NCBI GenBank assembly: GCA_965283805.1
Contig: CBDIPV010000001.1
Span: forward strand, 1,510,925-1,574,924
Origin: Phycisphaerales bacterium UBA1924
GTDB lineage: Bacteria; Planctomycetota; Phycisphaerae; Phycisphaerales; UBA1924
Reading direction: 5' to 3'
DNA: 64,000 bases
Numbering within the stretch: the stretch's first letter is position 1; each line of letters starts with the position of its first letter. Positions 1 to 64,000 of this stretch are shown in pieces. The position numbers were made by a program, and so were the translations under genes. The notes beneath the pieces are model-generated. The model searched no databases. It was not told the DNA's origin and was given only the letters and a program-made list of their open reading frames with translations.

Positions 1-360
1 GAACAGCTCGTCGATATCGCCCTGAGACATGTTCTCCCAGACGGCCGAGCCGCTCAGATCCCATGTATCGGTGGCAAAGCCGAAGACAATCGGACCGTTC
101 GAACCGGCGGGCGCGTTGTGGATGTGCGCTCCGGGTGCAGCGGGATTCCCGACCAGATTGTCGGTGATGAGCCACTGGAACGAGAAAGACTGGTCATCGC
201 TGTCGTAGACGCCTGCCAAGAAACCCAGCGCAGGTGTATCGGCGGATGGAACTTCCTGATCGCCGCTGATATCGGCGCTGAAGACGAATGTTTCGGCCTG
301 CGCACCGGTGCACAAGGCGAGCGAGGCGGCGGCTACGGAAAGATTGATTTTATTGAGCAT
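1..360 (-). CDS. CHRD domain-containing secreted protein (C-terminal part outside window)
   Basis: Not in ORF track because it runs off the edge. Manual minus-strand translation from ATG at 360-358 gives MLNKINLSVAAASLALCTGAQA/ETFVFSADISGDQEVPSADTPALGF...APGAHIHNAPAGSNGPIVFGF. It has a signal peptide plus the SG.QEVP and GAHIH..G..GP motifs typical of CHRD domains. The frame is open to position 1. Confidence 0.6.
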   Translation of the reverse strand, partial: MLNKINLSVAAASLALCTGAQAETFVFSADISGDQEVPSADTPALGFLAGVYDSDDQSFSFQWLITDNLVGNPAAPGAHIHNAPAGSNGPIVFGFATDTWDLSGSAVWENMSQGDIDELF

Positions 361-539
361 TGAATGGCTCCTCTCGAGAAATGAACTTGGCAGGCGTTCC
401 CTCTGATCGCGCTGCACGCATCGATAATGTGGAGTCATTGCGCGGCATCATCCACCAAAGCAGAACTTTGGGCTTGAGATAAATTGAACTTCATGCAGAC
501 ACGCACCGGAACGGGGGATGACACCCGCCTCGCGTTGAT

Positions 540-1877
<1,338 letters not shown>

Positions 1878-1885
1878 ATCAATCT

Positions 1886-2353
1886 CTACGGCTGATCAGG
1901 GACCAAAGGTTCAGATTCGGGCTCTGCTTCCCGTCCGATGAACGAGAAATCTCTCAAATCAGCGGCTACAAGGGCATCCATTAGCTCGAACACGATTCCA
2001 ACTTCGGTTCGAACATCTACAGCCAGCAGTAGTGGCGCATCGGGCTGCGTTTCTCGCATCGCCAGCACCCGTTCAACCACCTGATCGAGGGGAGTGGGCT
2101 CGCGATTGATCACGACTTCCCCTGCCTCGTTGACGGAGATGGTGATCGGCGTCACCCGCTCGGCGGGTTGGCCCGCGGTCAGCTCGGGCAGGCGCACATC
2201 GAGCACATCGGCCCGCACCATCAGCACGATCGAGAACACGAAGAAGGTCAGCAGCAGGAAGACCACATCGATCATGGGTGTAAGCTCGACGCGTGCGTCA
2301 TCGCCCAGTCGCCGGACGCGCCGGTTGAGTCTGCCGTGGCTTGACATGCTCAT
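1886..2353 (-). CDS. exbD: biopolymer transport protein ExbD/TolR
   Basis: Carries the ELTPMIDVVFLLLTFFVF signature TM region of the ExbD/TolR family. The ATG at 2353-2351 overlaps the TGA of the upstream GT2 gene (ATGA). A GGAGGG Shine-Dalgarno lies just upstream. Confidence 0.85.
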   Translation of the reverse strand: MSMSSHGRLNRRVRRLGDDARVELTPMIDVVFLLLTFFVFSIVLMVRADVLDVRLPELTAGQPAERVTPITISVNEAGEVVINREPTPLDQVVERVLAMRETQPDAPLLLAVDVRTEVGIVFELMDALVAADLRDFSFIGREAEPESEPLVPDQP

Positions 2354-3555
2354 CCCTCCGCCTTTCGGACATAGCTGCGCCCGCCCCACTTTGTGGGCGT
2401 GCCCCGGGCCAGATCGTTGGCAGCATCCCAGAAGATGCGGCCTGTGAAGAGCCCACCGATGAAGACGAGCGGGACATCACGCATCGGCGCGTGGCTCATG
2501 CGGTAGATCATGCCCAGCCCGACAAGCCAGCTGATGATCCCCAGCAGCCCCAGCGAAAGGGCGATGGCGTCGATGCCATCGAGCAATGAGAGCGCCACGA
2601 GCACAACACACAGCGCGGGGAGCACGGTGGTCAAGATCGGAATGCGAAGGGCGTAGCGACGCAGCCGTTTGACCTCCCGGTTCGCCGATTCTGTGTAGAT
2701 GCGCTTCCAGCCGCGGGTGTACTCGGGCCAGGTGTCGTACATGCGGCATCGGAGCATCCTGTCTGCCATGAGCAGGCCGCCGCGATAGTTCTGATACATG
2801 ATTCGACGCGCGAACGCGATGTCCTCGAGGATCGCGTCGCGTACCGATTCGTGCCCGCCGATTGCTTTGTAGACCTCCGCGTTGAACATCATGAACTGCC
2901 CGTTGGCAAATGCCCGTTGATATTCATCGGCACGGTTCACACGCAGCAGCGGGTACTGGCGAGCAAGCTCGAAGGCGGTGATCGGCTGGACCACACGCTC
3001 GAACCATGACTCGCTGTTGAGGGTGGAGAGCAAACTGAAGAAATCGAGCTGTCGATCACGCATCAGGGCGATGCACGCACGCACACATGCGGCGTCCATC
3101 TGGGTGTCCGCATCGGTGAAAATCAGCACCTCGGTGTTGCGGGCGTGCTCGCTGTGTTCGAATGCGCAGTGAGCGGCGTGTACCTTGCCCGCCCAATCGT
3201 CGGGGCACTGGTTGATCTCGATGATCTCGAATCGGTCATCGTCGCCGATCGCCTTGCGGGCCACCCCGCTGGTGTCGTCGGTGCAGCGGTCGAGCGCGAG
3301 CACGACACGCATGCGGTCATAATCCTGCTCGCGGAGTGACGCGATGAGCGTGGCGATGTTGCCCGCCTCGTTGTGGCACGGAACGATCACGCAGACGCGT
3401 TGCGTGGGCGGTCGGCGTTCAGCGATCGCGATGCCAGAGCGGGCAGTGGGCAGCAGTCTTTGCGTCCGCCAGACCTGCACCCCCACGGCCAGCCAGTAGG
3501 TCATGCACATCACCGCGCAGAGCATCAGAACCATAATGACAACATCGGGAAGCAT
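2350..3555 (-). CDS. membrane-bound family 2 glycosyltransferase (HpnI / ceramide-glucosyltransferase-like)
   Basis: 401 aa with an N-terminal TM. GT2 motifs are VIVPCHNEAGNI, DRCTDDT and FTDADT, with a C-terminal RGWKRIY region and C-terminal TM helices. Confidence 0.75.
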   Translation of the reverse strand: MLPDVVIMVLMLCAVMCMTYWLAVGVQVWRTQRLLPTARSGIAIAERRPPTQRVCVIVPCHNEAGNIATLIASLREQDYDRMRVVLALDRCTDDTSGVARKAIGDDDRFEIIEINQCPDDWAGKVHAAHCAFEHSEHARNTEVLIFTDADTQMDAACVRACIALMRDRQLDFFSLLSTLNSESWFERVVQPITAFELARQYPLLRVNRADEYQRAFANGQFMMFNAEVYKAIGGHESVRDAILEDIAFARRIMYQNYRGGLLMADRMLRCRMYDTWPEYTRGWKRIYTESANREVKRLRRYALRIPILTTVLPALCVVLVALSLLDGIDAIALSLGLLGIISWLVGLGMIYRMSHAPMRDVPLVFIGGLFTGRIFWDAANDLARGTPTKWGGRSYVRKAEG

Positions 3556-3605
3556 TGCTTGATGTTAGGGGTCCTGAGACCACGAGCATGCCGGATGTCT
3601 CAGCG

Positions 3606-3641
3606 GGAAAATCGTGTGCCCGCCTGTTTCAGCGGGCACAC
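3606..3641 (-). terminator. putative intrinsic terminator downstream of 3680..5935
   Basis: Inverted repeat gtgtgcccgc/gcgggcacac (3614-3641), followed on the minus strand by gattttcc. Confidence 0.45.
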
Positions 3642-3679
3642 GCAGAAGCTTGAGTCCTCAACGCAAAGCAGCCACTGGA

Positions 3680-5935
3680 TCAGGGGCAACCCGCGCTGAA
3701 TGCCGCTAGGAAGACGCTGACATCAAAGAAGTCGAGGATTCCATCGCCGTTAAGGTCCGCGGGGCAACGCAGGTCGAACGAAACCAGATACCCGGCCGAG
3801 TTGCCGGGGTTGTCGCAGTTGAGTACTGATTGATCGCCCACATTGAGGCGAACGGTGTAGGCGCAGGGCTCGAGTCCGCTCGTGTCCCAGTTCGCGAGCA
3901 CATCACTTGTCACAGGGGTATTGCCCGTGGCGATGGTGACCCACCCGCTGTTGCTCCCGCCGGTGTACTGCACACTCCACCCACCGAGGTTTGTGTCAGA
4001 GGCCGTGCCCTTGATCTCGATGATCTCGCCGGGGCTGCGGTACTCGCAGGCGATGGGTGTGTCGATGAGTGCGATCGGCGCGGTATTGTCAACTTCACCC
4101 GTGAAGGTGACTGTGCGTGAATCGCCGCACACATTGGTGGCCACGACACGGATCTCGTATGCCCCATCGGGCACGCCGAGACCCACGGTGTCCCATTCCG
4201 CGAGCGTGGTGTTGGTTCGTCCTCCGCTGTAGGTTGGACTCGAAGGATCGACTGGCAGGAAGGCACCGCCGGCCATTGGTCGATACTCAACGGTGTATTG
4301 CGTGGTACCGCAGCCGGCGTCGCCGATCGAGCCGAAGATGCACACCGTGCGGCCGACGATCGAAACCGCCGAGCCATCGATGCCCGCGCCGAAGCGGGCA
4401 ATAACCGTATCAAAGTCACTGCCGAGGTAGACAACCGCTTCGTCGCTTGCGGAGATCCCGCCTGTGTTGGTCCCGGTCAGACGCAGCAGGTACTGCCCCT
4501 CGGGGAGCCCGCTGGTGTTCCAACTGGCCAGCGTGTTGTTGATCACCGTGTTTGAACCCGTGGCGATCGTTGTGTAACTGGGAGTCCCCAGACGACGGTA
4601 CTCAAGAATATAGCCGCCGAGCAGGGTGCCCGGCGCGGGGTTCACGGTGCCGGTGATGGTGTTGATCCCCGCACAAATACAGCTCCCATCGCTTGGGTTG
4701 ATCAGGTCAACGAAGGGCGGGGGACCACCAATGACGGTCGATTGGTTGAGATAGATTGAGAGCGAGCTGCTGTTCAGATTCGGTGATGCAGCATCAAGAT
4801 CGCCGTCGCCGTCGAGGTCCACTACCGCGGCTCTCTGTGGGCTGATCTGGGTGACATATGTACTATCGAGCGTGAGCCCTCCCGAGCCGTTGTTGATGAG
4901 CACCGAGAGCCGATCGCCGGTCTCGCTGGCGACAATCAGATCGGGATCGCCGTCGAGCGAGCTTGGGCCACCGTCGATGTCGGCAACCGTGATCGCGATC
5001 GGCCCCGAGGGGACCGCGACATTGACTCCTCCAGTAAAAGTCGGGAATGTCGCGCCGGTCTGCACCCGATTGCTCAGACGCGTCGATACGGTCGCGCTAT
5101 CGCGATTTGCCGTGACGATATCGATATCCCCGTCGCGATCGATATCAACCAGCTGCACATCTTGCGGGTTGTTGCCCACAGGGATGTAGAAGGCGAAGTC
5201 GCCCGAGAAATAGGACCCCGGGCTGCCGGAGATGTTGTACATCACGGTGCATGAGGCGCTGAATGCGTTGGCGGTGACGATATCGGGGAGACCGTCGGCG
5301 TTGAGATCCTGCAGCGCAATCGCTGATGGGCCATTCCCGCCCGTCCCCCCCGCGTTGGTTGTATAGGTGCCGATCGTTGTCCATGACGTTCCAGATCCGT
5401 CGCCGGCAACGACGCTCACAGTATCAGCTGACATGTTGGCACTGACGATATCGGGCTGCCCGTCGGCGTTGACATCGGCGACTGCGATGCTTTCGGGACC
5501 GCTCCCGACAACAAAGAAGACCTCAGGGAGAAACGCCCCCCCGGTGCTGCCTCGCAGCACCGAGACATCGTTGGTCCCGGTGTTTGCAGTAATGAGATCG
5601 AGGTCGCCATCAAGGTTGACATCCGCGGCCCGGATCGCACCCGGGTTCTCGCCGACACCATAGAAGACCGGCGTTTGGAAAGTGCCGTCGCCGTTGTTGA
5701 GCAGCACCGCGACACGACCGAGATTATCTGATGAAGCGGTCTGGAAACAGATTGCGATATCAATATCGCCGTCGCCATCGAAGTCGCCCGATGCCGAATC
5801 GGTCGGGCGATTCTCATCCAACGGAATGTCCGTCCGGGGACCAAAGCCCGCGAACTGGGCCATCGCTGTTCCTGTAGAAAGACATATGCCCGCCAGCAGC
5901 GACCAGTGCCGCGCCTTCAACTTCGCAGAGTTCAT
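3680..5935 (-). CDS. secreted FG-GAP/VCBS-repeat protein with C-terminal GC-type dockerin-like module
   Basis: 751 aa with a signal peptide (LLAGICLSTGTAMAQ). It has repeated D.DGDGD.D / VADVN.DG calcium-binding FG-GAP motifs followed by Ig-like regions. It ends CPADLNGDGILDFFDVSVFLAAFSAGCP-stop. Confidence 0.8.
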   Translation of the reverse strand: MNSAKLKARHWSLLAGICLSTGTAMAQFAGFGPRTDIPLDENRPTDSASGDFDGDGDIDIAICFQTASSDNLGRVAVLLNNGDGTFQTPVFYGVGENPGAIRAADVNLDGDLDLITANTGTNDVSVLRGSTGGAFLPEVFFVVGSGPESIAVADVNADGQPDIVSANMSADTVSVVAGDGSGTSWTTIGTYTTNAGGTGGNGPSAIALQDLNADGLPDIVTANAFSASCTVMYNISGSPGSYFSGDFAFYIPVGNNPQDVQLVDIDRDGDIDIVTANRDSATVSTRLSNRVQTGATFPTFTGGVNVAVPSGPIAITVADIDGGPSSLDGDPDLIVASETGDRLSVLINNGSGGLTLDSTYVTQISPQRAAVVDLDGDGDLDAASPNLNSSSLSIYLNQSTVIGGPPPFVDLINPSDGSCICAGINTITGTVNPAPGTLLGGYILEYRRLGTPSYTTIATGSNTVINNTLASWNTSGLPEGQYLLRLTGTNTGGISASDEAVVYLGSDFDTVIARFGAGIDGSAVSIVGRTVCIFGSIGDAGCGTTQYTVEYRPMAGGAFLPVDPSSPTYSGGRTNTTLAEWDTVGLGVPDGAYEIRVVATNVCGDSRTVTFTGEVDNTAPIALIDTPIACEYRSPGEIIEIKGTASDTNLGGWSVQYTGGSNSGWVTIATGNTPVTSDVLANWDTSGLEPCAYTVRLNVGDQSVLNCDNPGNSAGYLVSFDLRCPADLNGDGILDFFDVSVFLAAFSAGCP

Positions 5936-6105
5936 GATGTGTACCTCTCATTTTTGCTTGATGTACTCGCCCCTTACGAGCATGGAGAGCCAATGTTATC
6001 GGATGATGCTCCGTCCCACAACGGACATCTCGCGCTTTCTGGTCGTATTTACCTATAAACTAGCGCGACGCAGCACCAAGCCAATCACGCTACTATTTCT
6101 GATCA

Positions 6106-6885
6106 ATGCGTGAGCGTGAACCCGACCATTTCCGCGTCCAAGGGCCCAGCGCACCGCCGCGAAGGTCGCTGCGCGTGCCCTTGTTCGAGTTGAGCAGCGA
6201 GCAGTCACGCCAGCTGGATCGACTCGCGGTTGAACGCTACGGCATCCCATCCATCGTCCTGATGGAAAACGCCTGCATCGGACTGCGCATACACGCCATG
6301 AAGTTGCTCAGTGGGATCAACACACCGAGCGTGCTCATCTGCTGCGGACCGGGAAACAACGGTGGCGACGGCTTCGCGCTCGCACGGCACCTGCACAACG
6401 AAGGGGTCGAGGTGCGGGTCATCTGCACCCACCCAACCGATCAGTACACGGGCGATGCGGCGACGAATCTTGAAACGGTCAAGCGGATGGGAATCTCTAT
6501 TTCGCTGGCTGATGGCTTGCCAGATGCCGCGCGGTCTCAGGCGGGGCTGCTCATCGTGGACGCGCTGCTGGGTACCGGGCTGAGCAGGCCCATCGAAGGG
6601 GCCGCCGCAGGTGTGGTGGACTGGATCAACACCATGCGACAGAAGCACGGCACACGGGTGCTGAGCGTGGATCTGCCCAGCGGGCTCGATGCGGATACGG
6701 GCGAGGCATTGGGCGGGCGTGCGGTGCGGGCGGATGTGACGGTTACGATGGCGGCGCTCAAGCCGTGCATGGCCCGGGTGGAAGCCCATGACTATCTGGG
6801 GAGTGTGTCTGTGGTACCGATCGGGGTGCCGATCGAGCTGCTGCGTGAGCTAGGCACACCGATCGTGGCCAAGCACCGTGATTGA
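6106..6885 (+). CDS. nnrE: NAD(P)H-hydrate epimerase (YjeF N-terminal domain only)
   Basis: GPGNNGGDGFALARHL motif and DALLGTGL motif. At 259 aa there is no C-terminal dehydratase domain. The start is uncertain. Confidence 0.75.
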   Translation: MREREPDHFRVQGPSAPPRRSLRVPLFELSSEQSRQLDRLAVERYGIPSIVLMENACIGLRIHAMKLLSGINTPSVLICCGPGNNGGDGFALARHLHNEGVEVRVICTHPTDQYTGDAATNLETVKRMGISISLADGLPDAARSQAGLLIVDALLGTGLSRPIEGAAAGVVDWINTMRQKHGTRVLSVDLPSGLDADTGEALGGRAVRADVTVTMAALKPCMARVEAHDYLGSVSVVPIGVPIELLRELGTPIVAKHRD

Positions 6886-6913
6886 TGCTTTAGTTTAACT
6901 GGCTGAAAGCATC
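6884..6913. terminator. hairpin between convergent genes (possible bidirectional terminator)
   Basis: gatgcttt...aaagcatc 8-bp stem with a 14-nt loop, between the nnrE stop (6885) and the SDR stop (6921). There is no clear U-tract. Confidence 0.3.
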
Positions 6914-6920
6914 AGCAGGC

Positions 6921-7658
6921 TTACTTTGCCCGCGCGTGGGCCAGGCCGCCATCGATCCCGAACACCTGGCCGGTGATCCATGAGCCCTGGGGCTCGATGA
7001 TCATCTGGATGACGCGGGCGATGTCTTGGGGCTGGCCGATGCGTTTGAGCGGGTGCATCGCCTCGCTTGCTTTTCGCGATGGCTCGCTCGAGAGGATCCC
7101 CGCGGCGAGCGGTGTCTCGACGAGTCCGGGCGCAACCGCGTTGAATCGGATGTTATTGCCCGCGTAGCTGGCCGCGGCGGATCGCACCAAGCCCTCGACC
7201 CCGGCTTTGGCTGCGCTGATGGCTTCGTGGTTGCTCAGCCCGACCTGCGCGGCGCAGCTTGACATGAGCACCACGCTCCCGCCCTGCTTGCGCATGTGCT
7301 TGCCCGCGGCCCGGACACACGAAAACGCGGTTGTGAGGCTTTGGCGAAGCGTCTCTTGAAACTCCTCGTCGCTTGTCGAGTGGGCCGGCTTGAGCAGGAT
7401 CGAGCCCGCGAGATTCACCAACGCGGTCGAGTCCGGGTGCTCAGCGAGCAGCGAATCCACGGCTTGGAAATCTGCGGCATCCAGGGCGTGCACGCCTTCG
7501 ACGCACTGGCCCAGTGATCTGGCGTGCTCGTCGAGCTTGATTCGATCCCGACCCGCCAGAACGAGCGACCAGCCCGATTTTGCGAGTGATCTGGTGAGTT
7601 CGCTACCGATACCTCCGGCTGCTCCGATGATGATGGCCTGTTTCTGATCGTTTGACAT
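6921..7658 (-). CDS. SDR family oxidoreductase
   Basis: IIGAAGGIGSEL Rossmann motif with typical SDR length and C-terminal region. ATG at 7658 follows a GGGAGG Shine-Dalgarno. Confidence 0.8.
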   Translation of the reverse strand: MSNDQKQAIIIGAAGGIGSELTRSLAKSGWSLVLAGRDRIKLDEHARSLGQCVEGVHALDAADFQAVDSLLAEHPDSTALVNLAGSILLKPAHSTSDEEFQETLRQSLTTAFSCVRAAGKHMRKQGGSVVLMSSCAAQVGLSNHEAISAAKAGVEGLVRSAAASYAGNNIRFNAVAPGLVETPLAAGILSSEPSRKASEAMHPLKRIGQPQDIARVIQMIIEPQGSWITGQVFGIDGGLAHARAK

Positions 7659-7799
7659 GCGGATTTCGCCTCCCAAGTGCTGTTGGCCGGTTGCATTCGA
7701 GCTATTGGGGCGCGCCGATCCAGAAACCCCCGATTCTCATCGCGCTATAATGATCCATTGAACACCCATACTGGCGTTCGCAGCCACCCGGACCTCCCC

Positions 7800-8231
7800 A
7801 TGCTCATCGAGATGCATCTTGCCCGAATACTGATTCGTGAGCACACAAGCGCACAGCTGATCGAGCTGCGCGAGATGCACCCGCTGCATGGCGAGCCCCG
7901 CTCGATTCCCATCGTGATCGGGATCAGCGAAGCCATTGCGATCGATCGCCGCCTGTCGGGCTTTGAGGTCGGTCGCCCCATGACCCATGACTTGCTTGCG
8001 AACACGATCGAATCGCTGGGCGGCACCCTCGAGTCCATCGCGATCACGAGCATCGTTGACGGGACATTCTTTGCCCATCTGAACATCACTGACCGCGATG
8101 GGCACCGCGTCGAGGTCGATGCCCGCCCGAGTGATGCGATCGCGCTTGGGGTTGCGGGCGATGTCCCGATCTATGTGAGCGACGAGGTGATCGAGGACGC
8201 GATCATGCCGCCGCTGGACGGGTTCGAGTGA
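7800..8231 (+). CDS. bifunctional nuclease family protein (DUF151/BFN)
   Basis: IPIVIGISEAIAIDRRL...RPMTHDLL...DGTFFAHL...DARPSDAIALGV..PIYVSDEV matches the BFN-domain pattern. The internal ATG at 7800 was chosen as the start. Confidence 0.75.
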   Translation: MLIEMHLARILIREHTSAQLIELREMHPLHGEPRSIPIVIGISEAIAIDRRLSGFEVGRPMTHDLLANTIESLGGTLESIAITSIVDGTFFAHLNITDRDGHRVEVDARPSDAIALGVAGDVPIYVSDEVIEDAIMPPLDGFE

Positions 8232-9574
8232 TGGACACGACCCGCAGCAAATCCGACCCGATCGAGGAGCTGGCATCCTTTGAGACGGGCGTGTCCACGC
8301 CGCTCTATCTCTCGCATGAGGTCAAGGGCATCGGCGGGACGATCAAGGATCACCCCGAGGACTTCCTGGTCGAGGAGATCCCACTCTATCGCCCATCTGG
8401 AACGGGTGAGCATGTCTATCTGTTCATCGAAAAACGGGGACTGACCACGCTGCAACTGCGTGATGCCATTGCGCACCATTTTAAGGTCGATCGCCGAGCG
8501 GTCGGCCACGCCGGGCTCAAGGACAAGCATGCGGTCACACGCCAGGTGATCTCGGTGCACACGCCGGGCAAGAACCCGGAAGACTTTCCGAGCTTCGAGC
8601 ACGACCGCGCCCGCGTGCTGTGGGTTGATCTGCACGAGAACAAGCTGCAGCGCGGACATTTGAGCGGCAACCGATTCTCGATCAAAGTCCGCGGCGTGGA
8701 TCCATTGAGCGTACGACACGCCAAGGCCTCGCTCGATCTGCTCGCGCATGTCGGCATCCCCAACAGGTTCGGTGAGCAGCGATTCGGTTACCTGATGAAT
8801 AACCATCTTGTGGGCCGGGCACTGATCCTTGGTGATCACCAGCACGCGCTGGATCTGATCCTGAGCCCGAAACAGGGTGCTCCAAAGGGGAGCGTTGGTT
8901 CCAGAGCCGCGTACGCGCGGGGTGAGTTCGAGACGGCGTATGAGCTGATGCCCAAGGTCTTCAAGCTCGAACGCAACGCGCTGCGCTCGCTGAGCAAGGG
9001 CGAGCCCGCAGATCGTGCGATCAGGGCGATCGACCAGACCGCGGCGGGGTTCTTCATCTCGTCGTTTCAGTCGGCGGTCTTCAACGCCGTGCTCAACGAC
9101 CGGGTCCGATCGGGCACGCTCGATCAGCTTGAAGCTGGCGACCTTGCGTTCGTGCTCAAGAGCCGGGCGAGCTTTGCGGTGACTCAGCGAGAGCTTGAGG
9201 AAGACCGCGACAGCCTGCAATCGCGGATGGAATCGTTTGAGCTGAGCCCGTCGGGGCCGATGTGGGGCACCAGCATGCCCCTTGCCGGGGGACAAGTGAG
9301 CGAACGCGAGCTGGCTGCCCTTGCCCAGGCGGGGGTGACACCGAAAGATATAGAGCTGAGCGAGCAGCGAGATGGCTTTCCCATGATTGGGGGAGATCGT
9401 CGCCCGCTGCGAATCCCGCTGATCGACCCCGAGGTCGAGGGCGGATTGGACGAGCATGGGGCATACATTCGGTGTGCGTTCGAACTCCCGCGTGGCTCGT
9501 TCGCGACAACAGTGATGGACGAGATCATGAAGATCCCGTCGCAGCAGGGTGTGGAGAACGGTGATGGATCATGA
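8231..9574 (+). CDS. truD: tRNA pseudouridine(13) synthase TruD
   Basis: EDFLVEEIPLY...GEHVYLFIEKRGLTT...GHAGLKDKHAVTRQ are hallmark TruD motifs. The start overlaps the BFN stop (GTGATG). Confidence 0.85.
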   Translation: MDTTRSKSDPIEELASFETGVSTPLYLSHEVKGIGGTIKDHPEDFLVEEIPLYRPSGTGEHVYLFIEKRGLTTLQLRDAIAHHFKVDRRAVGHAGLKDKHAVTRQVISVHTPGKNPEDFPSFEHDRARVLWVDLHENKLQRGHLSGNRFSIKVRGVDPLSVRHAKASLDLLAHVGIPNRFGEQRFGYLMNNHLVGRALILGDHQHALDLILSPKQGAPKGSVGSRAAYARGEFETAYELMPKVFKLERNALRSLSKGEPADRAIRAIDQTAAGFFISSFQSAVFNAVLNDRVRSGTLDQLEAGDLAFVLKSRASFAVTQRELEEDRDSLQSRMESFELSPSGPMWGTSMPLAGGQVSERELAALAQAGVTPKDIELSEQRDGFPMIGGDRRPLRIPLIDPEVEGGLDEHGAYIRCAFELPRGSFATTVMDEIMKIPSQQGVENGDGS

Positions 9575-10199
9575 CATTCGGCTCGTCTGCTTCGACTGGG
9601 GCGGGGTGATCCTGAAAATTTGTCGGACTTGGGAAGAGGGCTGCAAGGCCGCGGGTATCAAATCGCCATCCAAGAAGATTGCCGCGAGATGCCTTGCCAA
9701 GCAGGAATCGATCGCCAAGCGCTTTCAGACGGGGCAGATGAGCGATAAAGCGTTCTTTCGTGCGATCGCCAAGGAATCGGAAGAGTTCCACAGCATCGAC
9801 GACATCGCCGCGGTGCACCACGCCTGGCTGCTTGAGGAATACAAGGGGGTCGATGAGCTGATTGATGAGCTCAACGATTTCGCTGATCTGTCTACGGCGT
9901 TGTTCTCGAACACGAACGCCTCGCACTGGGCGCGTATGGAAGAGGACTTCCCGGCCGCGATGCTCATCGAGCATCGCCACGCGAGCCACCTCTTCGGCCT
10001 TGCCAAGCCCGATGAAAAGGCCTTCGCCGCCTTTGAGCGCCGGGTGGGCGCCGCGGGGAATCAGATCCTGTTCTTCGAGGACACCCAGGCGCATGTGGAT
10101 GCCGCCCGTGCGTTCGGGTGGTGCGCTGAGCTGGTCGACCACAAGGGCGACACCGCGAAGCAGATGCGCAAGCATCTCGAGGCGTACGACATTCTTTGA
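9564..10199 (+). CDS. HAD family hydrolase
   Basis: The DxD-type motif I is degenerate (LVCFDWGGVI). A later FEDT motif is present. ATG at 9564 follows a GGAGAA Shine-Dalgarno and overlaps the truD end. Confidence 0.65.
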   Translation: MDHDIRLVCFDWGGVILKICRTWEEGCKAAGIKSPSKKIAARCLAKQESIAKRFQTGQMSDKAFFRAIAKESEEFHSIDDIAAVHHAWLLEEYKGVDELIDELNDFADLSTALFSNTNASHWARMEEDFPAAMLIEHRHASHLFGLAKPDEKAFAAFERRVGAAGNQILFFEDTQAHVDAARAFGWCAELVDHKGDTAKQMRKHLEAYDIL

Positions 10200-10270
10200 T
10201 CAGACATACTTTGATCAGACATACTTTGATCAGACCGGCTTTGATCAGACCGGCTTTGATCAGACCCGGC
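10195..10270. repeat. 5 x 15-bp tandem repeat containing TGATCA palindromes
   Basis: TTTGATCAGACATAC x2, TTTGATCAGACCGGC x2, TTTGATCAGACCCGGC x1. It begins inside the HAD stop codon and fills the convergent intergenic gap. Confidence 0.9.
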
Positions 10271-10301
10271 GCTGATGTGCTCTTGATCTGTGTGAGCGAG
10301 T

Positions 10302-11552
10302 TCAGTCCTCGACCAGGAGGCGCGGGCGGCGGAGCAGCACACGATCTTGGATCGGTCCGTTCTCGCCGGGATCGATCTCAATGACTAGATGGGTGGTGCC
10401 GGCGGGGAGCGGGACATTGATCTCAGCGGCCGGTTGCTGGGCATTGAGCCGCTGCTCAAGCACCGTGGAGCCGCCGCGGGACGATTGCGCAACGATGCGG
10501 ATGACACAATCTGTCCAGCGTTCGATGGGTGCTTCGATGCTGCACGCGAAGCGAGCCGCGCCGATCGGGATCGGGTAGTGGGCCCGCATCGGGCTGGGAA
10601 AATCGATGCTCCGGAGTGTTGAATGCGATGCGCCGCGGTCCAGAACCCGAGGGGCGGGTGTCCAATCACGATCACCGGTCGCGTCGACCCGATCGGGCAC
10701 CAACTCGCTTAGCGCAACGACGCGCAGCCCCGGATCGATCACCTGCAGCGATCGCAGCGTATCGGTGTCAAAGATCCATGTGCTGTTTCCAGTGTCATCG
10801 AGACCCAGCGAGATCGTGTCGACATCGATCATGATCGGCTGCTGGTTGTCATACTTGAACATTCCGGCTCGCAGCACCTCCTGCTGGGTGAATGAGAGGT
10901 AGATCCCAGGCATAACCGCCGGCTCGTTTGCGAACTGGATTGACTCGATTCGGCTCGTCTCGATGTCCAGCTCGCTGCCGTCGCTCATCGCGATGCGGGT
11001 CAGGGGCCCGACCGATTCGATGAACCCGATGATCTCGTCGCCGGTCCGTGTCTGCACCGTATCATCGATGAGCGGGTCGGCCGTTTGAACCTGCGGCTGC
11101 GCCGATTCGTCTGCGATGCGCAGCACCTGTTCGATCGGGACCCGGGCCCGCCCGTGCACATCACGCCCGGCGATCAGTGTGAAGGCGATCTGCTCGGGCA
11201 TGTCGGGCTCGATGATGCTGCCCCGGATGACCTGGCCATCGATGAGCGAAATGAGCCGCACCGGGCTTTGCTGGGGCGTGGGGGCACCGACCAGATCTTC
11301 CTCGGCTTCTTGAGCATCCTGTGTACGGACCATAAAGAGCACATCGTTCATCGACACACGGCTGCGGATGCCGTAGGCGCTGCGGAGCACCAACTCACGC
11401 TCGTCGGCATGGTCGATGAGGGTTTCTCTGAGTTCGAGATCGCGCATGCAGACGATCCAGCCATCGGGCAGCCCCTGCGCGGTCGCCTGGGCGCTGAGCA
11501 GGCCCGTGATGAGGGCTGGGAAGAGGGCCGGGATGAGTGGGTAATATTTCAT
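10302..11552 (-). CDS. secreted hypothetical protein (last gene of DUF58/BatA operon)
   Basis: Internal ATG at 11552 gives MKYYPLIPALFPALITGLLSAQATAQG (signal peptide). This ATG overlaps the upstream stop (ATGA). No recognisable domain. Confidence 0.65.
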   Translation of the reverse strand: MKYYPLIPALFPALITGLLSAQATAQGLPDGWIVCMRDLELRETLIDHADERELVLRSAYGIRSRVSMNDVLFMVRTQDAQEAEEDLVGAPTPQQSPVRLISLIDGQVIRGSIIEPDMPEQIAFTLIAGRDVHGRARVPIEQVLRIADESAQPQVQTADPLIDDTVQTRTGDEIIGFIESVGPLTRIAMSDGSELDIETSRIESIQFANEPAVMPGIYLSFTQQEVLRAGMFKYDNQQPIMIDVDTISLGLDDTGNSTWIFDTDTLRSLQVIDPGLRVVALSELVPDRVDATGDRDWTPAPRVLDRGASHSTLRSIDFPSPMRAHYPIPIGAARFACSIEAPIERWTDCVIRIVAQSSRGGSTVLEQRLNAQQPAAEINVPLPAGTTHLVIEIDPGENGPIQDRVLLRRPRLLVED

Positions 11553-12607
11553 TTCTGGAAAATCGGGAGATAGCGCTTGGGCATCTGCAGCACAATCAGG
11601 GCCATCGCGGTGCCATAGGGCTTGCCGACCGAGCGGTCGTCCCAAGAACCCTCATCGTTCTGCATGCCGAGCAGTTCGGTGCGGATCGCTGGCCACCATG
11701 TCGCCCAGTGTTCATCGCCAGCGAGGTACATCGATTGTACGGCGTAATACTGTCCATAGAAATAATGCGAGCGTGTCGCGCTGGCGCGCCCGGGCATCGC
11801 GTTGCTTTCGAGATACTCGAGCCCTTTGTCGATCGCATCGTCCTCGTAGATCCCCGCGTAGTAGAGCGACGCGACACCCGCGGCGGTCCTGGGCCACGCG
11901 CTGTTGCCCGAGCCGAGCTGGTACTTGAACCCGCCGTCGGCGTTCTGGCACTTTCGAACATACTCGACCGCTCGATCGATCACCTGCGCGTTTACCTCTA
12001 CACCGACGTTGCGGGCGCTGCGGAGACCCATGATCAGGCAGATGGTGACCGAGACATCGGCGTCGTACGGCACCGGGTTGTATCGCCAGCCGCCCTCGTC
12101 GTTTTGGGTTTGTTCGATGAGCCGAACCGCCTTGACCAGCGCTTCGTGGATCCGGTTGGTGCGTGTGCTGTCGCCACCGGGCGTCATGCCGTAGACCTCG
12201 CCGAGGAACAATGTCGCGAACCCGTGCCCGTACATCGGGCCGTTGTTGGCTTCGGAAGTGATCAGGCCGCTGTCTGCGGATGAGTTGAGAATGAACTCGA
12301 CGCCGCGATCGACGACATCGCCCAGCTCGCCGCGCCCCGGGATGTGACCGTCGCTCATGAGCGCGAGGCAGGCGAGCGAGGTGATCGCAACATTTTTGCC
12401 GTATCGGCCTGATTCCCACGACCCATCGGGCTCTTGGGTGCGTGCGAGATACTCGATGCCGAGCTTGATGCTCGCGTCGAGTTCGGGGATAATTTCCTGA
12501 TCGAGCGGTTGGTTCTGCGCACCGCCCTCAGCCGGGCCGGTGGTCGGCTGGGCGAACAGCAACGAAGAGCCGCATGCAAGCGGGATGAGTGTCCGGGCGT
12601 ATTTCAT
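11549..12607 (-). CDS. secreted prenyltransferase/squalene-oxidase-repeat (terpene-cyclase-like alpha/alpha toroid) protein
   Basis: Signal peptide present. Repeated QxxDGSW/GGW/GGF motifs are QEPDGSWESGRYG, NDEGGWRY, NADGGFKYQ and NDEGSWDD. There are ATGA overlaps at both ends. Confidence 0.75.
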   Translation of the reverse strand: MKYARTLIPLACGSSLLFAQPTTGPAEGGAQNQPLDQEIIPELDASIKLGIEYLARTQEPDGSWESGRYGKNVAITSLACLALMSDGHIPGRGELGDVVDRGVEFILNSSADSGLITSEANNGPMYGHGFATLFLGEVYGMTPGGDSTRTNRIHEALVKAVRLIEQTQNDEGGWRYNPVPYDADVSVTICLIMGLRSARNVGVEVNAQVIDRAVEYVRKCQNADGGFKYQLGSGNSAWPRTAAGVASLYYAGIYEDDAIDKGLEYLESNAMPGRASATRSHYFYGQYYAVQSMYLAGDEHWATWWPAIRTELLGMQNDEGSWDDRSVGKPYGTAMALIVLQMPKRYLPIFQK

Positions 12608-13269
12608 TGATCTTCGTCCTCGGCAAGCGCGCGATAGTACTCTTCGGTGATCGACCGGTACAGCTCTGAGTAGCGGTCGCTGATGCCTTGGGAGAGGGCA
12701 TCGCGGATTCGCTGGGGCAGCGCCCCCCAGGCGACGCCGTCGGGCGCGATTGCATCACCCGGGCTGGCTGTCGAAGTCCCACCGGGCATGCTCGGCTCGC
12801 CCGATTCATTTCCCGGCGGGCCTTGCTGGCCTTGGCCCTGCTGCTGTTGCTGATTGGGCTGCTGCTGGTTGCTGCTCGACGATGATTGCGCGCCCGAGGA
12901 ACTGCTGCCCCCGCCCTGCTGATTGTTCTTGGCGGACTCGATCACCTGATCGAGCTTGCGAAGTATGTCTTCTTGCAACCGCTGGGTCGCAACCGAGAGA
13001 TCGCTGCCAGATTCGATGCGGGTCGCGACCTGGTTCATCAGATTCACGGCTTGCCCGAGCGCTTCGCCCGCTTCTTTGGGGCTCAGAATCTGCTTGAGCG
13101 CTTCCTGGTTTGGATCGACCACCGGCTGCTCTGCTTCTTCGAGCCCCAACAGCTCGTCGAGACTCGGCAGCGGCTCAATGGCGGGCTTGCTCGGTTCCGG
13201 CTGCGAAGAGGCAATCGAACTGCTCAGCATGAGCAGCATGCTGATCGAGATGATGTGGTCAAATCTCAT
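12604..13269 (-). CDS. secreted hypothetical protein with Gln/Ser/Gly-rich region
   Basis: 221 aa with a signal peptide (MLLMLSSSIASSQ) and a low-complexity stretch, SSSSNQQQPNQQQQQGQGQQGPPG. Translationally coupled on both sides. Confidence 0.65.
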   Translation of the reverse strand: MRFDHIISISMLLMLSSSIASSQPEPSKPAIEPLPSLDELLGLEEAEQPVVDPNQEALKQILSPKEAGEALGQAVNLMNQVATRIESGSDLSVATQRLQEDILRKLDQVIESAKNNQQGGGSSSSGAQSSSSSNQQQPNQQQQQGQGQQGPPGNESGEPSMPGGTSTASPGDAIAPDGVAWGALPQRIRDALSQGISDRYSELYRSITEEYYRALAEDEDQ

Positions 13270-16200
13270 TGGTCATCTCCTCCATCATTCTCTACCGGTT
13301 CGCGGGGGTCGGGGTTCGGTTGTTGGGCATCATCCTCAGATTCGCTCGGCTGGGGCTGCGGTTGCGGGGATGGTTGGCGGGTGGGGTTTATTCGTTCGAT
13401 CAGATCGGCGCCCTGCTCAAAGAGCTGCTTCTGTAACTCGCCCACGGCCCGCACCTCGGCTTGATCCGGCGCTGAGCCCATCTCGCTCATCGACCGGGTC
13501 TGATCGGCGACAAGCTGCTGCATGCTCCGCAGCAGACGCAGTTCGGCAACCGGTGGGATCAACGGTTCATCTCCACTACCCTGACCACCGCCCTGGCCAC
13601 CGCCTTGGGATCCACCGTCATCGAAGTCTTCGGCTTGATCCTGCTGCTGCTCGCCGAGTACTTCGATGAGCGATGATAAAATCATCATGGATTGGCGTTG
13701 GCTTTGGGTCGTGCGCGTCGTGATCTGCCGCTCACCAAGCCCTTGGCTGCTCTGGGCCATGAGCCGATCGAGCTGGGCGTGGGCGAGCGTGAAGACCGGG
13801 GCTTCGCTGAGCCCCTCGGTCTCTTGGGGCATCTGCGTGAGTTCATCCGTGAGTTCAATTTGCTGTTGTCCGATCGCACGCGCCTGGGAGCGTTCTCGCC
13901 TTGCGAGCGGGTCCTGCCCGAGCGCGAGGGTCTCGTCGTGGATACGCGATTGCGTGTCCAGCGCCTGCTCGTATTTCGCTTTAAGCTCTTCGCGAGCACG
14001 CTGGGCCTGACGCTGCGCGGCCTGCTCATCGAGCCGCTGGGCTTCCTCGAGTGCGTTGAAGAGGTGCTGCAGCGCGCCGCGCTGGGCCTGCTCGGAGCGA
14101 TCTGCCTCGGGGGGGTTCGCACGCAACGCGCTGATCGCGGTGTTTTGTGCAGCGCCGGCCCGTCCGATGTGATCCGCGATGATGCGTGTTTCAGGGAAAG
14201 CGCCGAGCGCCTCGTCTCGGACACTCAGGGTGTTGCCGACAAGCGCGATGATCCGGGCATCGAGGTCTGTGAAGTCATTGCTCAGCTTGGCACGATCGAG
14301 CCGGATCAGCTCACGCTCTTGGGCATCGATGAGCCCCTTGATCGAGTCAATGATCGACGCCAGCTCGCGGCGCAGCGCGTTGTCGCGGTTCTGGATCGTG
14401 TTCTCGAGCTCTTCGAGCAACTCTTCAAGCTCTTCGAGTACCTCGTCCTGCGATTGGGTCGCGTTCCCGGTCTGATTCTGCTGGATCTGTGCTCCCGCCT
14501 CGCGCAGTTTCTGTTCGAGCTGCGCGGCTCGCGCCTGCTGCGCGGCCCGGCGCAATGCCTGGGCCTGGGTCGGATCATTCTCTTGGAGTTCTTGGGCACG
14601 CTGATCGAGCGTGTTGATCGCCTGGCGTGCATCCTCGGCATTCTGCAGCTGGCGATCAAGAATCTGCTGGAGCGCGCTGCGATCGTCCGCACTCAGCTCA
14701 TCAAGAGTCTGGCCCGCGGTGCGCTGGGATAGCTCCTGCGTGTCTTCCCGGAGCGTTTCGAGGTCGCTGCGGAGCTGCTGCACATTGCGAAGCGCCAGCC
14801 AAGCATCTTGCCCCTGGTCGAGCATCGCGAGCAGCTCACCGATCTGATCGCGCACACGGCGCTGGCTCTGAGACGCCGGTTCGTTGCTGCCCCTGCTGAT
14901 CTGCTCTTGGGCGCGTTCGCTCTGCTGCGTGGCTTGCTCGAGCACACCGGACGCATCATTGAGTGTCGCGCGCAGCGCTTCATCGTCGAGGTTGTTGCGT
15001 CGCACGGTTTGGGAGAGCTGCTCGATCGCGCGTTGATTGGCACGCAGCCGCTCGCTGAGTGACCGCTGCTCATCGGCCGTGCGCGGCGAACGGTCACGCA
15101 GCATCCGCTGGAGCTCGGCCTGGCGTTCATCGAGCTGGCGCAGATTGCCACGCATCGGGTCGAGCGCACGCCGGACCTGCTCGATGAGTTCACGCTGTTC
15201 GACGATCCGCAGCACCCGCACGCTCGACTCGCCGCTCCCCATCGCCGGGTCCGATTCGTTGGCCCGCAGATCCCAGGCCGTCGCCCAGACGCGGAGCTCG
15301 TCGCCCGGCTCAAGCACAAGCGTTGAGAGGTCGAGTGTGTGCGTGAGCGTGGCGCTCGGCTCGATGTCGATCGTTGTCTCCGCGATCTCGATGGGCTCAC
15401 CGATCGGCTCGGGCGGAGCACCGCTCGAACCCTCGGGCGGCGACGCACGACGCGCCCGGATCGTGGCACGGGTGAGTCCAAAGTCATCGCTGAGTTCGGC
15501 GCCGATCTCCACTCGGGCCTGCGCGGTCACCTGCTCGTCGCGCGTCGGTTCGATGATGCGGGCGCTGGGGCTGAGATCCTCGAGCACTTCCAGCGACGCG
15601 ATAATTGGTGTCCGCACCGGGATGCCCGCACGATCGCGGACCGCGGGCTCAATAACGATCGATTCGTTGGCGATCAGCTCCAGCCGGATGCTCCGCTCAT
15701 CGGGCTGATCGAACGCGACCAGGCCCGCGGATGATGCTACCCGCTGCACCCACTGCGGCTGCTGCTCGTCCCACGCGACGGGCTTACTGAACTTCCAGAC
15801 CAATGCCACGCGCGTGCCTGCGAGCACGGGGCGAACCAGCAGATCGCTCTTGTCGCTCTCGATCTGCCCCGCTCGAATCGACCCGCGCTGGGCGAGTGCT
15901 GAAGCGTACTGCGGCGGGCTGAGATCGACGATCGTCTCTTGGAGTTGCGGCGGACGGGCGAGCACGAGCCGGTTGGTGCGCGTCGCGTCGTCGCGTGTGG
16001 TGATCCGATACTCCAGCGTCAGTCGCTGCTGCTCGGGGACACGGGCGGCACGGTCGCGCACATCGATCAGTTGCTCATACACCGGGACACCCTTGATCGT
16101 GTCTCGCTTGCGTTGCGGCATGAGCAGGGTGCGTGACCAGTCACCCAGTTCGTTGCCGTTTTCGTCCAGCAGCCGCCAGGTGACCAGCGTTCGCGTCGTG

Positions 16201-16952
16201 TCGTCGAGCTGGGTCTGCGGGTTGCCGATCAGCGCCCGGATGGGCACCGGCGCGTCGACGGCCCGCGCGTCACTGGGGGTGATGTCATCAATCGCGTACC
16301 GCACGGGCCAGCGGGTGGCATCCCACGGCGTGAGCACCCGATGCGCCCCCACGCGCAAGGTCGTCGGATTGAGCACCCCGATGAGGGTCACGATCGCCGC
16401 CAGCACCGCAACTGCGCCGGCGGGACGAGCGAGCACACCCAGCCGCAGCAGACTTGATGTATCAAAGCTCTCAAATCGCCGGCTCGCCGACCGCAGCGCG
16501 GCCAGACGCAGGGCATCGCGATCGATCGCGTCCACATCCGGCTCATCATCCACATCATCGGCGTCCTGTACATCGCCATGCTCAAGATCCACCGCGCTGG
16601 CGAGCAGCCCGCGCGCCGACGGGTGACGCCGCTCGATCAGCAGGGCGACATCGGTCGGCCGCAGTCGCGTGGAGATCGCAGGGAGTACTCTGCGCAGCAC
16701 AAGCCGGATCACCAGCGCAAGCAACCCCGCGAGCAGCACGATGCGGACCGAGGCAGGGAGACGGAGCAGCAGATCAAGGCCGCCGATCGCCAGTGCACCG
16801 AGTACCAGAGCGCCCAAGCAAACCAGCACGGCGCGCAGAACCAGCACCATGCGTAGGCGACGCGCGATCGCATCCAAGCGACCCCGCAAGCGCGCGATCG
16901 CGGCGGCGGGGTCGGAGCCGGGTGGGGTTGGTTTGGGCTGCTGCTGGGTCAT
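13266..16952 (-). CDS. large (1228 aa) membrane-anchored coiled-coil protein
   Basis: The N-terminus has two hydrophobic helices (VLVLRAVLVCLGALVLGALAIGGL, VRIVLLAGLLALVIRLVL). A beta-rich middle is followed by several hundred residues of Q/E/R/L-rich heptad-like sequence and a Gly/Gln-rich acidic tail. The architecture recalls DUF4175-type planctomycetal proteins (from memory, unverified). Confidence 0.7.
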   Translation of the reverse strand: MTQQQPKPTPPGSDPAAAIARLRGRLDAIARRLRMVLVLRAVLVCLGALVLGALAIGGLDLLLRLPASVRIVLLAGLLALVIRLVLRRVLPAISTRLRPTDVALLIERRHPSARGLLASAVDLEHGDVQDADDVDDEPDVDAIDRDALRLAALRSASRRFESFDTSSLLRLGVLARPAGAVAVLAAIVTLIGVLNPTTLRVGAHRVLTPWDATRWPVRYAIDDITPSDARAVDAPVPIRALIGNPQTQLDDTTRTLVTWRLLDENGNELGDWSRTLLMPQRKRDTIKGVPVYEQLIDVRDRAARVPEQQRLTLEYRITTRDDATRTNRLVLARPPQLQETIVDLSPPQYASALAQRGSIRAGQIESDKSDLLVRPVLAGTRVALVWKFSKPVAWDEQQPQWVQRVASSAGLVAFDQPDERSIRLELIANESIVIEPAVRDRAGIPVRTPIIASLEVLEDLSPSARIIEPTRDEQVTAQARVEIGAELSDDFGLTRATIRARRASPPEGSSGAPPEPIGEPIEIAETTIDIEPSATLTHTLDLSTLVLEPGDELRVWATAWDLRANESDPAMGSGESSVRVLRIVEQRELIEQVRRALDPMRGNLRQLDERQAELQRMLRDRSPRTADEQRSLSERLRANQRAIEQLSQTVRRNNLDDEALRATLNDASGVLEQATQQSERAQEQISRGSNEPASQSQRRVRDQIGELLAMLDQGQDAWLALRNVQQLRSDLETLREDTQELSQRTAGQTLDELSADDRSALQQILDRQLQNAEDARQAINTLDQRAQELQENDPTQAQALRRAAQQARAAQLEQKLREAGAQIQQNQTGNATQSQDEVLEELEELLEELENTIQNRDNALRRELASIIDSIKGLIDAQERELIRLDRAKLSNDFTDLDARIIALVGNTLSVRDEALGAFPETRIIADHIGRAGAAQNTAISALRANPPEADRSEQAQRGALQHLFNALEEAQRLDEQAAQRQAQRAREELKAKYEQALDTQSRIHDETLALGQDPLARRERSQARAIGQQQIELTDELTQMPQETEGLSEAPVFTLAHAQLDRLMAQSSQGLGERQITTRTTQSQRQSMMILSSLIEVLGEQQQDQAEDFDDGGSQGGGQGGGQGSGDEPLIPPVAELRLLRSMQQLVADQTRSMSEMGSAPDQAEVRAVGELQKQLFEQGADLIERINPTRQPSPQPQPQPSESEDDAQQPNPDPREPVENDGGDDQ

Positions 16953-16997
16953 GCTGGTCTCTGATGCCTTTTTCTATGGTGCTCTGTGCGAGAAGTG

Positions 16998-19385
16998 CTA
17001 TGCCAAACGAGCGATGCGACGCCCGATCCACTCGATGCTCACCAGCACGATCAGCACGATCAGCACGATCGGGCGGTCCCACAGCGATGCGCGCCGGGGT
17101 GGCGAGGAGATGGTGCGGGCCCGGTTGGGCAACTGCGATGGGATCTGGGCGAACTCGGCTGGCATCGAAACCCAGCCCCCGGTCGCTTGCGCGAGTGTGG
17201 AAAGGGTTGCAAAGTCTGTATCGAGCTGGCGGCGTTCGTCTGCACGATCGAAGACCTGGGCCCGCTGGGCAATCTGGGACATCTGCGCATCCAAGCCAAG
17301 CGGGCTGAGCTCGAAGCTCCCTGCCCGAGCTGGAATCCAGGTCCCGCTGCGGGTGTCACCGGTCCCCACCAGCTCAACTTCCGCTGGTTCGCCTCGATCG
17401 GCGAGCGAGGCCACCCGCACACGGACACGCTCGGGGAGCGCGTCGATCCGCTGCTGATCGAACACGCGGAGGGTGATCTGCGTGGCTTGGTTAATCAGCG
17501 GGTTCTGCGGGCTCATGACGAGCTGTGCAGGTGCCGCGCGGCGGGCGACGGTGCCACGGCCAAGCGATCGGATCATGGGCAGCCAGAAACGCTCCGGGAG
17601 GTCCTCGCCGCGGCCATATCGCCAGCGCCAGATCTCATCGGTGCCGACGAATATGGAGCTGCCGGCTCCGTATCGCATCATGGTGACGAGCGGCGCAGTC
17701 TGCTGGGTCTCAACGCTTGTCGCATGGGCCAGCACGCTCACGCCCGGCTTGAACCCTGTCTCATCGAGCTGCAGCGCCCAGCGCAGCTTGGACCAGCCGG
17801 TGCTGGGGTCGCTGAGCCGCTCGAGCCATCGTGTCCGGTCATCACTCAGACGCAACACACCCAAGCGCGTGGCCTCGATGCTGCCCGACACCGTGACCTC
17901 ATCATCCCAGACGCGGGTTGTTGACTGCGAGCCGCCGGCATCGGCACGCATCGGAAGCAACGAATCAAGCGGCGTGCCCAGATAGCCGTCGGGGACGCTG
18001 CTTGGGCCCGCGACCCACATGATGCCCGCCCCGCGCTCGCGGATATGTTCGCGAAGTGATTCGAGCTGCTGCTGCGAAAAAAGCTCGGCACGCACATCGC
18101 CCAGAATGACCACATCGAACGGTTCCCACTCTTCGAGCGTCGCGGGGATGCTCGCGATCAGCTCATCACCCTCCTGGATGTATCTGCGTGACGCCGAGAG
18201 AAGCAGCGTCGAGCTGACGATCGAGCGTTCACGCAAAAGCAGGTTCTTGAGATACCGCTGCTCCCAGCGTGGGTAGCCATCAATATAAAGCACACGCATG
18301 GGGCGCTGCACGATGCGAAGCTCGATGCTGCTCGTGTCGTTTTCTTGGTTGAGATCGTTTGATTGCGCATCGCTGACGATGCGGATACCAAGCCGACGGT
18401 CTTCTCGCCCGCCGCGCTCGCTGGCGTCGCGCTCGGGCGTGTGCATCAGCGTGATCGCTTCACCGGTCGTGTTATCGTCGGGCAGATGTTCGGTGCTGAC
18501 CCGCATGCGATCGAGCACGCGACCCGATTCATGATCCACAAGCTCGACATACACCGGGCGGCGCTGCAGATCGTCGGCCACAATCCCGTTGGCACCCAGC
18601 TGCACGCGCACCGGCACGAGATCGTCGGCAAAGACCGCGTCGGGATGCTCGACACGCGCAATCGCCAGATCCCGCACTGGCTCGGCGCTGCCAAGGGGCA
18701 CACTGACCACGGGGATCTGTCGCTCGCTGAGCGAATCGATCAGTTCGGGATCGATCGCGCGGGTGCTCCGCCCGTCGCTGGCAAGCACGATCGCAGAGAT
18801 CGGGCGTGCAGCCGACTGCTGCAGCGCGCCTCGCAGGGCGGCATCGAGATCGGTGCCCAGCCCCATCGCGTCGCCCATCGCTTGCGCATCGGGCACGCCG
18901 CCCTCGCCGAGCACACGCACCCGCTCGTCGAACCCAAGCCAGACCACACGCTTCTCGTCTTGTAGCCCGTCCCAGTCATCGCCGGCTGCGCCCAGCATCT
19001 GCATCAGCTGCTGCTCGCGGGCGATCTGCGACTTGCCGGCGTCGGGCGTGTTCATGGATGCGGACCGGTCGAGCAGCACCATCACCCAGTCGGGCTCGGT
19101 TTCGATGATCGTCTGCTCGATTTTTGGACCCAGCGCGAGCACAAACAGCGCAACGAGCAGCAGCGTGCGGCATGCCGCGAGCAAACCGCGCAGCGTGCGC
19201 GAGCCGGGGATCGCACGGTACGACCACCACACAACCACAACAATGCACAGCACCACCAGCACGATCGCCCATGCAGGCCAAGCGTGCGTAAAACCGGGTT
19301 GCGCGTCGGGGGTACCGAATCCCAGCGGTTGTCCATCGGGGCCCTGCCCGCCAAGCCCAAAGATCGCATTGAGAAAGTCGTTCAT
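16998..19385 (-). CDS. membrane protein with VWA domain and class-I glutamine-amidotransferase-like domain (BatB-like)
   Basis: 795 aa with N-terminal TM helices and a VWA MIDAS start (VMVLLDRSASM). A mid region (MRVLYIDGYPRWEQRYL...FDVVILGDV...GAGIMWVAG) is followed by a C-terminal TM. ATGA overlap with the upstream gene. Confidence 0.7.
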   Translation of the reverse strand: MNDFLNAIFGLGGQGPDGQPLGFGTPDAQPGFTHAWPAWAIVLVVLCIVVVVWWSYRAIPGSRTLRGLLAACRTLLLVALFVLALGPKIEQTIIETEPDWVMVLLDRSASMNTPDAGKSQIAREQQLMQMLGAAGDDWDGLQDEKRVVWLGFDERVRVLGEGGVPDAQAMGDAMGLGTDLDAALRGALQQSAARPISAIVLASDGRSTRAIDPELIDSLSERQIPVVSVPLGSAEPVRDLAIARVEHPDAVFADDLVPVRVQLGANGIVADDLQRRPVYVELVDHESGRVLDRMRVSTEHLPDDNTTGEAITLMHTPERDASERGGREDRRLGIRIVSDAQSNDLNQENDTSSIELRIVQRPMRVLYIDGYPRWEQRYLKNLLLRERSIVSSTLLLSASRRYIQEGDELIASIPATLEEWEPFDVVILGDVRAELFSQQQLESLREHIRERGAGIMWVAGPSSVPDGYLGTPLDSLLPMRADAGGSQSTTRVWDDEVTVSGSIEATRLGVLRLSDDRTRWLERLSDPSTGWSKLRWALQLDETGFKPGVSVLAHATSVETQQTAPLVTMMRYGAGSSIFVGTDEIWRWRYGRGEDLPERFWLPMIRSLGRGTVARRAAPAQLVMSPQNPLINQATQITLRVFDQQRIDALPERVRVRVASLADRGEPAEVELVGTGDTRSGTWIPARAGSFELSPLGLDAQMSQIAQRAQVFDRADERRQLDTDFATLSTLAQATGGWVSMPAEFAQIPSQLPNRARTISSPPRRASLWDRPIVLIVLIVLVSIEWIGRRIARLA

Positions 19386-21562
19386 GAACGCCCCCCCGTG
19401 CCGCTCGCGGCCCCCATCGCCTGCTCGCTCGCGATGAGCCGTGCCGTGAAGAGCCGGGCGAGCACGAACTCAACCACAGCAATCGCGATCGCGATCCAGA
19501 GCATGGTCAACGCGAGCGATCGTGCATCGGTGCTGCTCACCTCCGCTCGCCCCGCGGCTCCTTGGGCACTTTCGTCGCCCGCCCAGCGCGTGGACTGCGA
19601 ATCGACCAGCCCTTGGAACTGCTCAAGCACTTGCGGACGAGTGATTGTGTCGGCGATCGCCGCGGCGCTGTCGGGCTGAACCACGCTCAGCGTACGCACT
19701 GTGCCTTGTGCATCACGCATCGCCAGCAAAGAAGCATATTGATTGAGTGCGTGCGGCCGATCCGACCGTGCCGGGTGGCTCAAAGTCTCAACCGCCAGCG
19801 TGCTCTGCACCCACGCGGGCTGCACCAGCGGCTCACCCGCGACAAGCAACCCGGCGGCCCCGCCCTGACCAACACCCTGACGCACAAGCTCTTGGAGCAT
19901 CGCGACAAACAGCGGGCGAGCGGGCAGGTTGCTCCAGTTGAGATCAAAGGGCACCGCGAGCAGCACGATCGGGCCAGCGCCGTCCCCCGCCATGATCTGA
20001 ACGCCGAGTGCTGAACCATCGCTGAGTGTCGCGATGGGCGTCGCGCCCTGCGGGATCGCAAGCGAGCGGAACACCTCAACAGCACCGGCGAGCATCGGCA
20101 GCTCGCCCTCGATGCCCGCGAGCAGGCTCGCCGGCTCGGTTCGATCCGCGACGCCCAGGCTCGGGCTGTGCTTGGTCGTGTGCTCGCCAAGTGCAAATGT
20201 CTCGGGTGTCATCTCGCGGACATGCTCGAACCACGCGAGCGAGTCGCTCTGCGCATCGGGGGTCACGATGACCATAACGCCTTGTTCTTGGAGCCGCGCG
20301 ATGCGTTCCCAGGCATCCGCAGCGAGGGCGGCGGGCGCGAGCACCAGAACCGCGTCGAGGTTGGGCACCAGCCGCGACTGCGCTTGTGACGCATCAATCC
20401 CGACCACCTCGACGCCGACTCCCTCGCCCGGCGCGAGCGCCGCACGCGCCCAGCGGCCGGGCGCAATCCCCGCCGCGCCGGATATGCCCCGTGGGTCTGG
20501 GCGGTCGATCACACCCACACGCAGGGTGTTCCGCATCGAAATCGTGAAGAGCAGCGTGTTGTCGCGGGTATTCGAGTCTTCATCGATCGATACATGCAGC
20601 ACCGAGCTTGAACCGGTATGGCTGCGGAGCCCACTGGTATCAATCGCGATTGTGAGTGATGCCTCTCGTTGCCCGGCTTCCCACTCAACCTGCGCCTGCC
20701 CACGCTCCTTGGATTGTTCATCAAGCACGCGAACCGTGCTCGATTGCTCCGCGAGCACATCGCCCGAACGCAGCATTTCAACACGCACCGCCTCGGGCAG
20801 TGCAAGGCCCTCTCGCAGCACAAGCGAGCGCGTGGGCCGGGCGCTGTGCACCCCGATATTGACCAATGCTGCTTGATCAGGGTCAGCGAGCAGCATCTCG
20901 TCGAACAGCGCCGGCGCGGGCCGATCTTGAACCTCGCTCGAAGCGTGAGCGAGCGTACGCCCATCGCTGGCGAACATCAGCACGCGCCGTACGGGCCGCT
21001 CGTCGTCTCCCTCGATGTCGCCCAGCAGACGGATGACGCCCGCCATGTCCATGCCCGCATCGCTCGGGCCGGTTTCACGGACCAGCGCCATAACCGCCCC
21101 CAGATCGTCGCTGGGCGGAAAAACCACGGCGCGTGCCGGCGATGACGCGCTGATCAGTGCAACCTGATCACCCCGGGACGGGTCGAGCGCCTCGATGGAA
21201 TCGATCGCCTGCTGCTGATTGCGCTCGAACGCAGAACGGCCATCGCTCACGATCGCCGAGCCGATGCTGTCATCGAGCACGATCACCATGGTGGTCGGCT
21301 CGCTCCCGCTGCTGCCCGAACCCAGCATCAGCGAGCCGACTCCCAGCGCAATGAACACAATCAGCAAACACCGGAGGGTGAGCAAGATCAACTGCTCGAG
21401 CGTGATGATGCGCCGGCGCTTGCGATATGCCTCTTCGAGAAAACGCATCGCGCCCCAGCTGACCACACGCCGGCGGCGTTTGAGCAGGTGAATCAGGATC
21501 GGGATGCTCAAGCAAGCAAGCCCGATCGCGAACAGCCCGGGATGCAGCAACGACACAGGCAC
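19382..21562 (-). CDS. BatA N-terminal domain-containing membrane protein
   Basis: The N-terminus LLHPGLFAIGLACLSIPILIHLLKRRRRVVSWGAMRFLEEAY is the aerotolerance-regulator N-terminal double-TM motif. 726 aa with a C-terminal TM. GTG start at 21562. Confidence 0.75.
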   Translation of the reverse strand: MPVSLLHPGLFAIGLACLSIPILIHLLKRRRRVVSWGAMRFLEEAYRKRRRIITLEQLILLTLRCLLIVFIALGVGSLMLGSGSSGSEPTTMVIVLDDSIGSAIVSDGRSAFERNQQQAIDSIEALDPSRGDQVALISASSPARAVVFPPSDDLGAVMALVRETGPSDAGMDMAGVIRLLGDIEGDDERPVRRVLMFASDGRTLAHASSEVQDRPAPALFDEMLLADPDQAALVNIGVHSARPTRSLVLREGLALPEAVRVEMLRSGDVLAEQSSTVRVLDEQSKERGQAQVEWEAGQREASLTIAIDTSGLRSHTGSSSVLHVSIDEDSNTRDNTLLFTISMRNTLRVGVIDRPDPRGISGAAGIAPGRWARAALAPGEGVGVEVVGIDASQAQSRLVPNLDAVLVLAPAALAADAWERIARLQEQGVMVIVTPDAQSDSLAWFEHVREMTPETFALGEHTTKHSPSLGVADRTEPASLLAGIEGELPMLAGAVEVFRSLAIPQGATPIATLSDGSALGVQIMAGDGAGPIVLLAVPFDLNWSNLPARPLFVAMLQELVRQGVGQGGAAGLLVAGEPLVQPAWVQSTLAVETLSHPARSDRPHALNQYASLLAMRDAQGTVRTLSVVQPDSAAAIADTITRPQVLEQFQGLVDSQSTRWAGDESAQGAAGRAEVSSTDARSLALTMLWIAIAIAVVEFVLARLFTARLIASEQAMGAASGTGGRS

Positions 21563-21565
21563 GGA

Positions 21566-22582
21566 TCACCCCCCCCTCAGCGACGACGCCGCGTTGCGCC
21601 GCGCGACGAACTTGGCCAGCGTTGGACCCAGCCAGTTGTGCGTCGAGATCACCTGATGATCAAATCCGAACGAGCGGGCGTGCTTGGAGATCAGATCGAT
21701 GTGGCTGTTGATCGCCTGGAGATATTCCTTACGCAGCGCGCGAGGATCGAGCCGCAGCGTCGGCTCAGACTCGAGCCCCTCGAAGGCCGCCGGGTCGTCA
21801 AACTCGAAGGTCAGCTCCGCCTTGTCAAGCACCTGCAACGCGATCAGATCGTGCCCACGATGCTTGGCCTTTGCGAATGCCGAGCGGATGTTGTCCGGGT
21901 CATCGAAGAAATCACTGATGATCACGATCATGCACCGGTTGCTGACCTTGCCCAGGGTCTGGTCCATGACCCGCGCGATATCGGTGTGACGATCGACCGG
22001 GTGGATCGCCAGCGCATCGACGATCTGCTTCCAGCTCGATTTGCGTGCCGAGCGATCGACGATCGCGCGGAGCTCGTCCGCATAGACCGCCATGCCCACC
22101 CGGTCGCCCTGGCTGATCGTGATGTATGCCAACGCCGCGGCGGTCGCGGTCGCATGATCAAACTTGGACCAGTTCGGCCGCCCGTCGGGCGCCGTCTCCC
22201 GCGCCGAGCCCGACGCATCCGAAAACAGCCGCGACCCGAACCGCATCGATCCAGACGAGTCCACCAGCAGGATCAGGTCCAGCGTGGTCTCCTGCTGGTA
22301 CTGCTTGACCTGCAGCTTGTCGGTGCGGGCATAGACCTTCCAGTCCAGATGGCGGATGTCGTCGCCGGCAACATACGCACGGTGCTGGGCAAACTCCACC
22401 GAGACCCCCGTGTAGGGCGATCGGTGCTGCCCGGCCATGACCCCTTCAACAATCAGCTTCGCGCGAAGCTCCATCGAAGAGAGCCGGGCCAGCGTCTGCG
22501 GGTGCAGGTATAGGTGCGGGTCAAATCGCTCAGAACCCACGGCGGGCTGGGCAGATACGGGTTGGGCGGCTTGCTCATCCAT
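21566..22582 (-). CDS. DUF58 domain-containing protein
   Basis: HRSPYTGVSVEFAQHRAYVAGDDIRHLDWKVYARTDKLQVKQYQQE...LLVDSSGSM is the canonical DUF58 core. The start is ATG 22582 or GTG 22588. Confidence 0.85.
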   Translation of the reverse strand: MDEQAAQPVSAQPAVGSERFDPHLYLHPQTLARLSSMELRAKLIVEGVMAGQHRSPYTGVSVEFAQHRAYVAGDDIRHLDWKVYARTDKLQVKQYQQETTLDLILLVDSSGSMRFGSRLFSDASGSARETAPDGRPNWSKFDHATATAAALAYITISQGDRVGMAVYADELRAIVDRSARKSSWKQIVDALAIHPVDRHTDIARVMDQTLGKVSNRCMIVIISDFFDDPDNIRSAFAKAKHRGHDLIALQVLDKAELTFEFDDPAAFEGLESEPTLRLDPRALRKEYLQAINSHIDLISKHARSFGFDHQVISTHNWLGPTLAKFVARRNAASSLRGG

Positions 22583-22735
22583 GAACACCTTCTATGGTAC
22601 CGAATCCGGAGACTATGGCTGCCCGCGAAGACAAGTTCTCGACGCTTTCGGTGGAGAATTCACAATCACAACGCCCCGGACGAGCCATTCGTTCATTTCG
22701 CCGGATCGCAAACCCTGTTCCGGTGATCTTGCGCG

Positions 22736-22771
22736 CAAAAATGGGCACGCGGGCCTGGCCCGGGTGCCCAT
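22736..22771 (-). terminator. intrinsic terminator of 22791..23723
   Basis: Stem atgggcac...gtgcccat (22741-22771) with a GC-rich inner stem, followed on the minus strand by TTTTT. Confidence 0.7.
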
Positions 22772-22790
22772 CAGAACCTGTCGGCGAAGT

Positions 22791-23723
22791 TCAATCCTCG
22801 ATCATGTCGAACTCGGTCCGCAGTGTCGACGAGATGCTCACCGCGGGGATATCCTCGCCCGGGCTGCCGCCAAAGCCGATCGACATCCTGGACCGATACT
22901 TCGTCACCGTGCCGATGTGCGTGTTAAACACGAAGCTGCCCTCGATCGAGTTCTCTTCGATATTCATGAATGCTGGAAAGTCAGCAGGGATCTTGATATC
23001 GATATCGCCCTTGAACTCAACCCGAACCTGCTTGCCCTCTTTCCAATCAAGAATACTGACAACAGTCATCCGCTGATTGATCGTAAAGGTCATCGGCTCC
23101 TCATCGATCGCATAGCTCACCGACCACGAATCACCAACCCCAACCGGGTTCTCGCTGAGCAGCTTGCTGAAGGGATTCGCCTCGCGGATGAGGATTGGCG
23201 TGCTGTACTCGGCACGGATCTCCTCCTGCAGCGCTCCATCTTCGACCGCGTCGATCTTCTGAGCGATCTGATCCTCGTTGGCAACGCCCACGATCTCACC
23301 GAGCGGGGTCATAATCAAGTCCGCGGACCAGCCCATCGTTTCGGTCTGGGCACGCACCCGTGGGTCATCGCGGCCTGCTTCATGCTCAGGGTTCTGCGAG
23401 TCAAAATCGTAGACCTCGTCGTTCACCTTCTGCTGATACTGATACTGCTCTGTACGCTCAGAAACGACCAGCGTGCCGTCTTCACGCACATCAAGCAGCT
23501 CCCGCCGGATCACCGAGTTGGTTGTCTCGCTCGTGGTCGCGACCTGACCCATCGCAACCTGAATCATGTACTGGAACGCCTCAAACTCGTACCGAACCGG
23601 CTCACCGATCTGATAGGTGTACTCGAGCTTCACTTCGGGCTTCGTCTCGGGCTCCACAACCGCCGCGGAGACCACCGACCCCTGAACCAAAGCCAAGCCG
23701 AGTGTCGTCATAAATCTGAACAT
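22791..23723 (-). CDS. secreted hypothetical protein
   Basis: Internal ATG at 23723 gives MFRFMTTLGLALVQGSVVSAAVV (signal peptide). 310 aa, acidic, with no recognised domain. Confidence 0.6.
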   Translation of the reverse strand: MFRFMTTLGLALVQGSVVSAAVVEPETKPEVKLEYTYQIGEPVRYEFEAFQYMIQVAMGQVATTSETTNSVIRRELLDVREDGTLVVSERTEQYQYQQKVNDEVYDFDSQNPEHEAGRDDPRVRAQTETMGWSADLIMTPLGEIVGVANEDQIAQKIDAVEDGALQEEIRAEYSTPILIREANPFSKLLSENPVGVGDSWSVSYAIDEEPMTFTINQRMTVVSILDWKEGKQVRVEFKGDIDIKIPADFPAFMNIEENSIEGSFVFNTHIGTVTKYRSRMSIGFGGSPGEDIPAVSISSTLRTEFDMIED

Positions 23724-23875
23724 AACTGACTCCTGAAAAAAGAATAAGGGATGGAATCTCGAATCATAGCGATCCCCTGCCACCAGCTCCGCCATCAAGG
23801 GAATCTGGGTTTTCGACCCCCAGAAGCCCCAGACATTGGGCCGTGGGTCACATTTTCGCCGATAGTTCTCCTCAT

Positions 23876-24997
23876 ATGGCCACCATCAACGATCGCGTCC
23901 CCGTCTCCAACATCAAACGCATCGCCGTCCTCACAGGCGGCGGCGACTGCCCCGGCCTCAACGCCGTCATCCGCGCCGTCGTCAAGGACGCCCTTAACTG
24001 CGGCATGGAAGTCTTCGGCATCGAAGACGGCTTCCTAGGCCTTATCGAGGACCGCATCCGACCGCTGCATCTCGATGATGTCTCCAACATCCTCACCATG
24101 GGCGGCACCATCCTGGGCTCCAACAACCGCTCCAACCCCCAGCGATACCCCATGGGCAAGGACGAGAACGGCGAGACCATCTGGAAAGACCTCACCGATG
24201 TCTGCGTCACCCACCTCAAGATCCGCAAGATCGAGGCCCTCGTCGTCATCGGCGGCGACGGAACCATGTCCGTCGCCGAGCCCTTCTCCAAACAAGGCAT
24301 CAACTGCATCGGCGTCCCCAAAACCATCGACAACGACCTCCACGGCACCGACATCACCTTTGGCTTTCAATCCGCCGTCCATGTCGCCACCGAGGCCCTC
24401 GACCGCGTTCATTCAACCGCCGCCAGCCACCACCGCGTAATGGCCGTCGAATGCATGGGGCGCAATGCCGGCTGGATCACCCTGCACGCGGGCATCGCCA
24501 GCGGCGCCGATGTCATCCTCATCCCCGAGATCGAGTTCGACCTCGATAAGGTCTGCGATTACTGCCTCAAACGCTCCAGCCGCGGCAAACGCTTCACCAT
24601 CATCGCCGTCTCAGAAGGCGCAAAGCCCAAGGGCGGCGAGCAGATCGTCGACCGCGTCGTCGAGAACTCACCCGAGGCCATCCGCCTGGGCGGCGTGGCC
24701 AAGTGGCTCAGCGACGAGATCGAGAAGTGCACCGAGATCGAATCACGCTATGTCGTGCTCGGACACACCCAACGCGGCGGCACCCCCGTCGCCGGCGACC
24801 GCGTGCTGGCCACCCAGTTCGGCCACCACGCCATGCAGCTGCTCAAAATGGGCAAAGAAAACCGCCTCGTCGTCATGCAGGGCGGCGTGCTGGGCGATGT
24901 CGACATCCAATCCGCCGCCAACAAGCAGCGCCTGGTCCCCAAGGACCACCCGCTCATCGCCGCGGCTCGCAGCGTGTATACCTGCTTTGGCGACTGA
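23876..24997 (+). CDS. pfkA: ATP-dependent 6-phosphofructokinase
   Basis: IAVLTGGGDCPGLNAVIRAVV, VIGGDGT, PKTIDNDL, ECMGRNAGWI and GHTQRGG motifs. GGDG (Gly rather than Asp) suggests an ATP-type rather than a PPi-type enzyme. Confidence 0.85.
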   Translation: MATINDRVPVSNIKRIAVLTGGGDCPGLNAVIRAVVKDALNCGMEVFGIEDGFLGLIEDRIRPLHLDDVSNILTMGGTILGSNNRSNPQRYPMGKDENGETIWKDLTDVCVTHLKIRKIEALVVIGGDGTMSVAEPFSKQGINCIGVPKTIDNDLHGTDITFGFQSAVHVATEALDRVHSTAASHHRVMAVECMGRNAGWITLHAGIASGADVILIPEIEFDLDKVCDYCLKRSSRGKRFTIIAVSEGAKPKGGEQIVDRVVENSPEAIRLGGVAKWLSDEIEKCTEIESRYVVLGHTQRGGTPVAGDRVLATQFGHHAMQLLKMGKENRLVVMQGGVLGDVDIQSAANKQRLVPKDHPLIAAARSVYTCFGD

Positions 24998-25047
24998 GCA
25001 CGCAAGAGCCCGACCAGAAATCCCAATAAGTCCCCGGAGGTCTCACC

Positions 25048-25293
25048 ATGAAATCAACCGGAACTTCATACCTGCTCTGGTGCTGCTGCTTCGTCGGGCT
25101 TTTCGGCATCCACCGCTTCTACAACGGCAAGTGGATCACCGGGCTCATCTGGGTGTTCACCGGCGGGCTGCTGCTGATCGGCCAGATTGTCGATCTGTTC
25201 CTGATCCCTGGCATGACCGAGCGCGCCGAATACGAAGAACGCATACGCCACGAACGCGTCAACCAACGCGTGTCGCGGGATATGGGCTACTGA
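25048..25293 (+). CDS. TM2 domain-containing membrane protein
   Basis: SYLLWCCCFVGLFGIHRFYNGKWITGLIWVFTGGLLLIGQIVDLFLIP is the TM2 domain pattern. A GGAGG Shine-Dalgarno lies upstream. Confidence 0.8.
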   Translation: MKSTGTSYLLWCCCFVGLFGIHRFYNGKWITGLIWVFTGGLLLIGQIVDLFLIPGMTERAEYEERIRHERVNQRVSRDMGY

Positions 25294-25304
25294 GCCCGAT
25301 TCAC

Positions 25305-26162
25305 TCAGGGACAGCCAGCGTTGTACGCGGCCAGGAACGCGCTGACATCAAAGAAGTTGACCATGCCGTCATGGTTAAAATCCGCGACCGGATCGTTCGA
25401 GCTGTAGGCGGTTAAGAACACGCTGACATCAAAGAAGTTGACCATGCCGTCATCGTTCAGATCCACCGGGCAGGGATCGATGACGGTGATCCCGAAGTTC
25501 GACATGAGTGACGCCGTGACCTCGTCCTGCTCGCGCTGGCCGATACCGCTGTGCGACAGGAGTATCCGCAATCGATAACTCCCAGATGGGGCCTCAAGGG
25601 GAATCGTTCGTGAGAAGAACACCGAGCCGGTGTTCCCGGTATCGGGAATGCTCTCATCGTAGTAGAAGCCAACAAAGCCACCACCAACAACCGTTTCGCT
25701 GCTCATGCTCAGACGCACGAAGGATTCGAACGCAGTCTCGCTATTTTCGAGCAGGCCATTGACCGTGATCACCCCCTCGCCATCAACAATGAACTGATAC
25801 TCGAGTTCGCTCGAGAGCGTGTGGGCATACGAGCCCATCGCGCCCGGGCTGCCCGAGTCCATGCCAGAGAACGACGAAGACGCAAAGAACGCTCCGCCAT
25901 CCCCATCGAACTCGAACAACTCCCCGTCGGTCTGCCCGGCGAAGGAGCCATTTGAGTTTGAAAACCCAGCATCAGCAACCGCGGACAAGGGTGCCAACTC
26001 AGCCCCTTGATCGTCCACCACGATGACACTGTCCTCTCCGTTGCCGCCGCTGAGCGACAGAAGCGTCCTGCTCGTGACGCTGGAGTACGACGGAGTAGCT
26101 TGCGCAACGACTGTGCTGGTTGCGAACGCGCTCAGAACAAGCACTGTAAAGACCTGAATCAT
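25305..26162 (-). CDS. secreted protein with C-terminal double GC-type dockerin-like module
   Basis: Signal peptide MIQVFTVLVLSAFATSTVVAQA. It ends CPVDLNDDGMVNFFDVSVFLTAYSSNDPVADFNHDGMVNFFDVSAFLAAYNAGCP-stop. Confidence 0.75.
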   Translation of the reverse strand: MIQVFTVLVLSAFATSTVVAQATPSYSSVTSRTLLSLSGGNGEDSVIVVDDQGAELAPLSAVADAGFSNSNGSFAGQTDGELFEFDGDGGAFFASSSFSGMDSGSPGAMGSYAHTLSSELEYQFIVDGEGVITVNGLLENSETAFESFVRLSMSSETVVGGGFVGFYYDESIPDTGNTGSVFFSRTIPLEAPSGSYRLRILLSHSGIGQREQDEVTASLMSNFGITVIDPCPVDLNDDGMVNFFDVSVFLTAYSSNDPVADFNHDGMVNFFDVSAFLAAYNAGCP

Positions 26163-26344
26163 ATGATAATCCCTCTAAGGCCGAAAGCGGCCGAATACGA
26201 CTCTACCACCTCACCCGCGATGCGGAAAGATGAAATCTGAAATCGGCGGCATCTGTTCATCTTCAAAGCGAACCTCGTCCCGCACATCCCTCCAACACAC
26301 GCAAACAATGCATCGCCATGAAATGGGCAACTGAGCCCGATCGC

Positions 26345-28531
26345 TCAGGGGCAACCCTGCTGGTATAACTGCAGGAACAGTGACACATCGATAAAGTTGT
26401 ACATCTCGTCTTGATTAAAATCGATGCTCGGATCCTCATTCAGGTATGCACCGATGAACGCCGCGACATCAAAGTAGCTCAGCATGCCGTCAAGGTTGAG
26501 GTCCGCCGGGCATGGCACACACGACGGGTCCAGCGACACACCGACGGTCCCGGTATACGAGACCAGCATCATCTGCTCGCCATCGCTGACGATCGAGAAC
26601 TCATTGCTCGCGGGTGTCTGCGCCCCGATGAGCCGTGCCCCACCGCTTCCCCGCAGGTCATACACCAAGACCCGTTCGTACCATGCATTCCAGTAGGCAA
26701 ACTCGCCGGCCACCACAAGCTCGCTTCCCTCGCCCAACAACGGCGCGGTATCGAACTGGCTGAAAGTACTCGCATCTGCGCTGTACAGCTTCCCCTCATC
26801 CGAGTTCACACCATAGAAGTTGAGATTGCTGGTCTGGATCACTTCAAAGAGTGTGGGGGCAGGGTAATCAATCCGCGCCGGGCTGAACGGGTTGGCAAGG
26901 TCCACCACCGAGACCAACGGCACCTCGTCATCGCCCTGTTCGATCGCATGGCTGAGGTAGAGCAGCCCGTCGCTGAACAACGCATCGGCGTAGTCATTCG
27001 AATGCAGCTTATAAAATGCCTTGAATGAGATGTTCAGTGGATCCGCGACATCGAGCAGCGCGTGCTCGTTGCGCTCCACCTGCATCCAGAGCGTATTGCC
27101 GTCCAGCCCGAGGTCCACGATTTCCGGGAACGCCTGGTAATGGAGCAGCTGGACCGGTTCGGCTGGCGCAGAAAAATCAACGATCTCCAACCCGTTCCCA
27201 TACCGACTCATGTACACGATCTGATCTTTGACTTCAAGAAAATCGACGACATCCAGATTATTCAGATATGACCCGATGATGCCCGGATTCGCCGGGTCCT
27301 GCACATCCAGCACGAGCACGCCGTTCTGCCGCTGTTCTTTGATGAAGTCATAGGTCTGGTACGACGCGTACAGCACCCCATCCTCGATCGCACTCGCCTG
27401 CATATAGAAAGAATCGAAGTTCTGAACATCGTCGAACGCAAGCCACCCCTCGCTGAATGGAACCGTGCGATCCGCGCGGCTCATATCGAGAATACTCATG
27501 CCCATGTCATACGCTGACACAACCACAAGCCCCTCGGTTCCAACCGCAAAGTCGTACCCGTCGTACCCAACGATCCCTGTCAGCCCCTCGAACACTGGCA
27601 TTGACGGATCTTGGAGCGAGATCTTCAGCACGCTCGCGCTGTCTTCGGTTCCGATATACAAATCGGTTCCGTCGAGCTCAAGGGAACTGATCCGATGGAG
27701 CGCAAGCCCCTCACCGAGCTCGTAGATCGCGGTCTCACTACGAACATCAAGCTCGTCTCCACCATGATTCGTCTCGATCACCTGAAACTGCGAACCATCT
27801 CCAATGACGAGGAGCCCCGAATCCAAAGTGAGGTGCGGGAAGAAGAACTGATTGTAAGGAAAGGTCTCAAGCAGCACCGGATCCGTGGGGTCTGAAACAT
27901 CAAACACGAGCAGCTCATCGGTATCGATCGCCACATACACACGCGCGCCCTCAGCAACAATCGCGCGGGTCCTCCCGGAGAGAGGCCGCTCACTCATCAC
28001 CACCGGGCTGGCCGGGTCGGCGATGTCAACAACTCGCAAGATGTCCGAATCGTCGGCGACAAACATGCGATCACCCACGACCGCATATCTCGGATTGAAC
28101 GCTGCAAGCTCAACCAACCCCGCCTGCACGATGTTGCTCGGATCCGAGACATCGAAGATCCCCACCCCCGCATCATCAGTCGATGCATACACCACACCAT
28201 CAACGAGCGAGATCTCGTACACGGCGTTGCCAACTGGGTAGGTCCCCAGCACGACGGGCGCAAGCGGCACCGTGAAATCCACAACGACGAGCTGCGTATC
28301 AAGCTGAGCATCATCAAAACTCAAAAAATAACCTACGCGACCTTCAAGCTGAATCGAGTATGAATCACTCTGGGGTAAATGCATGTATTGACCGACATAC
28401 CCGCGCACGCTGCACAGAATCCCGCCCGGCTGTGTCTGGGCCGCCGAATGCGCCGTGAATAGACCAAGCACGAGCAGGACGCCTGGGTTCAAAGCCGATA
28501 CCGCCGCCAACATTCGATTACTGCTGATCAT
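26345..28531 (-). CDS. secreted LVIVD-repeat beta-propeller protein with C-terminal GC-type dockerin-like module
   Basis: Signal peptide from ATG 28531. Recurrent LVIVD-like motifs are GIFDVSDPSNIV, LRVVDIADPASPVV, LLVFDVSDPTDPVL and VLVLDVQDPANPGI. It ends CPADLNLDGMLSYFDVAAFIGAYLNEDPSIDFNQDEMYNFIDVSLFLQLYQQGCP-stop. Confidence 0.75.
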   Translation of the reverse strand: MISSNRMLAAVSALNPGVLLVLGLFTAHSAAQTQPGGILCSVRGYVGQYMHLPQSDSYSIQLEGRVGYFLSFDDAQLDTQLVVVDFTVPLAPVVLGTYPVGNAVYEISLVDGVVYASTDDAGVGIFDVSDPSNIVQAGLVELAAFNPRYAVVGDRMFVADDSDILRVVDIADPASPVVMSERPLSGRTRAIVAEGARVYVAIDTDELLVFDVSDPTDPVLLETFPYNQFFFPHLTLDSGLLVIGDGSQFQVIETNHGGDELDVRSETAIYELGEGLALHRISSLELDGTDLYIGTEDSASVLKISLQDPSMPVFEGLTGIVGYDGYDFAVGTEGLVVVSAYDMGMSILDMSRADRTVPFSEGWLAFDDVQNFDSFYMQASAIEDGVLYASYQTYDFIKEQRQNGVLVLDVQDPANPGIIGSYLNNLDVVDFLEVKDQIVYMSRYGNGLEIVDFSAPAEPVQLLHYQAFPEIVDLGLDGNTLWMQVERNEHALLDVADPLNISFKAFYKLHSNDYADALFSDGLLYLSHAIEQGDDEVPLVSVVDLANPFSPARIDYPAPTLFEVIQTSNLNFYGVNSDEGKLYSADASTFSQFDTAPLLGEGSELVVAGEFAYWNAWYERVLVYDLRGSGGARLIGAQTPASNEFSIVSDGEQMMLVSYTGTVGVSLDPSCVPCPADLNLDGMLSYFDVAAFIGAYLNEDPSIDFNQDEMYNFIDVSLFLQLYQQGCP

Positions 28532-28667
28532 GTGTGTCCCCACGCCATCGCCGGCACACAAGCCCTAACACAAAGCGTGTCAGCACCGCTACCAGCTGGA
28601 ATCATCACAGCCCGATACGGTGCATCACACGGTTCGGTTGTAGAAGAACATGGAATTCATGCCATTC

Positions 28668-30371
28668 TTAAAACGGCGGCAGCTCTTCATCATCAAAGCT
28701 CACATCGTTCCCAGATCCATCCCGAAAGTCCGCCTCGGGCCCGCTCTTGTTCCCGGGCGCGAAGGTGTGCTTCTGGACCGGCGCTTGGTCTGAGAAACCC
28801 GGCCCATCCGCGGCTGGCGCGGGGTCAAAGTCCGGGCCATCGAAGCCGTAACTCCCGCCCTGCATCTCGCGGCTGAACCCGTAGCTCCCGCCCGCGTGCA
28901 TCCCGTCGTGCGTCTTGAACCGCACCGTCCGCTCGTCCCAGGTCAGCTTCACCGTGCCCGTCGGCCCGTTTCGCTGCTTGGCGATGATCAGCTCGGTCAG
29001 GTTGAGCTTCTCGCGGTTGTCCTCGTCGAACTCCGGGTTCGTCGGATCCCACGCCGGCTCGCCGCGGTGGTAGTACGACTCGCGGTGCAGCAGCATCACC
29101 ACATCCGCATCCTGCTCGATCGAGCCCGACTCACGCAGGTCCGACATCTTGGGCCGGTTACCCTCACGCTGCTCCGCGCCGCGGTTGAGCTGCGCTAAAC
29201 AAATCACCGGCACCTTGAGCTCTCGCGCCAACGACTTGACCGAACGCGAGATCTCGCCCACCTCCGCCTGGCGCGATTCGCGAGCGCTGCTGGGCGATGA
29301 GAGCAACTGAAGATAGTCAATCACGATGCAACCGATATTGTGCCGCTGCTTCATCCGCCGCGCTTTGGCACGCAGCGTCAAAACCGTCATGCCCGGCGTG
29401 TCATCAATATAAATCGGGGCATCGGCAAGCTCCGCGCTCGCCCGGTGCAGCTTGTCCCACTCGTTGTCGTTCACACGCCCCGTGCGAAGCTGGTTGCTGT
29501 CCACCCCAGACCGGGCCGAGAGCAAACGCTGCACCAGCGATCCCCGCGCCATTTCCAGCGAGAACACCCCCACCGCCACCGGGTTGTTGATCTGCTTGGG
29601 CGACCACGGCGTCGCGCCGCCGAACGCGATCTGCTCGGCGATGTTCAGCGCGATCGCCGTCTTGCCCATCGAGGGACGGGCCGCCAAAATCACCATCTCC
29701 TCGGGCTGCAAACCCGAGAGCATCTCATCGAGATCCGTGAACCCGGTCGATGTCCCCGAGACCGACTTGCCGTCGGCCTGCTCGATCCGCTCCATCTCGG
29801 CAAGCAGCAGCTCACGCAGCGTCTCGGGCTCGGCGTTCACATCCTCAGACGCGATATCAAAGATCCGCTTCTCCGCCAGATCGATGACGCTCTTGGCCGC
29901 GTCGATCCCGCCTCCGCCCTGGTTGTAGGCGTCATACAAAATCTGCCCCGCCGCATCAATCAACTTGCGCAGCCGCGCACTATCAGCGATCCGCTTGGCG
30001 TAATAGACCGCGTTAGCCGCGCTGGGCACCGCCTCGGCCAACTCCATCAGATACTCGGCGCCGCCTACCTGATCAAACAGCCCCTTGGCACGCAGCGACT
30101 CAGTCAGCTGCACAAGATCGCCCGTCTGGTGCGCCTCATAGGTCTCGACCAGCGTCTGGTAGATCACCCCGTTGGATTCCTGATAGAACATCTCCCCATT
30201 GGGGATCAGCTCTACCACATCATTGAGCGACGAGGGGTCGAGCAGAATCGACCCGATCAGCGATCGCTCGGCATCGATATGGTGCGGCGGCGTGCGATCA
30301 AACAGCCGCCCGAGATCAGGGATCTCGTTGCGCGGGTTGCCGCGTCGCCCGCCGGATTTGGATTCAAACAT
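28668..30371 (-). CDS. dnaB: replicative DNA helicase DnaB with C-terminal extension
   Basis: From ATG 30371 the protein reads MFESKSGG...PPHHIDAERSLIGSILLDP. Walker A is ARPSMGKTA, and the typical DnaB C-domain runs to AKQRNGPTGTVKLTWDERTVRF. The upstream 150 codons of the track ORF look non-coding. An extra 77-aa tail ends in DDEELPPF. Confidence 0.9.
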   Translation of the reverse strand: MFESKSGGRRGNPRNEIPDLGRLFDRTPPHHIDAERSLIGSILLDPSSLNDVVELIPNGEMFYQESNGVIYQTLVETYEAHQTGDLVQLTESLRAKGLFDQVGGAEYLMELAEAVPSAANAVYYAKRIADSARLRKLIDAAGQILYDAYNQGGGGIDAAKSVIDLAEKRIFDIASEDVNAEPETLRELLLAEMERIEQADGKSVSGTSTGFTDLDEMLSGLQPEEMVILAARPSMGKTAIALNIAEQIAFGGATPWSPKQINNPVAVGVFSLEMARGSLVQRLLSARSGVDSNQLRTGRVNDNEWDKLHRASAELADAPIYIDDTPGMTVLTLRAKARRMKQRHNIGCIVIDYLQLLSSPSSARESRQAEVGEISRSVKSLARELKVPVICLAQLNRGAEQREGNRPKMSDLRESGSIEQDADVVMLLHRESYYHRGEPAWDPTNPEFDEDNREKLNLTELIIAKQRNGPTGTVKLTWDERTVRFKTHDGMHAGGSYGFSREMQGGSYGFDGPDFDPAPAADGPGFSDQAPVQKHTFAPGNKSGPEADFRDGSGNDVSFDDEELPPF

Positions 30372-30509
30372 CTTCTGGTCGTTCACAGCGTCGATTGTAC
30401 GCCAATTCCATTGTGAATCCGGGCCATGTGGCGCAACCGACAGGATGATCCCAGCGAATACGCACCCATCGCGTTCTACCCAATCAAATTGTGGAGGATA
30501 CCCTTGAGC

Positions 30510-31232
30510 ATGTCCACAGAAGAAATCGGTATGCAGTTCTACGACACCGGCGAAGGCCTCCCCGAGACCCTCCCCGATTCTCCTTTCCCTATCTTCAAAT
30601 CGTGGTTCGACCAGGCTTGGAACGAGCGACGCACGCCCAACACCAACGCCATGACCCTCTCCACCCTGCACCCCGACGGCTACCCCGATGCCCGCATCGT
30701 CCTGTGCAAAGCCATCGAGCCCGAGCCGGGCAATATCGTCTTTTACACCAACTACAACGGCGCCAAGGGCCTCCAGCTCGCCGCCAACCCGTTCGCCAGC
30801 GTGGTCTTCCACTGGGACCACGACGAACGCCAGGTTCGCATCCGCGGCCCCATCACCAACGCGACCGAGGCCGAATCCGATGCCTACTTCGCGTCCCGTC
30901 GCCTCGAGTCACGCTTGGGGGCCTGGGTCAGCAATCAATCCCAGCCCATCGAATCCCGCGAGGCCCTGCTCGAGCGCGTTGCCGAAGTCATGGATCAGCT
31001 CGGGCTCGATGCTCGCGCACTGATGGGCGATCAGGAAGTCACCATCCCCCGCCCCCCCCACTGGGGCGGCTTCCGCATCCATGCCCACCAGACCGAACTC
31101 TGGGCCGGAGGCGTCGGACGGATCCACGACCGCGCCCGCTGGACCCGCGAACTCATCCGCGACGACTCAATCGACCGCGGCCCCGGTGCCTACACCCCCG
31201 GCCCGTGGTCCAGCACGCGGCTCCAACCTTGA
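30510..31232 (+). CDS. pdxH: pyridoxamine 5'-phosphate oxidase
   Basis: PdxH pattern: MTLSTL..DG.P.ARIVLCK, FYTNYNGAKG, VFHWDHDERQVRIRG, YFASRRLESRLGAWVS.QS and PPHWGGFRI. ATG 30510 follows a GGAGGA Shine-Dalgarno. Confidence 0.85.
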   Translation: MSTEEIGMQFYDTGEGLPETLPDSPFPIFKSWFDQAWNERRTPNTNAMTLSTLHPDGYPDARIVLCKAIEPEPGNIVFYTNYNGAKGLQLAANPFASVVFHWDHDERQVRIRGPITNATEAESDAYFASRRLESRLGAWVSNQSQPIESREALLERVAEVMDQLGLDARALMGDQEVTIPRPPHWGGFRIHAHQTELWAGGVGRIHDRARWTRELIRDDSIDRGPGAYTPGPWSSTRLQP

Positions 31233-31249
31233 GCCCTCCTTGACCCGGG

Positions 31250-31637
31250 CTTGTGGATAATTCAGTCGATTTCTGTCCGTTCCGGGCGATATCACGCATC
31301 CGCTGTTGCACCGCAGCCGAAAATGTCGATCATGGAAACATCGCGAAAACGCGACCGGCACCGACGGGGTGAGAACCACCCACCAAGATGCCGACACGCA
31401 GCGCGACGACCGGAAGCCCGACAGGGCAACCGGGCGCTGAGCCCCGAGCGACGGCGAGGGGAATAGAACCCCGGCGGCGGCAATACACCGCGACGGCTGG
31501 GATGGCATGTTCTTGAAGGAGGTGATTCAGTGACTAAGTATGACTGTATGAAGGGGTTGCGCCCGTAAGAGCGGCGGCTCGACGGTGTTGCCGTTGGCGC
31601 AACTCGCAATACGAAACCGATGCATCTGCATCCTACG
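31250..31637 (+). other. unassigned non-coding stretch: candidate small RNA / micro-ORF locus
   Basis: No credible ORF on either strand. It contains the local stem tcgcg-aaaa-cgcga and the palindrome gatgcatctgcatc. A perfect Shine-Dalgarno (AAGGAGGTGAT, 31516-31526) lies 4 nt before the 12-codon ORF GTG-ACT-AAG-TAT-GAC-TGT-ATG-AAG-GGG-TTG-CGC-CCG-TAA (31531-31569). A strong plus-strand terminator follows. Confidence 0.3.
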
Positions 31638-31668
31638 GCTGCCTCCAAACTCTGGAGGCAGCTTTTTT
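31638..31668 (+). terminator. rho-independent terminator
   Basis: gctgcctcca-aactc-tggaggcagc, a perfect 10-bp stem, followed by TTTTTT. Confidence 0.85.
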
Positions 31669-31691
31669 CATGCACCGAGCCCTAGCCCCTC

Positions 31692-33518
31692 TTACATACC
31701 CAGCATCGTCTTGATGCGCTGTGCATCCTGGATGCGGCCAGCACGCTCATATGCTTTCGCGAGCTGCATATTGATGCGATAGAAGTTGGATTGCGATGCA
31801 AACTGCTCGCTCATCTGCTCCGGACGGTTCGTCCGCCGGATCGCCTGTTCCAGAACCGGAATGATCTGGTTTTCCTTGCCGCTCGCCTTGAGCATCGATT
31901 CCATGACGCTCAGTGCCGTCACCGCCATCGGGCCGTCGTTGATGAACTTGTCCACCACATCCTGGTACGCCAGCCACGCGTATTCAAGATTGTCATTCAT
32001 CGACCAGAGATGCCCCTGCTCGAAACGCACGCCCGCCGCCAGATCCGGGCGGGCCCTGAACTGGCTGAATGCCCATTCGAGCAGCTCGTGCTGACGCGAT
32101 GGCTCATCGATCGTCACAATCAACTGCATTAGAAAGTCATATGCAAAGTCCTGATGCTGGCGACCCGCCAACTGCATCACCGCCCGCGCCCAGACATCCA
32201 TCTGCTTCTCATCGAGCTTGTCCGCCTCCGCGAGTTCAACGATCTGATCCCAGGCGCGTGGTACGCCCGCACACTTGCTCAGGGTGGAACGCAACAACGC
32301 CAGCTGGTCCTCGATCGAATCGGTGCGAGCAGCGCGGATATTCCCACGCGTTTCAAGCTCCATCGATTCCGGAACAGACCACGCACCCGCTCTCATCCGC
32401 TCAACGATCTTGGCAGACGCGAGCGTATCAAGCACCTGCTCGTTGCTCGCGGACATCGCGCCGCCGAGCACGCCCGCCCGCCCATCGCTGATCGATTCGA
32501 GGGTCTGTGGGTCGATCAGCGATCCACGCAGGTTCTGATACTGCTCGTACCGTCCCGCATCGAAGTTCCATTCGGCGCGGCGTCCACGCATCTCGACAAA
32601 CCCGACCCATGCGTGCGAGACATCCGCGCCACGGGCCCGGACATATGCCGAGGGGATGCCGCACGCCTTGGCAACGCTCATCGCAAAGTAGGTCTGATCC
32701 GCGCAGACCCCGCCGAGCCGCTTGATCTTCTCGAGGTTGTACTCGCCCGGCTCAGATGTCACCCGCTTGGGCTTGTTCTGCTGAAAGTGCATGAAGTCAT
32801 ATTCGATCTCAAAGAAGCGGTCACCGATCATCGGATTCGTGCGATAGCGATCGAGCGCCCACTGAAGCTGCTGCGGGGTCTCGGTGACATCAACCACATA
32901 GATCATCGCCAAGGCGGGCAAGCGATCAGGCGGGATCGACATCCTCGAAGCGTTGTTCACGAAAAAATCAAAGATCGCCAGCGGGTCGCTCGCTTGGGGG
33001 GTGTTCTCATTAATACGCCGTTCGAGCGCATCACCACCCTGATCGTCATGAACCACACACAATGTCGCCGCCAGCGCCGGGTAGCGTTCGATCTGTGCCG
33101 AGCGTTCCCGCATCAACAGATCCGCGAGCACAAGCACATTGGCCGCCTTGTCCGCGGGCTTCACCAGCAGACCCAGCTCATTTGTAAAGTTCGGGTGTTC
33201 AGCGAAGCGCGACAGAACCTCCCCAGCGCCCGCGGACCTGCTGGCGAGCACGAGCCCGAAGATCCCCAACGCCCCCTCGCAGCGAACCATCGCACCGGTC
33301 TGCCGCACCCCGGCGTGGGCAGCGGCATAGTTCGCCAGATCAGCGAGTCGCTGATACCCAGACTCAAGCGCCTTGCGATCCGCGTTTGAGCCGATCGTGA
33401 GAATCTCGGTCACACGCGTATCAACCTGAGTGACAAAATCGTCGCGCTGGGCATCAGCAGCTGGAGTGCACATTGCAAAGAACAGGACGATCAGAAGCGG
33501 CGGCATTGAGATACGCAT
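31692..33518 (-). CDS. secreted transglutaminase-like domain protein
   Basis: 608 aa with a signal peptide (PPLLIVLFFAMCTPAADA). It has a Cys-His core typical of transglutaminase-like cysteine proteases (GGVCADQTYFAMSVAKACGIPSAYVRARGADVSHAWVGFVE) and helical repeat flanks. Confidence 0.65.
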   Translation of the reverse strand: MRISMPPLLIVLFFAMCTPAADAQRDDFVTQVDTRVTEILTIGSNADRKALESGYQRLADLANYAAAHAGVRQTGAMVRCEGALGIFGLVLASRSAGAGEVLSRFAEHPNFTNELGLLVKPADKAANVLVLADLLMRERSAQIERYPALAATLCVVHDDQGGDALERRINENTPQASDPLAIFDFFVNNASRMSIPPDRLPALAMIYVVDVTETPQQLQWALDRYRTNPMIGDRFFEIEYDFMHFQQNKPKRVTSEPGEYNLEKIKRLGGVCADQTYFAMSVAKACGIPSAYVRARGADVSHAWVGFVEMRGRRAEWNFDAGRYEQYQNLRGSLIDPQTLESISDGRAGVLGGAMSASNEQVLDTLASAKIVERMRAGAWSVPESMELETRGNIRAARTDSIEDQLALLRSTLSKCAGVPRAWDQIVELAEADKLDEKQMDVWARAVMQLAGRQHQDFAYDFLMQLIVTIDEPSRQHELLEWAFSQFRARPDLAAGVRFEQGHLWSMNDNLEYAWLAYQDVVDKFINDGPMAVTALSVMESMLKASGKENQIIPVLEQAIRRTNRPEQMSEQFASQSNFYRINMQLAKAYERAGRIQDAQRIKTMLGM

Positions 33519-33611
33519 AAATCGATTCTCCGATCACATTCGGTGCGAGAGGTGATCCTAACCCGATCCGGGCGGGTTGTACACCGGTTGCACGCAACTC
33601 GGCCAGCGCCC

Positions 33612-33644
33612 AAAAAAACCGACCTCGGATGATCCGAGGCCGGT
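33612..33644 (-). terminator. intrinsic terminator of hppA
   Basis: Minus strand reads ccggcctcgg-atcat-ccgaggtcgg (one mismatch) followed by TTTTTTT. Confidence 0.7.
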
Positions 33645-33669
33645 TGAGATTCAGAAACACAAGCGAAGA

Positions 33670-36381
33670 TTAGATCCCGATGATCCCGCCGAGCACATCG
33701 CCATAGGCGACGATGAGACCCGCGAACACGACCGAGACGATCGAGATCAGCTTGATGAGGATGTTGAGCGCCGGGCCAGAGGTGTCCTTGAACGGGTCAC
33801 CCACGGTGTCGCCCACCACGGTCGCCTTGTGGTCATCGCTGCCCTTGCCATAGATGATCAGATCACCATGGCCCGCGGCGACCGCTTCCTTGGCACGCAG
33901 CAGGATCGCGTCACGCACATTCGGGGGCACCTTGGCCGAGTTACCCGTGCCGTCGACCATTTCCTGAGCCGTCGTCTTGCCGTACGACTCGAGCAGCTTC
34001 TTGGCATTATCCCAAGCACCACCCGCGTTGGCCATGAAGACCGCCACGGCGAAGCCCGAGGTCAGACCGCCCGCAAGCAGACCCATCACGCCGGGGACCG
34101 ACAGCGTCAGCCCCACGAGGATCGGGATCACGATCGCCAAGACCGAGGGGATGACCATTTCCTTTTGGGCACCCGCGGTCGAGATCGCCACGCAGTTGGC
34201 GTAGTCGGGGTAGTGGTGACCATCAAGATCAACACCCTTCATCGGCCAGTTGTCCGGGTTGGCGAGGTCTTCCTCGCTCATGCCCTCACGACGCAGCGCC
34301 TCACGGATGAAACCGAACTGACGCCGGCACTCGCCCATCATCGCGTAGGCCGCGCGGCCCACCGCGTTCATGGTCAATGCACAGAAGAGGAACGCCAGAA
34401 GCACGCCGATGAACAGGCCGCCGAGCAGCTTTGGGTTGGCGAGCGTCACATCGTAATAAGCCAGGACATCCTTGACCGAACCGCGCGTCGAGGATGCCAG
34501 CGTGGCCGTCCAAGCGCCGTCGATGTCTGCAATCTCGTAGCGCGAGTCGTGACTTGCCACCAGTCGGAAACTGTCACCCTTTTCAACATTGTCCAGGCGG
34601 CTCGCGTGCTGGCCGTTGGCCTTGACCACATCGAGCAGCATGCCTCCGTCAACCGTCTGGCCCTCGCCCGAAGGCGTGATCACCGCGAACCGGCCATATC
34701 CCTGATGCACCGCGTAGCCGACTTCCGAGCCGGCGGGCTCCACGAATGACGACCCGTCGCCGTAAAAGTTTACCGCCTGCGTTCCGATCTGCGTCTGCAC
34801 GATCTGGATATACGCCGCGAACAGCGCCATGGCCGTCAACGCCGCCGAACCGATCGCGAAGCCCTTGCCGGTCGCCGCGGTGGTGTTGCCCAGCGAATCG
34901 AGCATGTCTGTGCGTTCACGCACGATCGGGGGCTGCCCGGACATCTCGGCGTTGCCGCCCGCGTTGTCCGCGATCGGGCCATACGCGTCTGTCGCCAGCG
35001 TGATGCCCAGCGTCGAGAGCATACCGACGGCCGCGATACCCACGCCATAGAGACCCATCAGGAAGCTATCACCACCGCCAGCAAAGCTGAACGCGGCGAT
35101 GATCGCAACCACAACCGTGAGCAGCGAGGCCCAGGTCGACTTCATGCCCTCAGCAATACCCGCGATGATCACGGTCGCCGGGCCCGTCAGGGCCTGCTCA
35201 GCGATCCGCTGTGTCGGACGGTGCTCATAGCTGGTGTAGTACTCGGTCGCGTGCGCGATCACGAGGCCCGAAACCAGACCCGAAACGATCGAGAGCCCCA
35301 GGCCCCACCAGGTGGTGATGCCTTCAAGCTCGGGGGTGTTCTTTAGGATGTACCAGAGCAGAGCGAACGAGCCGAGGATGATCAGCGCCGAAGCGACATA
35401 GACACCCTTGTGCAGGCCCTTGAGCAGCTGCGCAAATGTCGCGTTCTCCTTGGCCTTCACCGTGTAGACGCCGATGATCGAGCAGAAGATGCCCAGACCG
35501 GCCAGCGCCATCGGGGTGACGGCGAGCTTGATGCCCAGCGCACCAGCCGCATCGCCGCTGGTCAGCGTCATCGCCGCCGCAGCGCCAAGCGCCATGGTCG
35601 CCAGGATCGAGCCGTAGTACGACTCGTAGAGGTCTGCACCCATGCCCGCCACATCGCCCACATTGTCACCGACATTGTCGGCGATGGTCGCGGGGTTGCG
35701 TGCGTCGTCTTCGGGGATTCCGGCCTCGACCTTGCCCACAAGGTCGGCACCAACATCGGCCGCCTTTGTGTAGATGCCGCCGCCCACACGCGCGAACAGC
35801 GCCTGCGTCGATGCACCCATGCCGAAGCTGAGCATGATTGTTGTGATTTCGGTGATGCCGCCATCGACAAGGCCCATGGTGTTGAAGATCGCGAACCAGA
35901 TCGAGATGTCGAGCAGCGCGAAGCCCACGACGACCAGACCCATGACCGCACCCGAGCGGAACGCAACAGTCAGCCCTTCATTGAGCGACTGCTTTGCGGC
36001 CCAGGTGGTCCGAGCCGAAGCGTTGGTGGCCATTTTCATGCCGAACCAGCCGCAGAGACCCGAGAAGAGACCCGCGACCGGCACGCCGATGAGCGTGAAC
36101 GCCGACTGGAGCTTCAGCGCATACATGATGCCCAGGAAGATGATCAGGAGCACAAAGACGCCCGCGACGACCTTGTACTGACGGGTGAGATAGGCCATCG
36201 CCCCGTCTCGGACCGCCTGGGCGATCTCGATCATGTTCTCATCACCCTCGGACCGTTTCATCACCGAGCCGTGGAACAGCTTGGCCATGATCAGGGCGAG
36301 AATGCCGCCGACTGGCGCCAGGTAATACGCCGGCGTAATCTCGGCCATCGACGCCAGTGTTGGCATGAGTTGTGTACTCAT
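33670..36381 (-). CDS. hppA: membrane-bound pyrophosphate-energised cation pump (H+/Na+-PPase), unusually long
   Basis: GGGIYTKAADVGADLVGKVE, DNVGDNVGD, GPIADNAGG, AWDNAKK and VGDTVGDPFKDTSGP motifs. ATG 36381 follows an AAGAGG Shine-Dalgarno. 903 aa with three insertions relative to my memory of canonical enzymes. Confidence 0.9.
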   Translation of the reverse strand: MSTQLMPTLASMAEITPAYYLAPVGGILALIMAKLFHGSVMKRSEGDENMIEIAQAVRDGAMAYLTRQYKVVAGVFVLLIIFLGIMYALKLQSAFTLIGVPVAGLFSGLCGWFGMKMATNASARTTWAAKQSLNEGLTVAFRSGAVMGLVVVGFALLDISIWFAIFNTMGLVDGGITEITTIMLSFGMGASTQALFARVGGGIYTKAADVGADLVGKVEAGIPEDDARNPATIADNVGDNVGDVAGMGADLYESYYGSILATMALGAAAAMTLTSGDAAGALGIKLAVTPMALAGLGIFCSIIGVYTVKAKENATFAQLLKGLHKGVYVASALIILGSFALLWYILKNTPELEGITTWWGLGLSIVSGLVSGLVIAHATEYYTSYEHRPTQRIAEQALTGPATVIIAGIAEGMKSTWASLLTVVVAIIAAFSFAGGGDSFLMGLYGVGIAAVGMLSTLGITLATDAYGPIADNAGGNAEMSGQPPIVRERTDMLDSLGNTTAATGKGFAIGSAALTAMALFAAYIQIVQTQIGTQAVNFYGDGSSFVEPAGSEVGYAVHQGYGRFAVITPSGEGQTVDGGMLLDVVKANGQHASRLDNVEKGDSFRLVASHDSRYEIADIDGAWTATLASSTRGSVKDVLAYYDVTLANPKLLGGLFIGVLLAFLFCALTMNAVGRAAYAMMGECRRQFGFIREALRREGMSEEDLANPDNWPMKGVDLDGHHYPDYANCVAISTAGAQKEMVIPSVLAIVIPILVGLTLSVPGVMGLLAGGLTSGFAVAVFMANAGGAWDNAKKLLESYGKTTAQEMVDGTGNSAKVPPNVRDAILLRAKEAVAAGHGDLIIYGKGSDDHKATVVGDTVGDPFKDTSGPALNILIKLISIVSVVFAGLIVAYGDVLGGIIGI

Positions 36382-36660
36382 CGTGTTCAACCTCTTTGCT
36401 GTGCTTCAGTTGAGCGAACTGAACGGGTTTCAATCGCCGCCGATGATCAGCCCCACGACCGATCGGCTTTCTACCCGCCCCTGCGTGTGTGCAGTGGATT
36501 TAACTTCTGTCGCACCCGGGGCATCGGGATGGTGCGCGAACAGTGAACTGGTCCCCGAAATGGGCTGCAACTATAGATCGGTATTCTGGACAGAATCCGA
36601 TGAAACAAGAATGAAACCTCTTTCTTTCCTGTTTGACCAGTCCGTATGTGAAAAAGAAAA

Positions 36661-36688
36661 CCCACCGGTCTGGTGGGTCGTTGAGTCA
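36661..36688 (-). terminator. intrinsic terminator of rpsU
   Basis: Minus strand reads cccaccagaccggtggg followed by TTTTCTTTTT. Confidence 0.75.
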
Positions 36689-36703
36689 ATCAATATACCG
36701 CGT

Positions 36704-36880
36704 TTATGGGCGGCGAGGAGCGGCCTTGCGCTTCGCACGGTTGCGGCGCTCGCTGGGCTTCTCGTAGTATTCCTTCTTGCGAATGTCCTTGGTCAGACCT
36801 TCCTTCTCGCAGAGTTTCTTGAAGCGGCGCATCAGCTGCTCCGCACTCTCGTTTCCGCGAGATTTGATCCGAATCGCCAT
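36704..36880 (-). CDS. rpsU: 30S ribosomal protein S21
   Basis: Below the ORF-track length cutoff and found manually: MAIRIKSRGNESAEQLMRRFKKLCEKEGLTKDIRKKEYYEKPSERRNRAKRKAAPRRP-stop (58 aa). It shows the classic S21 pattern (RRFKK..EK.G......R..EYYEKPSE.R). An AAGGAG Shine-Dalgarno lies upstream. Confidence 0.9.
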   Translation of the reverse strand: MAIRIKSRGNESAEQLMRRFKKLCEKEGLTKDIRKKEYYEKPSERRNRAKRKAAPRRP

Positions 36881-37087
36881 GGGGGCTCCTTCTTGAGCGT
36901 TTGCCTTGAGCGTCTACCCTGAGCGTCTACAAGGTCGTGGTATACAGGACATTCTGACCGTCCGCACTCTGCGGATCGGGTTGCGATTCAAGGCGCTCCT
37001 CATCTCAAGGTCAAGCAAAGCATCAAACTTCCCATATGACACCTCAAGATCTGGTTCTCAACCCCCTCAGCGACCGATAACCTCGCC

Positions 37088-37516
37088 ATGAGAATCGATC
37101 CCAAACTCCCCCTGCTCGCCATGATCGGGCTGTTTCTACTCCCCGCTCAGATCGGCTGCGAATCCGTGCCCGCCCTGCGTGAGAGCAAGGCCTGGCACGG
37201 CAGCACCCCGATATACGCCACCTACCGCTTTGGAGAGCTCAAAACCGAACTCCCGCCTGGGACCTCGCTCGAAACAGTCAATGCCGTCGCCAGAGCCGTG
37301 CTCTATCGACAGGGGCACATCATCGAGGAGGCCTCCTTCACGCCCTCCGACGGGCGCATCATCGCGCTCGGGTCGGGGCAGATGCCCTACAAGCGAGTCC
37401 GGATCAGCACCATATACGACGGCGGCGGGGTCATCATGACCATCAACATCGACCCAGCCACCGAGAGCCGGTCGAGATCGATGCTCGAATCGATCCTGCA
37501 GTCACTCGGACTCTGA
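37088..37516 (+). CDS. hypothetical lipoprotein
   Basis: MRIDPKLPLLAMIGLFLLPAQIGC is a lipobox-like signal. 142 aa. Confidence 0.6.
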   Translation: MRIDPKLPLLAMIGLFLLPAQIGCESVPALRESKAWHGSTPIYATYRFGELKTELPPGTSLETVNAVARAVLYRQGHIIEEASFTPSDGRIIALGSGQMPYKRVRISTIYDGGGVIMTINIDPATESRSRSMLESILQSLGL

Positions 37517-37521
37517 CAAAA

Positions 37522-37680
37522 TCAACATGCCGCATCCGCCGCCCGCACCGCCACGCAGAACCGTGCAATCTTCTCCGCGCTCTTCACACCCGGCGCATCC
37601 TCCACGCCCGAAGACACATCCACCGCGCCAGCGATGATCACCGGCTTCTGAAAACCCGCAAGGGATTGCAGAAGAATCGC
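37522..37680 (-). pseudogene. decayed duplicate of the trpF 3' end
   Basis: 37521-37627 aligns to 39069-39175 with 5 mismatches in 107 nt (manual alignment). A 51-nt in-frame deletion follows, then ~40 nt of weaker similarity. It encodes ...FQKPVIIAGAVDVSSGVEDAPGVKSAEKIARFCVAVRAADAAC. No N-terminal trpF sequence is present. Confidence 0.85.
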
Positions 37681-37810
37681 TGATTTAGATACGAATGAGA
37701 AGGCGAGCGAGGATTCTGGCAATTCGCTCTTTTGAAATCTTGGTTTGTTTGTAAGGTAGAGTTTGGCTGGATTGCCAGCCTTCGATTCATCAGCATGCAG
37801 GAGATTGATC

Positions 37811-39001
37811 ATGAATAGTTCGATGTGTGGCACAATCATCGCCTCCTTCGGGATCGCAGCGGCAGCCATGGCGAATGTGGCGGATTCAAACGAGGGAGGA
37901 CCGGGTGACAACTGCACAGCGCCAGTGAGATCGGTCGTGCAGATCGACCAGCCCAGAGAGGTCGCGGTGTCAGCTTCAACCGCATTCGTGCTCACAAACT
38001 CTTTCGGGCTCATGAGCTTTGATATCAGCGATATCTCGAACCCGATTCCGCTTGATACGGTAGCGCTGGGTTCATCAACCACTCGTTTGCTAATCGACGG
38101 GGATATCGCCTACTGCCTGTCCGTCAATGCTCGCCTTTACACGGTGGACATCAGCGATCCTCAAAGCATGACCTTGCTCAGCGACTTTGAGGTTCCTATT
38201 ACGGGCCTTTTGCCGCTAACCGACGGCATGGCGGTTCAGGATGACCTTGTCTATGTCACATCAACATTGTTCACGAACGAAATGGTGATCGTTGATGTCA
38301 GCGATCCATCCAATCCTGTTTCGGTAACGGACTTCGTCGCACCAGCAAATGAAGTGAACAGTTGGCAAAACATTCAGGTCCAGGGTTCGTACGCATACAT
38401 CAATGGCGCGTACGACATCGGGAATACGGGTGATTTCACAGGCGGCATCGGTGTCTGGGACATCTCAGACCCTATGGATATCACTCGGGTCGGTTTTGTT
38501 GCCACTACGGTTGAATCGTTTGTACTGCAGGACGACTACCTGTATATCGATTCGCCCGGGCTTGTGATCGCGGACATAAGCGACCCTATCGACCCAGCAA
38601 TCATCTCTGAGGTGAATGGGGCAGGCCCTGATATGGGTGTCTCGGTAGATGGGCAGTTTGCCATGTACGAAGACAAATACTTCAATGTCGCCGATCCCGC
38701 GAATCCCTATCAAATCTATCGTTTCAGCTCCTTATCGAATGTCGTGCAGATGACACTGCTCAGAGGCAATGTAGTGTACGCGATCACAAACGCCGGGCTG
38801 GAAATCGTGAATATCGAAGACTGCGGCATGGTCTGTGCTGCTGATTTGACCGGCGACGATCGCGTGAACTTCTTCGATATCTCACTGTTTCTTCAACTGT
38901 ACACGAACCAAGACCCCGGAGCGGACCTGAATGGTGACAACAGCTACGACTTCAACGATGTAAGCGAGTTCCTGAAACTCTACAGCTTCGGCTGCTCGTA
39001 A
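37811..39001 (+). CDS. secreted LVIVD-repeat protein with C-terminal GC-type dockerin-like module (lower-GC insertion)
   Basis: ATG 37811 follows an AGGAG Shine-Dalgarno. Signal peptide MNSSMCGTIIASFGIAAAAMA. Motifs are LMSFDISDISNPIP, LYTVDISDPQSM, MVIVDVSDPSNPV, GVWDISDPMDI and LVIADISDPIDPA. It ends CAADLTGDDRVNFFDISLFLQLYTNQDPGADLNGDNSYDFNDVSEFLKLYSFGCS-stop. Confidence 0.8.
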   Translation: MNSSMCGTIIASFGIAAAAMANVADSNEGGPGDNCTAPVRSVVQIDQPREVAVSASTAFVLTNSFGLMSFDISDISNPIPLDTVALGSSTTRLLIDGDIAYCLSVNARLYTVDISDPQSMTLLSDFEVPITGLLPLTDGMAVQDDLVYVTSTLFTNEMVIVDVSDPSNPVSVTDFVAPANEVNSWQNIQVQGSYAYINGAYDIGNTGDFTGGIGVWDISDPMDITRVGFVATTVESFVLQDDYLYIDSPGLVIADISDPIDPAIISEVNGAGPDMGVSVDGQFAMYEDKYFNVADPANPYQIYRFSSLSNVVQMTLLRGNVVYAITNAGLEIVNIEDCGMVCAADLTGDDRVNFFDISLFLQLYTNQDPGADLNGDNSYDFNDVSEFLKLYSFGCS

Positions 39002-39028
39002 CCCGCCTCATTCGACAATACATCACAC

Positions 39029-39056
39029 GGCGGGAGCATGCTCCCGCCGTTTTTTA
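39029..39056 (+). terminator. rho-independent terminator
   Basis: ggcgggagc-atg-ctcccgcc followed by gTTTTTTATT. Confidence 0.8.
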
Positions 39057-39069
39057 TTGTCGCAAATGA

Positions 39070-39711
39070 TCAAGATGCCGCATCCGCCGCCCGCACCGCC
39101 GCGCAGAACCGTGCAATCTTCTCCGCGCTCTTTACACCCGGCGCATCCTCCACGCCCGACGAAACATCCACCGCGTACGGACGCAGCGTGCGGATCAGCT
39201 CCGCCACATTCGACTCATCGACCCCGCCCGCGATGATCACCGGCTTCTCGAAGCCCTCAAGATACCCCTTGAGCTTTGACCAATCGAACGCCATGCCCTC
39301 GCCGCCGTCGGAACCATCGATCAGGATCGCGTCGATCTCCTCGACCTTGCCCCATCGCTTGATCTGCGACTCGATCGTCGCGTCCTCATACTTAAACGCC
39401 TTGATCACCCCCGGGCCGCACTGCTGCACAACATCCACCGGCTCTTTGCCATGCAGCTGCATGGTGTGCGCCGGGCACTTGTACTCAAGCTCGCAGAACT
39501 GATCAACATCGAGATCACGCACCACCCCCACCGTGCTCACAAACGGCGGCAGATTGAACATAATTCCCGCCGCGGCTTCGGGATCGATGTATCGGGGGGA
39601 GTCCTCGACAAAGATAAACCCGATCGCGTCAGCCCCCGAGTCGATCGCAGCAAGGGCGGCTTGCGGGGTGGTGATGCCGCAGACCTTGATGCGTGTGCGA
39701 TGCGTGTTCAT
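39070..39711 (-). CDS. trpF: phosphoribosylanthranilate isomerase
   Basis: IKVCGITTPQAALAAIDSGADAIGFIF...DAILIDGS...GMAFDW...PVIIAGGV...AVDVSSGVE is the TrpF pattern. The ATG overlaps the rhomboid stop (ATGA). Confidence 0.85.
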   Translation of the reverse strand: MNTHRTRIKVCGITTPQAALAAIDSGADAIGFIFVEDSPRYIDPEAAAGIMFNLPPFVSTVGVVRDLDVDQFCELEYKCPAHTMQLHGKEPVDVVQQCGPGVIKAFKYEDATIESQIKRWGKVEEIDAILIDGSDGGEGMAFDWSKLKGYLEGFEKPVIIAGGVDESNVAELIRTLRPYAVDVSSGVEDAPGVKSAEKIARFCAAVRAADAAS

Positions 39712-40961
39712 GTGGATGGATCCTCTTTGGGTGGGGTGGTTTGGGGCTGAGTGGTTTGGGGTGGGATGATGCCCGGTGTGGTCTTGTTTGCTGGGGTGGT
39801 CATGCTGCGAACCCGCTCGAGTTCGGCCTCCACGATGGCTCTGGTGTCGCTGTCGAGCGACTGCTCATTGATTTCTTCGAGCATCACGATCGCGCCGGGC
39901 ACATCGGCTTGGTCCTCCGCCCGTGTGCGTGCGATCAGCACATGAATAATGTGCCGCTCGGGGTCCGCCGGATAGCTGCTGAGCAGGCGGGTGAACGCGT
40001 CTGCCGCGTGCTCACGATCACCTCGCTGGTACAGTGCATTGGCGACCTGATACTGCGCATCACGATGCAGGGTCAGCGGCGCTGTTGAATCGTGGCCGAA
40101 CTCGTCAATCAGGCGCAGATACGCGTCCGCGGCCTCGTCGGCTTTGCCCTCGCTGAGCAGCGCCCCGATCTCAGATCGGGCGGTCGCGATGTGCTGCACC
40201 TTCGGATCAGGCGCGGACTTGCGGCTATCACGCATCACCCGGCCCATGCTCTGCTCATGGATACGGCTTGCGCTGGAGAACGCCTTGCGTCGCTGACGGT
40301 GCTTGAGAATCGAGAACAGGTCGTAGGGCTCACGCCGGAGGATGCCCGTACCCAACAGCACGAATCCTGTCAAGATGCCGAAGCCATAGCCCCCCAGATG
40401 CGCAATATTCGCGATCCCGTTGGCAGGCGTGATCACATGCGCGAACAGATCAAGCACCACGAACAGCCCGATCAGCCACCACGACGGGATCATGAATATC
40501 CCGATGAAGATGAACAACACAAAGCATTTGATCCGCGTGCGCGGGAAGAGCACCAGGAACGCCCCCGAGACCGCCGCCACGGCACCCGATGCCCCGATCG
40601 CCGGAGCCGCTTCGAGCGCGATGTGTGCCAGCCCGGAACCCGCACCCCCCGCCAAGTAGAACAGCGCGAACCCGATCCGCCCGAAACGGTCCTCAACCGG
40701 CGGGCCGAAGACCAGCAGGAAGATCATGTTCCCAAAGATGTGCATGAACCCGGCGTGCAAAAAGGCGGATGTGACCAGCTGGTGCACATGAAAATCGAGC
40801 TTCCAGACCGCCCCCCACTGTCCCAGCTTCTCGGCAAAGTCTGGATTGGCGTTATGCAGAACGGCCATCAGAACAAATACACCCAGATTGAGGGCAATGA
40901 TGCCGTGCGTAACGACCGGTTTGCGTTCATTGGGGCGATCTGTGCCCAGTGGGATCAACAC
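39708..40961 (-). CDS. rhomboid family intramembrane serine protease with C-terminal TPR-like domain
   Basis: HAGFMHIFGNMIFLLVFG, GASGAVAAVSGAF (catalytic Ser) and HLGGYGFG (catalytic His). The C-terminal half is helical-repeat-like. GTG start at 40961. Confidence 0.8.
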   Translation of the reverse strand: MLIPLGTDRPNERKPVVTHGIIALNLGVFVLMAVLHNANPDFAEKLGQWGAVWKLDFHVHQLVTSAFLHAGFMHIFGNMIFLLVFGPPVEDRFGRIGFALFYLAGGAGSGLAHIALEAAPAIGASGAVAAVSGAFLVLFPRTRIKCFVLFIFIGIFMIPSWWLIGLFVVLDLFAHVITPANGIANIAHLGGYGFGILTGFVLLGTGILRREPYDLFSILKHRQRRKAFSSASRIHEQSMGRVMRDSRKSAPDPKVQHIATARSEIGALLSEGKADEAADAYLRLIDEFGHDSTAPLTLHRDAQYQVANALYQRGDREHAADAFTRLLSSYPADPERHIIHVLIARTRAEDQADVPGAIVMLEEINEQSLDSDTRAIVEAELERVRSMTTPANKTTPGIIPPQTTQPQTTPPKEDPST

Positions 40962-41123
40962 AGAGCGATGGTACGCCGATCAATAGATCTGTGCCTATCA
41001 TCGTGTCCCGGTCATTTCTGCCCATTGCAGGGCGATCTGACGGTTCGCAAGAGCAGGGAACGAATCCACTCACCGCCCTCCCCGAGACGGGCTCGGGCGA
41101 TCATTTCCGAAAAGGGACGCACC

Positions 41124-42266
41124 ATGAGCACTGCTGAAAAGACCTTCTCCAAGGGACTTGAGGGCGTGATCGCCGCTCAGACCGAGATGTCGTTCATCAA
41201 CGGCACCGAGGGTATTCTTGAGTATGTCGGGATCGCCATCGGCGACCTCGCCAAGCACAGCACCTTCGAGGAGACCGTTTTCCTGCTCTGGAACAAGCGT
41301 CTGCCCACAAAGAGCGAGCTCGAAGCGTTCAATAAGGACCTTCGCAGCAACTACAGCGTCTGTGATGCCATGAAACAGCGCATCACCGGGTGCCCGACCA
41401 GTGCCGAGCCCATGCATGTGCTCCGCACCCTGGTCAGCTCCATGGCCATGGACGATGCCAACCCCAACGAGAACAGCGTCGAGGCCGCCCGCAGCAAAGC
41501 GATGCGGATCATGGCCAAGACCCCCGCGGTCGTCGCCGCATATGACCGCCATCGCCGAGGCCTGGACATAGTCGAGCCCGACCCATCCCTGAGCTTCTCG
41601 GCCAACTTCCTCTACATGCTCAACGCCGAGAAGCCCACCGAAGCCATGACCCGCGCCTTCGACATCTGCATGATCACCCATGCCGACCACGGGCTCAACA
41701 ACTCGACCTTCACCGCCCGTGTCATCATCTCGACCCTGAGCGACATGTACTCGGCCATCACCGGCGCGATCGGCTCGCTGCGTGGCCCGCTGCACGGCGG
41801 TGCCAACGAGGGCGTCATGAAGATGCTCAACGAGATCCCCAGCGTGGACGATGTTGAGTCCTACATCATGAACAAAATCGCCAACAAAGAACGCATCATG
41901 GGCTTCGGCCACCGCGTCTATAAGGCCAAGGATCCCCGCGCCGCCGAGCTCATGACCCTCGCCAAGCAGCTCGCCGACGACACGGGCAACAGCGATCTCT
42001 ACGAGAAATCGCACAAGATCGAGCAGATCATGGAGCGTGAGTACGCCGCCAAGGGGATCTACCCCAATGTCGACTTCTACTCCGCCACCACCTACCACTG
42101 TATCGGGCTCAAGCTCGACCTCTTCACCCCCATGTTCGCGCTCTCACGCATCGCCGGATGGAGCGGGCATGTGATCGAGCAGCTCGGCGACAACCGCCTC
42201 TTCCGCCCCACAACCGATTATGTCGGCCCCCACAACGCGCCCTACACCCCCATCAACGAGCGCTGA
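41124..42266 (+). CDS. gltA: citrate synthase (small, ~380 aa type)
   Basis: From ATG 41124 the protein reads MSTAEKTFSKGLEGVIAAQTEMSFINGTEGIL. HADHGLNNSTF, GPLHGGANE and GFGHRVYKAKDPRA motifs are present. The upstream 344 codons of the track ORF are antisense to the rhomboid gene. Confidence 0.9.
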   Translation: MSTAEKTFSKGLEGVIAAQTEMSFINGTEGILEYVGIAIGDLAKHSTFEETVFLLWNKRLPTKSELEAFNKDLRSNYSVCDAMKQRITGCPTSAEPMHVLRTLVSSMAMDDANPNENSVEAARSKAMRIMAKTPAVVAAYDRHRRGLDIVEPDPSLSFSANFLYMLNAEKPTEAMTRAFDICMITHADHGLNNSTFTARVIISTLSDMYSAITGAIGSLRGPLHGGANEGVMKMLNEIPSVDDVESYIMNKIANKERIMGFGHRVYKAKDPRAAELMTLAKQLADDTGNSDLYEKSHKIEQIMEREYAAKGIYPNVDFYSATTYHCIGLKLDLFTPMFALSRIAGWSGHVIEQLGDNRLFRPTTDYVGPHNAPYTPINER

Positions 42267-42287
42267 GACAACGAAATCAAGACCCCA

Positions 42288-42313
42288 AACGCCCGCCGAC
42301 GCGGGCGTTTTTC
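42288..42313 (+). terminator. rho-independent terminator of gltA
   Basis: aacgcccgc-cgac-gcgggcgtt followed by TTTT. Confidence 0.8.
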
Positions 42314-42471
42314 AATCCGGCAGCTCATGCACGCATTCTGTTCACCAACAGCGCACAAAGTCGATATGAAGTTCGTACCCTGTGCATGGGCCGCGATGCC
42401 ATGCGCCCAAAACACCATGAATCCGATGAATCCATGAACCGATGCGCCTGATCAGAGCCTACATCCCGAGC

Positions 42472-44928
42472 ATGTTTCACCGGCGTGTGCTCCTGCTGGG
42501 CACGCTGAGCATGATCGCCATGCTGCTGCTCAGTGCCCGTCTGAGCTATATGACCATCGCCCAAGGCGCCGAGGCACGCGCACAGGCCGAGCAGCGTCTG
42601 GTCACCGAGACCTGGCTGCCAACCACCCGGGGCAGCGTCTTTGACCGAAAGAAACGCGTCCTCGCGGGCGATCGCGCCTCGTACGACATCGCGATCGACT
42701 ATCGCATTCTCGACGGGCACTGGGTCTACGAGGACAACAGCGGCCGCCGGCGCTGGACCGACATGCGCACCTACGCGACACGATTGGCCCGCCGGGCCAA
42801 CCCCCAGATCTGGGACACCCTCGACGAGCGCAGACAGACCGAGCTGATCGATCAGTTCGAGACCGCGCTGCGTGCACGGGTGGCCCGCATGGAGCGCGAC
42901 CTGATCAGCATCGCGGGCATCACGCGCGACGAGTTCGACCAGCGCAAGAACGAGATCATCCAGCGCGTCAGCGCCATGAAAGAGCAGATCGCACAGCGCG
43001 CGTATGCACGCGAAGTCGAGAACTTTGAACGAGACGGGCGCGTTCCAACCCCTGATGATCTCAATCGCTTCCGGCGCATCGCCAATCAACCCATCGCCGA
43101 AGAAGAAACGATCCACACCATCATCCCTGATGTGTCCGACGAGCTGGGCTTCGCCGTGCTGCGCCAGGTCGCACGCGCCGAGCCCATCGTCAGCGAGGGC
43201 ATCAGCCCGTCACTGCAGAACGCGTTGCGCGTCCCGGTCTACCCCGGCCTGCGTGTGAGCGACGCCACGGCCCGCATGACCCCCTACGACCAGCTCCCGA
43301 TCAGCATCGACCGAACCAGCTTTCCCCCGCCGCTGCAATCACCAGACCCAACCACCATCACCACCCGAGGCGTTGCTCGGATCCTGCTCGGGCGTGTCGA
43401 TGACGGGCTGTATGCCGAGGATGTCAACCGACGCAGCGAGGCGTTCGCCACTGATCCCGAGCTGCGCGACCGCGCGCAGACCGAGTCGGGACGCGACCGC
43501 GGACGCTACTTCCCGGGCGACCGCGTGGGGCGAACCGGGATTGAGTTTGCCTTCGAACACCAGCTGCGTGGTTTGCGAGGCGTGCGCACCGAGAACCTCC
43601 AGACCGGGGCCGTCGAAGAACTCCCGCCCCAGCCGGGCCAGGATGTGCACCTGAGCATCGACATCATGCTCCAGGCACGGATTCGAGCCCTGCTCGATCC
43701 GGCGGTCGGGCTCACCCGTGTGCAGCCCTGGCACCAGAACGAAGAGCCGCTCTATACCCCCGTCGGGACCGAGCTTGATGCGGGCGTGGTGGTGCTGGAG
43801 GTGGCCACGGGCGAGATCTTGGCACTCGTCTCAACCCCGCTGCCACCGGAAGAAGCAGACTGGGCGGGACTCGGCATCCAGACTGATCTGGACCGACGCC
43901 TCTACAACACAATCCATGCCCCTTGGGTCAACAAGGCCATCGCCAAGCCCTACCCGCCCGGCTCGGTCGCCAAGTCGCTCATCCTGGCCGAAGCCGCCAA
44001 ACGCGGGGCATATGGCTCCGGCGAACGCATCCACGACCGCGGCTATCTGCTCGACAACCAGCCCAACAAGTTCCGCTCCTGGATCTACAAGCAATACGAC
44101 GGGGCCTACGGCGGGCATTCCGACCAGCTCGGGCGAGACCTCGACGGGGTCGATGCGCTGATGGTCTCGAGCAATGTGTTCTTCTTTACGCTCGGCCGAC
44201 GCCTCGGGCCTGAGGGCATCGCCAACGCGTACCGAGATTACCATGTGGGCAAGCCCTACGACCTGGGTGTTGGCACCGAGTGGCCCGGCTCCATCGGCGC
44301 GTTCGACGGCCCAAACGACGGCTCCGACATCAACCTCGACGAAGCGACACTGATGGGCATCGGACAAGGCCCCATCACTTGGACCCCGCTGCATGCCGCC
44401 GATGCCATGGCGACCCTCGCCCGCGCCGGGGTGCAGTTCACGCCACGCATCGTGCGCGACGGGCGCGCCCCGCAGGTGCATGACATCGGGCTCCCCTCGT
44501 GGGCCGTGCGTGATGCACTCGAGGGGTTGCATCAGGTTGTGACCAATGTCCAGTTCGGCACCGGTCGAGCGATCGCCTATGAGAGCATGGGCCCAGAGCG
44601 CGTGCCGATCTTCAACGCACCGGGAATCAAGGTCTGGGGCAAAACCGGAACGGCCACCGCACCCGCTCTTTTGTTCGACCCTGACCAAACCGACGAGACC
44701 AACGGGCCGCAGCAGCCCCAGATCGTGCGCAGGGGCGATCATTCGTGGTTCGTCACCCTCGTCGCACCCGACGGCGAAGCCCCAAAGTACGCCATCGCCG
44801 TCATCGTCGAATACGCCGGTTCGGGCGGAAGGGTCTCTGGCCCCATCAACAACCAGATCATCCACGCCCTCGTCGAAGAGGGCTATCTGCCCGACATGCG
44901 TGCATCCAAGCGAGGCCCTGACGCATGA
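42472..44928 (+). CDS. mrdA: penicillin-binding protein 2 (elongasome D,D-transpeptidase)
   Basis: N-terminal TM (VLLLGTLSMIAMLLLSA). SxxK (GSVAKS), SxN (VSSNVFF) and KTG (GKTGTA) motifs are present. Followed by rodA with an ATGA overlap. 818 aa. Confidence 0.85.
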   Translation: MFHRRVLLLGTLSMIAMLLLSARLSYMTIAQGAEARAQAEQRLVTETWLPTTRGSVFDRKKRVLAGDRASYDIAIDYRILDGHWVYEDNSGRRRWTDMRTYATRLARRANPQIWDTLDERRQTELIDQFETALRARVARMERDLISIAGITRDEFDQRKNEIIQRVSAMKEQIAQRAYAREVENFERDGRVPTPDDLNRFRRIANQPIAEEETIHTIIPDVSDELGFAVLRQVARAEPIVSEGISPSLQNALRVPVYPGLRVSDATARMTPYDQLPISIDRTSFPPPLQSPDPTTITTRGVARILLGRVDDGLYAEDVNRRSEAFATDPELRDRAQTESGRDRGRYFPGDRVGRTGIEFAFEHQLRGLRGVRTENLQTGAVEELPPQPGQDVHLSIDIMLQARIRALLDPAVGLTRVQPWHQNEEPLYTPVGTELDAGVVVLEVATGEILALVSTPLPPEEADWAGLGIQTDLDRRLYNTIHAPWVNKAIAKPYPPGSVAKSLILAEAAKRGAYGSGERIHDRGYLLDNQPNKFRSWIYKQYDGAYGGHSDQLGRDLDGVDALMVSSNVFFFTLGRRLGPEGIANAYRDYHVGKPYDLGVGTEWPGSIGAFDGPNDGSDINLDEATLMGIGQGPITWTPLHAADAMATLARAGVQFTPRIVRDGRAPQVHDIGLPSWAVRDALEGLHQVVTNVQFGTGRAIAYESMGPERVPIFNAPGIKVWGKTGTATAPALLFDPDQTDETNGPQQPQIVRRGDHSWFVTLVAPDGEAPKYAIAVIVEYAGSGGRVSGPINNQIIHALVEEGYLPDMRASKRGPDA

Positions 44929-46241
44929 GCCGAGCCGGCGAGGTCAACCCGATCGTGCGTCTGATCAAGGGCGGCGGGCGCAACCCCGAACCCATCTCAC
45001 GCGTGCTCCGCCCGGTCAACTGGGGCTGGGTGACGGTGATCGCCTCGCTGCTGCTCTCGCTGCTGGGGATCTATGCGATCGACATGGGGCTCAACGAGAA
45101 CCTCGACCCGAGCATCGCTGAGCTTTCGACCACCGCGTCCAAGCAGTTCGTCTTCATGATCATGGGCATTGTCGCATGTCTGGTCATCATGCTCCCGCAT
45201 TACAAGCTGCTGACCGCGTTGTCGTGGCTGTTCTTTGCGATCTGCATCGCGCTGCTGATTTTCCTGCTGATCCCCGGCATCCCTTCGAGCATCGTCACAC
45301 CCCGCAACGGTGCACGATCGTGGATCAACCTGGGCTTCACCGATTTTCAGCCCAGTGAGATCACCAAGATCGCCTTTGTGCTCGGGGTCGCCCACTACCT
45401 GCGATTCCGCACCCAGCACCGCAGGTTCCGCGGGCTCATCGTCCCGGGCATCATCGCCGCTGTGCCTGTCGCACTCATCACCGTCCAGCCCGACCTGGGC
45501 ACGGCATCGCTGTTCGCTCCGGCGCTGTTCGCGATGCTCATCGCCGCCGGTGCCCGCCTGCGCCACCTCACGCTGATCGTGCTCTGTGCCGCCATGAGCG
45601 CCCCGCTCGCCTACCCGTTCATGCGTCCGCACCAGAAGGCCCGCATCGAGGCGATCGTCAAGCAGTTCCAGGGCGATGAATCGACCAACTTTGACATCAA
45701 CTTCCAATCATCGCGCGCCCAGATGCTCATCTCCGCCGGTCAGGTCACCGGCATGCCCGAGCCCACCGCCCGCGCCATGGTCCGCTTCAACGCCCTGCCC
45801 GAGCGCGAGAACGACATGATCTTCGCCGTGGTCGTCGCTCGCTTCGGGCTTCTGGGCGGGGCTGCGATGCTCATGCTTTATGCGCTGTGGGTCATCGGAG
45901 CCCTGATCGTCGCGGCAAGCTGCCGAGAACCGATCGGCCGCCTGATCGCTGTGGGCCTCCCGGCATTTATCGCGACCCAGGTGGTGATCAATGTTGGCAT
46001 GAACATCGGGGTGCTGCCCATCATCGGCATCACGCTCCCCTTCCTCAGCGCCGGCGGTTCATCGCTTATTACCTGCTGGCTCATGACAGGATTCGTCATG
46101 AATGTCGCATTTCATCGCCCAAAGCCCCCCTACCGCAGTTCCTTTGAATACGCTGATGATGATGACCGACCAGACCTCCTCAAACCCAGCAGACCCTACG
46201 GCAAATCCATCGGCTTCAGCGGGCGGGCGTTCACCCGCTGA
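44925..46241 (+). CDS. rodA: rod shape-determining protein RodA (SEDS family)
   Basis: Multi-TM protein. FQPSEITKIAFVL and GITLPFLSAGGSS are SEDS motifs. Confidence 0.85.
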   Translation: MSRAGEVNPIVRLIKGGGRNPEPISRVLRPVNWGWVTVIASLLLSLLGIYAIDMGLNENLDPSIAELSTTASKQFVFMIMGIVACLVIMLPHYKLLTALSWLFFAICIALLIFLLIPGIPSSIVTPRNGARSWINLGFTDFQPSEITKIAFVLGVAHYLRFRTQHRRFRGLIVPGIIAAVPVALITVQPDLGTASLFAPALFAMLIAAGARLRHLTLIVLCAAMSAPLAYPFMRPHQKARIEAIVKQFQGDESTNFDINFQSSRAQMLISAGQVTGMPEPTARAMVRFNALPERENDMIFAVVVARFGLLGGAAMLMLYALWVIGALIVAASCREPIGRLIAVGLPAFIATQVVINVGMNIGVLPIIGITLPFLSAGGSSLITCWLMTGFVMNVAFHRPKPPYRSSFEYADDDDRPDLLKPSRPYGKSIGFSGRAFTR

Positions 46242-47028
46242 GCGAGGGACGCTCGATCTCGGCCTCGACCAGATCGCAGGCCTCACACCCCCCGACGGCT
46301 GGCTCCAGCACTGCGCGGACAACGGGATCGTGTTCGACAACGATGAGCCCACAACCCTCGGGCGATTCATGGCCATGCTCATGCACGCCAACACCCGCAT
46401 GAACCTTACTGCAGTGCGCGACGAGCAGGAAGCTTGGGACCGGCACATCTTTGATTCGCTCACCCTGCTGCCCATGCTCAGTGAGCTTCCGGACAACGCC
46501 AAGATCATCGACATCGGGACCGGAGGCGGCCTGCCCGGCATCCCGCTGGCGATCGTCATGCCCCAGCACCGATTCACGCTCATCGACGCAACCAAAAAGA
46601 AGTGCGACTACCTCGATCAGGCGATCCGTGCGCTCGGGCTGAAGAATGCCCGCGTCATCTGCGCCCGCGCCGAATCGCTCGGCCAAGACCGCGGCGAACG
46701 CATCGCCACCGGACGCGTCGATGCCCACCGCGATCATTACGACATCGCCATGGCCCGGGGCGTCGGCCAGATCCCCATGCTCGCCGAACTCACCGTCCCG
46801 CTGGTCAAAATCGGCGGCCTGGTGCTCATGACCAAGGGCCAACGCGCCGAGGACGAGCTGGCCGAAGCCAAGGCCGCATTGCACCTGCTGCACGCGGCCC
46901 ACGCCGGAACCATCGACACGCCAACGGGCAAGGTTGTGATTCTTGAGAAGCTCCGCAAAACCCCGCGCGACTACCCGAGACGCGACGGCGAGCCCAAGCG
47001 CTCGCCTTTGGGCATACGCAAGGCGTGA
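46156..47028 (+). CDS. rsmG: 16S rRNA (guanine527-N7)-methyltransferase RsmG
   Basis: NLTAVRDEQEAWDRHIFDSL, IIDIGTGGGLPGIPLAI and FTLIDATKKKCDYL. The only in-frame canonical starts upstream of the conserved N-terminus are the ATG triplet at 46156-46164, inside the rodA 3' end. Confidence 0.75.
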   Translation: MMMTDQTSSNPADPTANPSASAGGRSPAERGTLDLGLDQIAGLTPPDGWLQHCADNGIVFDNDEPTTLGRFMAMLMHANTRMNLTAVRDEQEAWDRHIFDSLTLLPMLSELPDNAKIIDIGTGGGLPGIPLAIVMPQHRFTLIDATKKKCDYLDQAIRALGLKNARVICARAESLGQDRGERIATGRVDAHRDHYDIAMARGVGQIPMLAELTVPLVKIGGLVLMTKGQRAEDELAEAKAALHLLHAAHAGTIDTPTGKVVILEKLRKTPRDYPRRDGEPKRSPLGIRKA

Positions 47029-47043
47029 GCAACCAACAAAATC

Positions 47044-47073
47044 AGGTCAGCCCGCACGAAGCGGGCTGACCTG
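47044..47073. terminator. hairpin between convergent genes; U-tract on minus strand
   Basis: caggtcagcccgc-acgaa-gcgggctgacctg, a perfect 13-bp stem. The minus strand continues ATTTTGTTG. Confidence 0.7.
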
Positions 47074-47099
47074 TCGCAACACATGGGACTCGTGTGCTT

Positions 47100-47720
47100 T
47101 TATCGTCTGCGCCGGGCGAGCAGCAGCATACCGCCCATCAGCAGCGCGCCCCCACCCGGTGCCGGGATCTCTACCGTGAGCACCCGCACGGCGTCGTGCA
47201 GCAGATACCCGCCGGTGCCATAGTTTGAGCGTACTTCGACACGGTCGAACTCGACATTGCTTGACCATCCGTTCCATGTCCAAGCGCCGCTGGCCGCAGC
47301 GCTCAGGGTATCGCGACCGACGAGCGTCTCGCCGTCATACATCGACACCTCGCCGTCTGCGGTATTGCTCACCGATGAGAAGTAGCCGCCGAAGGACCGC
47401 TGGCCGGTCGAGAATACATACGCGATTCCGCCGTCCATGGCACCGAACTGCTTGATGCCCTCATAGGGAGCATGGGTCATGATATAGAGATCCGAATCGG
47501 CGGTATGAACCCAGGAGTCACCTGTGTTGAACACACTGCCCAAGCCATCGAACACATCGACCGCTCCATATTCCAGATAGGCGCTCGTGGACTCGAACCC
47601 CTCGAACTGAAGTGACTGAAACTCACCGACACGCACGATATCCGCGTGCGACCATGCCGTTGCGGATGCGATGACAAAGCAGGTGATAGGGATGGCATTG
47701 CGTTGCATGATGGGCTCCAT
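47100..47720 (-). CDS. PEP-CTERM sorting domain-containing secreted protein
   Basis: From ATG 47720 the protein reads MEPIMQRNAIPITCFVIASATAWSHA (signal peptide). The C-terminus is EIPAPGGGALLMGGMLLLARRRR-stop, i.e. a P-x-P motif, TM helix and Arg cluster. Confidence 0.75.
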   Translation of the reverse strand: MEPIMQRNAIPITCFVIASATAWSHADIVRVGEFQSLQFEGFESTSAYLEYGAVDVFDGLGSVFNTGDSWVHTADSDLYIMTHAPYEGIKQFGAMDGGIAYVFSTGQRSFGGYFSSVSNTADGEVSMYDGETLVGRDTLSAAASGAWTWNGWSSNVEFDRVEVRSNYGTGGYLLHDAVRVLTVEIPAPGGGALLMGGMLLLARRRR

Positions 47721-47866
47721 GGTGTTGGGTCTTGTGAGTGTTGAACTCACAAGCAGATCATGCGAAATGATCGAGCCCAATGCAAACGGTCGTATTGATC
47801 CGTTTTGAAACCCAACCCGCACAACCGGCCCAATCGATCCAGGCCCAACCGCTGCCCAGCATTGTA

Positions 47867-48397
47867 CTACAGGGGGGCGTATTCGCCCTTGGCACCCAGC
47901 AGGAATGCGATCGCCTCGCGTACCGCCGCGTGCCCGCCGTTGCGCGTAGTGATCAACGCACATCGCGCCGAGACCTCGGCCTCGGCGTCCGCTGGGCACA
48001 TCGGGAACCCTGCCCGCTCAATGGCGGGCAGGTCGGGCCAGTCGTCGCCCATGTAGGCAACCCGCGACTCATCGCACCCCGCCTCACGCAGGATGACATC
48101 GAGCGCTTCGGACTTGTTCATGCTGCCCTGGATGATCATGGACTCGGGCACGCCCAGCGATTCGAGCCGGTGCTGCAACGCCGAACCCGAACGCCCGGTG
48201 ATGATCGCGAGCTGGTAGCCCTTGCGCATCCAGAGCTTCATGGCGTAGCCGTCACGCACATGGAACCGCTTGGTCTCGTGACCGTGATCGTCGATGTTAA
48301 TCGACCCATCGGTCATCACGCCGTCGACATCGAGCACCAGCAGCGTTACGGCGCTGGGGTCGCTGAACACGCGAGCCGTGGGCTTTGACTCGCTCAC
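47867..48397 (-). CDS. kdsC: 3-deoxy-D-manno-octulosonate 8-phosphate phosphatase (KdsC family)
   Basis: LLVLDVDGVMTDG...FHVRDGYAMK...AIITGR...MGDDWPDL is the YrbI/KdsC pattern. The GTG start overlaps the kdsD stop. Confidence 0.8.
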   Translation of the reverse strand: MSESKPTARVFSDPSAVTLLVLDVDGVMTDGSINIDDHGHETKRFHVRDGYAMKLWMRKGYQLAIITGRSGSALQHRLESLGVPESMIIQGSMNKSEALDVILREAGCDESRVAYMGDDWPDLPAIERAGFPMCPADAEAEVSARCALITTRNGGHAAVREAIAFLLGAKGEYAPL

Positions 48398-49476
48398 GCG
48401 TCGTCCTCCACCAACTTCATCGCGATCAGATCCTGCACATCGAGCATGCCGATAGGCTTGTGGTCATGATCGACGATCGGAATTTCGTCGGCTCGGTACT
48501 CACGGAACATCGCGACCGCATCGCGGGTCAATGCGGTGTGGCTCAAGCACTTGGGGCCGCGTGTCATCACGCTGGAAATCGGCTGCTGCAGCTCGTCGGT
48601 ATTGCGCAGGATCAACCGGCGCAGGTCCGAGTCGGTGAAGATCCCGGTGAGCTTGCCCTGTTTGTCGGTCACCAACAGCGCACCGGGGCGGCGGACGACC
48701 TTGGCCGCATCGGCCAGTGCGTCAGCGACGCTGTCAGATTCGTGCGCGATGGGCAGGTTTTTTCCGGCGATGAACCGCACCAGCTCGCTCACGGGCTTGA
48801 GCAGCGAGCCCAGCGTACCACCCGGGTGTCGGGCATGGAAATCCTCGTTGCTGAACGAACGACGCCTGGCCACAGCCAGTGCGAGGGCATCGCCGATGGC
48901 CAGCGCCGCGGTGGTCGAGGTTGTGGGCGCGAGAAACTCGCCGTCGCCTGCTTCATCACGCACGCCCACCTCGAGGGTTACATCCGCGAGCCGCTGCAGC
49001 GAGCTGGGCTTGCCGGCCCCGTTGTCATCCGGGATCGGGCCGCGGGTGATGGCGATGATCGGGAGCTTGTCCTGGCGGAGGATCGACGCGAGCGCGACAA
49101 GCTCATCAGTCTCACCCGAGTGGCTCAGGCAGATTACCAGATCGTTCTTGCGGAATCGACCGAGGTCGCCGTGGGCTGCTTCTGTGGGGTGGACCGCGTG
49201 GCTGGTGATGCCCAGCGAAGCCATGGTGGCCGAGATCTTCGCCCCGATGTGCCCGCTCTTGCCCAGCCCCGACACGATCACCGTCCCGCCCGCGTCAGCG
49301 GTCTTGACGATCAGATCGACCGCGGCAGCGTAGCGAGCATCAACGCTACGGGCTAGCTCATCAATCGCCCGCGCCTCATGCTCGAAGACTCGGGAGATGA
49401 ATCGCTGCTCGTCAGCGTCTTGATGTGAATCGGAAATCGCCACCTCGAAGGGCTCCGTTCGCGTGCGTGTGGGCAT
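48394..49476 (-). CDS. kdsD: KpsF/GutQ family arabinose-5-phosphate isomerase
   Basis: SIS domain (GLGKSGHIGAKISATMASLG...SHSGETDE) followed by tandem CBS domains. Confidence 0.85.
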   Translation of the reverse strand: MPTRTRTEPFEVAISDSHQDADEQRFISRVFEHEARAIDELARSVDARYAAAVDLIVKTADAGGTVIVSGLGKSGHIGAKISATMASLGITSHAVHPTEAAHGDLGRFRKNDLVICLSHSGETDELVALASILRQDKLPIIAITRGPIPDDNGAGKPSSLQRLADVTLEVGVRDEAGDGEFLAPTTSTTAALAIGDALALAVARRRSFSNEDFHARHPGGTLGSLLKPVSELVRFIAGKNLPIAHESDSVADALADAAKVVRRPGALLVTDKQGKLTGIFTDSDLRRLILRNTDELQQPISSVMTRGPKCLSHTALTRDAVAMFREYRADEIPIVDHDHKPIGMLDVQDLIAMKLVEDDA

Positions 49477-49503
49477 AGGCAAGGGTATGCACGCAAGGAC
49501 GGA

Positions 49504-49737
49504 TCAGGCGTTCGGCACGAGCTTCTTCCCACGGCAGCACGGGCAGGGAATCGGGTGGCCGGTGCTTGGTTGCAGCGCTGGCACCGCGTTGAACCCCATT
49601 GTCCGCACCGCAACTGTTTGGGGGCACGGGACAAAGCCCCGCCCGAGACACTGCGGGCAGGTCTTGAGTTCGATGTCGCCGACAAGGCGCAGGGTGGTCG
49701 CGTGCGTGTCCATATACGGGTTATCGGCACGATCCAT
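49504..49737 (-). CDS. small Cys-rich zinc-ribbon-like protein
   Basis: CPQCLGRG...CPCCRGKK is a DnaJ-type CxxCxGxG-like pair. Third-position GC is high and coding-like. It ends 27 nt upstream of kdsD. The start is ATG 49737 or 49713. Confidence 0.5.
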   Translation of the reverse strand: MDRADNPYMDTHATTLRLVGDIELKTCPQCLGRGFVPCPQTVAVRTMGFNAVPALQPSTGHPIPCPCCRGKKLVPNA

Positions 49738-49750
49738 GCCCGGATCCAAC

Positions 49751-49790
49751 AAAAAACACCCCGTCAGGGCGTAATCGCCATGACGGGGTG
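49751..49790 (-). terminator. intrinsic terminator of 49826..50434
   Basis: caccccgtca...tgacggggtg 10-bp stem followed on the minus strand by TTTTTT. Confidence 0.7.
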
Positions 49791-49825
49791 ATTCTGGATA
49801 GAAAGGGTTTCACTCAGTCAACTGA

Positions 49826-50434
49826 TCAGCGGCGACGGCGAGCCGTGATCAAGCCGCCCATGCCGAGCAGCGCCATCGCGCCTGGAGCGGGCACGAAGGT
49901 GATCGAGATGTCGTCGATTGTGAACTCCGAGAAGCTGTCGGGCTCAGCACCGGTGATCGCACCGAACTGAATCGTCAGACCGCCGTCGACGTTGGCACCA
50001 GCCATGGTCTCGAAGCTGTAGGTCTGGTAGGTGTCGCTGAAGAAGATGGGGGCGCCGCCGAGGATCTCGCCCGAGGTCACGCCGCCAGCGGCGTCGACCG
50101 AGAAGAGCTCAGCAAAGAACACGCCGCCGATACCCGCAGCACCCTTGGCGCTGAAGGTCACGGTGACCATGTCACCGGCGTTGATCGAGCCGGCACCGAT
50201 ACCGGTCTGCTTGAGCAGGGCGCCCGATGCGTCGGCATCGTTGCGGACATACGCGGCCCAGGTGCCTGAGTTGCTGTCGTCGGAAATCTCGAAGACCGAA
50301 TCACCGGTGCCAAGGGTTTCCCAGCCGGTGAAATCGCCGGTCTCGAAGCCGCCGTTGACGACGCTGGCTTGAGCGACGCCTGCGAGGCTGACGAGTGCGA
50401 GTGTTGCGAGTGCGTTGCGGGTATTGGTGTGCAT
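49826..50434 (-). CDS. PEP-CTERM sorting domain-containing secreted protein (carbohydrate-binding-module-like N-domain)
   Basis: From ATG 50434 the protein reads MHTNTRNALATLALVSLAGVAQA. The N-domain begins VVNGGFETGDFTGWETLG. The C-terminus is FVPAPGAMALLGMGGLITARRRR-stop. Confidence 0.8.
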   Translation of the reverse strand: MHTNTRNALATLALVSLAGVAQASVVNGGFETGDFTGWETLGTGDSVFEISDDSNSGTWAAYVRNDADASGALLKQTGIGAGSINAGDMVTVTFSAKGAAGIGGVFFAELFSVDAAGGVTSGEILGGAPIFFSDTYQTYSFETMAGANVDGGLTIQFGAITGAEPDSFSEFTIDDISITFVPAPGAMALLGMGGLITARRRR

Positions 50435-50597
50435 TTTCAATTCTCCATGTCTACAGATGAGCGGCGAGATCACATGAACTGTCAGGTGAAGGACTCGTCC
50501 ACATCGAATGTAACAGTTACGCCACTGAAGACCAGCAAAGTTGAAATTTGTCCGGTGAAGGGCGGTTTTGAGCCAATGCAGGCCGATAAAAAACTGC

Positions 50598-51641
50598 TCA
50601 GTCCTTCCCATCGACCGCGGCTGTGTCGCGGTTCAGCGTCGACCAGCCCTCGCTGCGTCCGCAGGAGGCATCCAGCACGCCCTGCCGCCAGAGGTAGCGT
50701 TTGAGCGGGATCCAATGCATGGCGAGAATGACCAGCATCTCTCGCTTGAGGTCTGGATCACCCAATAAGGCGCGCTGGGGTTTGTTGGCAAATCTCAGGA
50801 ATGTTTCCTCGATCCGCATCGCATCAGGGCGCTCATTGTGGAGTGCTTGCTCGTAGTAGTTCAACACCTGCGGGTCTGTCAAATCGCGTTTGAACAGGTC
50901 GAGGGCGAAGGGCGGGTTGTGGTTGGCGTAGTGCCAGGCGGACTGGCCGAGGAGGTATTCGCGGCGGTGGACATCGAGCGGGGTATAGCGATGATCGTGG
51001 ATCACACGGGCATCGGGCGCGAAGATGATCGGGACGCCCGCAGCTTGCACGCGGTAGGCGAGTTCGATGTCTTCATAGCCGTAGATGTTGTTGAGCGGGG
51101 CGAGGCCGCCGACCTGCTGGGCGATTGCACGCGGCAGCGACATGTTGAGGCCGTAGCAGTCGCGGTAGCCGGCAGGGGCTCGCTGCGTGCTGGGCTCATG
51201 GAAGAACATGATGTCTGACTCGTGAAGCACGAGATCGAATAGGTTGGGAGTATCCTCGCGTTCGATGGGTTTGAAATCGGCGGCACCGGCGACAAAGCAG
51301 GGACCGAACTCTTGCTGCACACTCAGGTGGGCTTCGATCAGATCGGGCTGCGCGTAGGAATCGTCGTTGAGCCAGATGATGAGGTTGCCGGTGGCCAGTT
51401 CATGCAGCGCACTGCGCACGGCGACCGCCGCCTTGAAGTTGAAGCGGCGGAGCGTGGTGATGGGCTTGATGCGATCGGGCACGGCGGGCACGGGCGTGGT
51501 GTGCTCGTCGCCGTCGAGTCCGATGAGGATCTCGACTTGAAGATCAGTTCGTGCGAACACCGTTTGCGCGGCGACGCAGCGCAGGCACTGGTCGATGACT
51601 GTTGGCCTGGCATGCGTCGGGATGAGGATGCTGATGTCCAC
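50598..51641 (-). CDS. family 2 glycosyltransferase
   Basis: MDISILIPTHARPTVIDQCLRCVAAQT, with later DDS and ED acidic motifs. GTG start. Confidence 0.75.
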   Translation of the reverse strand: MDISILIPTHARPTVIDQCLRCVAAQTVFARTDLQVEILIGLDGDEHTTPVPAVPDRIKPITTLRRFNFKAAVAVRSALHELATGNLIIWLNDDSYAQPDLIEAHLSVQQEFGPCFVAGAADFKPIEREDTPNLFDLVLHESDIMFFHEPSTQRAPAGYRDCYGLNMSLPRAIAQQVGGLAPLNNIYGYEDIELAYRVQAAGVPIIFAPDARVIHDHRYTPLDVHRREYLLGQSAWHYANHNPPFALDLFKRDLTDPQVLNYYEQALHNERPDAMRIEETFLRFANKPQRALLGDPDLKREMLVILAMHWIPLKRYLWRQGVLDASCGRSEGWSTLNRDTAAVDGKD

Positions 51642-51930
51642 AGAGGGTGATTGTACTCGACTACGGCCAACGCAGAAACCAACGCTTGGGTATGTTCAAC
51701 GCGACAGATCCCAAGGGCTTAAAGAGGGCGGACCGAAGAGAGGGCGCGACGGTCTCGCAGAAGATGCAGTTCAGGAAAGGAGATTCTGGGTGCCCATTTC
51801 GCCGCTCGTTTGGACTGGATTGTGTGTGCCTGCCCAAATCACCATTGCAACGGCCACCGGTATCCGCTACATTGCTGCTGGAACCATGTGCTGTGATGAA
51901 CTCGCGGCGCTTTATCTGAGAGGGGCCCCT

Positions 51931-53298
51931 ATGTCGAAACTGTGTCTTCGCCGCGCGTTGTTGTCCAGTGCTCTGAGTGCCATCGGGCTGAGCACCACTT
52001 CGGGGTTTGCCTTGGGGCCGGTTGAGTATGAGCTTGAGCCGCTTTACTCAGGATTCCCCGGCCCGGACGACGACTTCGGCTACAGCCTTGCAATCGATGG
52101 TGGGTACATCGCGATCGGTGCACGCTTTGACGACATTGATGGCCAAGACTCGGGGGCGGTGTATGTCTACAACCGCACGGGCCGAAACTTCCTGTATGCG
52201 CCATTCGCGGCCGATGTCGGGCCGGGCGATCTGCTGGGTTACTCGGTGGCTATTGATAACGGGTTCCTCTACGCGACCGCTCCGAATGACGATGTCGATG
52301 GCGTGATCGACGCTGGGAGTGTGTTTGTCTTTGATCTCTTTAGTAATGGTTTTTTTCATAGACGACTCAATGCACCCGTTCTCACTCGATTTGACAACTA
52401 TGGCTGGCATGTCAGCGCGAGCAACGGGCTCGTCATGGTTGGTGCACCCTCAACACTGGTTGGAGGCGTGCAATCAGGCGTCTCGCACGCGTACCTTTCT
52501 TCATCGTTCACATACCTCACTTCACTCGTGCCCAGCGATGGGACATCACAGGGGTTCTTTGGAACACATACAGAAATCACTGGGGACTATGTTGTTGTTG
52601 GTTCCTCAAGGAACGATATCGGAGTCGGGATCGGAGAGTCTGGCTCGGCGTATGTCTACGACTACGCCTCGGGGAATCTGCTCCACAAGCTGATACCAAA
52701 TGACCCACAAGCCGGCACACAGTTTGGTAGTTCGATCGCGATCCAAGGGAATCTCATCGCGATCGGTGCTCCGTTTACCAATGACCGCGGGCCAAACTCT
52801 GGCTCCGTCTATCTCTTCGATGCGATCACTGGGAATCAGGTCGCCAAGATCATCGCCGACGACACGGATGACTTCGACTGGTTTGGCCATTCGGTGGCGA
52901 TGGATGACGATGTCCTGGTCATCGGCGCCACTTACAATGACACCACGAGCGCTGGCAGGGGTTCGGTGTATATGTATGACATCAACACCTTGAGCATGAT
53001 CGACAAGATCGACATCCCTGTTTTCGCGGGCACGAGCGATCGGTTCGGATCGGCGGTTGCCGCAGGCGAGGGCGATATCCTGACTTCGAACTACAACCAG
53101 TTCGATAATGGCCTTGAAACGGGTGTGGCATACTTTGTCGACGCGATCTGCGATGCAGACCTCAATGACGACGGCACGCTCGACTTCTTCGATGTCTCCG
53201 ACCTGCTCAGCGATGAGCCTGACTACAACGGCGACGGCGTCTTCGACTTCTTTGATGTGAGTGCATTTCTGAGTGACTATCAGATGGGATGCCCGTGA
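51931..53298 (+). CDS. secreted FG-GAP-like 7-bladed propeller protein with GC-type dockerin-like module
   Basis: Signal peptide from ATG 51931. Seven repeats of the FG.S(V/L)A..G...(I/V)GA...D.....GSVY(V/L)(Y/F)D type. It ends CDADLNDDGTLDFFDVSDLLSDEPDYNGDGVFDFFDVSAFLSDYQMGCP-stop. Confidence 0.8.
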   Translation: MSKLCLRRALLSSALSAIGLSTTSGFALGPVEYELEPLYSGFPGPDDDFGYSLAIDGGYIAIGARFDDIDGQDSGAVYVYNRTGRNFLYAPFAADVGPGDLLGYSVAIDNGFLYATAPNDDVDGVIDAGSVFVFDLFSNGFFHRRLNAPVLTRFDNYGWHVSASNGLVMVGAPSTLVGGVQSGVSHAYLSSSFTYLTSLVPSDGTSQGFFGTHTEITGDYVVVGSSRNDIGVGIGESGSAYVYDYASGNLLHKLIPNDPQAGTQFGSSIAIQGNLIAIGAPFTNDRGPNSGSVYLFDAITGNQVAKIIADDTDDFDWFGHSVAMDDDVLVIGATYNDTTSAGRGSVYMYDINTLSMIDKIDIPVFAGTSDRFGSAVAAGEGDILTSNYNQFDNGLETGVAYFVDAICDADLNDDGTLDFFDVSDLLSDEPDYNGDGVFDFFDVSAFLSDYQMGCP

Positions 53299-53530
53299 GT
53301 GATTGATCGCGTAGGGCTCGAGGATCAGTTGCAGACAGAGATGAGCCGGGAAGTGGAGGTCTGGTAGAACCTGCTTGCCTGACTCACTGCACTTCAATAT
53401 GAGGCATCAGACTTTGAAATCGCTGATTGCGTGGGAGATTCGTTCGGAGGTATACTGGTTTCGAGTGTCTGAGCGTGCGGCTGATCCTGCTTCGCCGACG
53501 GTTGGGCTCGCTTCTTGAGGGGGGATCTGT

Positions 53531-54844
53531 ATGCGCGTACGAATGGATTTTGGTCCATCTATCCGATCGATGGCCACGGTGGTGATGGTTGCATTGGCTT
53601 CTGCTGCTCAAGTCTCTTGGGCTCAGATTGTGTTTGGCAGCGATCTGATCAGCCCCGGGACGCCGGTGCTCGGTGAGGACTTTGGCAGCAGCGTCGCGAT
53701 GGGTTCGAGTTACATGATCATCGGCTCGGAGTTCTCCGACGATGCGGGGCAGCAATCTGGCGGAGTTTCGGTGCACAGCCGGGCCACCGGTGCATTCATC
53801 CGCAAACTCACCCCGCCTTCTCATTTCCCCTCCGACCTCTTTGGTTCGAGCGTCGGGATCGAGGGCAACACAGTTGTCGCAGGCTCACGCATCAAGGGCA
53901 AGGCCTATCTCTTTGACGCGGCAAGCGGTGCTTGGCTTCGCACGCTTGAACCCTCCGATGGTGCCGCAGCCGCGAACTTCGGTATCTCTTGTGCGATTTA
54001 CGACGACATTGTGCTTGTGGGATCGGTCGGCTCGCCCAATCTCGACGGCACAACCGGCGGGGTCTATGTCTATTCACTGAGCTTCCCCACTGACAACGAG
54101 ATTATTCGTTTACGCCCGGACTTCTTCATGGGCGATGATCGTTTCGGACACAGCGTGGCGCTCAACGATGCGTACGCCGTTGTTGGGGTAAGCAATAGCA
54201 CGAACCATGGCGCGGTCTACATATTCGATATCAATACCGGGGCACGGCTGCATCGCCTTGTACCTGATCCATCGCCCGAGAGTCCGAGCTTTGGGCAGTC
54301 GGTCGCGATTGTTGGGAATCTGGTTGTTGTTGGCGCGAGCCGAGACGCTGATGAGGGCACGCGGGCGGGGGCGGTCTATCTTTTTGACGCGGTCACTGGG
54401 AACCAGCTCTTGAAGCTCACCCCGCCGCAGCTCACGCCGTTTGATAACTTCGGGACTTCAGTGGCCGTGAGCAACAACGCGCTGATGGTCGGCGCACCGG
54501 GTGATATGGGCGCTCGGGGCTCTGTGTATGTGTTCGCCGGCCCGAATCTTGATCTGATCGACATCGTGATTCCGCCCGAAACCAACGGCGGAGACCGATT
54601 TGGAGATGTGATCTCGATCGATGGGGCCGAGGCGCTGGTCGGCGCCCCCAATGTTGACCCGAAACCGGGAGCCGCATATCGGATCTTCCCGCGATGTGCC
54701 GCAGATCTCAATGAGGACGGCACTGTCGATTTCTTCGATGTGTCCTACTTCATCAACTTCATGGTCGACTTCAATGGCGACGGGGTGTTCGACTTCTTTG
54801 ATGTGAGTGCATTTGTGAACTCGTATCAGTCGGGGTGCCCGTGA
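53531..54844 (+). CDS. secreted FG-GAP-like propeller protein with GC-type dockerin-like module (tandem paralog)
   Basis: Same repeat type as 51931..53298 (FGSSVAMGSSYMIIGSEFSDDAGQQSGGVSVH etc.). It ends CAADLNEDGTVDFFDVSYFINFMVDFNGDGVFDFFDVSAFVNSYQSGCP-stop. Confidence 0.8.
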   Translation: MRVRMDFGPSIRSMATVVMVALASAAQVSWAQIVFGSDLISPGTPVLGEDFGSSVAMGSSYMIIGSEFSDDAGQQSGGVSVHSRATGAFIRKLTPPSHFPSDLFGSSVGIEGNTVVAGSRIKGKAYLFDAASGAWLRTLEPSDGAAAANFGISCAIYDDIVLVGSVGSPNLDGTTGGVYVYSLSFPTDNEIIRLRPDFFMGDDRFGHSVALNDAYAVVGVSNSTNHGAVYIFDINTGARLHRLVPDPSPESPSFGQSVAIVGNLVVVGASRDADEGTRAGAVYLFDAVTGNQLLKLTPPQLTPFDNFGTSVAVSNNALMVGAPGDMGARGSVYVFAGPNLDLIDIVIPPETNGGDRFGDVISIDGAEALVGAPNVDPKPGAAYRIFPRCAADLNEDGTVDFFDVSYFINFMVDFNGDGVFDFFDVSAFVNSYQSGCP

Positions 54845-54927
54845 GTTGTTGAATGCAGAGATGAAGTCGGCACGAGTGGTTTGATGAATTTGCTATGCCC
54901 TGACGGGTCATAGCTGGGTGCCCGGCG

Positions 54928-54967
54928 TAAAACAGAGCACTACTGCGCCGCTTTGCGGCGAGTAGTG
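54928..54967 (-). terminator. intrinsic terminator of the aminotransferase gene
   Basis: cactactgcgccgc-ttt-gcggcgagtagtg stem (one bulge), followed on the minus strand by CTGTTTTA. Confidence 0.6.
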
Positions 54968-54994
54968 GCACCCAAGAGTGACTCAAAGTGTCGG

Positions 54995-56269
<1,275 letters not shown>

Positions 56270-56407
56270 GTCGGGCTCCTGCATGATTGGAATACAGATC
56301 GTAGCCGATCGGGGCCGGTGTGATCGGTCTACGAAACACGCCCGATCGGTCTCGATCGGGCGTGCGTGGTTCGATGGATTGATGGTACGTTGGATTCGTG
56401 TTTGGGA

Positions 56408-56956
56408 TCAGCCGTCGGACATGTAGCTGCCCTGGCGTGCGTTCTGATCGAGCGGGACGCCGCGGTAGCGGCGTGGTTCGACGGGGACCCACTCGCGGTT
56501 GGGGTTTTCGAACTCGACGGCTGGCGGGTCTTCGGCGGGGTACTCAACGCCGTCGCGGATCGCAACCTTGAGCAGCCGTGAGCCGGCCGATGGGACAGCC
56601 ATGGTGTTGGTCAGATCTGAGCGACGCTTGTCCTGGTCGTAGATTTCCCACTGCATGACATCGGGGCGACGATTAGTCCCGTCCTCGGCCCGGTTCTCCA
56701 AGAACCGCACCGTGACCTTCTGTCCAACCGGAACCTCAACGGTCCACAGCGGCTCACTGTCGCGATTGTCATAAAGCGTCACCGTCAGCGGCTCGAACGG
56801 GGTCGAGATGTAGGTGAACGAGTCGGTCGAACGCAGCCCCCCGCCGGGGCTGTTCGAGAGCAGCTGCGAGATACAGCCACCCGCCGAGAGCAGGGAAATC
56901 ATGGCCCCAAGCAGGACCAGCGGGATGAAAAGGCGACGATCGGCGATGCTCGACAT
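56408..56956 (-). CDS. hypothetical lipoprotein
   Basis: From ATG 56956 the protein reads MSSIADRRLFIPLVLLGAMISLLSAGGC (lipobox). 182 aa. Confidence 0.6.
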   Translation of the reverse strand: MSSIADRRLFIPLVLLGAMISLLSAGGCISQLLSNSPGGGLRSTDSFTYISTPFEPLTVTLYDNRDSEPLWTVEVPVGQKVTVRFLENRAEDGTNRRPDVMQWEIYDQDKRRSDLTNTMAVPSAGSRLLKVAIRDGVEYPAEDPPAVEFENPNREWVPVEPRRYRGVPLDQNARQGSYMSDG

Positions 56957-57120
56957 TCGTAATCTCTCCGTCGGGGCGTCGTGCCCTGCGTTCAGTATAG
57001 CGTGGCGTGCCCGGTCTGTGCCTGCTGGCGATTGAACCGGTCTGTGGTTTCTATCGGTACAATGGGGTACGGACTCGCCATAAACTCGGTTCACCCCACC
57101 CCGAAACCATTGAGCAACTC

Positions 57121-57651
57121 ATGCCCAGCACCCCCAACACCCCAAGCAAACCCAACACCATGCGGATTGGGCACGGCTACGACCTGCACCGGCTCGAACC
57201 CAACGGCGACGATCAGCCCGGACGCCCGCTCAAGCTCGGCGGGGTCGAGATCGACCACGATCGAGGCCCGATCGCCCATTCCGACGGCGATGCCCTGCTC
57301 CACGCCGTCACCGATGCCCTGCTCGGGGCGATCTGCGAGCCCGACATCGGACAACTTTTCCCCAACGACGACCCACGAAACGAAGCGCAGGACTCCCGTA
57401 TCTTCCTTAAGGCCGCCGTGGAGCGGGTGCACGCTGTGGGGTACAGGATCGGAAATCTCGACGCAACGATCGTGCTCGAACGCCCCAAACTCAGCCTATA
57501 CAAGGACTTGATGCGCGCCAATCTCGCCGCGGGACTGGGTGTTGAAGTCGATCAGGTGAACATCAAGGGCAAAACCCACGAAGGGGTCGATGCGTTGGGG
57601 CGCAACGAAGCCGTCGAGGTGCACTGCGTGGTGCTGCTGTTACAAAGCTGA
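57121..57651 (+). CDS. ispF: 2-C-methyl-D-erythritol 2,4-cyclodiphosphate synthase
   Basis: RIGHGYDLHRL, HSDGDALLHAVTDALLGA and ERPKL motifs. The start is ATG 57121 or 57160. Confidence 0.85.
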   Translation: MPSTPNTPSKPNTMRIGHGYDLHRLEPNGDDQPGRPLKLGGVEIDHDRGPIAHSDGDALLHAVTDALLGAICEPDIGQLFPNDDPRNEAQDSRIFLKAAVERVHAVGYRIGNLDATIVLERPKLSLYKDLMRANLAAGLGVEVDQVNIKGKTHEGVDALGRNEAVEVHCVVLLLQS

Positions 57652-57692
57652 TATCTTTTCGCAGACGAGCACGGTGTAAACTGGCGTATCGC

Positions 57693-58358
57693 ATGACCGA
57701 AAACAGCTCCAAGTTTCTGAGCGGCATTTCCAAGCGGACTCCCAAGCAGTGGGCGTTTGTGGGCGTGATTTTCACGTTGCTGGTTTCGAGCGTGCTCTGG
57801 CTGGGATGGCGACGCCAGTACCCGCCGACGTGGGTCGACGCGATCGTGTATGACCAGCAGGCAGACACGTTTACGGTTGATGTTGCCGACCTCCCTTTGC
57901 TGATACTTCGCGCGCCCAATGAGGAGATCGAGCTCGTCACGATCATCGATGGTGAGCGGGTTGAGGGCATCATCCCCGATGAGCGGTTTCGTGTGGGTCC
58001 GCCTGTCACGGTGCAACCAAATCAGTTTGTGCACAAAAACATGCTGTGGGCCTATCCGCGGGATGAGCAGCTGCCCGCAGGCATGGCTTACGGACCACCA
58101 CAAGCCTGGCGTTGCCCGCGCTCACTCGAATTCGTACAAGGATCCTGGGTGTTGCGATACGAGCACCTTTACCTGCTCGACAGGCGGGTTGGTCAGCCGC
58201 TCAAGGTCTCACAAGGCTTGGTGGAGAATCGTATTGGTCAGACAATGCCGGGTTTCTCGTTCCAAACGCAGGGGATGATGGGGCGTTGCGGCACGGGGTT
58301 GTACCAGGAAACCGGGTTTGCTGACCGTGTGCTCCGATTCTTTAGCGGCTTGTTCTGA
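57693..58358 (+). CDS. hypothetical membrane protein
   Basis: One N-terminal TM (WAFVGVIFTLLVSSVLWLGW). 221 aa with no recognised domain. Confidence 0.55.
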   Translation: MTENSSKFLSGISKRTPKQWAFVGVIFTLLVSSVLWLGWRRQYPPTWVDAIVYDQQADTFTVDVADLPLLILRAPNEEIELVTIIDGERVEGIIPDERFRVGPPVTVQPNQFVHKNMLWAYPRDEQLPAGMAYGPPQAWRCPRSLEFVQGSWVLRYEHLYLLDRRVGQPLKVSQGLVENRIGQTMPGFSFQTQGMMGRCGTGLYQETGFADRVLRFFSGLF

Positions 58359-58372
58359 CGCCGATCAGCGGC

Positions 58373-59548
58373 TCAGTTCCGGGCGTGCTGCACAGCGATG
58401 AGGGCGTAGGCGGCGATCAGGATGTCGTTGTTCTCCATCCAGCGGGACTCAAGCGTTCTGAAAGCGCCGTTGTTGAACTGCAGCTCATAGATCTTGTCGA
58501 TCATCTCCTCGCGCCAGTTCCGCCCGTTGATTTCGTCCACACCCGATGCATCGAGCGCCCGCGCCATGGTGCAAAGGTAGTAGTAATACCCCTGCATCCC
58601 CAGGCCCGGGTTCTCCTCGAGCGTGTAGTTGTTTTCGATCCACTTCCAAGCGTCAATCATCCGCTGGTCGTCGGAGTCGAGGTTGGAGAAGAGCAGCGAC
58701 TTGAAGCCCGCGTACGTCATGGAGCCGTATGCACGCAGACGGACGATCTCCGCGCCGCCCTCGGTGGTTTCGGTGGTGGTTCCGGCCATCGATTGCCCCA
58801 CGATGCCGTCCACTGATTCTATGTTGGGCACGGTCGCATAGATAAAGCCGCCCTGGTCCGAGCCTTCAGCGTACGGCATCGAGTTGACCTGGTCGCTCAT
58901 CTGCACACGCGCCAGAAAGACCTGGGCTCGCTGGAACGCGACATCGTTGGTCGAGACGCCCGCGTCGTGCAGCGCCTGGATGAAGAAGCTCAGATTGGAG
59001 AGGTCAGGACGCCCGTGCTTGCCATAGCCCACGCCGCCGTAATACGGGTGGTCGATCGTGATGGGCTCCTCGAAGCCGGGGTCGTTGGGGTTGTCGCTGT
59101 TGGTGTCGCTGTACTGCAGGGTACGGAGAAACCCAGTCGCGTTGAGCATGGCATCGAGCGCCTCGGGCCTGTTCACCATCGAGAGCGCCGAGATGCAGAT
59201 CGCGGTGTTATAGCTGGGGAGGATGTCTTTATAGATGCCCCCGTCGGGCTGGACATGCTTGAGCATGTAGCGTGTCGCTGTGGTGACCAAGGGGTGGCGC
59301 TCGTCAACACCGGGGTCGAGCATGAACCCGGTGATCACCAGACCAGTGATCGCGGGCAGCGTCTGGGTTTCAGGGTCGTCGTCGAAGCCCATCGTCTCCA
59401 TGTGCTGACGGCTGATCAGGTATTCCATGGCTCGCGAGGCGATCACCTCAGCGCGGCGCTTGTGCTCGGCGCTGATGTTCGAGCCCTGCGCAACGCAGAG
59501 CGGGGACAGCAGGGCGAGGGTCAATACGCAAAGAACGGCTTTGTACAT
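58373..59548 (-). CDS. secreted prenyltransferase/squalene-oxidase-repeat (terpene-cyclase-like toroid) protein
   Basis: Signal peptide MYKAVLCVLTLALLSPLCVAQG (ATG 59548, GGAG 9 nt upstream). It has PDGGIY, YYGGVGYG and DQGGFIY repeats. Paralogous in type to 11549..12607. Confidence 0.7.
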   Translation of the reverse strand: MYKAVLCVLTLALLSPLCVAQGSNISAEHKRRAEVIASRAMEYLISRQHMETMGFDDDPETQTLPAITGLVITGFMLDPGVDERHPLVTTATRYMLKHVQPDGGIYKDILPSYNTAICISALSMVNRPEALDAMLNATGFLRTLQYSDTNSDNPNDPGFEEPITIDHPYYGGVGYGKHGRPDLSNLSFFIQALHDAGVSTNDVAFQRAQVFLARVQMSDQVNSMPYAEGSDQGGFIYATVPNIESVDGIVGQSMAGTTTETTEGGAEIVRLRAYGSMTYAGFKSLLFSNLDSDDQRMIDAWKWIENNYTLEENPGLGMQGYYYYLCTMARALDASGVDEINGRNWREEMIDKIYELQFNNGAFRTLESRWMENNDILIAAYALIAVQHARN

Positions 59549-59575
59549 CTTCTTCATCTCCAAGTGTATCTATGC

Positions 59576-60316
59576 CTAGGAGCCAGATTCTGGATTCGAG
59601 CAGATCACCATCGCTGACGCGGCAGCCGCGGCGGCTTCGATCCGGAGCACGAACAGACCAAACCGGCGAACCCGTGCCTGGGTATCAACGAACACCTGCC
59701 GTTCGGCATTGCTCCATCCGCCCTCAGGACCCACCAAAATCAGTGTTCGTGACGAAAAATCGGCTGCCCCACACCAAACAGGCCCCGAAGCATCGGCAAC
59801 CACGGCAGCCGGATCTTGGATCGCCGACTCAAATGCGATCGGTTCTCCGATCTCCATTCGCCACGGGCGTCGGCACTGCTTCATCGCCTCGTCACTGATC
59901 CGCATGAGTTTGTCTGGGCGCACCGTCTCAGCCCGGCGCTGCGAACGATCGCAAATCAGTGGACAATAACGAGTTACGCCAATTTGGGCGAGCAGGTCAA
60001 TCATCCGATCAAGCCGGTCACCCTTGGGTAGTGCCGCAGCAACCTCAACGACCGGGCTGATCGGCGCGGTTTGCTCCCAGTGATCAACCCTGATGTCCAG
60101 CACCGGGTTTGAGCGTGACCCCCCTACGCTTTGGAGCGTTCCTGATGCGTGGTGCCCCTCGCCGTCGAGCAGGCCGATCCGCTCGCCGGGCCGAACGCGT
60201 TTCACGCGAGCCGCGTGATGGGCTTCCTGACCCGCGACCTCGATCGGATCACCGATCTTGACCCGCGAAAGGTCCGAGAACAACACGCAATGGGCGATCG
60301 GGTCATCGGTCGGCAT
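59576..60316 (-). CDS. rsmE: 16S rRNA (uracil1498-N3)-methyltransferase RsmE
   Basis: From ATG 60316. EAHHAARVKRVRPGE, ALPKGDRLDRMIDLLAQIGV and ILVGPEGGWSNAE motifs. Confidence 0.8.
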   Translation of the reverse strand: MPTDDPIAHCVLFSDLSRVKIGDPIEVAGQEAHHAARVKRVRPGERIGLLDGEGHHASGTLQSVGGSRSNPVLDIRVDHWEQTAPISPVVEVAAALPKGDRLDRMIDLLAQIGVTRYCPLICDRSQRRAETVRPDKLMRISDEAMKQCRRPWRMEIGEPIAFESAIQDPAAVVADASGPVWCGAADFSSRTLILVGPEGGWSNAERQVFVDTQARVRRFGLFVLRIEAAAAAASAMVICSNPESGS

Positions 60317-60362
60317 AGAGCAAGCGTATGCGAACTTGGCCGCGGATGTATCATGACCGCGT

Positions 60363-62129
60363 TTGATAAAACGGCCGATATGTCTTGAGAACGAGCCCAA
60401 ACTTCCCGATGATCGCACTGTCTTGAGCCGCAAAGAAAACAAACCTGAGCCCCAGGAACTCAACCTGGAAGATGCGATCGATGCCCTGCTCGCGCAGGTC
60501 GATACCACCTGCACCGAGGTTGAGAACCCGAGGGCGGCCAAGGCGATCCCCGGCGCGTTGCCCCCACTTCAAGGGACAACCGAAGCTCGGGCTTCACAGG
60601 ACGCTGCCACACCAGAGGGGTCGCAAGAACCCGAAGCCCCGCAAGCAGATGAAAACGAAGAACCTGAGGATGCGCAACCCGAGCACGCCTCGGCTGAAGA
60701 TCAGCAGCGCGACGCGCTGGACGCACTCGACCAGGTCCAAGACATGACGCAATCGCTGATCGAAGACTCGATCGATCAGCTGCTCAGCGAAACACAGACC
60801 CAAACGGACACAGATTCATCGCCTGACTCGCCGCAGGACGAATCGGCTGCATCTGAAACTTCAACTGATGTGCCAGCTGAAGAACCAGTGACCGATGAAG
60901 CTGATATCGATGCGCAGCTCGACGCACTCGATGGGCCAGAAGCAACTCAGCCCGAACAGCCCGCAGACACACAAACTGACACACAGACTGACTCACAGAC
61001 TGACGCACAAGAGGCCGCGCCGGCAGAGTCTGCGGCTGCAGAACAAGCATCAGAGACAGAACCAGAACCGCTTGCGGACTCCGATGATCTGCTCAACGCA
61101 ATCGCCGATGATCTCACCAACGCCGCCGAATCACCCGGGGCCCCGGATGCCGCCGAGCGCTCCTCCAAGACACAATCCGAAACGGCCGCTGAGGATCCGA
61201 CCGCCGCACAATCCCAGAGCGATGAGACAGCCGAGCAAATCACCGACATGCCGACCGACGAGACGACCGCGGAGACGACCGACGAGAGTAACGACGAGGG
61301 AACCAACCGCGAACCCAACCCAGAAGCCAGCCGAGAAGCCAGCCAAGAAGCCGGCGATCCGGTTGCGGCCCAACCCGAGCCAAGCGAGCAAACCAGCGCT
61401 GCGGAGGCCGACAACCAGAGCGAGCAGGACATCCTCTCGACACTCGCGGATCTGGATCAATCGCTCGCGAGCGGCGATGCACTCTTAATGGGCGACTTTG
61501 AGACACCCGATGGCGATCTGATCAGCTCTGAGTCACTCCAAGACGTGCACGACGCAACCGCACTGCTTGAACAGCTCGGCCTCGACACGCTCGACTTTGA
61601 AACCCCGCCGCCCGAGCAGGCAGACCAAGAAACGACCTTCGATGCCAAGGCATCACTCGATCAGGCGGGAACCGTTCCGGCCACGCAAACCGGGGTGCCG
61701 ACTCAGCAGCACCCAGCAGCCGGTGAACCAACACCGGCGGGACAGCAGCCGTCGCTGCGCCCCAAGGCGCTCGAACCGGTGCCGCTGATGCTCGAACCCG
61801 ATGCGGAGGTCGAATCGATCTGGCAGACCGCACGGCGTGTGATTGTCCCGCGAACCCAGCACGCGCTGCAGCTCGCACGCACCCACGCCGGTCCGCTGGG
61901 GGCGCGGGCGGTGCTTGCGATCAACAAGCCCATCAAAGAGCGTCCCGCGCAGCTGCGTGATTCGATCGGCTACCTCGCGCTATGGACACTGCTGCTGGCG
62001 GTGATTCTGTGGGTCTATCTCGCGTTCATCCGGACAAGCCCCACGCCGACACCGACGCAGGCACCTTCGCGAATGCTGGATGCTCAAGACGCGGGCGGTC
62101 GTGTCGATCCACTACCCGAGTCGCCCTAA
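60363..62129 (+). CDS. highly acidic low-complexity protein with single C-terminal TM helix
   Basis: 588-aa ORF with a TTG start and no early in-frame ATG. D/E/T/Q/A/P-rich with a (TQTD)n run. The C-terminal helix is IGYLALWTLLLAVILWVYLAFI. Codon pattern is coding-like. Confidence 0.55.
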   Translation: MIKRPICLENEPKLPDDRTVLSRKENKPEPQELNLEDAIDALLAQVDTTCTEVENPRAAKAIPGALPPLQGTTEARASQDAATPEGSQEPEAPQADENEEPEDAQPEHASAEDQQRDALDALDQVQDMTQSLIEDSIDQLLSETQTQTDTDSSPDSPQDESAASETSTDVPAEEPVTDEADIDAQLDALDGPEATQPEQPADTQTDTQTDSQTDAQEAAPAESAAAEQASETEPEPLADSDDLLNAIADDLTNAAESPGAPDAAERSSKTQSETAAEDPTAAQSQSDETAEQITDMPTDETTAETTDESNDEGTNREPNPEASREASQEAGDPVAAQPEPSEQTSAAEADNQSEQDILSTLADLDQSLASGDALLMGDFETPDGDLISSESLQDVHDATALLEQLGLDTLDFETPPPEQADQETTFDAKASLDQAGTVPATQTGVPTQQHPAAGEPTPAGQQPSLRPKALEPVPLMLEPDAEVESIWQTARRVIVPRTQHALQLARTHAGPLGARAVLAINKPIKERPAQLRDSIGYLALWTLLLAVILWVYLAFIRTSPTPTPTQAPSRMLDAQDAGGRVDPLPESP

Positions 62130-63276
62130 TCATCTTGCGGCGGGTTGTGATCGAGAAGCGATTGCTTCCAGCGGTCGCTGAGCTGCTCAAAGCTGATGCT
62201 CATTTCTTCGCTGGTGGCCTGATCGAGGGTGGCGCCGTGGCCCAGGCGGGTGAACCACGCGTTGCGGGTGTCTTTGCCGAAGGCGTGGTCGATGTAATCA
62301 ATCATCGACCAGCCCTGCAGGTAGACATGCATGGCGTGGTTGACGGCTTCACCCTTAAAATCAGCGAGCAGGTCCCAATCGCGCAGGTCGTTCTTCTTTG
62401 CGAGCCGGGCGATGCGGTCGAGCTTGCGCTCGCGTGAATCACGGAACAAGCCCGCGGCGACCTCCGCGACGCCCTCGAGCGACCACCACGGGGCGAGGTT
62501 GATTTCTGGGCCGTACTCAAAGCTCACGGCATGGCCGACCTCGTGGGCCAGCAGCGGGTCGAGTCGGTCTTGGCCCATCCGATCGCGTCCGAGGATCTTG
62601 ATAGACTCGCCGGGCTCGTTCCAGCCCGAGATCCCGGCGGTGTATGAGGGGTAGATCGAGGCCTGCAGTTCGCTCATCTTGGGGTAGATCTTGACGACAA
62701 CCTCGTGGAGACCGCCCTTGGCGGGGTCGATGCCCATGTCCTGGGCGATGCGATCACGGATTTCGGGGACGCGCTGCAGGGTAAGCTGGGCGATGTCGTT
62801 GTGGATTTCGTCGCAGTAGATGCGCACGCCGGGGGTGTCGGTGAGGGCGATCTCCCAGGCGCGTCCGGCGAAGTGCCATTGGCCGTCGCGGCTGGCGATG
62901 GGTGTGAAGCGGGCGGGCATGTCATAGCGTCGCGGGCTGTCCTCGCTGGTGACTTGCCATGTGAGGGTGAGCGGCGCGACAACGGTGCCATCGACTTCGA
63001 GGATGATCGGCTCGTCCTGATTGAGGGCGAGTTGCAGCGCCTCAACCGGGCTGTGCGAAAGCTCGGCGAACCAGGCGCGGTGCTCGGTCATGAGGACCGG
63101 GTCGCTGGGGTTGAGCTGTGCCATGTAGCCGCCCGAATCGAGCCGCTCAATAGAGGATTGCATGGTGTCGATCACCTGCTGCACCCGCACGGATTCGATG
63201 GCATGGCTGGGCAGCGGTGCGCTGGCCCTGGCGACGCATGCCGCCACCAGCACCACGATGGGGGCGAGGGCACGCA

Positions 63277-63277
<1 letters not shown>
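62126..63277 (-). CDS. secreted putative zinc metallopeptidase (HExxH, MA-clan-like)
   Basis: From ATG 63277 the protein reads MRALAPIVVLVAACVARASA (signal peptide). LLAHEVGHAV has a downstream Glu (WWSLEGVAE). The Arg-rich 141 codons upstream in the track ORF overlap asnS and were rejected. Confidence 0.6.

Positions 63278-64000
<723 letters not shown>

Follow-up and report, generated by a model that had tools for sequence, protein, structure and literature searches.

Within the 64-kb stretch of DNA that was analysed (the window), a single gene lies between a putative lipoprotein gene and trpF, and both of its sides carry a trpF 3' end. The left flanking core gene (37088..37516, plus strand) is an ORF of 142 aa without a match in Pfam or NCBIfam, and its stop codon faces a decayed, orphan trpF 3' fragment (copy A; 37522..37662, minus strand). 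The similarity to trpF ends at a novel, putatively illegitimate junction (37662..37663), where the AT-richer upstream region of the next gene begins (37663..37810, plus strand). That gene (37811..39001, plus strand) is intact and encodes a 396-aa LVIVD-repeat protein with a C-terminal GC-type dockerin. It is convergent with trpF (phosphoribosylanthranilate isomerase; 39070..39711, minus strand), also intact, whose 213-aa product matches PF00697 over the full length (142.5 bits, profile positions 2-191 of 193). A GC-rich terminator hairpin with a 10-bp stem, 8 of whose pairs are GC, and a T-run lies between the two convergent genes (39027..39056, plus strand).

The preliminary description, made from the sequence alone, had reported one gene between the copies with its own Shine-Dalgarno sequence, signal peptide and terminator, and all three were found again, together with the LVIVD and dockerin domains. 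The Shine-Dalgarno AGGAG (37799-37803) is 7 nt upstream of the ATG, the N-terminus of the protein is hydrophobic and ends in AMA/N, and the two domains score above their cutoffs (PF08309, 53 bits, cutoff 20.2; NF041540, 38.2 bits, cutoff 29). In the AlphaFold model (pLDDT 82.6), residues 33-334 are all-beta, with matches to beta-propellers, and two helices follow at the C-terminus. The product is thus predicted to be a secreted LVIVD beta-propeller with a GC-type dockerin and is probably surface-exposed, a property judged only by its signal peptide, the "anchored protein" domain represented by the GC-type dockerin, and the beta-propeller model. A PDB sequence search with the protein returned nothing significant, and a literature search for "GC-type dockerin" retrieved no paper.

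Homologues of equal length occupy the same slot in relatives. The ~30 nt nearest the ribosome binding site resemble the region upstream of the orthologue in genome L081 (score 33, null 16.8 +/- 2.4). L081, L084 and L085 have a homologous hairpin in the corresponding position, with GGCGGGA...TCCCGCC and the T-run kept; the similarity to L084 scores 34 (null 13.1 +/- 2.0). A scan for a sigma-70-like promoter, uninformative for a planctomycete, found none upstream of the LVIVD gene.

The 3'-terminal 193 nt of trpF (copy B, which is functional and the full-length counterpart of copy A; 39069..39261, minus strand) are duplicated at 37521-37662, as 107 nt of 95% identity, a 51-nt gap, and ~35 nt more. 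A repeat finder delimited a first block (37521-37627 and 39069-39175, with 5 mismatches over the 107 nt) and a second one shifted by 51 nt (37613-37662 and 39212-39261). The ~107-nt duplication with five mismatches, previously aligned by hand, is therefore real. It begins, as had also been claimed, at the trpF stop codon (TCA at 39070-39072 and 37522-37524), and pairwise alignment recovers the 51-nt gap and the end of similarity at 37662/39261, in agreement with the earlier account of an in-frame deletion, a further ~40 nt, and an orphan fragment. Copy A covers trpF nt 451-642, with 51 nt missing, and is truncated at 37662/37663, a junction without homology, whereas copy B runs on into the rest of trpF; beyond that junction, alignment found no homology to the trpF of any relative. 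The local alignment of the two copies scores 187 (shuffled mean 19.5 +/- 2.2). No other direct repeat in the window is longer or better, and the window contains no third copy.

The copies are 93% identical, differing by 10 substitutions and one deletion, with perfect runs of 26, 31 and 26 nt, and each is the closest known relative of the other. Change has been concentrated in copy A, which has 7 private substitutions (4 of them non-synonymous) in addition to the 51-nt deletion; copy B has just 3, all synonymous. In a three-way comparison with genome L093, branch lengths are 7 for A, 3 for B and 8 for L093. Copy B holds two imperfect 11-nt direct repeats, CATCCACCGCG at 39165-39175 and CATCGACCCCG at 39216-39226, which bracket the 51-nt segment missing from copy A, and this arrangement points to slippage as the probable origin of the deletion.

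The mutual closeness of the copies, and private changes in a ratio of 7:3, would be consistent with simple decay after a purely local event in which no DNA was transferred (a tandem duplication or slippage during replication). Such an event should, if it was a tandem duplication, have placed the fragment between two LVIVD copies, not 5 nt from the lipoprotein stop in the layout of an empty site, and the LVIVD gene is missing from the closest relatives. An assembly artefact is opposed by the recorded length of the source contig (3.25 Mb), by the substitutions and the deletion that separate the copies, and by the lack of any sequence shared at 37662/37663 on which an assembler could have mis-joined. 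Explanations of this local or artefactual kind are extremely improbable; tandem duplication and assembly artefact were both rejected on geometry.

Comparison with ~14 genomes of the clade and with short metagenome contigs showed that the locus is an insertion relative to its relatives, as the preliminary description had predicted. In nine of them (L001-L006, L086, L092, L093) the site is empty: the lipoprotein gene and trpF are direct neighbours, their convergent stop codons 0-5 nt apart. One of the nine, L093, is 95.1% identical over 2570 nt, and its sequence goes on without interruption into that of copy A and the lipoprotein gene. The orphan copy is colinear with this empty site (L093 2465-2830 corresponds to window 37627-37262, 95.4% identity, no gaps) and with that of L086, and it retains the trpF stop codon 5 nt from the lipoprotein stop, the spacing of empty-site relatives. 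A metagenome scan with a degenerate trpF-end pattern yielded one contig, L086, an empty site of the L002 type and not a closer relative.

Elsewhere the slot is filled, and its contents are small: zero or one gene, and two in L084. A DUF6717 gene is present in L087, L089 and L091, where trpF identity is 91%, and LVIVD genes are present in L085 and L007. LVIVD also adjoins trpF in another synteny type (L010, L081, L084), so that LVIVD convergent with trpF is the usual layout in five other Phycisphaerales genomes (L007, L010, L081, L084, L085), none of which has a repeat. Likewise, no trpF remnant above the shuffled background was detected in the lipoprotein-LVIVD gap of L007 and L085 or in the DUF6717 slot of L087. 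The LVIVD alleles of the slot are only 27-64% identical, and the window, L085 and L007 types are 27-48% identical to each other; between L007 and L085, trpF is 90% identical but LVIVD only 27%. The window LVIVD is closest to that of L081 (64%), yet the window flanks are closer to L085 and L007. The core flanks are thus constant and the gene content variable among close relatives, and the trpF-lipoprotein gap appears, on these comparisons, to be a small gene-turnover hotspot in this marine Phycisphaerales clade.

Direct repeats that begin at a stop codon, a target gene restored by a carried 3' end, a cargo of lower GC content, and relatives with empty sites are all features of a site-specific mini-island that targets the trpF 3' end, with the repeats as attL and attR and the recombinase acting in trans or lost. 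Direct repeats and a restored target gene also result from a homologous single crossover. No recombinase, transposase or tRNA was found within ~9 kb on either side of the locus (an integrase or transposase had already been noted as lacking), and Rfam, tRNA and PADLOC searches around it returned no match. The neighbouring genes are housekeeping genes (DnaB, PNP oxidase, H+-PPase, S21, rhomboid, citrate synthase, PBP2, RodA, GidB), and the LVIVD/dockerin gene is the sole gene between the repeats. Further evidence against a mini-island is that the "att" sequence would be 193 nt of coding-level homology and not a short core, that LVIVD stands beside trpF in the five genomes named above and DUF6717 occupies the slot, in each case without a repeat, and that the repeat-flanked unit has no second copy in the window. 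A search of the window for other GC-dockerin genes with duplicated neighbour ends, which the preliminary description had suggested for the genome, likewise found none, the other long repeats being dockerin-coding 3' ends only. The attL/attR reading offered there was not sustained, and we regard a mini-island as very improbable; the single-crossover capture of a circular intermediate, put forward in the same place, stays among the two best mechanisms.

The GC content of the cargo gene is 52.3%, close to the ~50% first estimated, and a sliding-window calculation preserves the dip: the mean of the window is 61.4% (sd 2.9%, 1191-nt windows), and the gene is the lowest-GC stretch of its length in it. 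The neighbouring genes are at 61-63%, not the ~70% first given, and the contrast is thus smaller than stated. Lower GC is common to all slot occupants and to the five other GC-dockerin genes in the window, and neither its reading as a mark of foreign origin nor its use as support for a mini-island is sustained; as judged by these genes, low GC is apparently a trait of the family and not a marker of this inserted unit.

The flanks carry signals of recombination. Relative to L093, mismatch coordinates, sliding counts and 4-fold sites define a divergent haplotype tract (~37471..39295) that reaches from ~45 nt before the end of the lipoprotein gene, across copy A, LVIVD and copy B, to 34 nt farther into trpF. 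The DNA on both sides of the tract is 2-2.4% divergent from L093, and the lipoprotein 3' end is 2% divergent. trpF is accordingly a mosaic, L093-like at nt 1-416 (10/416 mismatches, 2.4%) and a divergent allele at nt 417-642 (26/226, 11.5%; Fisher p=5.7e-6), and at 4-fold sites the difference rises from 3/71 (4%) to 11/35 (31%; p=2.5e-4). This jump in divergence is, as read from the alignments, the mark that homologous recombination in the flanks leaves when alleles are exchanged. Relationships among flanking genes also conflict in other genomes: L002 and L005 are 98% identical in the PPase and 80% in trpF. Between L007 and L085 the background divergence is 14-21%, too high for any border peak to show. 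Outgroups did not single out copy A or copy B as the resident one: synonymous sites are saturated at the L001/L002 distance, and copy B and L093 are equidistant from all outgroups, so that either of the latter two alleles might be the imported one.

We suggest that copy A is the scar of a one-sided homology integration, and that the slot turns over by host homologous recombination without a mobile element, its occupants being gained, lost and swapped by the cell's own machinery; we give this reading a probability of about 0.7. The right side of the insert (trpF stop, terminator, LVIVD) has the standard filled layout and the left side (trpF stop, 5 nt, lipoprotein stop) the standard empty layout. 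A piece of DNA might have entered an empty-type chromosome with the trpF 3' end as its sole homology, and the two layouts would thereby have been joined. The incoming piece would have carried the trpF 3' end (193 nt or more), followed by the terminator and by the LVIVD gene with 148 nt of its upstream DNA. It could have been a fragment that circularised and integrated by one Campbell-type crossover, or a linear fragment that underwent one homologous crossover in trpF and an illegitimate join at 37662/37663; either route would yield an intact trpF and a truncated orphan copy. Thereafter the orphan copy would have decayed, by its private substitutions and the slippage deletion, and LVIVD and trpF would have stayed intact. 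The tract at ~37471-39295 would now behave as one allele, which close relatives exchange by double crossovers in its flanks. The duplication, the empty sites, the variable content of the slot, the lack of mobile-element genes and the divergence jump are observed; the direction of the event (a gain), its substrate (circle or linear fragment) and the order of its steps we infer; gain is preferred to loss on parsimony alone, the closest relatives L001, L002 and L093 all being empty. A donor haplotype (clean X-LVIVD-trpF at >=95% identity) was found neither among the ~14 clade genomes nor among the short metagenome contigs, and the junction at 37662/37663 is thus only putatively illegitimate.

The site pattern of the copies against L093 is mosaic: 8 sites have A=B, 3 have A=L093 and 7 have B=L093. 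Eight shared A/B differences from L093 would be rare if the resident chromosome had been L093-like at 2-2.4% divergence (P(>=8) 0.008-0.02), which argues that the scar was not formed in such a chromosome. An earlier origin, an origin in a different lineage, or partial homogenisation of the copies by gene conversion might account for the pattern. These shared differences count against the one-sided integration model, which needs one extra step to accommodate them.

The same product could have arisen, by an equal number of events, in the opposite direction. Here LVIVD would be resident, in the order lipoprotein-LVIVD-trpF, and the incoming DNA would be a fragment of the empty type that ran through the S21 and lipoprotein genes into the final 193 nt of trpF, with a homologous crossover on the lipoprotein side and the trpF end joined illegitimately upstream of LVIVD. 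The inserted DNA would then be the trpF fragment and not the LVIVD gene. Scar-free filled lipoprotein-LVIVD-trpF genomes exist (L085, L007), the adjacency of LVIVD and trpF is widespread and could be ancestral, and the tract divergent from L093 takes in copy A and the lipoprotein end as well. However, the closest three lineages (L093, L001/L087, L002) lack LVIVD at the slot, so parsimony favours gain, and the 148 nt upstream of LVIVD are unlike the L085/L007 spacers, although no likeness is expected at such distances. We consider this direction unlikely.

A recombinase-free, self-propagating cassette, with the trpF fragment as its portable homology anchor, seems to us quite improbable. RecA-mediated recombination between copies A and B would excise a circle with one trpF 3' end and LVIVD, and this circle, once transferred, would re-enter any empty trpF end by single crossover. 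If so, it would constitute a general route for the movement of GC-dockerin surface-protein genes between Phycisphaerales strains.

On the one-sided integration reading, the locus is a natural, preserved product of such an event in an uncultured marine planctomycete lineage, with a near-isogenic empty site for comparison, and shows that host recombination functions alone suffice to bring single genes into a housekeeping region. The trpF-lipoprotein junction would be a turnover hotspot at which divergent LVIVD/GC-dockerin genes, members of an uncharacterised and probably surface-anchored family, are swapped, and this swapping points to diversifying selection on the proteins. The locus also cautions against taking lower GC together with flanking repeats for evidence of an integrative element. 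It is a clear example of an already known process, not a new kind of mobile element.

Among known systems, integrase-borne islands at tRNA, tmRNA and protein-gene 3' ends resemble the trpF locus in that the insert is bordered by directly repeated copies of the target end, with the target gene preserved; the trpF locus differs in its lack of a recombinase, in the length and coding-like nature of its repeat, and in that other genomes have the same cargo family at this site with no repeats. In Rhs, CDI and T6SS effector loci (Kirchberger et al. 2017, PMC5361080), as here, the incoming module is anchored by one conserved flank and the old 3' end is displaced downstream and persists as an orphan. 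Unlike in those loci, the duplicated gene encodes a housekeeping enzyme and not a polymorphic toxin, and the locus has neither an immunity gene nor an array of remnants one after another, nor any selective reason for the orphan to be retained.

Replacement flexible genomic islands of aquatic bacteria (Lopez-Perez, Martin-Cuadrado & Rodriguez-Valera 2014, PMC4033161) also carry divergent genes for a probably exposed protein at one locus, and replaced islands have peaks of mostly synonymous substitution at their borders (PMC4033161), matched here by the sharp rise at 4-fold sites (31% vs 4%). The trpF slot differs in that it holds one gene, not a gene cluster for glycosylation or the envelope, and in displaying presence and absence besides replacement. 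In hotspots of horizontal gene transfer that are free of mobile elements, recombination takes place at flanking core genes (PMC5635113). The trpF slot shares their constant core flanks with variable content (empty, DUF6717 or one of three divergent LVIVD types), the lack of mobile-element genes and the recombination signals in the flanks, but is very small (zero or one gene; two in L084), and one event was not a clean double crossover, leaving a duplicated flank fragment that is not among the predictions of the general model.

The duplication itself has its closest counterparts in single-crossover insertion-duplication and homology-facilitated illegitimate recombination (HFIR; de Vries & Wackernagel 2002 and Prudhomme et al. 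2002, as cited in PMC3240628 and PMC5361080). In E. coli, a 109-950 bp duplication of the homologous segment marks the single crossover of a circular molecule, and classical HFIR yields deletions (Amarir-Bouhram et al. 2011, PMC3240628). At trpF a direct duplication, of 193 nt, similarly flanks foreign DNA, with one copy truncated at a non-homologous junction; unlike those experiments, the event is natural, old, and preserved in an uncultured planctomycete.

The gap between trpF (39070-39711, minus strand; 213 aa, full-length PF00697 match) and the convergent lipoprotein gene (37088-37516) appears, with a probability of roughly 0.7, to be a small gene-turnover hotspot that is free of mobile elements and preserves a recombination scar. 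The scar is a duplication of the trpF end: the last 193 nt of the gene (copy B, 39069-39261) recur on the same strand at 37521-37662 (copy A), with 95% identity over the first 107 nt, a 51-nt gap in copy A, and about 35 nt at 86%, after which similarity ends. Alignment confirms this repeat and its gap as first described, the local score of 187 comparing with a shuffled average of 19.5 +/- 2.2. The pair is the top direct repeat of the 64-kb window, in which a direct-repeat search found no third copy. In copy B the 51 nt absent from copy A are bracketed by imperfect 11-nt direct repeats (39165-39175 and 39216-39226), and the deletion therefore looks like slippage.

The sole gene between the copies (37811-39001, plus strand) is intact. 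Its product has a hydrophobic N-terminus and LVIVD repeats and ends in a GC-type dockerin; structure prediction (pLDDT 82.6) gives a beta-propeller and, after it, two helices. AGGAG lies 7 nt 5' of the ATG and a strong hairpin with a T-run follows the gene (39027-39056, plus strand), in agreement with the Shine-Dalgarno sequence and strong terminator noted earlier. An ORF of 186 aa (37522-38082, minus strand) starts antisense within the LVIVD gene and enters copy A, its last 47 residues being trpF-like; it most likely owes its existence to the remnant being in frame and is not a gene.

A genome scan with trpF as query assigned the window to an uncultured clade of Phycisphaerales. In loci L001-L006 the counterpart of the lipoprotein gene converges on trpF with the stop codons 0-5 nt apart, and the same empty layout is seen in L086 (a TARA contig) and L092. 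The closest relative found, L093, is a 2.8-kb contig reached via the trpF 90% protein cluster. Its identity to window 41624-39070 is 95.1%, and it runs on gap-free from trpF into window 37627-37262 (copy A and the lipoprotein gene) at 95.4%. Copy A thus stands in the exact context of an empty site, and compared with a near-isogenic chromosome the window carries an insertion. The preliminary description had read the locus as an insertion and predicted relatives in which the lipoprotein gene abuts trpF; these relatives, L093 included, bear out both points. Past the stop codon of copy B (39057-39072) is a TGATCA, the back-to-back stop palindrome of the empty junctions in L002, L005, L006, L086 and L092; copy B too could derive from an empty-type junction, the motif being too short to separate from chance. 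Divergence between the window and L093 peaks at 39690-39824 (24-27 differences per 100 nt, plus indels), the proline/threonine/glutamine-rich C-terminal tail of a rhomboid-TPR protein just upstream of trpF. The trpF 90% cluster also holds a 192-aa protein (P0183) deposited under Laminaria digitata, which is probably bacterial contamination in a kelp assembly and hints that the clade lives on kelp surfaces.

Filled slots are found elsewhere. The proteins most similar to the LVIVD protein (64%, 60% and 48% identity) are all encoded directly 3' of trpF in convergent orientation, the far flank being shikimate kinase in L081 and L084 and the lipoprotein gene in L085. More distant family members occupy the same position in L007 and L010. 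The LVIVD-trpF hairpin is recognisably common to the window, L081, L084 and L085, and all five loci (L007, L010, L081, L084, L085) lack a trpF remnant. Given this LVIVD-hairpin-trpF arrangement in other genomes, the right junction of the insert is the ordinary filled layout and the left junction the ordinary empty one. L084 has two tandem LVIVD genes beside trpF (859-2055; 2166-2762 and 2749-3366) with a mutual identity of only 33%; the second may be frameshifted, as it is split into two overlapping ORFs.

The inserted DNA does not constitute a mobile element. Searches around the locus found neither a recombinase or transposase gene nor a tRNA or Rfam family; it is surrounded by genes for DnaB, PNP oxidase, H+-pyrophosphatase, S21, rhomboid, citrate synthase, PBP2, RodA and GidB. 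An integrase-type element, with the repeats as attL/attR-like ends, had been proposed; it is very improbable, failing both on the recombinase and on recurrence, since LVIVD genes lie beside trpF elsewhere without repeats. It is also rather unlikely that LVIVD was already in place and that the trpF fragment came in with an empty-type lipoprotein-side fragment, as LVIVD is absent from the site in the three closest lineages.

Insertion would have started from an empty-type recipient and a piece of DNA that carried LVIVD with 148 nt of its upstream region, the terminator and the 3' end of trpF. This piece might have entered as a circularised fragment by a single homologous crossover, or by a homologous crossover in trpF and one illegitimate join at 37662/37663. 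Capture of a circle, suggested at first reading, is retained as one of two fitting routes, both of which would give the observed product and which the sequence does not separate. In E. coli, 109-950 bp duplications of the homologous segment are the signature of circular-fragment single crossover, and classical homology-facilitated illegitimate recombination (HFIR) yielded deletions (PMC3240628). Orphan 3' remnants at T6SS and Rhs loci have been attributed to HFIR (PMC5361080). Local tandem duplication or misassembly as the source of the second copy is barely plausible: the geometry fails for the former, and an artefact is unlikely, as 10 substitutions and the deletion separate the copies, there is no shared sequence at 37662/37663, and the record gives the source contig a length of 3.25 Mb.

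Copies A and B and L093 were compared over their common 141 nt. Copies A and B agree against L093 at 8 sites; 3 sites are private to B, all synonymous, and 7 to A, 4 of them non-synonymous. This 7:3 ratio and the deletion fit decay of copy A as a pseudogene next to a copy B under constraint. The 8 shared differences exceed expectation for an L093-like resident A (P=0.008-0.02 at 2-2.4% divergence), so that the scar probably predates, or arose in another lineage than, the exchange now separating the window from L093; alternatively, gene conversion might have partially homogenised the copies.

The slot has other occupants. In L087 (4647-5126), L089 (1349-1864) and L091 (859-1338), whose trpF is 91% identical to that of the window, it holds a DUF6717 gene (159 aa, 52% GC) without a repeat, its stop codon 1 nt from that of trpF; this gene gave no PADLOC match. 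Between L007 and L085, trpF is 90% and rhomboid 79% identical, the LVIVD proteins only 27%. The LVIVD protein of the window is nearest to that of L081, its flanks nearer to L085 and L007. Flanking genes also conflict in their relationships, L002 and L005 sharing 98% identity in H+-pyrophosphatase and 80% in trpF. The L002 pyrophosphatase gene (9757-12462), 98% identical to those of L005 and L006 beside lipoprotein, trpF and rhomboid genes at only 60-80%, looks like a recent inter-lineage import.

At 52.3%, the LVIVD gene has a lower GC content than any other segment of equal length in the window (mean 61.4%, neighbours 61-63%); the dip noted earlier is present, at 9 points and not the 20 estimated. 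All slot occupants fall below their own flanks (LVIVD 49-62% against 58-69%; DUF6717 52% against 62.5%), and the window's five further GC-dockerin genes are likewise low, with 55.6-60.9% GC and a GC3 of 0.63-0.72 (housekeeping genes 0.75-0.87). Low GC thus characterises the gene class and is no evidence that this copy arrived recently from a distant source. Two of the five, on the plus strand, are adjacent and below their neighbours in GC (51595-53298, 55.6%; 53531-54844, 58.2%). They have a common 86-nt 3' end (53221-53306 and 54767-54852, 83% identity) extending 8-11 nt beyond the stop codon, and look like tandem paralogues. Three more lie on the minus strand (25305-26162, 26345-28561, 3680-5935), and the 738-aa product of one of these three combines the dockerin with LVIVD repeats and a region resembling choice-of-anchor B. 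With six such genes in 64 kb, the family appears greatly expanded in this genome; no paper naming the domain was found in the literature.

Mismatches to L093 are sparse at 39649-39363 in trpF (10 in ~350 nt) and dense at 39295-39091 (26 in ~205 nt). Divergence of trpF is 2.4% over nt 1-416 and 11.5% over nt 417-642 (Fisher p=5.7e-6), with 3/71 and 11/35 four-fold sites differing, respectively (p=2.5e-4). On the lipoprotein side mismatches are dense at 37621-37471 and sparse beyond, the 3' end of that gene being 2% divergent. Because mismatch density changes at both ends, the stretch between about 37471 and 39295, which takes in LVIVD and both copies, is one divergent allele inside near-identical DNA. 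Copy B and L093 are equidistant from outgroups, so on that basis the import cannot be assigned to either allele. The locus is a clear example of an already known process. A divergent allele in near-identical DNA is the pattern reported for islands replaced by homologous recombination (PMC4033161) and for hotspots without mobile elements (PMC5635113).
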